Below are positions 1-64,000 of a stretch of 64,000 nucleotides of DNA, one piece after another (within the stretch, counting starts at the first letter, position 1; every line of letters starts with the position of its first letter). A program made the translations under genes and the position numbers. The notes under the pieces were generated by a model. The model ran no database searches. It worked only from the letters and a program-made list of their open reading frames with translations, and had not been told where the DNA came from. Source of the DNA: Eledone cirrhosa (Eukaryota). The DNA lies in the NCBI GenBank assembly GCA_964016885.1, contig OZ024744.1, forward strand, positions 125,798,001 to 125,862,000, given 5' to 3'.

Positions 1-368
1 GTGTATTTCCAACATTTCAAACCCTATCTAGGACTACATTATCTAATGTACAGTACAGTAGTTAGTATTAGTGGCTATCAGACATAGTGTATCTAAATGC
101 AACATTTTTAACATTGTTTTTTTTTTCTTTTCTTTTCTTTTCTTATTCAGATGACAGACGGCAGAGGATACAATAGAAGAAAAGAACAATGATAATTATT
201 ATTATTATTATTGTTGTTATTCCTTGAATCTCAGTCATTGATGTTGGTTAACTGGAAAGTCCGTTGGAATGAATATCAAGCCACTACCTGCAGCCTCAGA
301 TATTCAGGACGTATCGGAGGGTTCTTGCTGTTCCAAGCAAGCATGCCTTTTGAAGCGTTCCAAAAAGC

Positions 369-615
369 GTGAAGGGGCCGATTTTCTTTAACCATCCCTG
401 GAAACTTTTGGAGATGGACAAAAAACTGGAACACAATAGACCTGACCTGGTGGTTGTGGACAAAGAAAAAAGATCGTGTCTGATTGTGGATGTGGCCTGC
501 CCGTTCAACACGAGAGTGCAAGAGAAGGAGAGGGAGAAAATTAACCGATACCAGGACCTAAAGTGGGAGGTGAAAAGGATTTGGAACTTCCATGAAGTCA
601 AAGTGATCCCGATTG
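369..615 (+). mobile_element. Fragment of RLE-type non-LTR retrotransposon (R4/Dong/NeSL-like endonuclease domain)
   Basis: HNRPDLVVVD...LIVDVACP...KEREKINRYQDL matches the PD-(D/E)xK restriction-like endonuclease motif; abuts (ATT)n. Confidence 0.75.
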
Positions 616-656
<41 letters not shown>

Positions 657-679
657 TATTATTTGTTTTATTATAATCA

Positions 680-1215
680 AAATATGCTGTTAGTTAGATC
701 TGCATTGTGTACATTTTATATAATTTATGCCAGTTCCTTTTCTACATATCGAACATGGCCATTTCCCTGACGGAATAGAGTTTTGTCCTCTTTTCTACTC
801 ATCAACACTCATTCGTGACACAAAGTACAGCCAGCGGCATCATTGCGGACAGACTTAATCCTGATTTGCACTGACACACTGCCTCGCAATACGGAACACC
901 GCACGTCTTTGATCTTCTTCCCGTCGATCAGCCTCCTTGCCATGCAAAGTACACCTGACGTCTAGCTTCTCTCTTAGCGGCGGCGGCTGTATATTCTTCT
1001 CTACTCCCACTAATTTTCCAAGCATTCCATGCTAGTCTTTAGTCTCCAATGGCCCGATCTACAGTTTCTGTCTCAACTCGTCTATGCTTGGTCGTTCCCG
1101 CACATTGACATTGCACATCCAACGGAGCATGCTTGCTTCATTTCTCTCCAGCCGTCGCATGTCCTCTGCAGTTGCTGCCCGTGTCTCACTACCATGCAGC
1201 ATCGCGCATCTAAAC
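680..1215 (-). mobile_element. Mosaic of RTE-clade LINE fragments
   Basis: GKWPCS(I)C motif and MLHGSET...RLERNEASMLRWMCNV C-terminal RTE motif on minus strand. Confidence 0.7.
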
Positions 1216-1254
1216 CTGGCCCTTACCCTAACCCCAACCTCTTTGGTTTTCGTT

Positions 1255-2090
1255 TTCTCGACGGCTAGCCGCATTTCGTGATCCGCCTTTCGATTGCGCT
1301 TCCGTCGCGGCAAAAGAATTGCCTTTCCAGACCGCCGTCGCCCGACCGGACCCATGATAGAAGACGTTCGTTACCGTTGGAGCAACGCAAATTACTCCTC
1401 GGTTGACGCCAAAAACGAACGCCTTCCCGCCTCGCGCCGCCTTCTCCTCGCCGACCCTCGGCCTCGACGATTAGCCACTTTCCGTCACAGCAGTAGATAC
1501 GCGTCCGTCGTAATAGCCGTCATTTTAACGCAGGAGAAACGCCTAATTGCCCTGCACCGCGTTTGACGGCGATCTACGACGGCGACGATGCGCGCACTCT
1601 TCCTTGCTGCGACGAAGGTTTCGGCTTTTCGTCGTGGACCCGGTCAGGTCATGCCGCTGACCTCGCGTTACGGCGACGCGAGAAGACGTTCGTTACCGCT
1701 GGAGCAACGCAAATTACTCCTCGGTTGACGCCAAAAACGAACGCCTCGCGCCGCCGCTTCCTCCTCGGCCTCGACGATTAGCCGCTTTCCGTCACAGCAG
1801 TAGATACGCGTCCATCGTAATAGCCGTCATTTTAACGCAGGAGAAACGCCTTGACGACGATATACGACGGGTCGACGACGCGCGCACTCTTTCTGCTGCG
1901 ACGAAGGTTTTGGCTTTTCGTTGTGGACCCGGTCGGGTCATGCCTCTGACCTCGCGTTGCGTCGCCACCGCCGCGGCGGGCTTGGGTTTAGCCGTAGCTA
2001 CCCTCGTTTTGCCAACGGCGACGCGAGAAGACGTTCGTTACCGCTGGAGCAACGCAAATTACTCCTCGGATGAGGCCAAAAACGAACGCT
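1255..2090 (+). repeat. Orphan, rearranged copy of the rDNA spacer/ETS-like sequence (no 18S follows)
   Basis: Shares the 169-bp repeat and ETS-like segments with 8234-9517; the ETS-like piece is duplicated. Confidence 0.85.
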
Positions 2091-2168
2091 GAAGAGATAT
2101 TGTCCATGGATATCGGGAATTTTACCCGCCCTAGATAGATAGATAGATAGGGATGTATGTATGTATGT

Positions 2169-2208
<40 letters not shown>

Positions 2209-2587
2209 GTATGTATCTTTCTCATTCTCTCTGTATGTATGTATGTATGTATATATATATAATTATATATTTATAGACATCCTGAAAGCTTTTTAAATGT
2301 CTGAGAGATTGGCTAAATATGTTTTGCAGGTATGACCAGTAAGAGAGAGGTAAGTTATTTCAAAACAATTCTTTGACCATTATTTTAAGGTACTATCTCA
2401 GTGTATTTTTAAATTGACCTCTTGATAGGATGAAATGACCTGTATAATTTTTTTCATATTTAGATGGAATAGAAGAAAAACAAGAAAAATGAAATGAATT
2501 CAAACAGAAAATATACACCAATGCCAATGGAGGTATGATTTCAGTTTAATCTTAACCTAATGACCACTTTACAGAGTGTACTGGATA

Positions 2588-2670
<83 letters not shown>

Positions 2671-3119
2671 AGGAAGCTCCAACCGTTAAGGTTGTCTTTT
2701 CCATTTATTAATATATTGTGTATTTACTCCACTAAACTGTTGAGTGCTTTATATCAGTTATAAAAAAATTTCAGCTTGTTGAATCCCAAAATAGTTGTTG
2801 AAACAGCCACAGCTCAGCCGTCGGGGTCCTGAATATTTATCATATATATATACGTATGAGTGTGTGTGTTTTGAGAATTAATAATTATATAAACAAGTTT
2901 GTAATGAACAATTTATTTCTTATCAAAACTGTATAAACATGATATTATTTACAGTAAGAATAACAATAATAATGATGGTTTCTAGTAAAGGTGGAAGGCC
3001 AGTAATTTGGGGGAGGGGAAAGTTGATTAAATCGAAGAGAGAAAGAAAGAAAAAACAGAACGGGAAGGAGAGGGGATGGCAAGAGGTCCGGTGTCGCAGG
3101 AGAGAGGGGAGGGTGGTTG

Positions 3120-3620
3120 AGCTTTGAGTCTAGGGCAAGAGGGCAGAAATGCTGCGCCCCACGGATAAGACGGCAAAAATATTCTCGCGGACGATGGCCA
3201 GAGATACCCAATGCAACAACCACCCAACCTCGCGGTGTTCCCTCCTCAGATGGGCTGCTGACTCTCCGATCTTTTGGAGGAGCTCGGCAGTACAAGGTCC
3301 AAGTACTCCTGGGGTCTCGACGTTGACTGGTGCAGAGAGGAAGTGGCCGGACAATCCTCGGTATTTGTTTATTTTACGTTCTTCTGCGAGGTGGGCTGCG
3401 ATGCCGGGGTTTGTGACCGAAACGACTTGGAAACGAAGTTGTAGGCGGAGATTGTGTCGTAGCTGGTGGTGTCCCAGATGAGGGACCTACGTCCTTCGAA
3501 TGGGAAGAGAGTGATTCCGTCGGGGCGCTTGCCATCTCCGGGACCTGTTGGCCCCAGTTGTGATGGGAAGCCAGCTGCGTCCAGGCTTCTTCTCAATATG
3601 TCGTTGACAACGACGTGTAT
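3120..3620 (-). mobile_element. Fragment of RLE non-LTR retrotransposon (CRE-like endonuclease region)
   Basis: DGKRPDGITLFPFEGRRSLIWDTT..DT and downstream VET.G.LG..LSLA motifs, frameshifted. Confidence 0.65.
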
Positions 3621-4162
3621 CTATTCAATAATTATTTGAATATTGAAATTTTAGGTTTAACTACCTTTTAAACCAAATACATTAAGAAAGGCATGACCAA
3701 CACCACATCATTTTTATTTCTATTTTGAAAGTAGGTTTATAAGTATTAAATTTCAGTAGATTCTTATATCCTTCATGGTGGTCTGGTGGGAGATACGAGA
3801 GATGGTGGAGGTTCTGGTCTGGGGTTCAATCCTGCTCAGGAGATACTCTAAGGGGGTTCATACTAAACTTCTTCAGTGTTTCTTATCTCTAGAGACAAAT
3901 ATATATACATAAGGTAATCTGGTAAAGTTGTTAGAACATCACATAGAATTCTTTGTAGTATTTTTTCCAGTTCTTCAATCTGAGTTCAACTTTACTTTTC
4001 TTCCATTCGGGGTTGATAATAACGTACCAGTCAAATACTAGGGGTTAATTCTTCCTCTATATCTCTTTCTCACTCTCTGTCTGTTTTATTAAGACCTGGA
4101 GAGGTGATGTACTCTACCAGGTTTTATAATGAGTGATGGGGTCATACCTGCCTGCTACACCT

Positions 4163-4485
4163 CTGTGTACTAAGTGTAGCATATTATATCCTTGTTCAGG
4201 GCCTTCCTGACATTACTGTGTACTAAGGGTAGCATTTTATATCCTTGTTCAGGGCCATCTTAACATTGCTGTGTACTAAGTGTAGCATATTATATCCTTG
4301 TTCGGGGCCTTCCTGACATTAGTGTGTACTGAGTGTAGATTTTAACATCCTTGTTCTGGGCCTTCCTAACATTACTGTGTACTGAGTGTAGATTTTAACA
4401 TCTTTGTTCAGAGCCTTCCTTACATTACTGTGTACTAAGTGTAGCATTTCATATACTTGTTCTGGGCCTTCCTAACGTTACTGTG
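4163..4485. repeat. 53-bp minisatellite, ~6 copies
   Basis: ctgtgtactaagtgtagc... recurs at 4163, 4216, 4269. Confidence 0.9.
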
Positions 4486-5260
4486 GAAATAGTAGTTTAT
4501 ATCCAATATGTAATATAGATATGGATTCTACAGGACTAAAACTCATTAATATGAGGGGTATTAGTAGATTATATGCCATATTTAATAGAGAAATGGCTTC
4601 TACAAGACTAAAACTCATTAATATGAGGGGTATTACAGTTTATATGCCATATTTAATACAGAAATGGCTTCTAAAGGACTAGAACTCTTTAAATTGAATA
4701 AAATAGTAGTATATATCCTATGTTTAATACAGAAATGCCTTCTAAAGGACTCATTAATATGAGGGTATTAGTAGATTATATAACATATTTAATACAGAAA
4801 TGGCTTTTAAATTCAGGGACTCGTTAATTTGATGGAAATAGTAGTGTCTATGCAATATTTAATACAGAAATAGCTTCTACAGGACTAAAACTAATTAATA
4901 TGAGGGGTATTAGTAGTATATGTGCCATATTTAATACAGAGATGGCTTCTAAATGGAGGTATCTCATTAATTCGATTGAAATGGTAGTGTATATGCAATA
5001 TTTAATACAGAAATAGCTTCTACAAGAATAAAACTCATTAATATGAAGGTTATTATTACATTATATGCCATATTTAATACAGAAATCGGTTCTAAAGGAC
5101 TAGAACTCTTTAATTCAAATCAAATAGTAGTATAAAGCAATATTTACTACAGAAATGGCTTCTACAAGACTAAAAATCCTTAATATGAGGGGTATTGTTA
5201 GATTATATACCATATTTAATACAGAAATGGCTTCTAAATGAAGAAATCTCTTTAATTCGA
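4486..5260. repeat. ~71-bp AT-rich minisatellite, ~11 copies
   Basis: atttaatacagaaatggcttcta recurs at about 71-bp period. Confidence 0.85.
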
Positions 5261-6089
5261 TAGTAATAGTAATAATAATAATAGTAATAGTAATAATACA
5301 GCCAATTTTCCACGCAATACTTTTAGTTAGCACCCCGAACGCATAATTGGGAATATAATCACTTATTTCCTAATGTTTGTTGAGTGAGTTGGGAAAAAAA
5401 ACTTGGGAAATATATTTTCAGGGTCTCAAAATCTTAAAGAGAAAAAAAAGTCCTGTGGAAGGTAGCAAAACAATTAGGAAGAAAATGGTTTGAAGTTGGT
5501 TGGTGAGTATAAGATTACAGTATCTTGTTGATTTCTATAAAGTTTACTTTTAACTGAATTGGTAAAAATGGATAAATTAGAAGACACAATATAATAACTA
5601 ATATTGTCTTCTAAAACAGGGAATAAAAATATGTTGGTGTATTGGGGGGGGGGGGGGGGTAAACATGTGAGTTAATGGGAATGTTTTTGTTTGTTTTTAT
5701 TGAAACATATTCAATCTACAGATAGGTTGTTATAGTTATTTAGTCTCGGGTCTGCCATTATCTGCAGATTTATAATTGAGGGGTGTTCCAGGTGTGACCA
5801 CCCTACATTATTCCTAGAGATTGTTACTCCTTCATTCTTCAGTCATCTTGGTCTTCTTATGAGATGGTGGTGTAGTCTTATTTATTGTTAAGGTTATGGT
5901 CTTCCTTTGTCCACACTCTCTATCTATCTATCTATCTATCTATCAAAGGCTTCCTTCTCTGGAAAAAGATGATTTAATATTCACAACCATCTGTCTAATT
6001 GTTTTCTGATGAGAATAAAGTTAATCTTGCTTGTATGTCTACCTGATCAAATGACTGGCTGATATCTTGAAGTCATTTACACCACAGAA

Positions 6090-6980
6090 CTGTAGGAGTC
6101 TTGATCCCTCAAGCCATACCTCTAGCCATCATGTACTCCAAAAGAGTCTCACCTTGGTGCTACTCAACATGTCCATTAAATTTAGCAGCAAGGATGCCCT
6201 CTTCTTAGTGAGAGACAACTACAAGAGAGGTTCTTAGAGAAGAATAAGCCACTATAGTTAACTTTTGTTGACATAGAGAACCCCGATCTGTCATCTGGTG
6301 GTCCTTAAGGAAACTAGGTGTAGGGGAATGGCTTGTGAGGACAGTGCAAGCTATGTACAAGGGTGCTGTCAGTAAAGTGAGAGGAGGAATTCCAGAAACA
6401 AAGTAGGTGTACATCAGGGTTCGGTCCTCAGTCCGCTCTTGTTCATTATAGTCCTCCCTCCCTCCCTCCCTCCCTCCCTCCCTCCAAGCCATAACAGAGG
6501 AGGAGTAGTTTAAGACTGGATGCCCATGGGAACTTCTCTATGCTGACGATCTGGTTCTTATAGCAGAATCAGTAGAGGAGCTAGCTAGAGAATAAATTCT
6601 GGCTATGGAAACAGCAGTAGTTGGAATCAAGAAGACTGAGAGTGAACCTAGCTAAGACAAAAGTGTTTATAAGTAGAAGAGAGGACAAAACTCTGATTCT
6701 GTCAGGGAAATGGCCATGTTCGATATGTAGGAAAGGAGTTGGCATAAATTCTATGAAATGTAGTACGCAATGCAGATCTTGGCTACACAAGAGATGTAGT
6801 GGGATAGCAGGAAAACTGACTGACAGGTAGGGAGAAATACGTATGCAGTAGATGTACAGGGAAATTTGACAGAGATTGCAGTGATAGACACATTTTTCAA
6901 ATGCAGGTGGGATCTATAGAGGGAGTTGATAGCTTCTGATACCTAGGTGATCAGATTAGTAAGGGAGGAGGGTGATATAA
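6090..6980 (+). mobile_element. Degenerate RTE LINE reverse-transcriptase fragment
   Basis: VGVHQGSVLSPLLF, LLYADDLVL and GKWPCSICRKGVG..KC..WLHKRCSG motifs with frameshifts. Confidence 0.85.
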
Positions 6981-7503
6981 AATATATTGTTATCATGACT
7001 GTCTTTATTATTTAAATTACCTCTGTCTATTTACAGATTTTACAGAGTGTACTGGGTGCTTTTATGATGGGAGCAGCAACTCTATACGATTTTACAGAGT
7101 GTACTTGGTGCTTTTATCATGGCACATGGCAGCAGCAGCAGCAGCAACTACGATTTTACAGAGTGTACTTGGTGCTTTTTACTCTGACATCAGCACTGAG
7201 GAAGTTGTCATATTTTCAGCTAAATTAATGAGTAGAAAAACCAAGTTTCTGCTACAAAAAATTCTCAGATTCAAGGGAGACATTCAGTTTAAGTATGGTA
7301 TACTGTCACTAAGGCAGCAAATTGGCAGAGTCGCTAGAATATCAGATAGCATTCTTTACATTATTTGTTTCAGCTCTCTGTTCTCTCAATTCAAATCCTG
7401 CTCAGGTCAACTTTGCCTTTCATCCATACAAAATAGATTAATAAAAGTACCAGTGTATTACTGGGGTCAATTCTTCTTCTAACTCTTCTGCACTTCCATT
7501 CTC

Positions 7504-7580
<77 letters not shown>

Positions 7581-7789
7581 GCTTCTTTAGAACACATCTG
7601 CTGTATTCAGACCTGGAGCGGAGATGGGCTCCACCAAGTTTTAAAAATTGCCCTTTAAGCGCTGTATGTCAATATGGTGCCCCTATGATTCCCTCCCTCA
7701 GGAGTTATGGGACCATAGATACTGTCAATTGTAAAGAATAACAGAGATATTCAGTGCTAGTGTGGTGTTCTGTCAGTTGTGGAGATTGA

Positions 7790-8010
7790 TGAATCTAAAC
7801 AGAAATATCAACAGCACTTTTCATTTCTGAGTAACACATTTGTTACCAAGTGCTGCATGGCTGGAATGAAAATCAGTGCTGTGAAAACCAAGACATTCAT
7901 CCTCTCAAGGAAGCTTGTGCAGTGCACTCTACATGTAAATGGAGTCCCACTGAAGCAGGTAGAAAAGTTCATGTATCTCGAAGCTGTGTTCACGAGTGAT
8001 GACAGAGACG
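7790..8010 (+). mobile_element. LINE RT C-terminal fragment (RTE-like)
   Basis: GMKISAVKTK...LKQVEKFMYL motif. Confidence 0.55.
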
Positions 8011-8143
8011 GCAAAGGCACAACACACAACAGAAGAAAAGAACAATGACAATTATTATTATTATTATTATTATTATTATTTGTTTTATTAGTTTTATTAT
8101 AATAAAAATTGTGCTGTTAGTTTGCTTGCTATACCATCATGTA

Positions 8144-8236
8144 CCCTAACCCTAAACCTAACCCCAACTCCAACTCTGACCCTAAACCTAACCCCAACCC
8201 CAACCCCAACCCTAACCCTAACCCTAACCCTAACCC
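8144..8236. repeat. Interstitial telomeric tract (CCCTAA)n with variants
   Basis: Perfect CCCTAA units next to the spacer repeat, degenerate units further left. Confidence 0.9.
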
Positions 8237-9160
8237 ACGATAGAAGACGTTCGTTACCGCTGGAGCAACGCAAATTACTCCTCGGTTGACGCCAAAAACG
8301 AACGCCTTCTCGACGGCTAGCCGCATTTCGTGATCCGCCTTTCGATTGCGCTTCCGTCGCGGAAAAAGAATTGCCTTTATAGGCCGCCGCCGCCCGACCG
8401 GACCCACGATAGAAGACGTTCGTTACCGCTGGAGCAACGCAAATTACTCCTCGGTTGACGCCAAAAACGAACGCCTTCTCGACGGCTAGCCGCATTTCGT
8501 GATCCGCCTTTCGATTGCGCTTCCGTCGCGGAAAAAGAATTGCCTTTATAGGCCGCCGCCGCCGCCCGACCGGACCCACGATAGAAGACGTTCGTTACCG
8601 CTGGAGCAACGCAAATTACTCCTCGGTTGACGCCAAAAACGAACGCCTTCTCGACGGCTAGCCGCATTTCGTGATCCGCCTTTCGATTGCGCTTCCGTCG
8701 CGGAAAAAGAATTGCCTTTATAGGCCGCCGCCGCCCGACCGGACCCACGATAGAAGACGTTCGTTACCGCTGGAGCAACGCAAATTACTCCTCGGTTGAC
8801 GCCAAAAACGAACGCCTTCTCGACGGCTAGCCGCATTTCGTGATCCGCCTTTCGATTGCGCTTCCGTCGCGGAAAAAGAATTGCCTTTATAGGCCGCCGC
8901 CGCCCGACCGGACCCACGATAGAAGACGTTCGTTACCGCTGGAGCAACGCAAATTACTCCTCGGTTGACGCCAAAAACGAACGCCTTCTCGACGGCTAGC
9001 CGCATTTCGTGATCCGCCTTTCGATTGCGCTTCCGTCGCGGAAAAAGAATTGCCTTTATAGGCCGCCGCCGCCGCCCGACCGGACCCACGATAGAAGACG
9101 TTCGTTACCGCTGGAGCAACGCAAATTACTCCTCGGTTGACGCCAAAAACGAACGCCTTC
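8234..9160 (+). repeat. 169/172-bp tandem repeats (5 plus a partial), putative rDNA IGS subrepeats or spacer promoters
   Basis: Units start at 8234, 8403, 8575, 8744, 8913, 9085; they differ by one GCC; each full unit contains CTTTATAGG; array lies upstream of the 18S 5' end. Confidence 0.85.
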
Positions 9161-9517
9161 CGGTTCGGGCGACGTAAAAGTCTGTAGCCTTTTCGCCGAT
9201 CCTCGACGATTATCCGCCTTCCGAACAACCGCCTTTCCGCCGTCACAGCAGTAGGTACTCGTCCGTCGTAATAGCCGTCATTTTAATGCAGGAGAAACGC
9301 CTAAATGCACTGCGATTGACGACGATCTACGACGCGCTTACTCTTCCTTGCTGCGACGAAGGTTTCGTTCGGCTTTTCGTCGTGGACCCGGTCAGGTCAT
9401 GCCGCTGATCTCGCGTTGCGTCGTTACCGCTGGAGCAACGCAAATTACTCCTCGTTTAACGCCAACATCGAACGCGCTTCGGTTCTCGGTCGTCGTTGTT
9501 TTGTTTCGTGCGGAAGA
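9161..9517 (+). other. 5' ETS-like CpG-rich segment
   Basis: Lies between the spacer repeats and the 18S start; assignment is positional. Confidence 0.55.
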
Positions 9518-9702
9518 TACCTGGGTGATCCTGCCAGTAGTCATATGCTTGTCTCAAAGCTTAAGCCATGCAAGTGGAAGTTCATGCCGTAAACGAAAAT
9601 GGTGAAACCGCGAATGGCTCAGGAACCGGATCTAATCCTCGGGACCGTATTCCTCACCGCGAGGAGAGGATAACTGTGGCAATTCTAGAGCTAATACATG
9701 CA
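9518..9702 (+). pseudogene. 18S rRNA 5' fragment (pseudogene)
   Basis: TACCTGGGTGATCCTGCCAGTAGTCATATGCTTGTCTCAAAG...GGATAACTGTGGCAATTCTAGAGCTAATACATGC is the eukaryotic SSU 5' end, then truncated. Confidence 0.93.
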
Positions 9703-9706
9703 ATTG

Positions 9707-12700
9707 AGATCGGAGAGGGAGCGATCCGTCTGCTTGATTCCGATAACGAACGAGACATTCGTATCCGAAAGAACGTTTGTCTGGAAACTGGTGCAGTCAG
9801 TGAGTCGAAAAAAAAATATCTCGGTGGTAGTAGCAAATATTCGAACGAGACATTCGTATGCGAAAGAACGTTTGTCGGTGGTAGTAGCAAATATTCGAAC
9901 GAGACATTCGTATGCGAAAGAACGTTTGTCTGGAAGTGGCGATCCATGCCCGGTGGATAGTTGGTTCCGGGTTTTACTATGATTGTTGCAAAACAGAAAC
10001 TTAAAGGGATTGACAGAATTTGCGATTCCGGAGAGAGGGCGATCCGTCTGCTTGATTCCGATAACGAACGAGACATTCGTATCCGAAAGAACGTTTGTCT
10101 GGAAACTGGTGAGTCAGTGAGTCGAAAAAAAAATATCTCGGTGGTAGTAGCAAATATTCGTATGCGAAAGAAAAGATCTCGGTGGTAGTAGCAAATATTC
10201 GAACGAGACATTCGTAGGCGAAAGAACGTTTGTCGGTGGTAGTAGCAAATATTCGAACGAGACATTCGTATGCGAAAGAACGTTTGTCGGTGGTAGTAGC
10301 AAATATTCGAACGAGACATTCGTATGCGAAAGAACGTTTGTCTGGAAGTGGCGATCCATGCCCGGTGGATAGTTGGTTCCGGGTTTTACTATGATTGTTG
10401 CAAAACAGAAACTTAAAGGGATTGACAGAATTTGCGATTACGGAGAGGGGGCGATCCGTCTGCTTGATTCCGATAACGAACGAGACATTCGTATCCGAAA
10501 GAACGTTTGTCTGGAAACTGGTGAGTCAGTGAGTCGAAAAAAAAAATATCTCGGTGGTAGTAGCAAATATTCGAACGAGACATTAGTATGCGAAAGAACG
10601 TTTGTCGGTGGTAGTAGCAAATATTCGAACGAGACATTCGTATGCGAAAGAACGTTTGTCGGTGGTAGTAGCAAATATTCGAACGAGACATTCGTATCCG
10701 AAAGAACGTTTGTCTGGAAACTGGTGAGTCAGTGAGTCGAAAAAAAAAATATCTCGGTGGTAGTAGCAAATATTCGAACGAGACATTCGTATGCGAAAGA
10801 ACGTTTGTCGGTGGTAGTAGCAAATATTCGAACGAGACATTCGTATGCGAAAGAACGTTTGTCTGGAAGTGGCGATCCATGCCCGGTGGATAGTTGGTTC
10901 CGGGTTTTACTATGATTGTTGCAAAACAGAAACTTAAAGGGATTGACAGAATTTGCGATTCCGGAGAGGGGGCGATCCGTCTGCTTGATTCCGATAACGA
11001 ACGAGACATTCGTATCCGAAAGAACGTTTGTCTGGAAACTGGTGAGTCAGTGAGTCGAAAAAAAAATATCTCGGTGGTAGTAGCAAATATTCGAACGAGA
11101 CATTCGTATGCGAAAGAACGTTTGTCGGTGGTAGTAGCAAATATTCGAACGAGACATTCGTATGCGAAAGAACGTTTGTCTGGAAGTGGCGATCCATGCC
11201 CGGTGGATAGTTGGTTCCGGGTTTTACTATGATTGTTGCAAAACAGAAACTTAAAGGGATTGACAGAATTTGCGATTACGGAGAGGGGGCGATCCGTCTG
11301 CTTGATTCCGATAACGAACGAGACATTCGTATCCGAAAGAACGTTTGTCTGGGAACTGGTGAGTCAGTGAGTCGAAAAAAAAATATCTCGGTGGTAGTAG
11401 CAAATATTCGTATGCGAAAGAAAAGATCTCGGTGGTAGTAGCAAATATTCGAACGAGACATTCGTAGGCGAAAGAAAAATATCTCGGTGGTAGTAGCAAA
11501 TATTCGAACGAGACATTCGTATTCGAAAGAACGTTTGTCTGGAAGTTGCGATCCATGCCCGGTGGATAGTTGGTTCCGGGTTTTACTATGATTGTTGCAA
11601 AACAGAAACTTAAAGGGATTGACAGAATTTGCGATTCCGGAGAGGGGGCGATCCGTCTGCTTGATTCCGATAACGAACGAGACATTCGTATCCGAAAGAA
11701 CGTTTGTCTGGAAACTGGTGAGTCAGTGAGTCGAAAAAAAAAATATCTCGGTGGTAGTAGCAAATATTCGAACGAGACATTCGTATGCGAAAGAACGTTT
11801 GTCGGTGGTAGTAGCAAATATTCGAACGAGACATTCGTATGCGAAAGAACGTTTGTCGGTGGTAGTAGCAAATATTCGAACGAGACATTCGTATTCGAAA
11901 GAACGTTTGTCTGGAAGTGGCGATCCATGCCCGGTGGATAGTTGGTTCCGGGCTTTACTATGATTGTTGCAAAACAGAAACTTAAAGGGATTGACAGAAT
12001 TTGCGATTCCGGAGAGGGGGCGATCCGTCTGCTTGATTTCGATAACGAACGAGACATTCGTATCCGAAAGAACGTTTGTCTGGAAACTGGTGAGTCAGTG
12101 AGTCGAAAAAAAAAATATCTCGGTGGTAGTAGCAAATATTCGAACGAGACATTCGTATGCGAAAGAACGTTTGTCGGTGGTAGTAGCAAATATTCGAACG
12201 AGACATTCGTATGCGAAAGAACGTTTGTCGGTGGTAGTAGCAAATATTCGAACGAGACATTCGTATGCGAAAGAACGTTTGTCTGGAAGTGGCGATCCAT
12301 GCCCGGTGGATAGTTGGTTCCGGGTTTTACTATGATTGTTGCAAAACAGAAACTTAAAGGGATTGACAGAATTTGCGATTCCGGAGAGAGGGCGATCCGT
12401 CTGCTTGATTCCGATAACGAACGAGACATTCGTATCCGAAAGAACGTTTGTCTGGAAACTGGTGAGTCAGTGAGTCGAAAAAAAAATATCTCGGTGGTAG
12501 TAGCAAATATTCGTATGCGAAAGAAAAGATCTCGGTGGTAGTAGCAAATATTCGAACGAGACATTCGTATGCGAAAGAAAAATATCTCGGTGGTAGTAGC
12601 AAATATTCGAACGAGACATTCGTATTCGAAAGAACGTTTGTCTGGAAGTGGCGATCCATGCCCGGTGGATAGTTGGTTCCGGGTTTTACTATGATTGTTG

Positions 12701-15700
12701 CAAAACAGAAACTTAAAAGGATTGACAGAATTTGCGATTCCGGAGAGAGGGCGATCCGTCTGCTTGATTCCGATAACGAACGAGACATTCGTATCCGAAA
12801 GAACGTTTGTCTGGAAACTGGTGCAGTCAGTGAGTCGAAAAAAAAATATCTCGGTGGTAGTAGCAAATATTCGAACGAGACATTCGTATGCGAAAGAACG
12901 TTTGTCGGTGGTAGTAGCAAATATTCGAACGAGACATTCGTATGCGAAAGAACGTTTGTCTGGAAGTGGCGATCCATGCTCGGTGGATAGTTGGTTCCGG
13001 GTTTTACTATGATTGTTGCAAAACAGAAACTTAAAGGGATTGACAGAATTTGCGATTCCGGAGAGGGGGCGATCCGTCTGCTTGATTCCGATAACGAACG
13101 AGACATTCGTATCCGAAAGAACGTTTGTCTGGAAACTGGTGAGTCAGTGAGTCGAAAAAAAAATATCTCGGTGGTAGTAGCAAATATTCGAACGAGACAT
13201 TCGTATGCGAAAGAACGTTTGTCGGTGGTAGTAGCAAATATTCGAACGAGACATTCGTATGCGAAAGAACGTTTGTCTGGAAGTGGCGATCCATGCCCGG
13301 TGGATAGTTGGTTCCGGGTTTTACTATGATTGTTGCAAAACAGAAACTTAAAGGGATTGACAGAATTTGCGATTCCGGAGAGGGGGCGATCCGTCTGCTT
13401 GATTCCGATAACGAACGAGACATTCGTATCCGAAAGAACGTTTGTCTGGAAACTGGTGAGTCAGTGAGTCGAAAAAAAAATATCTCGGTGGTAGTAGCAA
13501 ATATTCGAACGAGACATTCGTATGCGAAAGAACGTTTGTCGGTGGTAGTAGCAAATATTCGAACGAGACATTCGTATGCGAAAGAACGTTTGTCTGGAAG
13601 TGGCGATCCATGCTCGGTGGATAGTTGGTTCCGGGTTTTACTATGATTGTTGCAAAACAGAAACTTAAAGGGATTGACAGAATTTGCGATTCCGGAGAGG
13701 GGGCGATCCGTCTGCTTGATTCCGATAACGAACGAGACATTCGTATCCGAAAGAACGTTTGTCTGGAAACTGGTGAGTCAGTGAGTCGAAAAAAAAATAT
13801 CTCGGTGGTAGTAGCAAATATTCGAACGAGACATTCGTATGCGAAAGAACGTTTGTCGGTGGTAGTAGCAAATATTCGAACGAGACATTCGTATGCGAAA
13901 GAACGTTTGTCTGGAAGTGGCGATCCATGCCCGGTGGATAGTTGGTTCCGGGTTTTACTATGATTGTTGCAAAACAGAAACTTAAAGGGATTGACAGAAT
14001 TTGCGATTCCGGAGAGGGGGCGATCCGTCTGCTTGATTCCGATAACGAACGAGACATTCGTATCCGAAAGAACGTTTGTCTGGAAACTGGTGAGTCAGTG
14101 AGTCGAAAAAAAAATATCTCGGTGGTAGTAGCAAATATTCGAACGAGACATTCGTATGCGAAAGAACGTTTGTCGGTGGTAGTAGCAAATATTCGAACGA
14201 GACATTCGTATGCGAAAGAACGTTTGTCTGGAAGTGGCGATCCATGCCCGGTGGATAGTTGGTTCCGGGTTTTACTATGATTGTTGCAAAACAGAAACTT
14301 AAAGGGATTGACAGAATTTGCGATTCCGGAGAGGGGGCGATCCGTCTGCTTGATTCCGATAACGAACGAGACATTCGTATCCGAAAGAACGTTTGTCTGG
14401 AAACTGGTGAGTCAGTGAGTCGAAAAAAAAATATCTCGGTGGTAGTAGCAAATATTCGAACGAGACATTCGTATGCGAAAGAACGTTTGTCGGTGGTAGT
14501 AGCAAATATTCGAACGAGACATTCGTATGCGAAAGAACGTTTGTCTGGAAGTGGCGATCCATGCCCGGTGGATAGTTGGTTCCGGGTTTTACTATGATTG
14601 TTGCAAAACAGAAACTTAAAGGGATTGACAGAATTTGCGATTCCGGAGAGGGGGCGATCCGTCTGCTTGATTCCGATAACGAACGAGACATTCGTATCCG
14701 AAAGAACGTTTGTCTGGAAACTGGTGAGTCAGTGAGTCGAAAAAAAAATATCTCGGTGGTAGTAGCAAATATTCGAACGAGACATTCGTATGCGAAAGAA
14801 CGTTTGTCGGTGGTAGTAGCAAATATTCGAACGAGACATTCGTATGCGAAAGAACGTTTGTCTGGAAGTGGCGATCCATGCCCGGTGGATAGTTGGTTCC
14901 GGGTTTTACTATGATTGTTGCAAAACAGAAACTTAAAGGGATTGACAGAATTTGCGATTACGGAGAGGGGGCGATCCGTCTGCTTGATTCCGATAACGAA
15001 CGAGACATTCGTATCCGAAAGAACGTTTGTCTGGAAACTGGTGAGTCAGTGAGTCGAAAAAAAAATATCTCGGTGGTAGTAGCAAATATTCGTATGCGAA
15101 AGAAAAGATCTCGGTGGTAGTAGCAAATATTCGAACGAGACATTCGTAGGCGAAAGAAAAATATCTCGGTGGTAGTAGCAAATATTCGAACGAGACATTC
15201 GTATTCGAAAGAACGTTTGTCTGGAAGTTGCGATCCATGCCCGGTGGATAGTTGGTTCCGGGTTTTACTATGATTGTTGCAAAACAGAAACTTAAAGGGA
15301 TTGACAGAATTTGCGATTCCGGAGAGGGGGCGATCCGTCTGCTTGATTCCGATAACGAACGAGACATTCGTATCCGAAAGAACGTTTGTCTGGAAACTGG
15401 TGAGTCAGTGAGTCGAAAAAAAAAATATCTCGGTGGTAGTAGCAAATATTCGAACGAGACATTCGTATGCGAAAGAACGTTTGTCGGTGGTAGTAGCAAA
15501 TATTCGAACGAGACATTCGTATGCGAAAGAACGTTTGTCGGTGGTAGTAGCAAATATTCGAACGAGACATTCGTATTCGAAAGAACGTTTGTCTGGAAGT
15601 GGCGATCCATGCCCGGTGGATAGTTGGTTCCGGGCTTTACTATGATTGTTGCAAAACAGAAACTTAAAGGGATTGACAGAATTTGCGATTCCGGAGTAGG

Positions 15701-16413
15701 GGGCGATCCGTCTGCTTGATTTCGATAACGAACGAGACATTCGTATCCGAAAGAACGTTTGTCTGGAAACTGGTGAGTCAGTGAGTCGAAAAAAAAAATA
15801 TCTCGGTGGTAGTAGCAAATATTCGAACGAGACATTCGTATGCGAAAGAACGTTTGTCGGTGGTAGTAGCAAATATTCGAACGAGACATTCGTATGCGAA
15901 AGAACGTTTGTCGGTGGTAGTAGCAAATATTCGAACGAGACATTCGTATGCGAAAGAACGTTTGTCTGGAAGTGGCGATCCATGCCCGGTGGATAGTTGG
16001 TTCCGGGTTTTACTATGATTGTTGCAAAACAGAAACTTAAAGGGATTGACAGAATTTGCGATTCCGGAGAGAGGGCGATCCGTCTGCTTGATTCCGATAA
16101 CGAACGAGACATTCGTATCCGAAAGAACGTTTGTCTGGAAACTGGTGAGTCAGTGAGTCGAAAAAAAAATATCTCGGTGGTAGTAGCAAATATTCGTATG
16201 CGAAAGAAAAGATCTCGGTGGTAGTAGCAAATATTCGAACGAGACATTCGTATGCGAAAGAAAAATATCTCGGTGGTAGTAGCAAATATTCGAACGAGAC
16301 ATTCGTATTCGAAAGAACGTTTGTCTGGAAGTTGCGATCCATGCCCGGTGGATAGTTGGTTCCGGGCTTTACTATGATTGTTGCAAAACAGAAACTTAAA
16401 GGAATTGACAGAA
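9707..16413 (+). repeat. rRNA-derived satellite, ~19 units of 317-521 bp with internal 54-bp subrepeats
   Basis: Units contain 18S motifs (GATTCCGGAGAGGG; TTCCGATAACGAACGAGAC; GTTGCAAA..GAAACTTAAAGG.ATTGAC) and a 28S motif (GGTGGTAGTAGCAAATATTC). Confidence 0.92.
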
Positions 16414-16443
16414 TTTTCGAATCGACATCAACTCGGCTACGGC

Positions 16444-16788
16444 TATCCCGTCGAGTACGAGAGTATCGCGGGATCAGAGCAACGGTTTGCTAGGCTGCCT
16501 CTGAGCGATAACGGCTGAACGCCTCCTCTAAGCCGGAACCCTAGCCGGACCCGAGTTGTTTTTCGACAAGCGTCTCGACCTTCTTAAGGCCCATGCCTTA
16601 GTTTGGCGATTGCCGTCCGTTCGCCGACGGCGGCAGCGTCAGCGGAAATGCCATTCTGTGACGACTACGACGATTCGTCGTCGTCGTCGTCCATTCGATT
16701 TCCTGAAAGAGATAGAGACTAAAGTGATCAAATTGTTCGGAGTTACGTGCTTAGTAGAGCAGCTACCACACTGCAATCTATTGAGAGT
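16444..16788 (+). pseudogene. 28S rRNA 3' fragment (pseudogene)
   Basis: AGTACGAGAG (sarcin-ricin loop), CTGAACGCCTC..TAAG and GTAGAGCAGCT..CTGCAATCTATTGA terminal motifs in the correct order. Confidence 0.85.
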
Positions 16789-17150
16789 TTTCTGACGAAC
16801 GATACAATCCGCCCACGTGGCGCCAGAAAGGGAGAAGAAAAGAAAAGTTAGACGCCGCCGATCGATCGGTTCGTTGTTTTACGTGTACACAGCTTGTGTG
16901 TGTGTCTGTATGTGATACAAGCCGCCTATCCGTCTTCCAAGTAAGTTTTGTGTGTAGACTGCGGAAAGAAATCCAATCCGCCGTCTAGGCGGTTCTGCCG
17001 CCGACCCATACTTTTGCGAGTCGCTCCCGGGAAAGACAGGCGGCAAGACGGCGTGTATACACGACGCCTTCCGTCTTCCGCCTCGAACCCGGGCAAACGT
17101 TCCTTTATTCGTCCACGCCTTCCCGCTTCGATCGCGAGAAAGTAATCAAT
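16789..17150 (+). other. 3' ETS-like CpG-rich segment
   Basis: Immediately downstream of the 28S end; positional inference. Confidence 0.4.
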
Positions 17151-17666
17151 CTGTTTTGTGTGTGTGTCTGTGTGTGATACAAATTTGTTTTCTTAATTTG
17201 ATAACCATGAATTGTTTCAACACCGGCCCTTTTAAGGGCCACTTATATTTTCAATAATCAGTTTAAATGGGTTGCACCGTAGCCACTTGGTAATACACTG
17301 CAAATCTCCCGTCAATCTATGAAGGTTTTGTAGTAGATTAGATCAAAACACAATCAGCAAGACAGTAATGGAATGAATAATATAAACATTTGTTTATAAT
17401 TAAAGCCTTAAGATGTCCCTCCCTCCCTCCCTTCCTCCCTTCCTTCCTTCCTTCCTTCCTTCCTTACGATATACACTTTAATAACATTGAAACTTATTTA
17501 ATAAGTTTAAATTTTAAACACTTTTTATTCAGACGTACCGCGATAAGTAACTAGATATGTTCTAACGAATAATCCGCGATGTGGCGAGGATTACCGCGAT
17601 AGGAAATTAGATACGTTCCAAAGAAATATCCGCGAAAAGTGAACCGCGATATAGCGGGTTCACCAG

Positions 17667-17727
17667 CCAGTGTATTACTGGTACTTTATTTTATCGACCC
17701 CCATAAGGATGAAAGGCAAAGTTAACT
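17667..17727 (-). mobile_element. SINE core fragment
   Basis: Reverse complement of the core of the SINE at 36825-37010. Confidence 0.7.
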
Positions 17728-17819
17728 GTGCAATAACAAAGGGAGATAACCTCGTCTTTTTTTTTTTACGGAGTTATTTCCCTTTAAATTTTATCTATTA
17801 CTTATGATGATACAATTTA

Positions 17820-17953
17820 ATCAGTTCTTAGCTGTCGAGACACTGCATCCTTTAAAACCTCCATGGAACAAGCTACCTGCAACAGTTGTTAGCTGTCGAG
17901 ACACTGCATCTTTTAAAACCTCCATGGAACAAACTACCTGCATCAGTTGTTAG
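17820..17953 (+). repeat. 61-bp tandem duplication derived from the CR1 ORF2 C-terminus
   Basis: Matches reverse complement of ~39345-39400 (WNKLPASIVSCRDTASFKT). Confidence 0.8.
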
Positions 17954-18012
17954 GGTCTGAGTTCAAATCACGCCGAGGAGGTTAACTTTGCCTTTCATCC
18001 TTACGGGGTCGG
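17954..18012 (+). mobile_element. SINE fragment
   Basis: ggtctgagttcaaatcacgccgagg..ttaactttgcctttcatccttacggggtcg, as at 36903-36958. Confidence 0.75.
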
Positions 18013-18221
18013 TCGGAAAACGAACCATTCCCGGTTCGCTTTCGAAGCGGGTTTCCGAAAACAGCGCTTCTCTCGACCGGGCCCGTCGTCCGCTCGGCGG
18101 TGGTTTTCATCGTCCCAGGCACGGCTAACAGGCGGAGACGGGACAAACGCGCGTGTTCCTTTTTTTATCAGCCGCAGCGCCGTTCGTATATATGCTTAGG
18201 TTGTTTTTTTTTTAAATATCC

Positions 18222-18452
18222 TAAGTTAAGTTGGGGCTAAGTTAAGTTGGGGCTAAGTTAAGTTGAGGTTAAGTTGAGTTGGGGTTAAGTTAAGTGGGGG
18301 TTAAGTTAAGCTGGGGTTAAGTTAAGTTGAGGTTAAGTTAAGTTGGGGTTAAGTCAAGTTGGGGTTAAGTTAAGTTGGGGTTAAGTTAGGTTGGGGTTAA
18401 GTTAGGTTGGGGTTAAGTTAAGTTGGGGTTAAGTTAGGTTGCGGTTAAGTTA
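18222..18452. repeat. Telomere-like 16-bp repeat (TTAAGTTAAGTTGGGG)n, G-rich on + strand
   Basis: ~14 units read directly from sequence. Confidence 0.88.
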
Positions 18453-18454
18453 CA

Positions 18455-21400
18455 TTCGCCGCCGGACTTCAGCTTCCTCATTTAGCATGGGCAGTCTTTC
18501 TTGAAAATCACACCACACACAGCAAATGTGTGTCCGCACATGTACCAGTAATTACAGATCGATTCCGGTGAAAATTCACTGAAAACGGGCCATCCGGCCC
18601 TGTGCGTCGATCGTGGGCCGGCCGGATGTTGACGGATCGATGTGTAATTAGAAGTACATGTGCGGACACTCATTGGCTGTGCGTGGTATGCATTTCAGCA
18701 AGATATCTCCGTAACATCAAGAGTTATGGCTGTGGAGGCACACCTAGTCAAACGTAAACAAGGTCTGGAGCGTTTACGCTTCGCGATTTTGTTTACGTTT
18801 GACTAGGTGTGCCTCCACAGCCACAACTCTTGATGTTACGGAGATATCTTGCTGAAATGCATACCGCGCACAGCCAATGAGTGTCCGCACATGTACTTCT
18901 AATTACACATCGATCCGTCAACATCCGGCCGGCCCACGATCGACGCACAGGGCCGGATGGCCCGTTTTCAGTGAATTCTCACCGGAATCGATCTGTAATT
19001 ACTGGTACATGTGCGGAGACACATTTGCTGTGTGTGGTGTGATTTTCAAGAAAAACTGCCCATGCTAAATGAGGAAGCTGAAGTCCGCCGGCGAATGGTG
19101 TGCTTCGAAGAAAACTAATTCGAAAATGACCGTTTGCAGGCGGAGTAACCTTTTCGATCGTGGGCCAGCCGCCCGTGGTGGGATCCATCTGTAATTACTG
19201 GTACATGTGCGGACATACATTTGCTGTGTGTGGTGTGATTTTCAAGAAGAACTGCCCATGCTAAATGAGGAAGCTGAAGTCCGCCGGCGAATGGTGTGCT
19301 TCGAAGAAAACTAATTCGAAAATGACCGTTTGCAGGCGGGGTAACCTTTTCGATCGTGGGCCAGCCGCCCGTGGTGGGATCCATCTGTAATTACTGGTAC
19401 ATGTGCGGACACACATTTGCTGTGTGTGGTGTGATTTTCGAGAAAGACTGCCCATGCTAAATGAGGAAGCTGAAGTCCGCCGGCGAATGGTGTGCTTCGA
19501 AGAAAACTAATTCGAAAATGACTATTTGCCGGCGGAATCACCTTTTCGGTCCTGGTCCGGCCGGATCTTGCCGGATCGATCGGAAATTTGTGGACCATGT
19601 TCGGAAGGCCATTGTGCATGTGTGGTGAAAAAAATTTGTGTCGAAATCTTCTCGGAAAATAACGGATCGCCGGCGGAGATTGCCATTTCGATCGTGGGCC
19701 GGCCGGATCTTGTCGGATCGATTCGGACATATGTGCATCGTGTTCGCAAGGCCCTTGTCTATGTGTGGTGTGATTTTCATAAAGAAATTCCGAAAAACCC
19801 AGTTTTAAATCTGATTTCGCCAAAGAATTTTGGCTATCAGATCGGGTTGAAAGGTATGGTTTCAGGTCGATCTGAAAGTCTAAAATGGAATTCATTCGGT
19901 TAGCTAACTATTGATATATCGGAGATATCTTTCTGAAAATCACACCACACACTCCCAATGAGTGTCTGCACATGTACCAGTAATTACAGATGGATCCCAC
20001 CACGGGCGGCCGGCCCACGATCGAAAAGGTTACTCCGAAGCACACCATTCGCCGGCGGAATTCATTTAGCATGGGCAGTTTTTCTCGAAAATCACACCAC
20101 ACACAGCCAATGAGTGTCCGCACATGTACCAGTAATTACAGATGGATCCCACCACGGGCGGCTGGCCCACGATCGAAAAGGTTACTCCGCCTGCAAACGG
20201 TCATTTTCGAATTCGTTTTCTTCGAAGCACACGATTCGCCGGCGGACTTCAGCTGCCTCATTTAGCATGGGCAGTTTTTCTCGAAAATCACACCACACAC
20301 AGCAAATGTGTGTCCGCACATGTACCAGTAATTACAGATCGATTCCGGTGAAAATTCACTGAAAACGGGCCATTCGGCCCTGTGCGTCGATCGTGGGCCG
20401 GCCGGATGTTGACGGATCGATGTGTAATTAGAAGTACATGTGCGGACACTCATTGGCTGTGCGTGGTATGCATTTCAGCAAGATATCTCCGTAACATCAA
20501 GAGTTATGGCTGTGGAGGCACACCTAGTCAAACGTAAACAAGGTCTGGAGCGTTTACGCTTCGCGATTTTGTTTACGTTTGACTAGGTGTGCCTCCACAG
20601 CCACAACTCTTGATGTTACGGAGATATCTTGCTGAAATGCATACCGCGCACAGCCAATGAGTGTCCGCACATGTACTTCTAATTACACATCGATCCGTCA
20701 ACATCCGGCCGGCCCACGATCGACGCACAGGGCCGGATGGCCCGTTTTCAGTGAATTTTCACCGGAATCGATCTGTAATTACTGGTACATGTGCGGAGAC
20801 ACATTTGCTGTGTGTGGTGTGATTTTCAAGAAAAACTGCCCATGCTAAATGAGGAAGCTGAAGTCCGCCGGCGAATGGTGTGCTTCGAAGAAAACTAATT
20901 CGAAAATGACCGTTTGCAGGCGGAGTAACCTTTTCGATCGTGGGCCAGCCGCCCGTGGTGGGATCCATCTGTAATTACTGGTACATGTGCGGACATACAT
21001 TTGCTGTGTGTGGTGTGATTTTCAAGAAGAACTGCCCATGCTAAATGAGGAAGCTGAAGTCCGCCGGCGAATGGTGTGCTTCGAAGAAAACTAATTCGAA
21101 AATGACCGTTTGCAGGCGGGGTAACCTTTTCGATCGTGGGCCAGCCGCCCGTGGTGGGATCCATCTGTAATTACTGGTACATGTGCGGACACACATTTGC
21201 TGTGTGTGGTGTGATTTTCGAGAAAGACTGCCCATGCTAAATGAGGAAGCTGAAGTCCGCCGGCGAATGGTGTGCTTCGAAGAAAACTAATTCGAAAATG
21301 ACTATTTGCCGGCGGAATCACCTTTTCGGTCCTGGTCCGGCCGGATCTTGCCGGATCGATCGGAAATTTGTGGACCATGTTCGGAAGGCCATTGTGCATG

Positions 21401-24060
21401 TATGGTGAAAAAAATTTGTGTCGAAATCTTCTCGGAAAATAACGGATCGCCGGCGGAGATTGCCATTTCGATCGTGGGCCGGCCGGATCTTGTCGGATCG
21501 ATTCGGACATATGTGCATCGTGTTCGCAAGGCCCTTGTCTATGTGTGGTGTGATTTTCATAAAGAAATTCCGAAAAACCCAGTTTTAAATCTGATTTCGC
21601 CAAAGAATTTTGGCTATCAGATCGGGTTGAAAGGTATGGTTTCAGGTCGATCTGAAAGTCTAAAATGGAATTCACTCGGTTAGCTAACTATTGATATTTC
21701 GGAGATATCTTTCTGAAAATCACACCACACACTCCCAATGAGTGTCTGCACATGTACCAGTAATTACAGATGGATCCCACCACGGGCGGCCGGCCCACGA
21801 TCGAAAAGGTTACTCCGAAGCACACCATTCGCCGGCGGAATTCATTTAGCATGGGCAGTTTTTCTCGAAAATCACACCACACACAGCCAATGAGTGTCCG
21901 CACATGTACCAGTAATTACAGATGGATCCCACCACGGGCGGCTGGCCCACGATCGAAAAGGTTACTCCGCCTGCAAACGGTCATTTTCGAATTCGTTTTC
22001 TTCGAAGCACACGATTCGCCGGCGGACTTCAGCTGCCTCATTTAGCATGGGCAGTTTTTCTCGAAAATCACACCACACACAGCAAATGTGTGTCCGCACA
22101 TGTACCAGTAATTACAGATCGATTCCGGTGAAAATTCACTGAAAACGGGCCATTCTGCCCTGTGCGTCGATCGTGGGCCGGCCGGATGTTGACGGATCGA
22201 TGTGTAATTAGAAGTACATGTGCGGACACTCATTGGCTGTGCGTGGTATGCATTTCAGCAAGATATCTCCGTAACATCAAGAGTTATGGCTGTGGAGGCA
22301 CACCAAGTCAAACGTAAACAAGCTCTGGAGCGTATACGCTTCGCGATTTTGTTTACGTTTGACTAGGTGTGCCTCCACAGCCACAACTCTTGATGTTACG
22401 GAGATATCTTGCTGAAATGCATACCACGCACAGCCAATGAGTGTCCGCACATGTACTTCTAATTACACATCGATCCGTCAACATCCGGCCGGCCCACGAT
22501 CGACGCACAGGGCCGGATGGCCCGTTTTCAGTGAATTTTCACCGGAATCGATCTGTAATTACTGGTACATGTGCGGACACACATTTGCTGTGTGTGGTGT
22601 GATTTTCACGAAAAACTGCCCATGCTAAATGAGGAAGCTGAAGTCCGCCGGCGAATGGTGTGCTTCGAAGAAAACTAATTCGAAAATGACCGTTTGCAGG
22701 CGGAGTAACCTTTTCGATCGTGGGCCAGCCGCCCGTGGTGGGATACATCTGTAATTACTGGTACATGTGCGGACACACATTTGCTGTGTGTGGTGTGATT
22801 TTCGAGAAAGACTGCCCATGCTAAATGAGGAAGCTGAAGTCCGCCGGCGAATGGTGTGCTTCGAAGAAAACTAATTCGAAAATGACTATTTGCCGGCGGA
22901 ATCACCTTTTCGGTCCTGGTCCGGCCGGATCTTGCCGGATCGATCGGAAATTTGTGGACCATGTTCGGAAGGCCATTGTGCATGTGTGGTGAAAAAAATT
23001 TGTGTCGAAATCTTCTCGGAAAATAACGGATCGCCGGCGGAGATTGCCATTTCGATCGTGGGCCGGCCGGATCTTGTCGGATCGATTCGGACATATGTGC
23101 ATCGTGTTCGCAAGGCCCTTGTCTATGTGTGGTGTGATTTTCATAAAGAAATTCCGAAAAACCCAGTTTTAAATCTGATTTCGCCAAAGAATTTTGGCTA
23201 TCAGATCGGGTTGAAAGGTATGGTTTCAGGTCGATCTGAAAGTTTAAAATGGAATTCACTCGGTTAGCTAACTATTGATATATCGGAGATATCTTTCTGA
23301 AAATCACACCACACACTCCCAATGAGTGTCTGCATATGTACCAGTAATTACAGATGGATCCCACCACGGGCGGCCGGCCCACGATCGAAAAGGTTACTCC
23401 GAAGCACACCATTCGCCGGCGGAATTCATTTAGCATGGGCAGTTTTTCTCGAAAATCACACCACACACAGCCAATGAGTGTCCGCACATGTACTAGTAAT
23501 TACAGATGGATCCCACCACGGGCGGCTGGCCCACGATCGAAAAGGTTACTCCGCCTGCAAACGGTCATTTTCGAATTAGTTTTCTTCGAAGCACACGATT
23601 CGCCGGCGGACTTCAGCTTCCTCATTTAGCATGGGCAGTTTTTCTTGAAAATCACACCACACACAGCAAATGTGTGTCCGCACATGTACCAGTAATTACA
23701 GATCGATTCCGGTGAAAATTCACTGAAAACGGGCCATTCGGCCCTGTGCGTCGATCGTGGGCCGGCCGGATGTTGACGGATCGATGTGTAATTAGAAGTA
23801 CATGTGCGGACACTCATTGGCTGTGCGTGGTATGCATTTCAGCAAGATATCTCCGTAACATCAAGAGTTATGGCTGTGGAGGCACACCTAGTCAAACGTA
23901 AACAAGCTCTGGAGCGTATACGCTTCGCGATTTTGTTTACGTTTGACTAGGTGTGCCTCCACAGCCACAACTCTTGATGTTACGGAGATATCTTGCTGAA
24001 ATGCATACCACGCACAGCCAATGAGTGTCCGCACATGTACCTGTAATTACACATCGATCC
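18455..24060. repeat. Palindromic (foldback) satellite: 1780/1780/1584-bp units with 196-bp subrepeats and long inverted arms
   Basis: Symmetry centres at ~18775, 20555, 22335, 23919, each with a 27-nt loop; mirror ORFs on both strands. Confidence 0.92.
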
Positions 24061-24149
24061 GACGACGGACAGAGTATTCGGTTTATTTTCTTGACATATT
24101 TCTTTACATATTGTCCAGGCATGCACTTTTTCCATGATTAGTTCTGTTG

Positions 24150-24203
24150 ACGGCCCGCTTTCCAAAATACCTTATCCTGTGCAACGCCGGGTACCACTGC
24201 TAG
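24150..24203 (+). mobile_element. Helitron-like 3' terminus (hairpin + CTAG|T)
   Basis: cctgtgcaacgccggg hairpin about 8 nt before CTAG, followed by T. Confidence 0.6.
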
Positions 24204-24424
24204 TATATATATGTGTATGTATATATATATATATATATATTGGTAAACGGAATAGAAAATTGTGACAAATTGTTCACAGTGAAAAATAGTTTAATTAGGA
24301 ATAAGTGATAATTAGTAATAGTATTGGTTAGTATTAAGTTTTGGTTTTAAGTTTTACCGGTTGCGCATTTCTAATGCTTTTCAAAAATAATTTTGAGATA
24401 GAGCGTCCGTGATGTTTGCTCTGA

Positions 24425-24468
<44 letters not shown>

Positions 24469-24609
24469 AACAGTAGAAAGGAAAAAGATTTTTTCAGTAG
24501 AAATTGCTGAAGAGATTCTTTCAGTGTAATTTCAAAACATTAATTTATTTATAAAGTGGATATTTCCACATTTAATAATGGCACTGGGTTCAGCATTATA
24601 TACATTGTC

Positions 24610-24960
24610 AATTGTGGATTCTACTTTTGGCACAAGGGCTGCAATTATCCAGTACATTACTGGTACTTTATTATTTATACAAATAATAATTGTTTCTACT
24701 TTTGGCACAAGGGCAGCAATTACCCAGTACATTACTGGTACTTTATTATTTATACAAATAATAATTGTTTCTACTTTAGGCACAAGGTCAGCAATTACCC
24801 AGTACATTACTGGTACTTTATTATTTATACAAATAATAATTGTTTCTACTTTAGGCACAAGGTCAGCAATTACCCCAGTACTTTATTTTATCGACCCCGT
24901 AAGGATGAAAGAAAAGTTAACCTCAACGGGATTTGAACTCAGTCTGTAAAGGGAGGTAAC
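24610..24960 (-). mobile_element. SINE with tandemly amplified 78-bp 3' part (~3.5 copies)
   Basis: 78-bp period; ends in reverse-complement SINE core and B-box (gggatttgaactcag). Confidence 0.7.
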
Positions 24961-25529
24961 TGCTGGATTAATTTGGTTAATTAAGTTAACAGAAATTATG
25001 AACCGGTTTCTACAGAGCCTTCTGGACATTTAACCCTTTAGCATTTAAACCAGCCATACCTAGCCAGAATACTCTCACATCTTTCTGTTCAAACCAGCCA
25101 TAACTGGCCACTCATACTGACGTTAAGGTATTGTTCTCAATATAAATAATATCAAAATCTCATAGATTCGATATTATATGAGATAATTATGTAAGATAAA
25201 GCCTTTACCACAAAAATACAATAGTATATATAGAGTAATAAAAATGCTAAAGGGTAAAAGTAGCTTATTATTTTGTGAGCTCTTGCTACTTATTGCTCTT
25301 GTGCATCAAGAACATACACAGCTTACATTTTGTTGCTAATCTCACTGAGATCCAACTACATCTCTTGTTTATCCATAGTTTGGAATTTCTACCTACTCCT
25401 TTCCTTTAGAATGATCAAGGCCATTTTCTTGTGGGGATCTAGGCCCTGTTTTCCTTTCTATTTTGCCAAGTTATCTTACATCACTTTCATTCTAGACCAT
25501 GCTTCCAGGTTTGGAATTTCTCCTCTAAT

Positions 25530-27240
25530 TTTACCACAGATTAAGTGACAAGGGTTCAATCATGTGCATACAGGAGTTCCCATGGACAGCCAGTAATATG
25601 TAATAGCCTGCAGGATGATAATAAACAGAAGAGGGTTAATTACAGAGCCCTGATAGAGGGTTAATAACAGAGCCCTGATAGACTTGTTCACTCAACTCCT
25701 CACTATAGCCATCATTACTTTTAACCTTACTGACTGCTCCTCCATACATGGCTTTTACTGCTCTCACAAGCCACTCATATACCCCTAGTTTTCTAAGTTA
25801 TACACCAGATTAGGGAAGGGGGAAGTCTCACAGAAGCTCTCTCTGGGTCAACAAATGCCAAGTAGAGGGGCTTATTTTAGCTAGGTACTACTCTTGCAGT
25901 TGCCACACAAGGAAGAGGACATCAGTGGTACTTTTACCTGGCACAAATCCAAACTTCATCTCATCTAGGTTAACTTGGTCCCTAATCAGCTGTGTTATAA
26001 ATCTAACACCTTCATGAAGTGGTCCATCTAATATCTCTATAGTTTTCTAGCTCTAGTACATCTCCTTTGCCCTTGTAGCAGTTGATGATGATGATACTAC
26101 ACCATTTATTTGGTATGACACCATTTTGTATTACATGCTGTACGATACCAGTGGTTAAGATGTGACCCACCATCCCAGATACTTTCAGTATCTCAGCAAC
26201 TATCACCAATGGACAAGATACTTTCTCTGTCTTCATATCCTTAATTACCTTACTTCATATCCTTAATTACCTTACTGCTTACTTGTATGGCTGGACCCTC
26301 TGTTGGGCCCACTTTCCGTAGACTATCTTCCTCCCATGCATTCTCCTCATTCAGTAATCTTTCATAAAGGCATTTCCATGTTACAAAGGTTGGCTGAAAA
26401 GTTCATAGACTATCAATGATAGCATGATGCTAGAGCTGTGAAATCTTGCCTGCATTAATTTCAACTCTTCTTATTAATAACTGCATTGTTTCCTTCCAGG
26501 GACTATGTTGAAAAATAAACCTCATTTGGTCATTCCATGAGTGTATCTTGGTCTGCCTATGAACTTTTCAGCTGACCCTATTCAGCATCAGTGAGCCCAA
26601 ATGCCCCATTATCATCCTGGACACACTTTACCCCAACATCACAATTTGCCCTCACACACTGCCTCACAATCCTGAACATCTCATGTATTTCATCCTCACA
26701 TCATAAAACCAACTGAAATTATATATTCTCTGCTTCCCTCCTTGCAAAGAATACTTCTTGCCTAGCTTCCTGTAGTGTACCCTCCAGCTGCCTCCATTCT
26801 GCCATTATTCCATGCCTGTCTCTTGGCCTTAACTGTCTCATCTACCCTAGTGTTTCACCACCAAGATACTCTCCTCTCTGAAGCCCTGCTCCAGCCACAG
26901 ATCTAGTTTGACACCTTCAGCAAAGGTTCTTTAAGGAACTCCCACTGTTCCCCTATATTGTATGTTTCTATTTGTTCTTCCTTACTGTTGTAAAGATCAA
27001 ACAAAATATCTCTAAATTTGGAACTGGCTGAGGGGTCCTTTAACTTCCATATCCTTCTCCTCCAAGTTGCCCTCAGTCTTCAAGTTCATCTAAGTCTATG
27101 AAATCACTAACTACTGGGTTATGTTGGGAGGTGCATTCTTCCCCAGGGGGTGGGGATTGTGTGTTTACAAATGTCAATATCTCATCTTCTGGTGAGGATA
27201 AAAATCTGACTGGCATGCTCCTCTGACCAATAGGTGTTGA
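25530..27240 (-). mobile_element. Degenerate RTE LINE (also at ~29203-30913 and ~33271-34981)
   Basis: YKGKGD..NYR.I and FGFVPGKSTTD RT motifs, broken by stops and frameshifts. Confidence 0.8.
26382..26582. mobile_element. Tc1/mariner-type MITE inserted in the RTE (copies ~30055-30255, ~34123-34323)
   Basis: Imperfect TIRs ggttggctgaaaagttcatag / ctatgaacttttcagctgacc with TA at the left end. Confidence 0.65.
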
Positions 27241-27293
27241 AGTGGTTGTCGGGTAAACGTTAAGACCCTCTGATATACATATATATATATATA

Positions 27294-27579
27294 CTAGCAG
27301 TGGTACCCGGCGTTGCACGGGATAACGTATTTCGGAACGCGGGCCGCCATCTTCCACTTCAGCCGGTCGCCCTAAAGTGTTGGCTATTCAGTCTACTTGA
27401 GGCCAGTTGGTGAGGGGGGGTAAAGCTTTCAGTGTGCTACTACCCTCACGGTCAAATAGAAAGGGAGAGGAAGAAAAGTCAGCGTTAATATCGTGCTACA
27501 CGTTTGAAAGGTTGGATGACCTTAGAGTTCACCAGGGTGGGGGGTTCTAAAAGTATCTATCTTGGTATTTTATCTTAGA
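27294..27579 (-). mobile_element. Short non-autonomous Helitron-like element (copies ~30967-31252, ~35035-35320)
   Basis: CTAG end with cccggcgttgcacggg hairpin next to (TA)n; reverse complement of 24150-24203; 5' boundary uncertain. Confidence 0.55.
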
Positions 27580-27619
27580 AGTAATCATTACAGAGTGTAC
27601 TGGGTGTATTTTAGTGGGC

Positions 27620-28383
27620 AGTAATTCCATAAAGAACACAGTATAATCTGTGGACACAAGCCTTGCAGTGTGATTACAGGCAGGTTAATGGGAAAGATAG
27701 ATTATATATGTGACATGATGTACATGAGAAGTGAGGACACAGACCACACATGAAATAGATTCCTACAACTGTCAGGGAGGCTCCCTAGAATTACAGATGA
27801 CATATTTCAATATCTCGGTGATCAAGTTAGCAGTGGAGGAAGAATCTCTAAAAGTGTAATACCCAGGATAAGGACAGGCTGGAAGAAGTTTAGAGTACTG
27901 TTCCATCTGTTGACAACAAAGGGCTTCTCTCTCAGAATGGAGGCTAGACTGCTTGATACTTATGTGTGGTCTGCAATCTACACCCCAGCCATGCCCCTTC
28001 CACTACCACTCCTTAGCTATTTCTCTCCATTAATACTCCTCACATTTCAAGCAGTTTTCTCATCTCAATGAAAGAAAAATATTGGGCTCAAGAGAAGTCT
28101 TCAGTTATGCCATGGTGTGGCAACCTCCCTAGGGTTGGGCAGAGTGTAAATGAGAGTGAAATTAGGTATGAGAGGGATCAGATGCAGTATACAAGAGAGT
28201 AGATTACATTGGTATGGTCATGTGATGGGTATAAAGGATGACAGCTGTATAAAAATGTGCTGGGCAATCAAAGTTGATGGAAGTTATGAAGGCGGAAGAC
28301 CTAGGATGACCTGGGATGAGGTGATAAAAGATGACTTTGCACAATTGCAACTCTCAAAGACAATGACACAGGATAGAGATCTT
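27620..28383 (+). mobile_element. RTE LINE 3' fragments (repeated in all three triplication copies)
   Basis: FQYLGDQ.SSGG and RLHWYGHV...GRPR.TW motifs. Confidence 0.75.
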
Positions 28384-31300
28384 ATTTATGTTTATTTACG
28401 TTTAGCGTAATCGATTTGTTTTCGATTTGTTTCCATATCACCACGCGTTTTATTTCATAGTCATAGTTATCAAGTTAGAAAACAAATGAAGTTCAGGGGG
28501 CCGACACTACCGACTTTCTTAAAGAAAAACAATTTAACGCGGGTAACTACAAGATAGGCATCAGTAGTAGTAGCTCCCTAAACTGTTTCCATCCCATTCT
28601 CACTCAGGCTACTGTACCTTCAGAACACCCACCTCCACTGTTAATTTGGTTAATTAAGTTAACAGAAATTATGAACCGGTTTCTACAGAGCCTTCTGGAC
28701 ATTTAACCCTTTAGCATTTAAACCAGCCATACCTAGCCAGAATACTCTCACATCTTTCTGTTCAAACCAGCCATAACTGGCCACTCATACTGACGTTAAG
28801 GTATTGTTCTCAATATAAATAATATCAAAATCTCATAGATTCGATATTATATGAGATAATTATGTAAGATAAAGCCTTTACCACAAAAATACAATAGTAT
28901 ATATAGAGTAATAAAAATGCTAAAGGGTAAAAGTAGCTTATTATTTTGTGAGCTCTTGCTACTTATTGCTCTTGTGCATCAAGAACATACACAGCTTACA
29001 TTTTGTTGCTAATCTCACTGAGATCCAACTACATCTCTTGTTTATCCATAGTTTGGAATTTCTACCTACTCCTTTCCTTTAGAATGATCAAGGCCATTTT
29101 CTTGTGGGGATCTAGGCCCTGTTTTCCTTTCTATTTTGCCAAGTTATCTTACATCACTTTCATTCTAGACCATGCTTCCAGGTTTGGAATTTCTCCTCTA
29201 ATTTTACCACAGATTAAGTGACAAGGGTTCAATCATGTGCATACAGGAGTTCCCATGGACAGCCAGTAATATGTAATAGCCTGCAGGATGATAATAAACA
29301 GAAGAGGGTTAATTACAGAGCCCTGATAGAGGGTTAATAACAGAGCCCTGATAGACTTGTTCACTCAACTCCTCACTATAGCCATCATTACTTTTAACCT
29401 TACTGACTGCTCCTCCATACATGGCTTTTACTGCTCTCACAAGCCACTCATATACCCCTAGTTTTCTAAGTTATACACCAGATTAGGGAAGGGGGAAGTC
29501 TCACAGAAGCTCTCTCTGGGTCAACAAATGCCAAGTAGAGGGGCTTATTTTAGCTAGGTACTACTCTTGCAGTTGCCACACAAGGAAGAGGACATCAGTG
29601 GTACTTTTACCTGGCACAAATCCAAACTTCATCTCATCTAGGTTAACTTGGTCCCTAATCAGCTGTGTTATAAATCTAACACCTTCATGAAGTGGTCCAT
29701 CTAATATCTCTATAGTTTTCTAGCTCTAGTACATCTCCTTTGCCCTTGTAGCAGTTGATGATGATGATACTACACCATTTATTTGGTATGACACCATTTT
29801 GTATTACATGCTGTACGATACCAGTGGTTAAGATGTGACCCACCATCCCAGATACTTTCAGTATCTCAGCAACTATCACCAATGGACAAGATACTTTCTC
29901 TGTCTTCATATCCTTAATTACCTTACTTCATATCCTTAATTACCTTACTGCTTACTTGTATGGCTGGACCCTCTGTTGGGCCCACTTTCCGTAGACTATC
30001 TTCCTCCCATGCATTCTCCTCATTCAGTAATCTTTCATAAAGGCATTTCCATGTTACAAAGGTTGGCTGAAAAGTTCATAGACTATCAATGATAGCATGA
30101 TGCTAGAGCTGTGAAATCTTGCCTGCATTAATTTCAACTCTTCTTATTAATAACTGCATTGTTTCCTTCCAGGGACTATGTTGAAAAATAAACCTCATTT
30201 GGTCATTCCATGAGTGTATCTTGGTCTGCCTATGAACTTTTCAGCTGACCCTATTCAGCATCAGTGAGCCCAAATGCCCCATTATCATCCTGGACACACT
30301 TTACCCCAACATCACAATTTGCCCTCACACACTGCCTCACAATCCTGAACATCTCATGTATTTCATCCTCACATCATAAAACCAACTGAAATTATATATT
30401 CTCTGCTTCCCTCCTTGCAAAGAATACTTCTTGCCTAGCTTCCTGTAGTGTACCCTCCAGCTGCCTCCATTCTGCCATTATTCCATGCCTGTCTCTTGGC
30501 CTTAACTGTCTCATCTACCCTAGTGTTTCACCACCAAGATACTCTCCTCTCTGAAGCCCTGCTCCAGCCACAGATCTAGTTTGACACCTTCAGCAAAGGT
30601 TCTTTAAGGAACTCCCACTGTTCCCCTATATTGTATGTTTCTATTTGTTCTTCCTTACTGTTGTAAAGATCAAACAAAATATCTCTAAATTTGGAACTGG
30701 CTGAGGGGTCCTTTAACTTCCATATCCTTCTCCTCCAAGTTGCCCTCAGTCTTCAAGTTCATCTAAGTCTATGAAATCACTAACTACTGGGTTATGTTGG
30801 GAGGTGCATTCTTCCCCAGGGGGTGGGGATTGTGTGTTTACAAATGTCAATATCTCATCTTCTGGTGAGGATAAAAATCTGACTGGCATGCTCCTCTGAC
30901 CAATAGGTGTTGAAGTGGTTGTCGGGTAAACGTTAAGACCCTCTGATATACATATATATATATATACTAGCAGTGGTACCCGGCGTTGCACGGGATAACG
31001 TATTTCGGAATGCGGGCCGCCATCTTCCACTTCAGCCGGTCGCCCTAAAGTGTTGGCTATTCAGTCTACTTGAGGCCAGTTGGTGAGGGGGGGTAAAGCT
31101 TTCAGTGTGCTACTACCCTCACGGTCAAATAGAAAGGGAGAGGAAGAAAAGTCAGCGTTAATATCGTGCTACACGTTTGAAAGGTTGGATGACCTTAGAG
31201 TTCACCAGGGTGGGGGGTTCTAAAAGTATCTATCTTGGTATTTTATCTTAGAAGTAATCATTACAGAGTGTACTGGGTGTATTTTAGTGGGCAGTAATTC

Positions 31301-34300
31301 CATAAAGAACACAGTATAATCTGTGGACACAAGCCTTGCAGTGTGATTACAGGCAGGTTAATGGGAAAGATAGATTATATATGTGACATGATGTACATGA
31401 GAAGTGAGGACACAGACCACACATGAAATAGATTCCTACAACTGTCAGGGAGGCTCCCTAGAATTACAGATGACATATTTCAATATCTCGGTGATCAAGT
31501 TAGCAGTGGAGGAAGAATCTCTAAAAGTGTAATACCCAGGATAAGGACAGGCTGGAAGAAGTTTAGAGTACTGTTCCATCTGTTGACAACAAAGGGCTTC
31601 TCTCTCAGAATGGAGGCTAGACTGCTTGATACTTATGTGTGGTCTGCAATCTACACCCCAGCCATGCCCCTTCCACTACCACTCCTTAGCTATTTCTCTC
31701 CATTAATACTCCTCACATTTCAAGCAGTTTTCTCATCTCAATGAAAGAAAAATATTGGGCTCAAGAGAAGTCTTCAGTTATGCCATGGTGTGGCAACCTC
31801 CCTAGGGTTGGGCAGAGTGTAAATGAGAGTGAAATTAGGTATGAGAGGGATCAGATGCAGTATACAAGAGAGTAGATTACATTGGTATGGTCATGTGATG
31901 GGTATAAAGGATGACAGCTGTATAAAAATGTGCTGGGCAATCAAAGTTGATGGAAGTTATGAAGGCGGAAGACCTAGGATGAGGTGATAAAAGATGACTT
32001 TGCACAATTGCAACTCTCAAAGACAATGACACAGGATAGAGATCTTATTTATGTTTATTTACGTTTAGCGTAATCGATTTGTTTTCGATTTGTTTCCATA
32101 TCACCACGCGTTTTATTTCATAGTCATAGTTATCAAGTTAGAAAACAAATGAAGTTCAGGGGGCCGACACTACCGACTTTCTTAAAGAAAAACAATTTAA
32201 CGCGGGTAACTACAAGATAACCTTGATTTGTAATACTGGCAGACATTGAAATATTTAAAATTCTCTATAATTTCCTTTTTATCAGGTCCCAAGCAGTAAC
32301 ACTTCGAATATTTCAATAAATATTAACCAGTTACTCCCGTTTTCGTTCTTTCTTTAATGTGCACTCTTTCTTTCTTTAATGTGCATTCTTTCTTTCCTCT
32401 ACACTGCATCTGACCTCTCTTATACCTAGTTTCTCTCTCAGTTTATTAATGCTTGTTGTTCATGCACACTATTACACATCTATCAGATCCTGTAAACTTC
32501 ATTTCTTTCCAGTCTTTATAGGTCCTCTGAATATATTGCCCTGGTCTCACTTCAATGTAACATTGCTGTTTGTACACAGACTTCATACAATTTGCCTTTC
32601 ACTTTCAGGGGAAATCATTTTGTAGGCATCAGTAGTAGTAGCTCCCTAAACTGTTTCCATCCCATTCTCACTCAGGCTACTGTACCTTCAGAACACCCAC
32701 CTCCACTGTTAATTTGGTTAATTAAGTTAACAGAAATTATGAACCGGTTTCTACAGAGCCTTCTGGACATTTAACCCTTTAGCATTTAAACCAGCCATAC
32801 CTAGCCAGAATACTCTCACATCTTTCTGTTCAAACCAGCCATAACTGGCCACTCATACTGACGTTAAGGTATTGTTCTCAATATAAATAATATCAAAATC
32901 TCATAGATTCGATATTATATGAGATAATTATGTAAGATAAAGCCTTTACCACAAAAATACAATAGTATATATAGAGTAATAAAAATGCTAAAGGGTAAAA
33001 GTAGCTTATTATTTTGTGAGCTCTTGCTACTTATTGCTCTTGTGCATCAAGAACATACACAGCTTACATTTTGTTGCTAATCTCACTGAGATCCAACTAC
33101 ATCTCTTGTTTATCCATAGTTTGGAATTTCTACCTACTCCTTTCCTTTAGAATGATCAAGGCCATTTTCTTGTGGGGATCTAGGCCCTGTTTTCCTTTCT
33201 ATTTTGCCAAGTTATCTTACATCACTTTCATTCTAGACCATGCTTCCAGGTTTGGAATTTCTCCTCTAATTTTACCACAGATTAAGTGACAAGGGTTCAA
33301 TCATGTGCATACAGGAGTTCCCATGGACAGCCAGTAATATGTAATAGCCTGCAGGATGATAATAAACAGAAGAGGGTTAATTACAGAGCCCTGATAGAGG
33401 GTTAATAACAGAGCCCTGATAGACTTGTTCACTCAACTCCTCACTATAGCCATCATTACTTTTAACCTTACTGACTGCTCCTCCATACATGGCTTTTACT
33501 GCTCTCACAAGCCACTCATATACCCCTAGTTTTCTAAGTTATACACCAGATTAGGGAAGGGGGAAGTCTCACAGAAGCTCTCTCTGGGTCAACAAATGCC
33601 AAGTAGAGGGGCTTATTTTAGCTAGGTACTACTCTTGCAGTTGCCACACAAGGAAGAGGACATCAGTGGTACTTTTACCTGGCACAAATCCAAACTTCAT
33701 CTCATCTAGGTTAACTTGGTCCCTAATCAGCTGTGTTATAAATCTAACACCTTCATGAAGTGGTCCATCTAATATCTCTATAGTTTTCTAGCTCTAGTAC
33801 ATCTCCTTTGCCCTTGTAGCAGTTGATGATGATGATACTACACCATTTATTTGGTATGACACCATTTTGTATTACATGCTGTACGATACCAGTGGTTAAG
33901 ATGTGACCCACCATCCCAGATACTTTCAGTATCTCAGCAACTATCACCAATGGACAAGATACTTTCTCTGTCTTCATATCCTTAATTACCTTACTTCATA
34001 TCCTTAATTACCTTACTGCTTACTTGTATGGCTGGACCCTCTGTTGGGCCCACTTTCCGTAGACTATCTTCCTCCCATGCATTCTCCTCATTCAGTAATC
34101 TTTCATAAAGGCATTTCCATGTTACAAAGGTTGGCTGAAAAGTTCATAGACTATCAATGATAGCATGATGCTAGAGCTGTGAAATCTTGCCTGCATTAAT
34201 TTCAACTCTTCTTATTAATAACTGCATTGTTTCCTTCCAGGGACTATGTTGAAAAATAAACCTCATTTGGTCATTCCATGAGTGTATCTTGGTCTGCCTA

Positions 34301-36254
34301 TGAACTTTTCAGCTGACCCTATTCAGCATCAGTGAGCCCAAATGCCCCATTATCATCCTGGACACACTTTACCCCAACATCACAATTTGCCCTCACACAC
34401 TGCCTCACAATCCTGAACATCTCATGTATTTCATCCTCACATCATAAAACCAACTGAAATTATATATTCTCTGCTTCCCTCCTTGCAAAGAATACTTCTT
34501 GCCTAGCTTCCTGTAGTGTACCCTCCAGCTGCCTCCATTCTGCCATTATTCCATGCCTGTCTCTTGGCCTTAACTGTCTCATCTACCCTAGTGTTTCACC
34601 ACCAAGATACTCTCCTCTCTGAAGCCCTGCTCCAGCCACAGATCTAGTTTGACACCTTCAGCAAAGGTTCTTTAAGGAACTCCCACTGTTCCCCTATATT
34701 GTATGTTTCTATTTGTTCTTCCTTACTGTTGTAAAGATCAAACAAAATATCTCTAAATTTGGAACTGGCTGAGGGGTCCTTTAACTTCCATATCCTTCTC
34801 CTCCAAGTTGCCCTCAGTCTTCAAGTTCATCTAAGTCTATGAAATCACTAACTACTGGGTTATGTTGGGAGGTGCATTCTTCCCCAGGGGGTGGGGATTG
34901 TGTGTTTACAAATGTCAATATCTCATCTTCTGGTGAGGATAAAAATCTGACTGGCATGCTCCTCTGACCAATAGGTGTTGAAGTGGTTGTCGGGTAAACG
35001 TTAAGACCCTCTGATATACATATATATATATATACTAGCAGTGGTACCCGGCGTTGCACGGGATAACGTATTTCGGAACGCGGGCCGCCATCTTCCACTT
35101 CAGCCGGTCGCCCTAAAGTGTTGGCTATTCAGTCTACTTGAGGCCAGTTGGTGAGGGGGGGTAAAGCTTTCAGTGTGCTACTACCCTCACGGTCAAATAG
35201 AAAGGGAGAGGAAGAAAAGTCAGCGTTAATATCGTGCTACACGTTTGAAAGGTTGGATGACCTTAGAGTTCACCAGGGTGGGGGGTTCTAAAAGTATCTA
35301 TCTTGGTATTTTATCTTAGAAGTAATCATTACAGAGTGTACTGGGTGTATTTTAGTGGGCAGTAATTCCATAAAGAACACAGTATAATCTGTGGACACAA
35401 GCCTTGCAGTGTGATTACAGGCAGGTTAATGGGAAAGATAGATTATATATGTGACATGATGTACATGAGAAGTGAGGACACAGACCACACATGAAATAGA
35501 TTCCTACAACTGTCAGGGAGGCTCCCTAGAATTACAGATGACATATTTCAATATCTCGGTGATCAAGTTAGCAGTGGAGGAAGAATCTCTAAAAGTGTAA
35601 TACCCAGGATAAGGACAGGCTGGAAGAAGTTTAGAGTACTGTTCCATCTGTTGACAACAAAGGGCTTCTCTCTCAGAATGGAGGCTAGACTGCTTGATAC
35701 TTATGTGTGGTCTGCAATCTACACCCCAGCCATGCCCCTTCCACTACCACTCCTTAGCTATTTCTCTCCATTAATACTCCTCACATTTCAAGCAGTTTTC
35801 TCATCTCAATGAAAGAAAAATATTGGGCTCAAGAGAAGTCTTCAGTTATGCCATGGTGTGGCAACCTCCCTAGGGTTGGGCAGAGTGTAAATGAGAGTGA
35901 AATTAGGTATGAGAGGGATCATATGCAGTATACAAGAGAGTAGATTACATTGGTATGGTCATGTGATGGGTATAAAGGATGACAGCTGTATAAAAATGTG
36001 CTGGGCAATCAAAGTTGATGGAAGTTATGAAGGCGGAAGACCCAGGATGACCTGGGATGAGGTGATAAAAGATGACTTTGCACAATTGCAACTCTCAAAG
36101 ACAATGACACAGGATAGAGATCTTGAGATGTATGCAGCAATACAGAAGGCCTGCTTTCCAATGTGCACGGACTCAAACATACATCTAGTAGGCCCCTCCT
36201 AACCACTATACTCCTTTCCAAACTCCCACACTCCCACTTCTGTACACACCACCT

Positions 36255-36822
36255 TTAGACTGTAAAGTGGTAGTGTACAAGTCACAACAAAAGCACCCAG
36301 TCCACTCTGTAAAGTTGATGTGTTGGTGTCATAACAAAAGGCACTCAGTCCACTCTGTAAAGAGGTTGTGTAAGTGTCACAACAAAGACATCTAGTCCAC
36401 ACTGTAAAGTGGTCATGTAGGTGTCACAACAAAAAGTACCAGTCATTATTGTAAAGTGGTTGTATAGGTGTCATAACAAAAAGCACCCAGTCGACACTGT
36501 AAAGTGGTTGTGTAGGTGTCAGAACCAAAAGCACCCAGTCCACCCTGTAAAGTGGTTGTGTAGGTGTCATGATAAAAAGCACCCAGTCCACACAGTAAAG
36601 TGGTCATGTAGGTGTCACTAAAAAAGCACCCAGTCTACTCTGTAAAGTGGTCATGTAGGTGTCATGACAAATAGCACCCAGTCCACCCTGTAAAGTGTTC
36701 ATGTAGGTGTCATGATGGAGAGTAACCAGTCCACAATGTAAAGTAGCCATGTAGCTGTCACAACAAAGCACCCAGTCCACACTGTAAAGTGGTCATGTAG
36801 GTGTCATTTCAAAAAGCACCCA
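36255..36822. repeat. 48-bp minisatellite, ~12 copies
   Basis: ctgtaaagtggt..taggtgtca..aaaagcacccagtccaca at 48-bp period. Confidence 0.9.
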
Positions 36823-36824
36823 GG

Positions 36825-37010
36825 TCCATGGCTTGGCCTGCTAACCGACGCTATACCCAAGTCGGTCGCCATGCTTTCCAGCATAGAGTTACGTCTCTTT
36901 ATGGTCTGAGTTCAAATCACGCCGAGGTTAACTTTGCCTTTCATCCTTACGGGGTCGATAAAATAAAGCACCAGTAATGTACTGGGGTCGATTTAATCGA
37001 CTTTCCCCTC
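36825..37010 (+). mobile_element. tRNA-derived SINE with MetaSINE-like core (further fragments at ~3978-4050 and ~7390-7470)
   Basis: B-box gagttcaaatc followed by ctttgcctttcatccttacggggtcgataaa core; family assignment recalled, not searched. Confidence 0.7.
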
Positions 37011-37053
37011 CTCTGCCAAATGACACACACATGCATGGTTCGGGGGAACCTAC

Positions 37054-37099
<46 letters not shown>

Positions 37100-38261
37100 G
37101 TAGGTCACTGGTTGAGTCGGTATTAACCACAGTAACTAAGGTACTCAATACATATTAGATATAGGTGTCTTTCTAATTGCTGGCCTTGTTCATAAGGTAT
37201 ACACAAGTATGATGTGTGTCTGTTTAACTGTACGTGTGAAAACATCGCGAAATTGCGCCTTTTAATATTTGAATATAAACAGTTAAAAAATAATTATTTT
37301 AGTAATTTTTAAATATCGATAATGTGTATATAAATATTAGAAATCAATTTAATTAGTTCAGTAACATTACTCGGAGTTAAGATAAACCTTCATTTGAAGA
37401 AATTCGAGATTTGACCAAATAAATAGATTATGTGATCAATAAAAAAAATATGTATACGCGCTTGAACGACGGGTTGCAGACAGTCAGGCATACAGACACA
37501 TATTTTAAAGCGTGCGACGTTAAAAGTGTTACTCTCTCTCTTTTTAGATAGATAGACTTAATTAAAGCAGTTTCACTCTCTCTATATTTCATCAGCTCCC
37601 TCTCTCTTAAATTGAAAGATTCATTAAGGCTGAAATAATCTAAACAGTAACATCATTTTTCGCCAGCTCTAGCTTGCGTCCAGAGATATACACACACATA
37701 TATATATATTTTTTTTGTTATCGAGTTGAGCTTTGCCAAGCATAGAATTCCAAATTTGACCATCTCCACTGAAAATGTTCGTGAAATAGTCTTTAAGAAG
37801 CAATTTAATTTTTTCCAACTGAAACTGTAAGTATTTTAAAATTTATTTCAACATGGTCTTAAAAGATTGTTGGCTTTTTTTAAATTCATAACTATTTACT
37901 ATGAAATATAAATTATTAAATCCAATTTATTTGATAACCATGATTTGATTTTATAATTACCTGAATCACGTTAACATGTATGTATATATATACACACACA
38001 CGTGTGTGTATATATATATATATATAATAATTGTTTCTACGTTACGCAGTGTATTACTGGTACTGTATTTTACGATATTAAATATTAAATATTAACTATT
38101 AGATATTAAATATTAAATATTAGATATTAGATATTAAATATTAAATATTAAATATGATATCCCTGAAATATATATAATGAAATAAATATGGTTTTATAAA
38201 TGTAATTTCCATTTGTTTAATATCAAATATATATATATATATATATATGTATTTATGTATA

Positions 38262-38313
<52 letters not shown>

Positions 38314-38539
38314 GCAGACACAGACACAGAATATCGTATATATCACACACACACAATTAAGACTTGACGTGTTGCAGACAGCCAGACATACAGAGAGATA
38401 TTTTAAAGCGTGCGACCTTACATGCCTTACTCTTTCTCTTATCAAAAGAGAAAGAGTAATGCTAACACTTACGTCTACTTCACGCTCTCTTGAACCGTTA
38501 CAGAAATTGCATCACATCTAATTATAACTTTGTACGTTT

Positions 38540-39158
<619 letters not shown>

Positions 39159-39305
39159 ATAATAATAATAATAATGAAATGATTGTGTACAGTGCTCAGG
39201 TGCACTACAACTCATCAAAGGTGCATGTATAGTACATAGAATAATGTACAAACATCAGTAAAATGAACAGTGCACACATGTGTGCATGTGTATGGAAGGG
39301 GCACA

Positions 39306-42071
39306 TCAGGTGTAGTTTTGGCGTATTTCGGGAAGCATGAGTGTCTTAAAGGATGCAGTGTCTCGGCAGCTAACAATTGACGCAGGCAGTTTGTTCCATG
39401 TTTCAGCAACTCTGAGCGTGAAAAAATGTCTGCGAAAGTCATGGGAGCTGTGCTGTTTTCTTATCTTGTAGGCATGTCCACGTGTGTTAGACACATGGAG
39501 ATCAAAGAGGCGCTCAGGGTTGCAGTTGGCGAGATGGTTAAAAACTTTGTGGGTATTCACCAAGTCCACTGCCAGATGTCGGAGCTTCAATGAATCCATG
39601 CCCAGGGAAGCAAGGCGTTCAGAGTATGGTAGGTGTCTGATGGAGGGTATGCGCTTGGTTGCACGTCTCTGAACAGCTTCCAGGAGGTCAATGTTCCGAG
39701 CAAGATAGGGGTTCCAGACTGATGATGCGAATTCCAAGTGTGGTCGCACCATAGCTGTATACAGTTTTAAATAGATGGCTGGAGAGCGGCTAACAAAGGT
39801 CTTGCTGAGTGATGCCAAGACACCCTCGGCCTTCTTGACAATCTTAGAGACATGCTTTGTCCAACGCAAATCGTTGCCGACAGTAATGCCCAGGTCACGT
39901 TCACAAGAGGACTTTTTGATGTCAGTGTTGTGGAGGGAGTATGTGGACGCTGGATTTTTCCTTCCAAAATGCATGGTGGTACACTTGTCCACAGCCAGCT
40001 TCAGTTGCCAGTCTGTGATCCATTGCTGCATTGTGTCCAGGTCTGATTTTAGGAAAGAGTTGTAAATTTCAGGATCAGTCCTTTTGATTTCAAGGTACAG
40101 CTTGATGTCATCTGCATATTTTAGTACCGTGGCATTCTGTAAGTTGGCATCTATGTCATTAATATATGCCACAAACAAAAGAGGACCAAGAACAGATCCC
40201 TGTGGTACACCAGATGACATCTCATATGGTGAAGAATGCTGTCCTAGAACCGTGACTACTTTCCTTCGGCTGAGAATGAAGGATTTCAGCCAGTCGAAAA
40301 GATCATCCCTCACACCCATTGCAGAGAGTTTTGCCATAAGTCTTTTGTGTGGCACAGAATTAAAAGCCTTAGCAAAGTCAAGGTAAACAACATCCACCCA
40401 TGAGCCGCTGTCAGTGATCCGGGTGATGTCCTCAAGGAACTCGATAAGCTGATCACAGCAGCTGGAGTTAGGGATAAATCCAAACTGTGAGGGCCGGATG
40501 AGGCTGTGAGAGCTCCAGAAGTTCCAAAGTGTTTCTCTGACACAGGATTCCATCAGTTTGGCCATACAGCTAGTAAGACTGACTGGACGATAGTTGACAG
40601 GTGACATGCGGTTGCCCTTTTTGAACAGGGGAATGACACTGGCAGTTTTCCACTGCTCCGGAGTAGCACCATTGCTGAGACAGTATTGAAAGAAAAAAGA
40701 AAGCTGGCGCAAAAGGAAATCCCCGCCACGTTTGAGAAGCAGGTATGTCACACCATCAAGACCAGGGGAGGCATAGTTGCGCTTATTCTTAAGGTGACGT
40801 CGCAACATTGCAGGTGTAAATTCCATAGTTGTTATGGAATTTGATGTTAGAGATGGTGGAGATGGTACATTCTGGTTTTCAACAGTAAAAATACTTGCAT
40901 AGCACTCAGCAATGAGTTCTGCGCATTCCTTGGGATCGTCAGTGATCTGGCTTGTGTGGGGATTGCGAAGAGGACCAACTGGAGAGTGAGGTCTCTGCTT
41001 TGAATGAACATATTTCCAGAACACCTTACTGTCAGGATTGGTTGCGATGCACTGTTCAAATTCAAGCACTGCCTTCTTTGTCACTTGCTTGAGATGGTTA
41101 GAAGATTTATTCCGCTTTTTTCTGTTGGCATCTGATCTATGCAGTTTATATTCCCGTTCAGCGTTCCGACGTTCTTTCCTGGCAAGTCGGACTGCTGAAG
41201 TTTCCCAGATTGCACTTTTGGGGTGGTTATTTTTCCGCTTCCGTGGCACTGATGCTGCACACGCTATCCATATTGAGTCCAGGATGCTCTGGAGTATAGA
41301 GTTCACATCTCCAGAGTTATACATCTCATGCCAGTTTGGGCGCTGTAGCTCAGTGCAGTACAAGTTCCAATCCGCCCTCTTCCAATCAAAGCAAGCAGAT
41401 TGGAGATGGCTCTGGTTTTTGTTGCTGCCCTCAAGTGCCAGATTGGCAATGATCATAGCATGATCAGAGTCGCCTAGAGGTTCCTCAGTAGTACAACTGA
41501 TAACCACTTCAGGAGTAGTGGTGAAGATCAGGTCCAAAGTGTTGTCACCTCTTGTTGGAGAGGTGACTACTTGTGACCAGTTTGAGTCCAGCACTAGTTC
41601 AAGGAAATCGTTTGCACCCTGTGGCCAACGAAAGGTTTCCCAATCGATCTCAGGATGATTGAAGTCACCTGCAATAAACACATAAGTGGCTGTTTTCTTG
41701 GCAGCAACTCTGAGGATATCGCAAAGCTGTGTGTCCTGATGGTAGTTTGGGGGGCGATAAACAACACCAAGCAGAAGTGTTGACATGGTCATACGTATGT
41801 CACAGAAAAAAACTTCTTCCTGTGATTCGTTCAAATCAACGCAAGGAATTACCGAAAAGTTTGAACGAACGTAGACCATCACACCACCACCACGGCGGTT
41901 AATGCGGTCCTTGCGGAAAAGGTTGTACCCAGTAATGGTGAAAACCCCATCACAGAGTAAGGAATGTGCCCATGTTTCCGTGACTGTGATGAAGTCAGGG
42001 TCGATGCTTCTGACGTAGGATTCGAACAGATGTATCTTGTTGCATAAACTGCGAGCATTTAAGGACAACAA
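39306..42071 (-). CDS. LINE ORF2: APE endonuclease + reverse transcriptase (921 aa, uninterrupted)
   Basis: LNARS, ETW, GDFN, SDH (APE); NYRPVSL, LDFAKAF, GVPQGSVLGP, YADD (RT); CR1-type ERDLG and QRRATK C-terminus. Confidence 0.95.
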   Translation of the reverse strand: MLSLNARSLCNKIHLFESYVRSIDPDFITVTETWAHSLLCDGVFTITGYNLFRKDRINRRGGGVMVYVRSNFSVIPCVDLNESQEEVFFCDIRMTMSTLLLGVVYRPPNYHQDTQLCDILRVAAKKTATYVFIAGDFNHPEIDWETFRWPQGANDFLELVLDSNWSQVVTSPTRGDNTLDLIFTTTPEVVISCTTEEPLGDSDHAMIIANLALEGSNKNQSHLQSACFDWKRADWNLYCTELQRPNWHEMYNSGDVNSILQSILDSIWIACAASVPRKRKNNHPKSAIWETSAVRLARKERRNAEREYKLHRSDANRKKRNKSSNHLKQVTKKAVLEFEQCIATNPDSKVFWKYVHSKQRPHSPVGPLRNPHTSQITDDPKECAELIAECYASIFTVENQNVPSPPSLTSNSITTMEFTPAMLRRHLKNKRNYASPGLDGVTYLLLKRGGDFLLRQLSFFFQYCLSNGATPEQWKTASVIPLFKKGNRMSPVNYRPVSLTSCMAKLMESCVRETLWNFWSSHSLIRPSQFGFIPNSSCCDQLIEFLEDITRITDSGSWVDVVYLDFAKAFNSVPHKRLMAKLSAMGVRDDLFDWLKSFILSRRKVVTVLGQHSSPYEMSSGVPQGSVLGPLLFVAYINDIDANLQNATVLKYADDIKLYLEIKRTDPEIYNSFLKSDLDTMQQWITDWQLKLAVDKCTTMHFGRKNPASTYSLHNTDIKKSSCERDLGITVGNDLRWTKHVSKIVKKAEGVLASLSKTFVSRSPAIYLKLYTAMVRPHLEFASSVWNPYLARNIDLLEAVQRRATKRIPSIRHLPYSERLASLGMDSLKLRHLAVDLVNTHKVFNHLANCNPERLFDLHVSNTRGHAYKIRKQHSSHDFRRHFFTLRVAETWNKLPASIVSCRDTASFKTLMLPEIRQNYT

Positions 42072-42127
42072 TTTGTACCCTGCTCGCAGTCTATGATGGT
42101 GTGTAGAGGGTGGCAGGTTGTTCTGGT

Positions 42128-42280
42128 TTAGTTTCCCAGAGTTGTAGCAGTTTTTACATTGCCAGTTATTGTGGGTAGATCACACTCAGACCAGCTGGTA
42201 TCTCTCTTCCACGTTTCACCCGCCTTGACAAACCTCCAGATCTGCCCATCATCACGCAGACTGAAACTTTCATCTTGTGC
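42128..42280 (-). CDS. Probable 3' remnant of LINE ORF1
   Basis: Open frame from the element's 5' junction ending ...TTLGN*, overlapping the ORF2 frame. Confidence 0.5.
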   Translation of the reverse strand, partial: AQDESFSLRDDGQIWRFVKAGETWKRDTSWSECDLPTITGNVKTATTLGN

Positions 42281-42345
42281 TGTATATATATATATATACA
42301 CACGTGTGTGTGTATTTATGTATATATATATATATACACACACAC

Positions 42346-42387
<42 letters not shown>

Positions 42388-42502
42388 GTGTGTGTGTGTA
42401 TATATATTTATATATATATACACACACGTGTGTGTATATATATATATATATATACACGTGTGTGTGTATTTATATATATATATATATACACACACACGTG
42501 TG

Positions 42503-42533
<31 letters not shown>

Positions 42534-42553
42534 GTGTGTGTATATATATATAT
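42281..42553. repeat. Compound (TA)n/(CA)nCG(TG)n microsatellite, right half
   Basis: Same motif as 38540-39158. Confidence 0.95.
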
Positions 42554-43013
42554 CTGTCTCTCTCCCTGTCTCTCACTCTCCCTCTATCCCCCCTCTCTCT
42601 CTCTGTCTCTCTCTCCCCCCCCCCTCTCTCTCTCTAGTAGTAGAGAGAGACAAAGAGAGAGAGATATAAACGTATAACCCTAACCAAACCCTAACCCAAC
42701 CCTAACCCCAACCCTAACCCTAACCTAACCCTAACCCATCTCTCTCTCTCACCCCCTCTCTCTCTCTCTAGTAGTAGAGAGAGAGAGATATAAACGTATA
42801 ACCCTAACCCAACCCTAACCTCTCTCTCTCTTCTCTCTCTCTCTCTCCCCTCTCTCTCTCTATTCCCCCCTCTCTATTTCCCCCCCCTCTCTCTCTAGTA
42901 GTAGAGAGAGAGACAGAGAGAGAGAGAGATATAAACGTATAACCCTAACCCAACCCTAACCCTAACCCAACCCCAACCCTAACCCATCTCTCTCTCTCTC
43001 TCTCTCTCTCTCT
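42554..43013. repeat. Three composite units (CT)n-AGTAGT-(AG)n-TATAAACGTA-(TAACCC)n
   Basis: tataaacgtataaccctaacc at ~42665, ~42789, ~42930. Confidence 0.8.
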
Positions 43014-43144
43014 TTGTTTTTAACATTGTTTTGTTTTTCTTTTCTTTTCTTATTCAGATGACAAACGGCAGAGGATACAACAGAAGAAAAGAACAAAGAT
43101 AATTATTATTATTATTACTATTATTATTTGTTTTATTATAATCA

Positions 43145-43860
43145 AAATATGCTGTTAGTTAGATCTGCATTGTGTACATTTTATATAATTTATGCCAGTT
43201 CCTTTTCTGCATATCGAACATGGCCATTTCCCTGACGGAATAGAGTTTTGTCCTCTTTCGTGACACAAAGTACAGCCAGCGGCATCATTGCGGACAGACT
43301 TAATCCCGAATTGCACTGACACACTGCCTCGCAATACGGAACACCGCACGTCTTTGATCTTCTTCCCGTCGATCAGCCTCCTTGCCATGCTAAGTACACC
43401 TGACGTCTAGCTTCTCTCTTAGCGGCGGCTTTATATTCTTCTCTACTCCCACTAATTTTCCAAGCATTCCATGCTAGCCTTTAGTCTCCAATGGCCCGAT
43501 CTACCGTGCTGTCCCACCACCATGTCACTCTCTGTCTGGTTGGAACTCTGATCCAGCCACAAGTTTAATCAGTAGCCTGCAATAAGTTGTCACATAAGAA
43601 AATCGAGTTCTCATGTATGTCATACGACTGTGAATCGTCTTCTTTTTCGTCATACACATATTGAAGGGCTTTCCTAAATTTCTATTTTAGTGAAATCTCT
43701 TTTAGCTTCCAGACCTTTCTTTTTTCCACATCTTCCTGTATGTCTCAATCATACCTGGAGCTGTCCAACATGACCATTGAAATCCCCTGCTAGCATAACG
43801 ATGTCTCCGTCCTGTCATTGTGGCTGTTTGTAAAAATTGCTTGTAAATGAAGTCTTTCTT
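43145..43860 (-). mobile_element. RTE LINE fragments; 43017-43504 is a diverged paralog of ~105-1063
   Basis: Shared sequence with 680-1063; GKWPCSICRKG motif; TWWWDS linker motif. Confidence 0.7.
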
Positions 43861-44987
43861 TTCTTTACCTAGCAGAAGCAATTAACACTAACCCAACTGT
43901 AACACTAACCCTAACACTAACTTATGCAGGCCTAGGTAAAGACAAGAAAGATAAAACAAGGAGTGATGCTTCTTGAATTTTGTGATGCAAGTGTTTTAAC
44001 CATTTGCAAAACCAACTTCCACAAACCTGCCTCACTGCCGCCTAATAACCTACAAATCAGGCAAGCACAGAAGCCGGATTTCTCGGTAGTTAGGCAGCGA
44101 GACAGACAGATGGGGTGTGAAGTACCAGGGTGTGCCCCGGGGAGGAATGTTTCCCACAGCGTGGGTTGGTTGTTGGTGATGTCTCGGTTATCTTGAGACG
44201 GAGTGAGACGTGCAGGAATACTCTCACGGAATCGCCAAATGAGGTTTATTTTTCAACATAGTCCCTGGAATGAAACAATGTGGTTATTAAGAAGAATTGA
44301 AATTAATGTAAGATTTCACAGATCTATGATCAATCCTTCACAGTCAGCTTACAAAGTTTTCAGCCAAACCTTGTGTATTTCCAACATTTCAAACCCTATC
44401 TAGGACTACATTATCTAATGTACAGTACAGTAGTTAGTATTAGTGGCTATCAGACATAGTGTATCTAAATGCAACATTTTTAACATTGTTTTTTTTTTCT
44501 TTTCTTTTCTTTTCTTATTCAGATGACAGACGGCAGAGGATACAATAGAAGAAAAGAACAATGATAATTATTATTATTATTATTGTTGTTATTCCTTGAA
44601 TCTCAGTCATTGATGTTGGTTAACTGGAAAGTCCGTTGGAATGAATATCAAGCCACTACCTGCAGCCTCAGATATTCAGGACGTATCGGAGGGTTCTTGC
44701 TGTTCCAAGCAAGCATGCCTTTTGAAGCGTTCCAAAAAGCGTGAAGGGGCCGATTTTCTTTAACCATCCCTGGAAACTTTTGGAGATGGACAAAAAACTG
44801 GAACACAATAGACCTGACCTGGTGGTTGTGGACAAAGAAAAAAGATCGTGTCTGATTGTGGATGTGGCCTGCCCGTTCAACACGAGAGTGCAAGAGAAGG
44901 AGAGGGAGAAAATTAACCGATACCAGGACCTAAAGTGGGAGGTGAAAAGGATTTGGAACTTCCATGAAGTCAAAGTGATCCCGATTG

Positions 44988-45028
<41 letters not shown>

Positions 45029-46540
45029 TATTATTTGTTTTATTATAATCAAAATATGCTGTTAGTTAGATCTGCATTGTGTACATTTTATATAATTTAT
45101 GCCAGTTCCTTTTCTACATATCGAACATGGCCATTTCCCTGACGGAATAGAGTTTTGTCCTCTTTTCTACTCATCAACACTCATTCGTGACACAAAGTAC
45201 AGCCAGCGGCATCATTGCGGACAGACTTAATCCTGATTTGCACTGACACACTGCCTCGCAATACGGAACACCGCACGTCTTTGATCTTCTTCCCGTCGAT
45301 CAGCCTCCTTGCCATGCAAAGTACACCTGACGTCTAGCTTCTCTCTTAGCGGCGGCGGCTGTATATTCTTCTCTACTCCCACTAATTTTCCAAGCATTCC
45401 ATGCTAGTCTTTAGTCTCCAATGGCCCGATCTACAGTTTCTGTCTCAACTCGTCTATGCTTGGTCGTTCCCGCACATTGACATTGCACATCCAACGGAGC
45501 ATGCTTGCTTCATTTCTCTCCAGCCGTCGCATGTCCTCTGCAGTTGCTGCCCGTGTCTCACTACCATGCAGCATCGCGCATCTAAACCTGGCCCTTACCC
45601 TAACCCCAACCTCTTTGGTTTTCGTTTTCTCGACGGCTAGCCGCATTTCGTGATCCGCCTTTCGATTGCGCTTCCGTCGCGGCAAAAGAATTGCCTTTCC
45701 AGACCGCCGTCGCCCGACCGGACCCATGATAGAAGACGTTCGTTACCGTTGGAGCAACGCAAATTACTCCTCGGTTGACGCCAAAAACGAACGCCTTCCC
45801 GCCTCGCGCCGCCTTCTCCTCGCCGACCCTCAGCCTCGACGATTAGCCACTTTCCGTCACAGCAGTAGATACGCGTCCGTCGTAATAGCCGTCATTTTAA
45901 CGCAGGAGAAACGCCTAATTGCCCTGCACCGCGTTTGACGGCGATCTACGACGGCGACGATGCGCGCACTCTTCCTTGCTGCGACGAAGGTTTCGGCTTT
46001 TCGTCGTGGACCCGGTCAGGTCATGCCGCTGACCTCGCGTTACGGCGACGCGAGAAGACGTTCGTTACCGCTGGAGCAACGCAAATTACTCCTCGGTTGA
46101 CGCCAAAAACGAACGCCTCGCGCCGCCGCTTCCTCCTCGGCCTCGACGATTAGCCGCTTTCCGTCACAGCAGTAGATACGCGTCCATCGTAATAGCCGTC
46201 ATTTTAACGCAGGAGAAACGCCTTGACGACGATATACGACGGGTCGACGACGCGCGCACTCTTTCTGCTGCGACGAAGGTTTTGGCTTTTCGTTGTGGAC
46301 CCGGTCGGGTCATGCCTCTGACCTCGCGTTGCGTCGCCACCGCCGCGGCGGGCTTGGGTTTAGCCGTAGCTACCCTCGTTTTGCCAACGGCGACGCGAGA
46401 AGACGTTCGTTACCGCTGGAGCAACGCAAATTACTCCTCGGATGAGGCCAAAAACGAACGCTGAAGAGATATTGTCCATGGATATCGGGAATTTTACCCG
46501 CCCTAGATAGATAGATAGATAGGGATGTATGTATGTATGT

Positions 46541-46582
<42 letters not shown>

Positions 46583-46961
46583 GTATGTATCTTTCTCATT
46601 CTCTCTGTATGTATGTATGTATGTATATATATATAATTATATATTTATAGACATCCTGAAAGCTTTTTAAATGTCTGAGAGATTGGCTAAATATGTTTTG
46701 CAGGTATGACCAGTAAGAGAGAGGTAAGTTATTTCAAAACAATTCTTTGACCATTATTTTAAGGTACTATCTCAGTGTATTTTTAAATTGACCTCTTGAT
46801 AGGATGAAATGACCTGTATAATTTTTTTCATATTTAGATGGAATAGAAGAAAAACAAGAAAAATGAAATGAATTCAAACAGAAAATATACACCAATGCCA
46901 ATGGAGGTATGATTTCAGTTTAATCTTAACCTAATGACCACTTTACAGAGTGTACTGGATA

Positions 46962-47044
<83 letters not shown>

Positions 47045-50000
47045 AGGAAGCTCCAACCGTTAAGGTTGTCTTTCCATTTATTAATATATTGTGTATTTAC
47101 TCCACTAAACTGTTGAGTGCTTTATATCAGTTATAAAAAAATTTCAGCTTGTTGAATCCCAAAATAGTTGTTGAAACAGCCACAGCTCAGCCGTCGGGGT
47201 CCTGAATATTTATCATATATATATACGTATGAGTGTGTGTGTTTTGAGAATTAATAATTATATAAACAAGTTTGTAATGAACAATTTATTTCTTATCAAA
47301 ACTGTATAAACATGATATTATTTACAGTAAGAATAACAATAATAATGATGGTTTCTAGTAAAGGTGGAAGGCCAGTAATTTGGGGGAGGGGAAAGTTGAT
47401 TAAATCGAAGAGAGAAAGAAAGAAAAAACAGAACGGGAAGGAGAGGGGATGGCAAGAGGTCCGGTGTCGCAGGAGAGAGGGGAGGGTGGTTGAGCTTTGA
47501 GTCTAGGGCAAGAGGGCAGAAATGCTGCGCCCCACGGATAAGACGGCAAAAATATTCTCGCGGACGATGGCCAGAGATACCCAATGCAACAACCACCCAA
47601 CCTCGCGGTGTTCCCTCCTCAGATGGGCTGCTGACTCTCCGATCTTTTGGAGGAGCTCGGCAGTACAAGGTCCAAGTACTCCTGGGGTCTCGACGTTGAC
47701 TGGTGCAGAGAGGAAGTGGCCGGACAATCCTCGGTATTTGTTTATTTTACGTTCTTCTGCGAGGTGGGCTGCGATGCCGGGGTTTGTGACCGAAACGACT
47801 TGGAAACGAAGTTGTAGGCGGAGATTGTGTCGTAGCTGGTGGTGTCCCAGATGAGGGACCTACGTCCTTCGAATGGGAAGAGAGTGATTCCGTCGGGGCG
47901 CTTGCCATCTCCGGGACCTGTTGGCCCCAGTTGTGATGGGAAGCCAGCTGCGTCCAGGCTTCTTCTCAATATGTCGTTGACAACGACGTGTATCTATTCA
48001 ATAATTATTTGAATATTGAAATTTTAGGTTTAACTACCTTTTAAACCAAATACATTAAGAAAGGCATGACCAACACCACATCATTTTTATTTCTATTTTG
48101 AAAGTAGGTTTATAAGTATTAAATTTCAGTAGATTCTTATATCCTTCATGGTGGTCTGGTGGGAGATACGAGAGATGGTGGAGGTTCTGGTCTGGGGTTC
48201 AATCCTGCTCAGGAGATACTCTAAGGGGGTTCATACTAAACTTCTTCAGTGTTTCTTATCTCTAGAGACAAATATATATACATAAGGTAATCTGGTAAAG
48301 TTGTTAGAACATCACATAGAATTCTTTGTAGTATTTTTTCCAGTTCTTCAATCTGAGTTCAACTTTACTTTTCTTCCATTCGGGGTTGATAATAACGTAC
48401 CAGTCAAATACTAGGGGTTAATTCTTCCTCTATATCTCTTTCTCACTCTCTGTCTGTTTTATTAAGACCTGGAGAGGTGATGTACTCTACCAGGTTTTAT
48501 AATGAGTGATGGGGTCATACCTGCCTGCTACACCTCTGTGTACTAAGTGTAGCATATTATATCCTTGTTCAGGGCCTTCCTGACATTACTGTGTACTAAG
48601 GGTAGCATTTTATATCCTTGTTCAGGGCCATCTTAACATTGCTGTGTACTAAGTGTAGCATATTATATCCTTGTTCGGGGCCTTCCTGACATTAGTGTGT
48701 ACTGAGTGTAGATTTTAACATCCTTGTTCTGGGCCTTCCTAACATTACTGTGTACTGAGTGTAGATTTTAACATCTTTGTTCAGAGCCTTCCTTACATTA
48801 CTGTGTACTAAGTGTAGCATTTCATATACTTGTTCTGGGCCTTCCTAACGTTACTGTGGAAATAGTAGTTTATATCCAATATGTAATATAGATATGGATT
48901 CTACAGGACTAAAACTCATTAATATGAGGGGTATTAGTAGATTATATGCCATATTTAATAGAGAAATGGCTTCTACAAGACTAAAACTCATTAATATGAG
49001 GGGTATTACAGTTTATATGCCATATTTAATACAGAAATGGCTTCTAAAGGACTAGAACTCTTTAAATTGAATAAAATAGTAGTATATATCCTATGTTTAA
49101 TACAGAAATGCCTTCTAAAGGACTCATTAATATGAGGGTATTAGTAGATTATATAACATATTTAATACAGAAATGGCTTTTAAATTCAGGGACTCGTTAA
49201 TTTGATGGAAATAGTAGTGTCTATGCAATATTTAATACAGAAATAGCTTCTACAGGACTAAAACTAATTAATATGAGGGGTATTAGTAGTATATGTGCCA
49301 TATTTAATACAGAGATGGCTTCTAAATGGAGGTATCTCATTAATTCGATTGAAATGGTAGTGTATATGCAATATTTAATACAGAAATAGCTTCTACAAGA
49401 ATAAAACTCATTAATATGAAGGTTATTATTACATTATATGCCATATTTAATACAGAAATCGGTTCTAAAGGACTAGAACTCTTTAATTCAAATCAAATAG
49501 TAGTATAAAGCAATATTTACTACAGAAATGGCTTCTACAAGACTAAAAATCCTTAATATGAGGGGTATTGTTAGATTATATACCATATTTAATACAGAAA
49601 TGGCTTCTAAATGAAGAAATCTCTTTAATTCGATAGTAATAGTAATAATAATAATAGTAATAGTAATAATACAGCCAATTTTCCACGCAATACTTTTAGT
49701 TAGCACCCCGAACGCATAATTGGGAATATAATCACTTATTTCCTAATGTTTGTTGAGTGAGTTGGGAAAAAAAACTTGGGAAATATATTTTCAGGGTCTC
49801 AAAATCTTAAAGAGAAAAAAAAGTCCTGTGGAAGGTAGCAAAACAATTAGGAAGAAAATGGTTTGAAGTTGGTTGGTGAGTATAAGATTACAGTATCTTG
49901 TTGATTTCTATAAAGTTTACTTTTAACTGAATTGGTAAAAATGGATAAATTAGAAGACACAATATAATAACTAATATTGTCTTCTAAAACAGGGAATAAA

Positions 50001-51876
50001 AATATGTTGGTGTATTGGGGGGGGGGGGGGGGTAAACATGTGAGTTAATGGGAATGTTTTTGTTTGTTTTTATTGAAACATATTCAATCTACAGATAGGT
50101 TGTTATAGTTATTTAGTCTCGGGTCTGCCATTATCTGCAGATTTATAATTGAGGGGTGTTCCAGGTGTGACCACCCTACATTATTCCTAGAGATTGTTAC
50201 TCCTTCATTCTTCAGTCATCTTGGTCTTCTTATGAGATGGTGGTGTAGTCTTATTTATTGTTAAGGTTATGGTCTTCCTTTGTCCACACTCTCTATCTAT
50301 CTATCTATCTATCTATCAAAGGCTTCCTTCTCTGGAAAAAGATGATTTAATATTCACAACCATCTGTCTAATTGTTTTCTGATGAGAATAAAGTTAATCT
50401 TGCTTGTATGTCTACCTGATCAAATGACTGGCTGATATCTTGAAGTCATTTACACCACAGAACTGTAGGAGTCTTGATCCCTCAAGCCATACCTCTAGCC
50501 ATCATGTACTCCAAAAGAGTCTCACCTTGGTGCTACTCAACATGTCCATTAAATTTAGCAGCAAGGATGCCCTCTTCTTAGTGAGAGACAACTACAAGAG
50601 AGGTTCTTAGAGAAGAATAAGCCACTATAGTTAACTTTTGTTGACATAGAGAACCCCGATCTGTCATCTGGTGGTCCTTAAGGAAACTAGGTGTAGGGGA
50701 ATGGCTTGTGAGGACAGTGCAAGCTATGTACAAGGGTGCTGTCAGTAAAGTGAGAGGAGGAATTCCAGAAACAAAGTAGGTGTACATCAGGGTTCGGTCC
50801 TCAGTCCGCTCTTGTTCATTATAGTCCTCCCTCCCTCCCTCCCTCCCTCCCTCCCTCCAAGCCATAACAGAGGAGGAGTAGTTTAAGACTGGATGCCCAT
50901 GGGAACTTCTCTATGCTGACGATCTGGTTCTTATAGCAGAATCAGTAGAGGAGCTAGCTAGAGAATAAATTCTGGCTATGGAAACAGCAGTAGTTGGAAT
51001 CAAGAAGACTGAGAGTGAACCTAGCTAAGACAAAAGTGTTTATAAGTAGAAGAGAGGACAAAACTCTGATTCTGTCAGGGAAATGGCCATGTTCGATATG
51101 TAGGAAAGGAGTTGGCATAAATTCTATGAAATGTAGTACGCAATGCAGATCTTGGCTACACAAGAGATGTAGTGGGATAGCAGGAAAACTGACTGACAGG
51201 TAGGGAGAAATACGTATGCAGTAGATGTACAGGGAAATTTGACAGAGATTGCAGTGATAGACACATTTTTCAAATGCAGGTGGGATCTATAGAGGGAGTT
51301 GATAGCTTCTGATACCTAGGTGATCAGATTAGTAAGGGAGGAGGGTGATATAAAATATATTGTTATCATGACTGTCTTTATTATTTAAATTACCTCTGTC
51401 TATTTACAGATTTTACAGAGTGTACTGGGTGCTTTTATGATGGGAGCAGCAACTCTATACGATTTTACAGAGTGTACTTGGTGCTTTTATCATGGCACAT
51501 GGCAGCAGCAGCAGCAGCAACTACGATTTTACAGAGTGTACTTGGTGCTTTTTACTCTGACATCAGCACTGAGGAAGTTGTCATATTTTCAGCTAAATTA
51601 ATGAGTAGAAAAACCAAGTTTCTGCTACAAAAAATTCTCAGATTCAAGGGAGACATTCAGTTTAAGTATGGTATACTGTCACTAAGGCAGCAAATTGGCA
51701 GAGTCGCTAGAATATCAGATAGCATTCTTTACATTATTTGTTTCAGCTCTCTGTTCTCTCAATTCAAATCCTGCTCAGGTCAACTTTGCCTTTCATCCAT
51801 ACAAAATAGATTAATAAAAGTACCAGTGTATTACTGGGGTCAATTCTTCTTCTAACTCTTCTGCACTTCCATTCTC

Positions 51877-51953
<77 letters not shown>

Positions 51954-52516
51954 GCTTCTTTAGAACACATCTGCTGTATTCAGACCTGGAGCGGAGATGG
52001 GCTCCACCAAGTTTTAAAAATTGCCCTTTAAGCGCTGTATGTCAATATGGTGCCCCTATGATTCCCTCCCTCAGGAGTTATGGGACCATAGATACTGTCA
52101 ATTGTAAAGAATAACAGAGATATTCAGTGCTAGTGTGGTGTTCTGTCAGTTGTGGAGATTGATGAATCTAAACAGAAATATCAACAGCACTTTTCATTTC
52201 TGAGTAACACATTTGTTACCAAGTGCTGCATGGCTGGAATGAAAATCAGTGCTGTGAAAACCAAGACATTCATCCTCTCAAGGAAGCTTGTGCAGTGCAC
52301 TCTACATGTAAATGGAGTCCCACTGAAGCAGGTAGAAAAGTTCATGTATCTCGAAGCTGTGTTCACGAGTGATGACAGAGACGGCAAAGGCACAACACAC
52401 AACAGAAGAAAAGAACAATGACAATTATTATTATTATTATTATTATTATTATTTGTTTTATTAGTTTTATTATAATAAAAATTGTGCTGTTAGTTTGCTT
52501 GCTATACCATCATGTA

Positions 52517-52609
52517 CCCTAACCCTAAACCTAACCCCAACTCCAACTCTGACCCTAAACCTAACCCCAACCCCAACCCCAACCCTAACCCTAACCCTAA
52601 CCCTAACCC
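52517..52609. repeat. (CCCTAA)n tract, copy 2
   Basis: Matches 8144-8236. Confidence 0.9.
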
Positions 52610-53533
52610 ACGATAGAAGACGTTCGTTACCGCTGGAGCAACGCAAATTACTCCTCGGTTGACGCCAAAAACGAACGCCTTCTCGACGGCTAGCCGCATT
52701 TCGTGATCCGCCTTTCGATTGCGCTTCCGTCGCGGAAAAAGAATTGCCTTTATAGGCCGCCGCCGCCCGACCGGACCCACGATAGAAGACGTTCGTTACC
52801 GCTGGAGCAACGCAAATTACTCCTCGGTTGACGCCAAAAACGAACGCCTTCTCGACGGCTAGCCGCATTTCGTGATCCGCCTTTCGATTGCGCTTCCGTC
52901 GCGGAAAAAGAATTGCCTTTATAGGCCGCCGCCGCCGCCCGACCGGACCCACGATAGAAGACGTTCGTTACCGCTGGAGCAACGCAAATTACTCCTCGGT
53001 TGACGCCAAAAACGAACGCCTTCTCGACGGCTAGCCGCATTTCGTGATCCGCCTTTCGATTGCGCTTCCGTCGCGGAAAAAGAATTGCCTTTATAGGCCG
53101 CCGCCGCCCGACCGGACCCACGATAGAAGACGTTCGTTACCGCTGGAGCAACGCAAATTACTCCTCGGTTGACGCCAAAAACGAACGCCTTCTCGACGGC
53201 TAGCCGCATTTCGTGATCCGCCTTTCGATTGCGCTTCCGTCGCGGAAAAAGAATTGCCTTTATAGGCCGCCGCCGCCCGACCGGACCCACGATAGAAGAC
53301 GTTCGTTACCGCTGGAGCAACGCAAATTACTCCTCGGTTGACGCCAAAAACGAACGCCTTCTCGACGGCTAGCCGCATTTCGTGATCCGCCTTTCGATTG
53401 CGCTTCCGTCGCGGAAAAAGAATTGCCTTTATAGGCCGCCGCCGCCGCCCGACCGGACCCACGATAGAAGACGTTCGTTACCGCTGGAGCAACGCAAATT
53501 ACTCCTCGGTTGACGCCAAAAACGAACGCCTTC
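52607..53533 (+). repeat. 169/172-bp spacer-like repeats, copy 2
   Basis: Matches 8234-9160. Confidence 0.85.
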
Positions 53534-53890
53534 CGGTTCGGGCGACGTAAAAGTCTGTAGCCTTTTCGCCGATCCTCGACGATTATCCGCCTTCCGAACA
53601 ACCGCCTTTCCGCCGTCACAGCAGTAGGTACTCGTCCGTCGTAATAGCCGTCATTTTAATGCAGGAGAAACGCCTAAATGCACTGCGATTGACGACGATC
53701 TACGACGCGCTTACTCTTCCTTGCTGCGACGAAGGTTTCGTTCGGCTTTTCGTCGTGGACCCGGTCAGGTCATGCCGCTGATCTCGCGTTGCGTCGTTAC
53801 CGCTGGAGCAACGCAAATTACTCCTCGTTTAACGCCAACATCGAACGCGCTTCGGTTCTCGGTCGTCGTTGTTTTGTTTCGTGCGGAAGA

Positions 53891-54075
53891 TACCTGGGTG
53901 ATCCTGCCAGTAGTCATATGCTTGTCTCAAAGCTTAAGCCATGCAAGTGGAAGTTCATGCCGTAAACGAAAATGGTGAAACCGCGAATGGCTCAGGAACC
54001 GGATCTAATCCTCGGGACCGTATTCCTCACCGCGAGGAGAGGATAACTGTGGCAATTCTAGAGCTAATACATGCA
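53891..54075 (+). pseudogene. 18S rRNA 5' fragment, copy 2
   Basis: Matches 9518-9702. Confidence 0.93.
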
Positions 54076-54079
54076 ATTG

Positions 54080-57000
54080 AGATCGGAGAGGGAGCGATCC
54101 GTCTGCTTGATTCCGATAACGAACGAGACATTCGTATCCGAAAGAACGTTTGTCTGGAAACTGGTGCAGTCAGTGAGTCGAAAAAAAAATATCTCGGTGG
54201 TAGTAGCAAATATTCGAACGAGACATTCGTATGCGAAAGAACGTTTGTCGGTGGTAGTAGCAAATATTCGAACGAGACATTCGTATGCGAAAGAACGTTT
54301 GTCTGGAAGTGGCGATCCATGCCCGGTGGATAGTTGGTTCCGGGTTTTACTATGATTGTTGCAAAACAGAAACTTAAAGGGATTGACAGAATTTGCGATT
54401 CCGGAGAGAGGGCGATCCGTCTGCTTGATTCCGATAACGAACGAGACATTCGTATCCGAAAGAACGTTTGTCTGGAAACTGGTGAGTCAGTGAGTCGAAA
54501 AAAAAATATCTCGGTGGTAGTAGCAAATATTCGTATGCGAAAGAAAAGATCTCGGTGGTAGTAGCAAATATTCGAACGAGACATTCGTAGGCGAAAGAAC
54601 GTTTGTCGGTGGTAGTAGCAAATATTCGAACGAGACATTCGTATGCGAAAGAACGTTTGTCGGTGGTAGTAGCAAATATTCGAACGAGACATTCGTATGC
54701 GAAAGAACGTTTGTCTGGAAGTGGCGATCCATGCCCGGTGGATAGTTGGTTCCGGGTTTTACTATGATTGTTGCAAAACAGAAACTTAAAGGGATTGACA
54801 GAATTTGCGATTACGGAGAGGGGGCGATCCGTCTGCTTGATTCCGATAACGAACGAGACATTCGTATCCGAAAGAACGTTTGTCTGGAAACTGGTGAGTC
54901 AGTGAGTCGAAAAAAAAAATATCTCGGTGGTAGTAGCAAATATTCGAACGAGACATTAGTATGCGAAAGAACGTTTGTCGGTGGTAGTAGCAAATATTCG
55001 AACGAGACATTCGTATGCGAAAGAACGTTTGTCGGTGGTAGTAGCAAATATTCGAACGAGACATTCGTATCCGAAAGAACGTTTGTCTGGAAACTGGTGA
55101 GTCAGTGAGTCGAAAAAAAAAATATCTCGGTGGTAGTAGCAAATATTCGAACGAGACATTCGTATGCGAAAGAACGTTTGTCGGTGGTAGTAGCAAATAT
55201 TCGAACGAGACATTCGTATGCGAAAGAACGTTTGTCTGGAAGTGGCGATCCATGCCCGGTGGATAGTTGGTTCCGGGTTTTACTATGATTGTTGCAAAAC
55301 AGAAACTTAAAGGGATTGACAGAATTTGCGATTCCGGAGAGGGGGCGATCCGTCTGCTTGATTCCGATAACGAACGAGACATTCGTATCCGAAAGAACGT
55401 TTGTCTGGAAACTGGTGAGTCAGTGAGTCGAAAAAAAAATATCTCGGTGGTAGTAGCAAATATTCGAACGAGACATTCGTATGCGAAAGAACGTTTGTCG
55501 GTGGTAGTAGCAAATATTCGAACGAGACATTCGTATGCGAAAGAACGTTTGTCTGGAAGTGGCGATCCATGCCCGGTGGATAGTTGGTTCCGGGTTTTAC
55601 TATGATTGTTGCAAAACAGAAACTTAAAGGGATTGACAGAATTTGCGATTACGGAGAGGGGGCGATCCGTCTGCTTGATTCCGATAACGAACGAGACATT
55701 CGTATCCGAAAGAACGTTTGTCTGGGAACTGGTGAGTCAGTGAGTCGAAAAAAAAATATCTCGGTGGTAGTAGCAAATATTCGTATGCGAAAGAAAAGAT
55801 CTCGGTGGTAGTAGCAAATATTCGAACGAGACATTCGTAGGCGAAAGAAAAATATCTCGGTGGTAGTAGCAAATATTCGAACGAGACATTCGTATTCGAA
55901 AGAACGTTTGTCTGGAAGTTGCGATCCATGCCCGGTGGATAGTTGGTTCCGGGTTTTACTATGATTGTTGCAAAACAGAAACTTAAAGGGATTGACAGAA
56001 TTTGCGATTCCGGAGAGGGGGCGATCCGTCTGCTTGATTCCGATAACGAACGAGACATTCGTATCCGAAAGAACGTTTGTCTGGAAACTGGTGAGTCAGT
56101 GAGTCGAAAAAAAAAATATCTCGGTGGTAGTAGCAAATATTCGAACGAGACATTCGTATGCGAAAGAACGTTTGTCGGTGGTAGTAGCAAATATTCGAAC
56201 GAGACATTCGTATGCGAAAGAACGTTTGTCGGTGGTAGTAGCAAATATTCGAACGAGACATTCGTATTCGAAAGAACGTTTGTCTGGAAGTGGCGATCCA
56301 TGCCCGGTGGATAGTTGGTTCCGGGCTTTACTATGATTGTTGCAAAACAGAAACTTAAAGGGATTGACAGAATTTGCGATTCCGGAGAGGGGGCGATCCG
56401 TCTGCTTGATTTCGATAACGAACGAGACATTCGTATCCGAAAGAACGTTTGTCTGGAAACTGGTGAGTCAGTGAGTCGAAAAAAAAAATATCTCGGTGGT
56501 AGTAGCAAATATTCGAACGAGACATTCGTATGCGAAAGAACGTTTGTCGGTGGTAGTAGCAAATATTCGAACGAGACATTCGTATGCGAAAGAACGTTTG
56601 TCGGTGGTAGTAGCAAATATTCGAACGAGACATTCGTATGCGAAAGAACGTTTGTCTGGAAGTGGCGATCCATGCCCGGTGGATAGTTGGTTCCGGGTTT
56701 TACTATGATTGTTGCAAAACAGAAACTTAAAGGGATTGACAGAATTTGCGATTCCGGAGAGAGGGCGATCCGTCTGCTTGATTCCGATAACGAACGAGAC
56801 ATTCGTATCCGAAAGAACGTTTGTCTGGAAACTGGTGAGTCAGTGAGTCGAAAAAAAAATATCTCGGTGGTAGTAGCAAATATTCGTATGCGAAAGAAAA
56901 GATCTCGGTGGTAGTAGCAAATATTCGAACGAGACATTCGTATGCGAAAGAAAAATATCTCGGTGGTAGTAGCAAATATTCGAACGAGACATTCGTATTC

Positions 57001-60000
57001 GAAAGAACGTTTGTCTGGAAGTGGCGATCCATGCCCGGTGGATAGTTGGTTCCGGGTTTTACTATGATTGTTGCAAAACAGAAACTTAAAAGGATTGACA
57101 GAATTTGCGATTCCGGAGAGAGGGCGATCCGTCTGCTTGATTCCGATAACGAACGAGACATTCGTATCCGAAAGAACGTTTGTCTGGAAACTGGTGCAGT
57201 CAGTGAGTCGAAAAAAAAATATCTCGGTGGTAGTAGCAAATATTCGAACGAGACATTCGTATGCGAAAGAACGTTTGTCGGTGGTAGTAGCAAATATTCG
57301 AACGAGACATTCGTATGCGAAAGAACGTTTGTCTGGAAGTGGCGATCCATGCTCGGTGGATAGTTGGTTCCGGGTTTTACTATGATTGTTGCAAAACAGA
57401 AACTTAAAGGGATTGACAGAATTTGCGATTCCGGAGAGGGGGCGATCCGTCTGCTTGATTCCGATAACGAACGAGACATTCGTATCCGAAAGAACGTTTG
57501 TCTGGAAACTGGTGAGTCAGTGAGTCGAAAAAAAAATATCTCGGTGGTAGTAGCAAATATTCGAACGAGACATTCGTATGCGAAAGAACGTTTGTCGGTG
57601 GTAGTAGCAAATATTCGAACGAGACATTCGTATGCGAAAGAACGTTTGTCTGGAAGTGGCGATCCATGCCCGGTGGATAGTTGGTTCCGGGTTTTACTAT
57701 GATTGTTGCAAAACAGAAACTTAAAGGGATTGACAGAATTTGCGATTCCGGAGAGGGGGCGATCCGTCTGCTTGATTCCGATAACGAACGAGACATTCGT
57801 ATCCGAAAGAACGTTTGTCTGGAAACTGGTGAGTCAGTGAGTCGAAAAAAAAATATCTCGGTGGTAGTAGCAAATATTCGAACGAGACATTCGTATGCGA
57901 AAGAACGTTTGTCGGTGGTAGTAGCAAATATTCGAACGAGACATTCGTATGCGAAAGAACGTTTGTCTGGAAGTGGCGATCCATGCTCGGTGGATAGTTG
58001 GTTCCGGGTTTTACTATGATTGTTGCAAAACAGAAACTTAAAGGGATTGACAGAATTTGCGATTCCGGAGAGGGGGCGATCCGTCTGCTTGATTCCGATA
58101 ACGAACGAGACATTCGTATCCGAAAGAACGTTTGTCTGGAAACTGGTGAGTCAGTGAGTCGAAAAAAAAATATCTCGGTGGTAGTAGCAAATATTCGAAC
58201 GAGACATTCGTATGCGAAAGAACGTTTGTCGGTGGTAGTAGCAAATATTCGAACGAGACATTCGTATGCGAAAGAACGTTTGTCTGGAAGTGGCGATCCA
58301 TGCCCGGTGGATAGTTGGTTCCGGGTTTTACTATGATTGTTGCAAAACAGAAACTTAAAGGGATTGACAGAATTTGCGATTCCGGAGAGGGGGCGATCCG
58401 TCTGCTTGATTCCGATAACGAACGAGACATTCGTATCCGAAAGAACGTTTGTCTGGAAACTGGTGAGTCAGTGAGTCGAAAAAAAAATATCTCGGTGGTA
58501 GTAGCAAATATTCGAACGAGACATTCGTATGCGAAAGAACGTTTGTCGGTGGTAGTAGCAAATATTCGAACGAGACATTCGTATGCGAAAGAACGTTTGT
58601 CTGGAAGTGGCGATCCATGCCCGGTGGATAGTTGGTTCCGGGTTTTACTATGATTGTTGCAAAACAGAAACTTAAAGGGATTGACAGAATTTGCGATTCC
58701 GGAGAGGGGGCGATCCGTCTGCTTGATTCCGATAACGAACGAGACATTCGTATCCGAAAGAACGTTTGTCTGGAAACTGGTGAGTCAGTGAGTCGAAAAA
58801 AAAATATCTCGGTGGTAGTAGCAAATATTCGAACGAGACATTCGTATGCGAAAGAACGTTTGTCGGTGGTAGTAGCAAATATTCGAACGAGACATTCGTA
58901 TGCGAAAGAACGTTTGTCTGGAAGTGGCGATCCATGCCCGGTGGATAGTTGGTTCCGGGTTTTACTATGATTGTTGCAAAACAGAAACTTAAAGGGATTG
59001 ACAGAATTTGCGATTCCGGAGAGGGGGCGATCCGTCTGCTTGATTCCGATAACGAACGAGACATTCGTATCCGAAAGAACGTTTGTCTGGAAACTGGTGA
59101 GTCAGTGAGTCGAAAAAAAAATATCTCGGTGGTAGTAGCAAATATTCGAACGAGACATTCGTATGCGAAAGAACGTTTGTCGGTGGTAGTAGCAAATATT
59201 CGAACGAGACATTCGTATGCGAAAGAACGTTTGTCTGGAAGTGGCGATCCATGCCCGGTGGATAGTTGGTTCCGGGTTTTACTATGATTGTTGCAAAACA
59301 GAAACTTAAAGGGATTGACAGAATTTGCGATTACGGAGAGGGGGCGATCCGTCTGCTTGATTCCGATAACGAACGAGACATTCGTATCCGAAAGAACGTT
59401 TGTCTGGAAACTGGTGAGTCAGTGAGTCGAAAAAAAAATATCTCGGTGGTAGTAGCAAATATTCGTATGCGAAAGAAAAGATCTCGGTGGTAGTAGCAAA
59501 TATTCGAACGAGACATTCGTAGGCGAAAGAAAAATATCTCGGTGGTAGTAGCAAATATTCGAACGAGACATTCGTATTCGAAAGAACGTTTGTCTGGAAG
59601 TTGCGATCCATGCCCGGTGGATAGTTGGTTCCGGGTTTTACTATGATTGTTGCAAAACAGAAACTTAAAGGGATTGACAGAATTTGCGATTCCGGAGAGG
59701 GGGCGATCCGTCTGCTTGATTCCGATAACGAACGAGACATTCGTATCCGAAAGAACGTTTGTCTGGAAACTGGTGAGTCAGTGAGTCGAAAAAAAAAATA
59801 TCTCGGTGGTAGTAGCAAATATTCGAACGAGACATTCGTATGCGAAAGAACGTTTGTCGGTGGTAGTAGCAAATATTCGAACGAGACATTCGTATGCGAA
59901 AGAACGTTTGTCGGTGGTAGTAGCAAATATTCGAACGAGACATTCGTATTCGAAAGAACGTTTGTCTGGAAGTGGCGATCCATGCCCGGTGGATAGTTGG

Positions 60001-60786
60001 TTCCGGGCTTTACTATGATTGTTGCAAAACAGAAACTTAAAGGGATTGACAGAATTTGCGATTCCGGAGTAGGGGGCGATCCGTCTGCTTGATTTCGATA
60101 ACGAACGAGACATTCGTATCCGAAAGAACGTTTGTCTGGAAACTGGTGAGTCAGTGAGTCGAAAAAAAAAATATCTCGGTGGTAGTAGCAAATATTCGAA
60201 CGAGACATTCGTATGCGAAAGAACGTTTGTCGGTGGTAGTAGCAAATATTCGAACGAGACATTCGTATGCGAAAGAACGTTTGTCGGTGGTAGTAGCAAA
60301 TATTCGAACGAGACATTCGTATGCGAAAGAACGTTTGTCTGGAAGTGGCGATCCATGCCCGGTGGATAGTTGGTTCCGGGTTTTACTATGATTGTTGCAA
60401 AACAGAAACTTAAAGGGATTGACAGAATTTGCGATTCCGGAGAGAGGGCGATCCGTCTGCTTGATTCCGATAACGAACGAGACATTCGTATCCGAAAGAA
60501 CGTTTGTCTGGAAACTGGTGAGTCAGTGAGTCGAAAAAAAAATATCTCGGTGGTAGTAGCAAATATTCGTATGCGAAAGAAAAGATCTCGGTGGTAGTAG
60601 CAAATATTCGAACGAGACATTCGTATGCGAAAGAAAAATATCTCGGTGGTAGTAGCAAATATTCGAACGAGACATTCGTATTCGAAAGAACGTTTGTCTG
60701 GAAGTTGCGATCCATGCCCGGTGGATAGTTGGTTCCGGGCTTTACTATGATTGTTGCAAAACAGAAACTTAAAGGAATTGACAGAA
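54080..60786 (+). repeat. rRNA-derived satellite, copy 2
   Basis: Same unit order and variants as 9707-16413. Confidence 0.92.
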
Positions 60787-60816
60787 TTTTCGAATCGACA
60801 TCAACTCGGCTACGGC

Positions 60817-61161
60817 TATCCCGTCGAGTACGAGAGTATCGCGGGATCAGAGCAACGGTTTGCTAGGCTGCCTCTGAGCGATAACGGCTGAACGCCTCCT
60901 CTAAGCCGGAACCCTAGCCGGACCCGAGTTGTTTTTCGACAAGCGTCTCGACCTTCTTAAGGCCCATGCCTTAGTTTGGCGATTGCCGTCCGTTCGCCGA
61001 CGGCGGCAGCGTCAGCGGAAATGCCATTCTGTGACGACTACGACGATTCGTCGTCGTCGTCGTCCATTCGATTTCCTGAAAGAGATAGAGACTAAAGTGA
61101 TCAAATTGTTCGGAGTTACGTGCTTAGTAGAGCAGCTACCACACTGCAATCTATTGAGAGT
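60817..61161 (+). pseudogene. 28S rRNA 3' fragment, copy 2
   Basis: Matches 16444-16788. Confidence 0.85.
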
Positions 61162-62594
61162 TTTCTGACGAACGATACAATCCGCCCACGTGGCGCCAGA
61201 AAGGGAGAAGAAAAGAAAAGTTAGACGCCGCCGATCGATCGGTTCGTTGTTTTACGTGTACACAGCTTGTGTGTGTGTCTGTATGTGATACAAGCCGCCT
61301 ATCCGTCTTCCAAGTAAGTTTTGTGTGTAGACTGCGGAAAGAAATCCAATCCGCCGTCTAGGCGGTTCTGCCGCCGACCCATACTTTTGCGAGTCGCTCC
61401 CGGGAAAGACAGGCGGCAAGACGGCGTGTATACACGACGCCTTCCGTCTTCCGCCTCGAACCCGGGCAAACGTTCCTTTATTCGTCCACGCCTTCCCGCT
61501 TCGATCGCGAGAAAGTAATCAATCTGTTTTGTGTGTGTGTCTGTGTGTGATACAAATTTGTTTTCTTAATTTGATAACCATGAATTGTTTCAACACCGGC
61601 CCTTTTAAGGGCCACTTATATTTTCAATAATCAGTTTAAATGGGTTGCACCGTAGCCACTTGGTAATACACTGCAAATCTCCCGTCAATCTATGAAGGTT
61701 TTGTAGTAGATTAGATCAAAACACAATCAGCAAGACAGTAATGGAATGAATAATATAAACATTTGTTTATAATTAAAGCCTTAAGATGTCCCTCCCTCCC
61801 TCCCTTCCTCCCTTCCTTCCTTCCTTCCTTCCTTCCTTACGATATACACTTTAATAACATTGAAACTTATTTAATAAGTTTAAATTTTAAACACTTTTTA
61901 TTCAGACGTACCGCGATAAGTAACTAGATATGTTCTAACGAATAATCCGCGATGTGGCGAGGATTACCGCGATAGGAAATTAGATACGTTCCAAAGAAAT
62001 ATCCGCGAAAAGTGAACCGCGATATAGCGGGTTCACCAGCCAGTGTATTACTGGTACTTTATTTTATCGACCCCCATAAGGATGAAAGGCAAAGTTAACT
62101 GTGCAATAACAAAGGGAGATAACCTCGTCTTTTTTTTTTTACGGAGTTATTTCCCTTTAAATTTTATCTATTACTTATGATGATACAATTTAATCAGTTC
62201 TTAGCTGTCGAGACACTGCATCCTTTAAAACCTCCATGGAACAAGCTACCTGCAACAGTTGTTAGCTGTCGAGACACTGCATCTTTTAAAACCTCCATGG
62301 AACAAACTACCTGCATCAGTTGTTAGGGTCTGAGTTCAAATCACGCCGAGGAGGTTAACTTTGCCTTTCATCCTTACGGGGTCGGTCGGAAAACGAACCA
62401 TTCCCGGTTCGCTTTCGAAGCGGGTTTCCGAAAACAGCGCTTCTCTCGACCGGGCCCGTCGTCCGCTCGGCGGTGGTTTTCATCGTCCCAGGCACGGCTA
62501 ACAGGCGGAGACGGGACAAACGCGCGTGTTCCTTTTTTTATCAGCCGCAGCGCCGTTCGTATATATGCTTAGGTTGTTTTTTTTTTAAATATCC

Positions 62595-62825
62595 TAAGTT
62601 AAGTTGGGGCTAAGTTAAGTTGGGGCTAAGTTAAGTTGAGGTTAAGTTGAGTTGGGGTTAAGTTAAGTGGGGGTTAAGTTAAGCTGGGGTTAAGTTAAGT
62701 TGAGGTTAAGTTAAGTTGGGGTTAAGTCAAGTTGGGGTTAAGTTAAGTTGGGGTTAAGTTAGGTTGGGGTTAAGTTAGGTTGGGGTTAAGTTAAGTTGGG
62801 GTTAAGTTAGGTTGCGGTTAAGTTA
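62595..62825. repeat. Telomere-like 16-bp repeat, copy 2
   Basis: Matches 18222-18452. Confidence 0.88.
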
Positions 62826-62827
62826 CA

Positions 62828-64000
62828 TTCGCCGCCGGACTTCAGCTTCCTCATTTAGCATGGGCAGTCTTTCTTGAAAATCACACCACACACAGCAAAT
62901 GTGTGTCCGCACATGTACCAGTAATTACAGATCGATTCCGGTGAAAATTCACTGAAAACGGGCCATCCGGCCCTGTGCGTCGATCGTGGGCCGGCCGGAT
63001 GTTGACGGATCGATGTGTAATTAGAAGTACATGTGCGGACACTCATTGGCTGTGCGTGGTATGCATTTCAGCAAGATATCTCCGTAACATCAAGAGTTAT
63101 GGCTGTGGAGGCACACCTAGTCAAACGTAAACAAGGTCTGGAGCGTTTACGCTTCGCGATTTTGTTTACGTTTGACTAGGTGTGCCTCCACAGCCACAAC
63201 TCTTGATGTTACGGAGATATCTTGCTGAAATGCATACCGCGCACAGCCAATGAGTGTCCGCACATGTACTTCTAATTACACATCGATCCGTCAACATCCG
63301 GCCGGCCCACGATCGACGCACAGGGCCGGATGGCCCGTTTTCAGTGAATTCTCACCGGAATCGATCTGTAATTACTGGTACATGTGCGGAGACACATTTG
63401 CTGTGTGTGGTGTGATTTTCAAGAAAAACTGCCCATGCTAAATGAGGAAGCTGAAGTCCGCCGGCGAATGGTGTGCTTCGAAGAAAACTAATTCGAAAAT
63501 GACCGTTTGCAGGCGGAGTAACCTTTTCGATCGTGGGCCAGCCGCCCGTGGTGGGATCCATCTGTAATTACTGGTACATGTGCGGACATACATTTGCTGT
63601 GTGTGGTGTGATTTTCAAGAAGAACTGCCCATGCTAAATGAGGAAGCTGAAGTCCGCCGGCGAATGGTGTGCTTCGAAGAAAACTAATTCGAAAATGACC
63701 GTTTGCAGGCGGGGTAACCTTTTCGATCGTGGGCCAGCCGCCCGTGGTGGGATCCATCTGTAATTACTGGTACATGTGCGGACACACATTTGCTGTGTGT
63801 GGTGTGATTTTCGAGAAAGACTGCCCATGCTAAATGAGGAAGCTGAAGTCCGCCGGCGAATGGTGTGCTTCGAAGAAAACTAATTCGAAAATGACTATTT
63901 GCCGGCGGAATCACCTTTTCGGTCCTGGTCCGGCCGGATCTTGCCGGATCGATCGGAAATTTGTGGACCATGTTCGGAAGGCCATTGTGCATGTGTGGTG
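62828..64000. repeat. Palindromic satellite, copy 2 (truncated by window end)
   Basis: Matches 18455-19627. Confidence 0.9.

Follow-up and report, generated by a model that had tools for sequence, protein, structure and literature searches.

The window analysed here, a 64,000-nt stretch of Eledone cirrhosa DNA, holds the remains of a ribosomal RNA gene unit whose interior has been lost and replaced by a tandem satellite, itself built from short scraps of 18S, ITS1, and 28S sequence. Every part of this cassette is homologous to rDNA; its monomers are mosaics, its parts have decayed, the length of its array varies among copies, and it recurs within a tandem macrosatellite. On the sequence evidence, we estimate at roughly two chances in three that the cassette is an internally collapsed rDNA pseudogene that formed by microhomology-guided template switching and was then amplified as a passenger, and it is probably inert.

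Structure and divergence of the cassette

Comparison with the genome's own intact rDNA confirmed that the cassette in the window is real, with all of its parts on the + strand in canonical rDNA order (Table 1). The initial annotation had described an 18S 5′ end at 9518 followed by 6.7 kb of satellite in this order and on this strand, all of which is borne out; it had also made its reading depend on homology of the flanks to real rDNA, and the flanks do match the genome's own ETS and IGS. The 28S 3′ end is likewise present, with the terminal ~460-490 nt of the gene kept from 16425 to ~16812 (end set by Rfam LSU), and the end first placed at 16788 is about 25 nt early. The 169-bp repeats (3-8 units in other copies of the cassette), originally taken for spacer, come from inside the 5′ ETS, because their source in intact units starts ~180 nt and ends ~600 nt after a promoter-like motif. 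The ETS next to 18S has lost about 835 nt, and the IGS-derived piece of the cassette ends ~300 nt before the spacer promoter-like motif.

Table 1 Features of the cassette in the window, and sources of the pieces that make up the satellite monomer
Feature	Position	Strand	Description
Telomere-like (CCCTAA)n tract	8143..8236		Adjoins cassette 5′ end; 4 perfect units at 8210-8233
5.5 x 169-bp repeats	8233..9160	+	From 5′ ETS; 93-97% identity to intact rDNA
Rearranged 5′ ETS remnant	9161..9517	+	~4% substitutions; joined to final 44 nt of ETS
18S rRNA nt 1-191	9518..9708	+	Homology to intact 18S
Mosaic satellite	9711..16424	+	Tandem array; 19 monomers, 6.7 kb
28S rRNA 3′ end and few downstream bases	16425..16845	+	~8% substitutions; three deletions of 15-33 nt
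IGS-derived piece	16896..17150	+	Source ~2 kb downstream of 28S; ~9% substitutions
Second whole cassette	52606..61523	+	In next 44,373-bp macrosatellite unit; 99.98% identical to first
Monomer piece	18S nt 575-592	sense	17/18 match
Monomer piece	18S nt 2042-2080	sense	38/39 match
Monomer piece	ITS1 +288	sense	19/19 match; in every monomer
Monomer piece	28S nt 2084-2127	sense	42/44 match
Monomer piece	28S nt 1395-1416	sense	20/21 match
Monomer piece	18S nt 1843-1900	sense	51/58 match

The 5.8S gene (0/159 nt), ITS2 (0/621 nt), and the 18S 3′ end are absent from the cassette, as had been stated at the outset; ITS1, which had been counted among the missing parts, survives as an exact 19-nt piece in each monomer. 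The whole 44-kb repeat unit covers 288/2877 nt of 18S, 0/159 nt of 5.8S, and 707/5108 nt of 28S, and an Rfam scan of the window returned no rRNA family above cut-off. Both rRNA ends carry substitutions and deletions, and positions 9474-9708 differ from five reference units by 3.4-3.9% substitutions and two 2-nt indels. Parts of the cassette are 3-9% diverged from these five units (12% in one comparison), the units differ by 0-4% among themselves, and by this comparison the cassette is not homogenised with intact repeats. The substitution spectrum is flat, with six A>G versus four T>C and nine CpG transitions among 58 changes, and these changes carry no RNA-editing signature.

A satellite monomer assembled from rDNA fragments

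The monomer comprises a 263-bp core and 54-bp subrepeats, with an overall length of 263-370 bp and most commonly 317 bp. It is a sense-strand mosaic of six pieces of 18-58 nt from 18S, ITS1, and 28S, all of which originate within the deleted 9-kb interval and which together are identical to intact rRNA at 187/199 positions; a linker of ~40 nt had no assignment to rDNA above shuffled controls. Exact words of at least 11 nt in common with the intact unit cover 189 of the 317 monomer bases, whereas 500 shuffles averaged 4.7 bases and reached 43 at most; antisense matches cover 13. The earlier description of a body replaced by a satellite therefore holds for the tandem array, but the replacement is not foreign, since the monomer is itself rDNA-derived. 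The broader proposal, of an rDNA unit that fell in on itself and then grew again as a repeat, is upheld, the repeat being made of the deleted interior's own scraps. All 11 arrays consist of head-to-tail monomers (4-39 monomers, 1.3-13.4 kb) and differ in length and module order; array length is unconstrained.

An 18S piece and a 28S piece have a 10-nt word in common in intact rDNA, and sharing of this length was found in 19 of 4000 random window pairs. In the window array, each of the 65 occurrences of the word leads into one and the same ITS1-derived piece, an arrangement that differs from both intact contexts. Pairwise shared words among the pieces gave P 0.04, and microhomology summed over seven junctions was not significant (P 0.10). 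We propose that a single rDNA unit, lying apart from the homogenised arrays, suffered a break past 18S nt 191, and that a repair polymerase would have copied 18-58-nt tracts of the deleted interval, changing template where these had short words in common and using its own product as template again, before rejoining ~490 nt ahead of the 28S end. The resulting direct repeats could have allowed slippage and unequal exchange, with growth of the 54-bp subrepeat, the monomer (to 4-39 per cassette), and the ETS repeat. The cassette, together with adjoining transposon debris and other satellites, may then have been multiplied as a 28-53-kb unit to at least 59 copies.

The uniform sense orientation of the pieces also fits copying from pre-rRNA. 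A reverse transcriptase, for example of the R2 type, could have jumped between pre-rRNA fragments and produced a cDNA mosaic that replaced the rDNA interior, with an inert outcome. All six pieces, the ITS1 piece included, map inside the pre-rRNA, and enzymes of this sort have acted in the genome, since an insert occupies the R2 site in 3/4 of the intact units scanned and the macrosatellite unit contains a LINE ORF. The cassette, however, holds IGS DNA from ~2 kb past 28S, has neither junction at the R2 site, and shows no A>G bias. It differs from a pre-rRNA retrocopy by its IGS piece, and its substitutions bear no mark of an RNA intermediate. We give reverse-transcriptase jumping roughly one chance in three as the origin alone, and consider it very unlikely to be the best account in full.

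Five of the six pieces come from the conserved rRNA core, a source shared by 36% of windows drawn at random (P 0.005 for the mean and 0.025 for the count, both post hoc and for pieces that are not independent), and purine richness of the pieces gave P 0.04. Accessibility and low GC were rejected as causes of piece choice (P 0.33, 0.60, and 0.10), the first two values being those for predicted single-strandedness as RNA and as DNA, which does not account for the pieces chosen. An overlap of the pieces with rRNA modification sites or universal primer sites would be expected of any conserved segment, and it was given no weight.

The bias towards the core would be expected if the array had been co-opted as an RNA source, with Pol II or read-through transcription, not Pol I, yielding either antisense small RNAs that match conserved 18S/28S sites and ITS1 and help to silence or cull defective rDNA units, or sense-repeat decoys for rRNA-binding factors. 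The remaining identity of the pieces to intact rRNA and the abundance of the monomer (997 matches in the assembly, or ~1000) point the same way; a target class exists because inserts at the R2 site are present in many of the assembled rDNA units, and in Drosophila piRNAs have been described that control aberrant rDNA via R2 sequence (10.1101/2025.04.30.651568). However, the pieces (~94% identical to rRNA) are no closer to their source than the decayed flanks are (91-97%), and in comparisons of 182-440 module copies the linker and the rRNA-matching stretches both contain variant sites. Small RNAs matching the core would also be unable to tell good rDNA units from bad. The monomer also gave no folding signal (z -0.61), on which ground a folded RNA function was rejected. 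We regard a co-opted RNA source as unlikely. Protein coding was likewise set aside, as ORFs of the satellite are broken between monomers and differ by frame.

Absence of the promoter-like motif

All four reference units scanned have a promoter-like motif 2.15 kb ahead of 18S as well as in every ~710-bp IGS repeat. Motifs like it occur at rDNA start sites and spacer promoters of arthropods (PMC2590618), and its putative promoter role is assigned by position and by this resemblance. Neither the window nor any of 11 other array stretches (which take in cassettes and their flanks rather than entire units) contains the motif, and C28 and C18 have none of the 14 exact matches to it in the genome. 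Of the 201 nt around the motif, 33 are matched in the cassette, only via IGS-type sequence at the cassette 3′ end. The cassette thus appears to be without the likely Pol I promoter and start region, and Pol I would make no transcript resembling pre-rRNA from it; such RNA as it gave would stem from incidental read-through.

These results bear on the suggestion in the initial annotation of a Pol I transcription unit that keeps its promoter, ETS, and processing signals and gives a repetitive non-coding RNA of pre-rRNA size. Of the 10 other cassettes measured, 9 do keep both rRNA termini and part of the ETS in sequence (the exception, on C18, is without the 28S end), but the start region is absent along with the promoter-like motif, the ETS is largely deleted, and the termini are mutated. 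The distance from 18S start to 28S end, 7.27 kb here, initially given as about 7.3 kb and likened to a normal pre-rRNA coding span, matches by coincidence: it ranges eightfold, from 1.8 to 13.9 kb, in the nine other cassettes that have both ends, and measures 9.3 kb in uninserted and 10.5 kb in inserted intact units. Because the span varies among copies, the argument from length fails. A functional 45S unit would have a promoter and start upstream of its 5′ ETS, complete 18S, 5.8S, and 28S genes, and homogenisation with the intact repeats, none of which applies to the cassette, and we consider transcription of this kind highly improbable. An Rfam Histone3 match at 17220-17264 was also considered as a Pol II 3′ end and rejected; this hairpin is the end of a dispersed repeat, because the genome contains 694 exact matches to it, frequently arranged as inverted pairs.

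Copy number and macrosatellite context

A second copy 44,373 bp downstream of the first demonstrates that the cassette is not a single locus. Exact junction matches number 59 in the assembly, 43 of them spread over ~1.8 Mb of one chromosome (C28), and cassettes occur on C28, C18, and five small contigs, embedded in a macrosatellite with a unit of mostly 28-53 kb. No exact monomer match was found on C1-C17 or C19-C27 among the matches listed, and full-length 18S matches lay on C2, C4, C12, and C25 among the 11 of 2291 candidates that were scored. The cassettes are thus outside the intact arrays, and, as expected of rDNA pseudogenes, they are recognisably related to the rDNA of the species yet disabled by lesions. 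All 40 copies scored for each flank are 100% identical, from which we infer that decay preceded amplification.

CpG observed/expected is ~1.8 in the cassette versus 0.2-0.3 in its flanks. The C28 array is accordingly CpG-rich as well as megabase-sized and without the promoter-like motif, features that would suit a natural pseudo-NOR, in which a promoterless and untranscribed array of ~1.8 Mb is loaded with UBF or other HMG-box proteins and Pol I factors through its ETS repeats and CpG-rich DNA. The missing promoter does not count against this, because pseudo-NORs are promoterless by definition (PMC3923965). The amplified part is nevertheless not the genuine IGS enhancer or spacer-promoter repeats, and rDNA-derived DNA makes up only about one-fifth of the 44-kb unit in the window, where two further rDNA scraps, a LINE, and satellites of unrelated sequence are found as well. 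A genome search with PF14887 (UBF) was blank and, having had no positive control, is uninformative. We judge a natural pseudo-NOR to be a distinctly unlikely explanation.

Evidence from sequencing runs

Contigs from 4 of 24 runs were compared with the window, over 9200-10030 only. None of the 24 is listed as an RNA run, which speaks neither for nor against expression. In run X1, which may be the assembled individual, contigs bridge the cassette-specific ETS junction as well as the one between 18S and satellite, and the junction of satellite and 28S is seen at a loose end. Cassette-specific contigs in this run have depths of 3728 and 3867 versus 4350 and 5343 for intact rDNA (a ratio of 0.7-0.9, depth being a rough guide). 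An assembly artefact could be suspected from the 99.98% identity of the two copies in the window and from the possible identity of X1 with the assembled individual; against this stand the bridged junctions and the differences in length and module order among the 11 arrays, and we regard an artefact as almost inconceivable.

Run X14, which has the same organism code and comes from another sample, is RNA-like by inference (18S depth 3903, ETS-18S junction 212) and contains a monomer contig at depth 114, for which DNA carry-over accounts equally well as transcription. No cassette-specific junction contig was among the X14 contigs shown, in a procedure that drops rare branches during contig building. 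Satellite words occur in 20 rows from 17 studies. In the two other organisms compared (X4 and X5) the monomer is found at a depth of ~3-7 with 0-2 differences per piece, and there is no matching cover of the species' 18S beyond a short conserved stretch; orthology was set aside in this case, as the pattern looks like cross-contamination by a very high-copy repeat.

Several observations weigh against collapse, template switching, and passenger amplification as the full account: the bias towards core pieces, their uniform sense orientation, the non-significant summed microhomology, the CpG-richness, and the large load in X1 for junk. Another reading, which we think improbable, is a natural locus of rRNA mimicry, in which an array of megabase size and with an abundance close to that of real rDNA strings together conserved 18S/28S motifs and an ITS1 word and is transcribed or chromatin-loaded. 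Were it true, the locus might supply antisense small RNAs against rDNA, act as a sponge for rRNA-binding factors, or form an endogenous pseudo-NOR, and the conserved-core bias would reflect selection rather than accident. Junction-specific RNA or UBF/Pol I binding, if found, would make the array a natural test of decoy and pseudo-NOR models that have so far been synthetic.

Relation to known systems

Read as a collapsed and amplified pseudogene, the cassette would be a clear fossil of the birth of a satellite monomer, in which a short templated-insertion chain arose inside a collapsing rDNA unit and in which donor sites, re-used microhomology, and edge copies are still legible against the intact gene. 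In practice, rDNA FISH, rRNA read mapping, and estimates of rDNA copy number in this species will also be skewed by the ~1000 monomers with conserved rRNA motifs. A full-text search, whose coverage leaves out most subscription journals, found no paper on a satellite of scrambled 18S, ITS1, and 28S scraps; the accessible part of PMC13321053 makes no mention of rDNA repeats or pseudogenes, and that of PMC5035012 gives no target sequence for comparison.

With its head-to-tail monomers, variable number, and rDNA origin, the array is an rDNA-derived satellite. As in the tomato satellite described in PMC2679016, a degenerate rDNA unit lost its coding part and an internal repeat was amplified; the tomato monomer is a single IGS subrepeat, whereas here a new mosaic of 18S, ITS1, and 28S pieces lies between rRNA ends within a 28-53-kb macrosatellite. 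Like the degraded and displaced human rDNA pseudogenes (PMC5381670), the cassettes are rDNA-derived, outside functional arrays, and decaying, but the human copies are dispersed and eroding, whereas here one rearrangement was amplified and homogenised to at least 59 near-identical copies. SINE28 and Pokey (PMC10946416) similarly multiply rRNA-gene or spacer pieces outside their normal context, and unlike them the cassette is tandem and clustered rather than dispersed. Synthetic pseudo-NORs, which PMC3923965 describes as promoterless, non-transcribed 1.4-Mb arrays of UBF sites, share with the C28 array the megabase scale, the relation to rDNA, and the lack of a promoter; they differ in consisting purely of enhancer repeats, and their defining features are the binding of UBF and the hallmarks of a mitotic NOR. 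Lastly, the monomer resembles TST jumps and MMBIR-type chains, for which PMC7347108 reports short tandem pieces from a local 1-10-kb region at a junction, with sparse microhomology. The six tandem pieces here likewise come from one local deleted region, but they measure 18-58 nt, shorter than the TST medians of 150-199 bp, and unlike TST jumps the chain is fixed in the germline, is entirely rDNA in one orientation, and became the monomer of a satellite.

Intact rDNA units and the derivation of the cassette

Full-length 18S genes (2.87 kb) were found on chromosomes C2, C4, C12, and C25 of the assembly (11 matches scored of 2291 candidates), and one unit on C12 carries 18S, 5.8S, and 28S as identified by Rfam, with 10.5 kb from the 18S start to the 28S end. 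The R2 site of the 28S is interrupted in this unit and in units on C25 and C4, and an insert of ~1.24 kb occupies it in two units, including that on C12 (L022:6970-8210). An uninterrupted R2 site had just one exact match across the assembly, so the functional rDNA array is probably collapsed there. The unit with this uninterrupted site, measuring 9.3 kb between the 18S start and the 28S end, served as our main reference.

A motif containing TATATAGGG is present in every ~710-bp IGS repeat, with an additional copy 2.15 kb upstream of the 18S. It resembles the arthropod rDNA start-site and spacer-promoter motifs in an excerpt of PMC2590618, and this likeness, together with its position, suggests that it is likely the Pol I start. 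None of the 14 exact genomic matches to this promoter-like motif lies on C28, which holds the window, or on C18; scans of the window and of 11 further array stretches did not find it either. The rDNA units that bear it are scattered over C1, C2, C4, C12, and C25, singly or in short runs, and differ by up to about 3-4% overall.

The 169-bp repeats that open the cassette (8233-9160), together with the DNA up to 9480, match the intact unit ~180-1340 nt downstream of the promoter-like motif; the repeats thus represent 5′ ETS rather than spacer, to which the initial annotation had likened them. The cassette lacks about 835 nt of the ETS next to the 18S and retains 18S nt 1-191; the 28S 3′ end picks up at 16425, and the IGS piece, taken from ~2 kb beyond the 28S, comes to an end some 300 nt ahead of a spacer motif. 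Relative to five reference units, which differ among themselves by 0-4%, divergence is 3-6% in the 5′ parts of the cassette and 8-9% in its 3′ parts, with one comparison at 12%; the 28S end also carries deletions of 15-33 nt. The 58 changes at positions where reference copies agree include C>T (9), G>A (7), A>G (6), and T>C (4), a spectrum typical of plain DNA decay and free of any editing bias, and the cassette stays CpG-rich. The cassette does not qualify as a functional Pol I unit in the tests applied, contrary to the Pol I-transcribed reading proposed earlier.

The macrosatellite array

The window (C28:125,798,001-125,862,000) comes from a 3.0-Gb animal genome whose 18S length and repeat content resemble those of octopuses. 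It takes in a repeat unit of 44,373 bp plus 19.6 kb of its successor, at 99.98% identity. Searching the assembly for an exact 30-nt word across the 18S-satellite junction gave 59 matches, of which 43 are on C28, 15 on five small contigs, and one on C18. Spacing on C28 is mostly 28-53 kb but reaches 71-91 kb in three gaps, and the array there has its left edge near 124.69 Mb and extends beyond 126.47 Mb. Both cassette flanks are 100% identical in all scored copies (40/40 for the 5′ flank, 40/40 for the 3′ flank). The C18 copy (6,712,001-6,742,000; stretches L031-L033) is rearranged, with its 28S end truncated at window-equivalent 16736, where a part of the unit from further upstream is attached.

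Features of the macrosatellite unit and pieces of the satellite monomer (in monomer order)
Feature	Position	Strand	Description
Rearranged 5′ ETS repeats	window 1254-2089		extra rDNA scrap; diverged 2-7%
Telomere-like tracts	window 8143-8236; others 1220-1240, 42676-42986, 18222-18452		adjoining rDNA scraps
Hairpin	window 17220-17264 and 61593-61637		above Rfam Histone3 cut-off
28S expansion-segment piece	window 18017-18222		extra rDNA scrap; diverged 1.5-3%
~196-bp satellite	window 18453-24061		CpG-rich; 1.6-1.8-kb higher-order units with long palindromes
LINE debris	window 24968-36124		three near-identical 3.7-4.1-kb tandem blocks; nested duplication level inside unit
LINE	window 39306-42179	-	open 957-aa frame with endonuclease (PF03372) and reverse transcriptase (PF00078) domains
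Piece 1	18S nt 575-592
Piece 2	18S nt 2042-2080
Piece 3			ITS1 word, 19 nt, exact; recurs after piece 4
Linker			between first ITS1 word and piece 4; no source assigned
Piece 4	28S nt 2084-2127		with following ITS1 word forms 54-bp subrepeat, 1-7 times
Piece 5	28S nt 1395-1416		after 54-bp subrepeat
Piece 6	18S nt 1843-1900		last in monomer

The ~196-bp satellite had no match in Rfam or Pfam. Exact matches to the Histone3-like hairpin number 694 across the genome, frequently in inverted pairs whose members lie 0.2-2.5 kb apart. A likely identity is the terminal repeat of some dispersed DNA element, which mimics or has captured the histone 3′ stem-loop. The (CCCTAA)n tract enters the cassette in register with its first CCC, much as if a telomere had been added to a broken end, and the 28S scrap is followed by an array of G-rich 16-mers. 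The adjacency of telomere-like tracts to rDNA scraps may be due to chance, since similar tracts are present elsewhere in the unit.

Mosaic structure and proposed origin of the satellite

The window's array has 19 monomers and the 11 arrays parsed have 4-39; the 997 monomer matches genome-wide correspond to about 17 per cassette. From 18S start to 28S end the cassette measures 7.27 kb in the window and 1.8-13.9 kb in 9/10 other cassettes measured, the tenth, on C18, lacking a 28S end. Given this variation and the span of the intact unit, the resemblance of ~7.3 kb to a normal pre-rRNA, remarked on in the initial annotation, is a matter of chance.

Each of the six pieces outscored its shuffles, the shortest only in the typical monomer (31 versus a shuffle maximum of 28; 26 versus 25 in the first variant tried); two more candidate pieces and the linker gave no clear pass against shuffles and were omitted from piece statistics. 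Exact words of at least 11 nt from the intact unit cover 189/317 monomer bases in the sense orientation, versus 13 in antisense (shuffles: mean 4.7, maximum 43).

In intact rDNA a 10-nt word is common to the 28S piece and to the 18S piece whose last base is nt 2080; 19/4000 random window pairs share as much. The same ITS1-derived sequence follows this word in 65/65 occurrences in the window's array, and at neither intact site. In the simplest reading, a polymerase that had copied the 28S piece would have re-annealed via this word to the junction already made. Words common to the six pieces modestly exceed random sets (P 0.04; 0.013 versus core-only sets), and summed junction microhomology showed no excess over random sets (P 0.10). 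Among described processes the closest is that in an excerpt of PMC7347108, where replication template switching is held responsible for chains of short templated insertions, although the pieces in that case measure about 200 bp. Serial deletion on its own is an unlikely source, because each deletion would have had to begin within tens of bases of the previous one and three joins run backwards. Alternatively, a reverse transcriptase may have jumped over pre-rRNA, as the sense orientation of all pieces would suggest, but neither the IGS piece in the cassette nor the flat substitution spectrum favours this. Slippage and unequal exchange would have expanded the 54-bp subrepeat, the monomer, the ETS repeat, and the whole unit, given that copy number varies at each level and that the last monomer is constant in 11/11 arrays.

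Function or inert debris

The concern that the cassette might be an assembly artefact is allayed by contigs of sequencing run X1 (possibly the assembled individual), which span its junctions. X1 looks like DNA from its even ETS-to-18S depth. Depth is 3728 and 3867 in cassette-specific contigs and 4350 and 5343 in intact-type contigs, a rough ratio of 0.7-0.9 from this single run. Conservation at each position was also scored, using 109 metagenomic stretches of eukaryotic rDNA; 5/6 pieces lie in windows at least half conserved, versus 36% of random windows (P 0.005 for the mean and 0.025 for the count; post hoc, n = 6), and predicted unpairedness does not account for this bias. The bias, the persistent CpG richness, and the X1 depth count against an inert reading. 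In its favour, variants accumulate within the rRNA-matching pieces, monomer folding is nothing unusual, and the unit's further load of two rDNA scraps, a LINE, and other satellites is what amplified debris would be expected to show. A near-exact monomer (window 9711-10027) also occurs at low depth in X4 and X5, runs labelled as other organisms, probably through cross-contamination by a high-copy repeat. On this sequence evidence the cassette is a real, unusual structure that probably lacks a function, and a functional rRNA-mimic role for the array appears unlikely.

Comparison with known systems

The cassette has the tested attributes of an rDNA pseudogene and of an rDNA-derived satellite, apart from the make-up of its monomer. 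As far as the excerpted accounts go, it resembles the tomato satellite (PMC2679016) in that an rDNA pseudogene seeded a satellite, and human degraded rDNA (PMC5381670) in being rDNA-pseudogene-like; unlike in either case, its monomer is mosaic and derived from coding and ITS sequence. It shares with the pseudo-NOR definition, as excerpted from PMC3923965, just the half describing a promoterless megabase array. None of the titles and abstract openings listed by literature searches reports such an rDNA mosaic and, judged by its composition, the cassette satellite is an rDNA-derived satellite of a variant, mosaic form.
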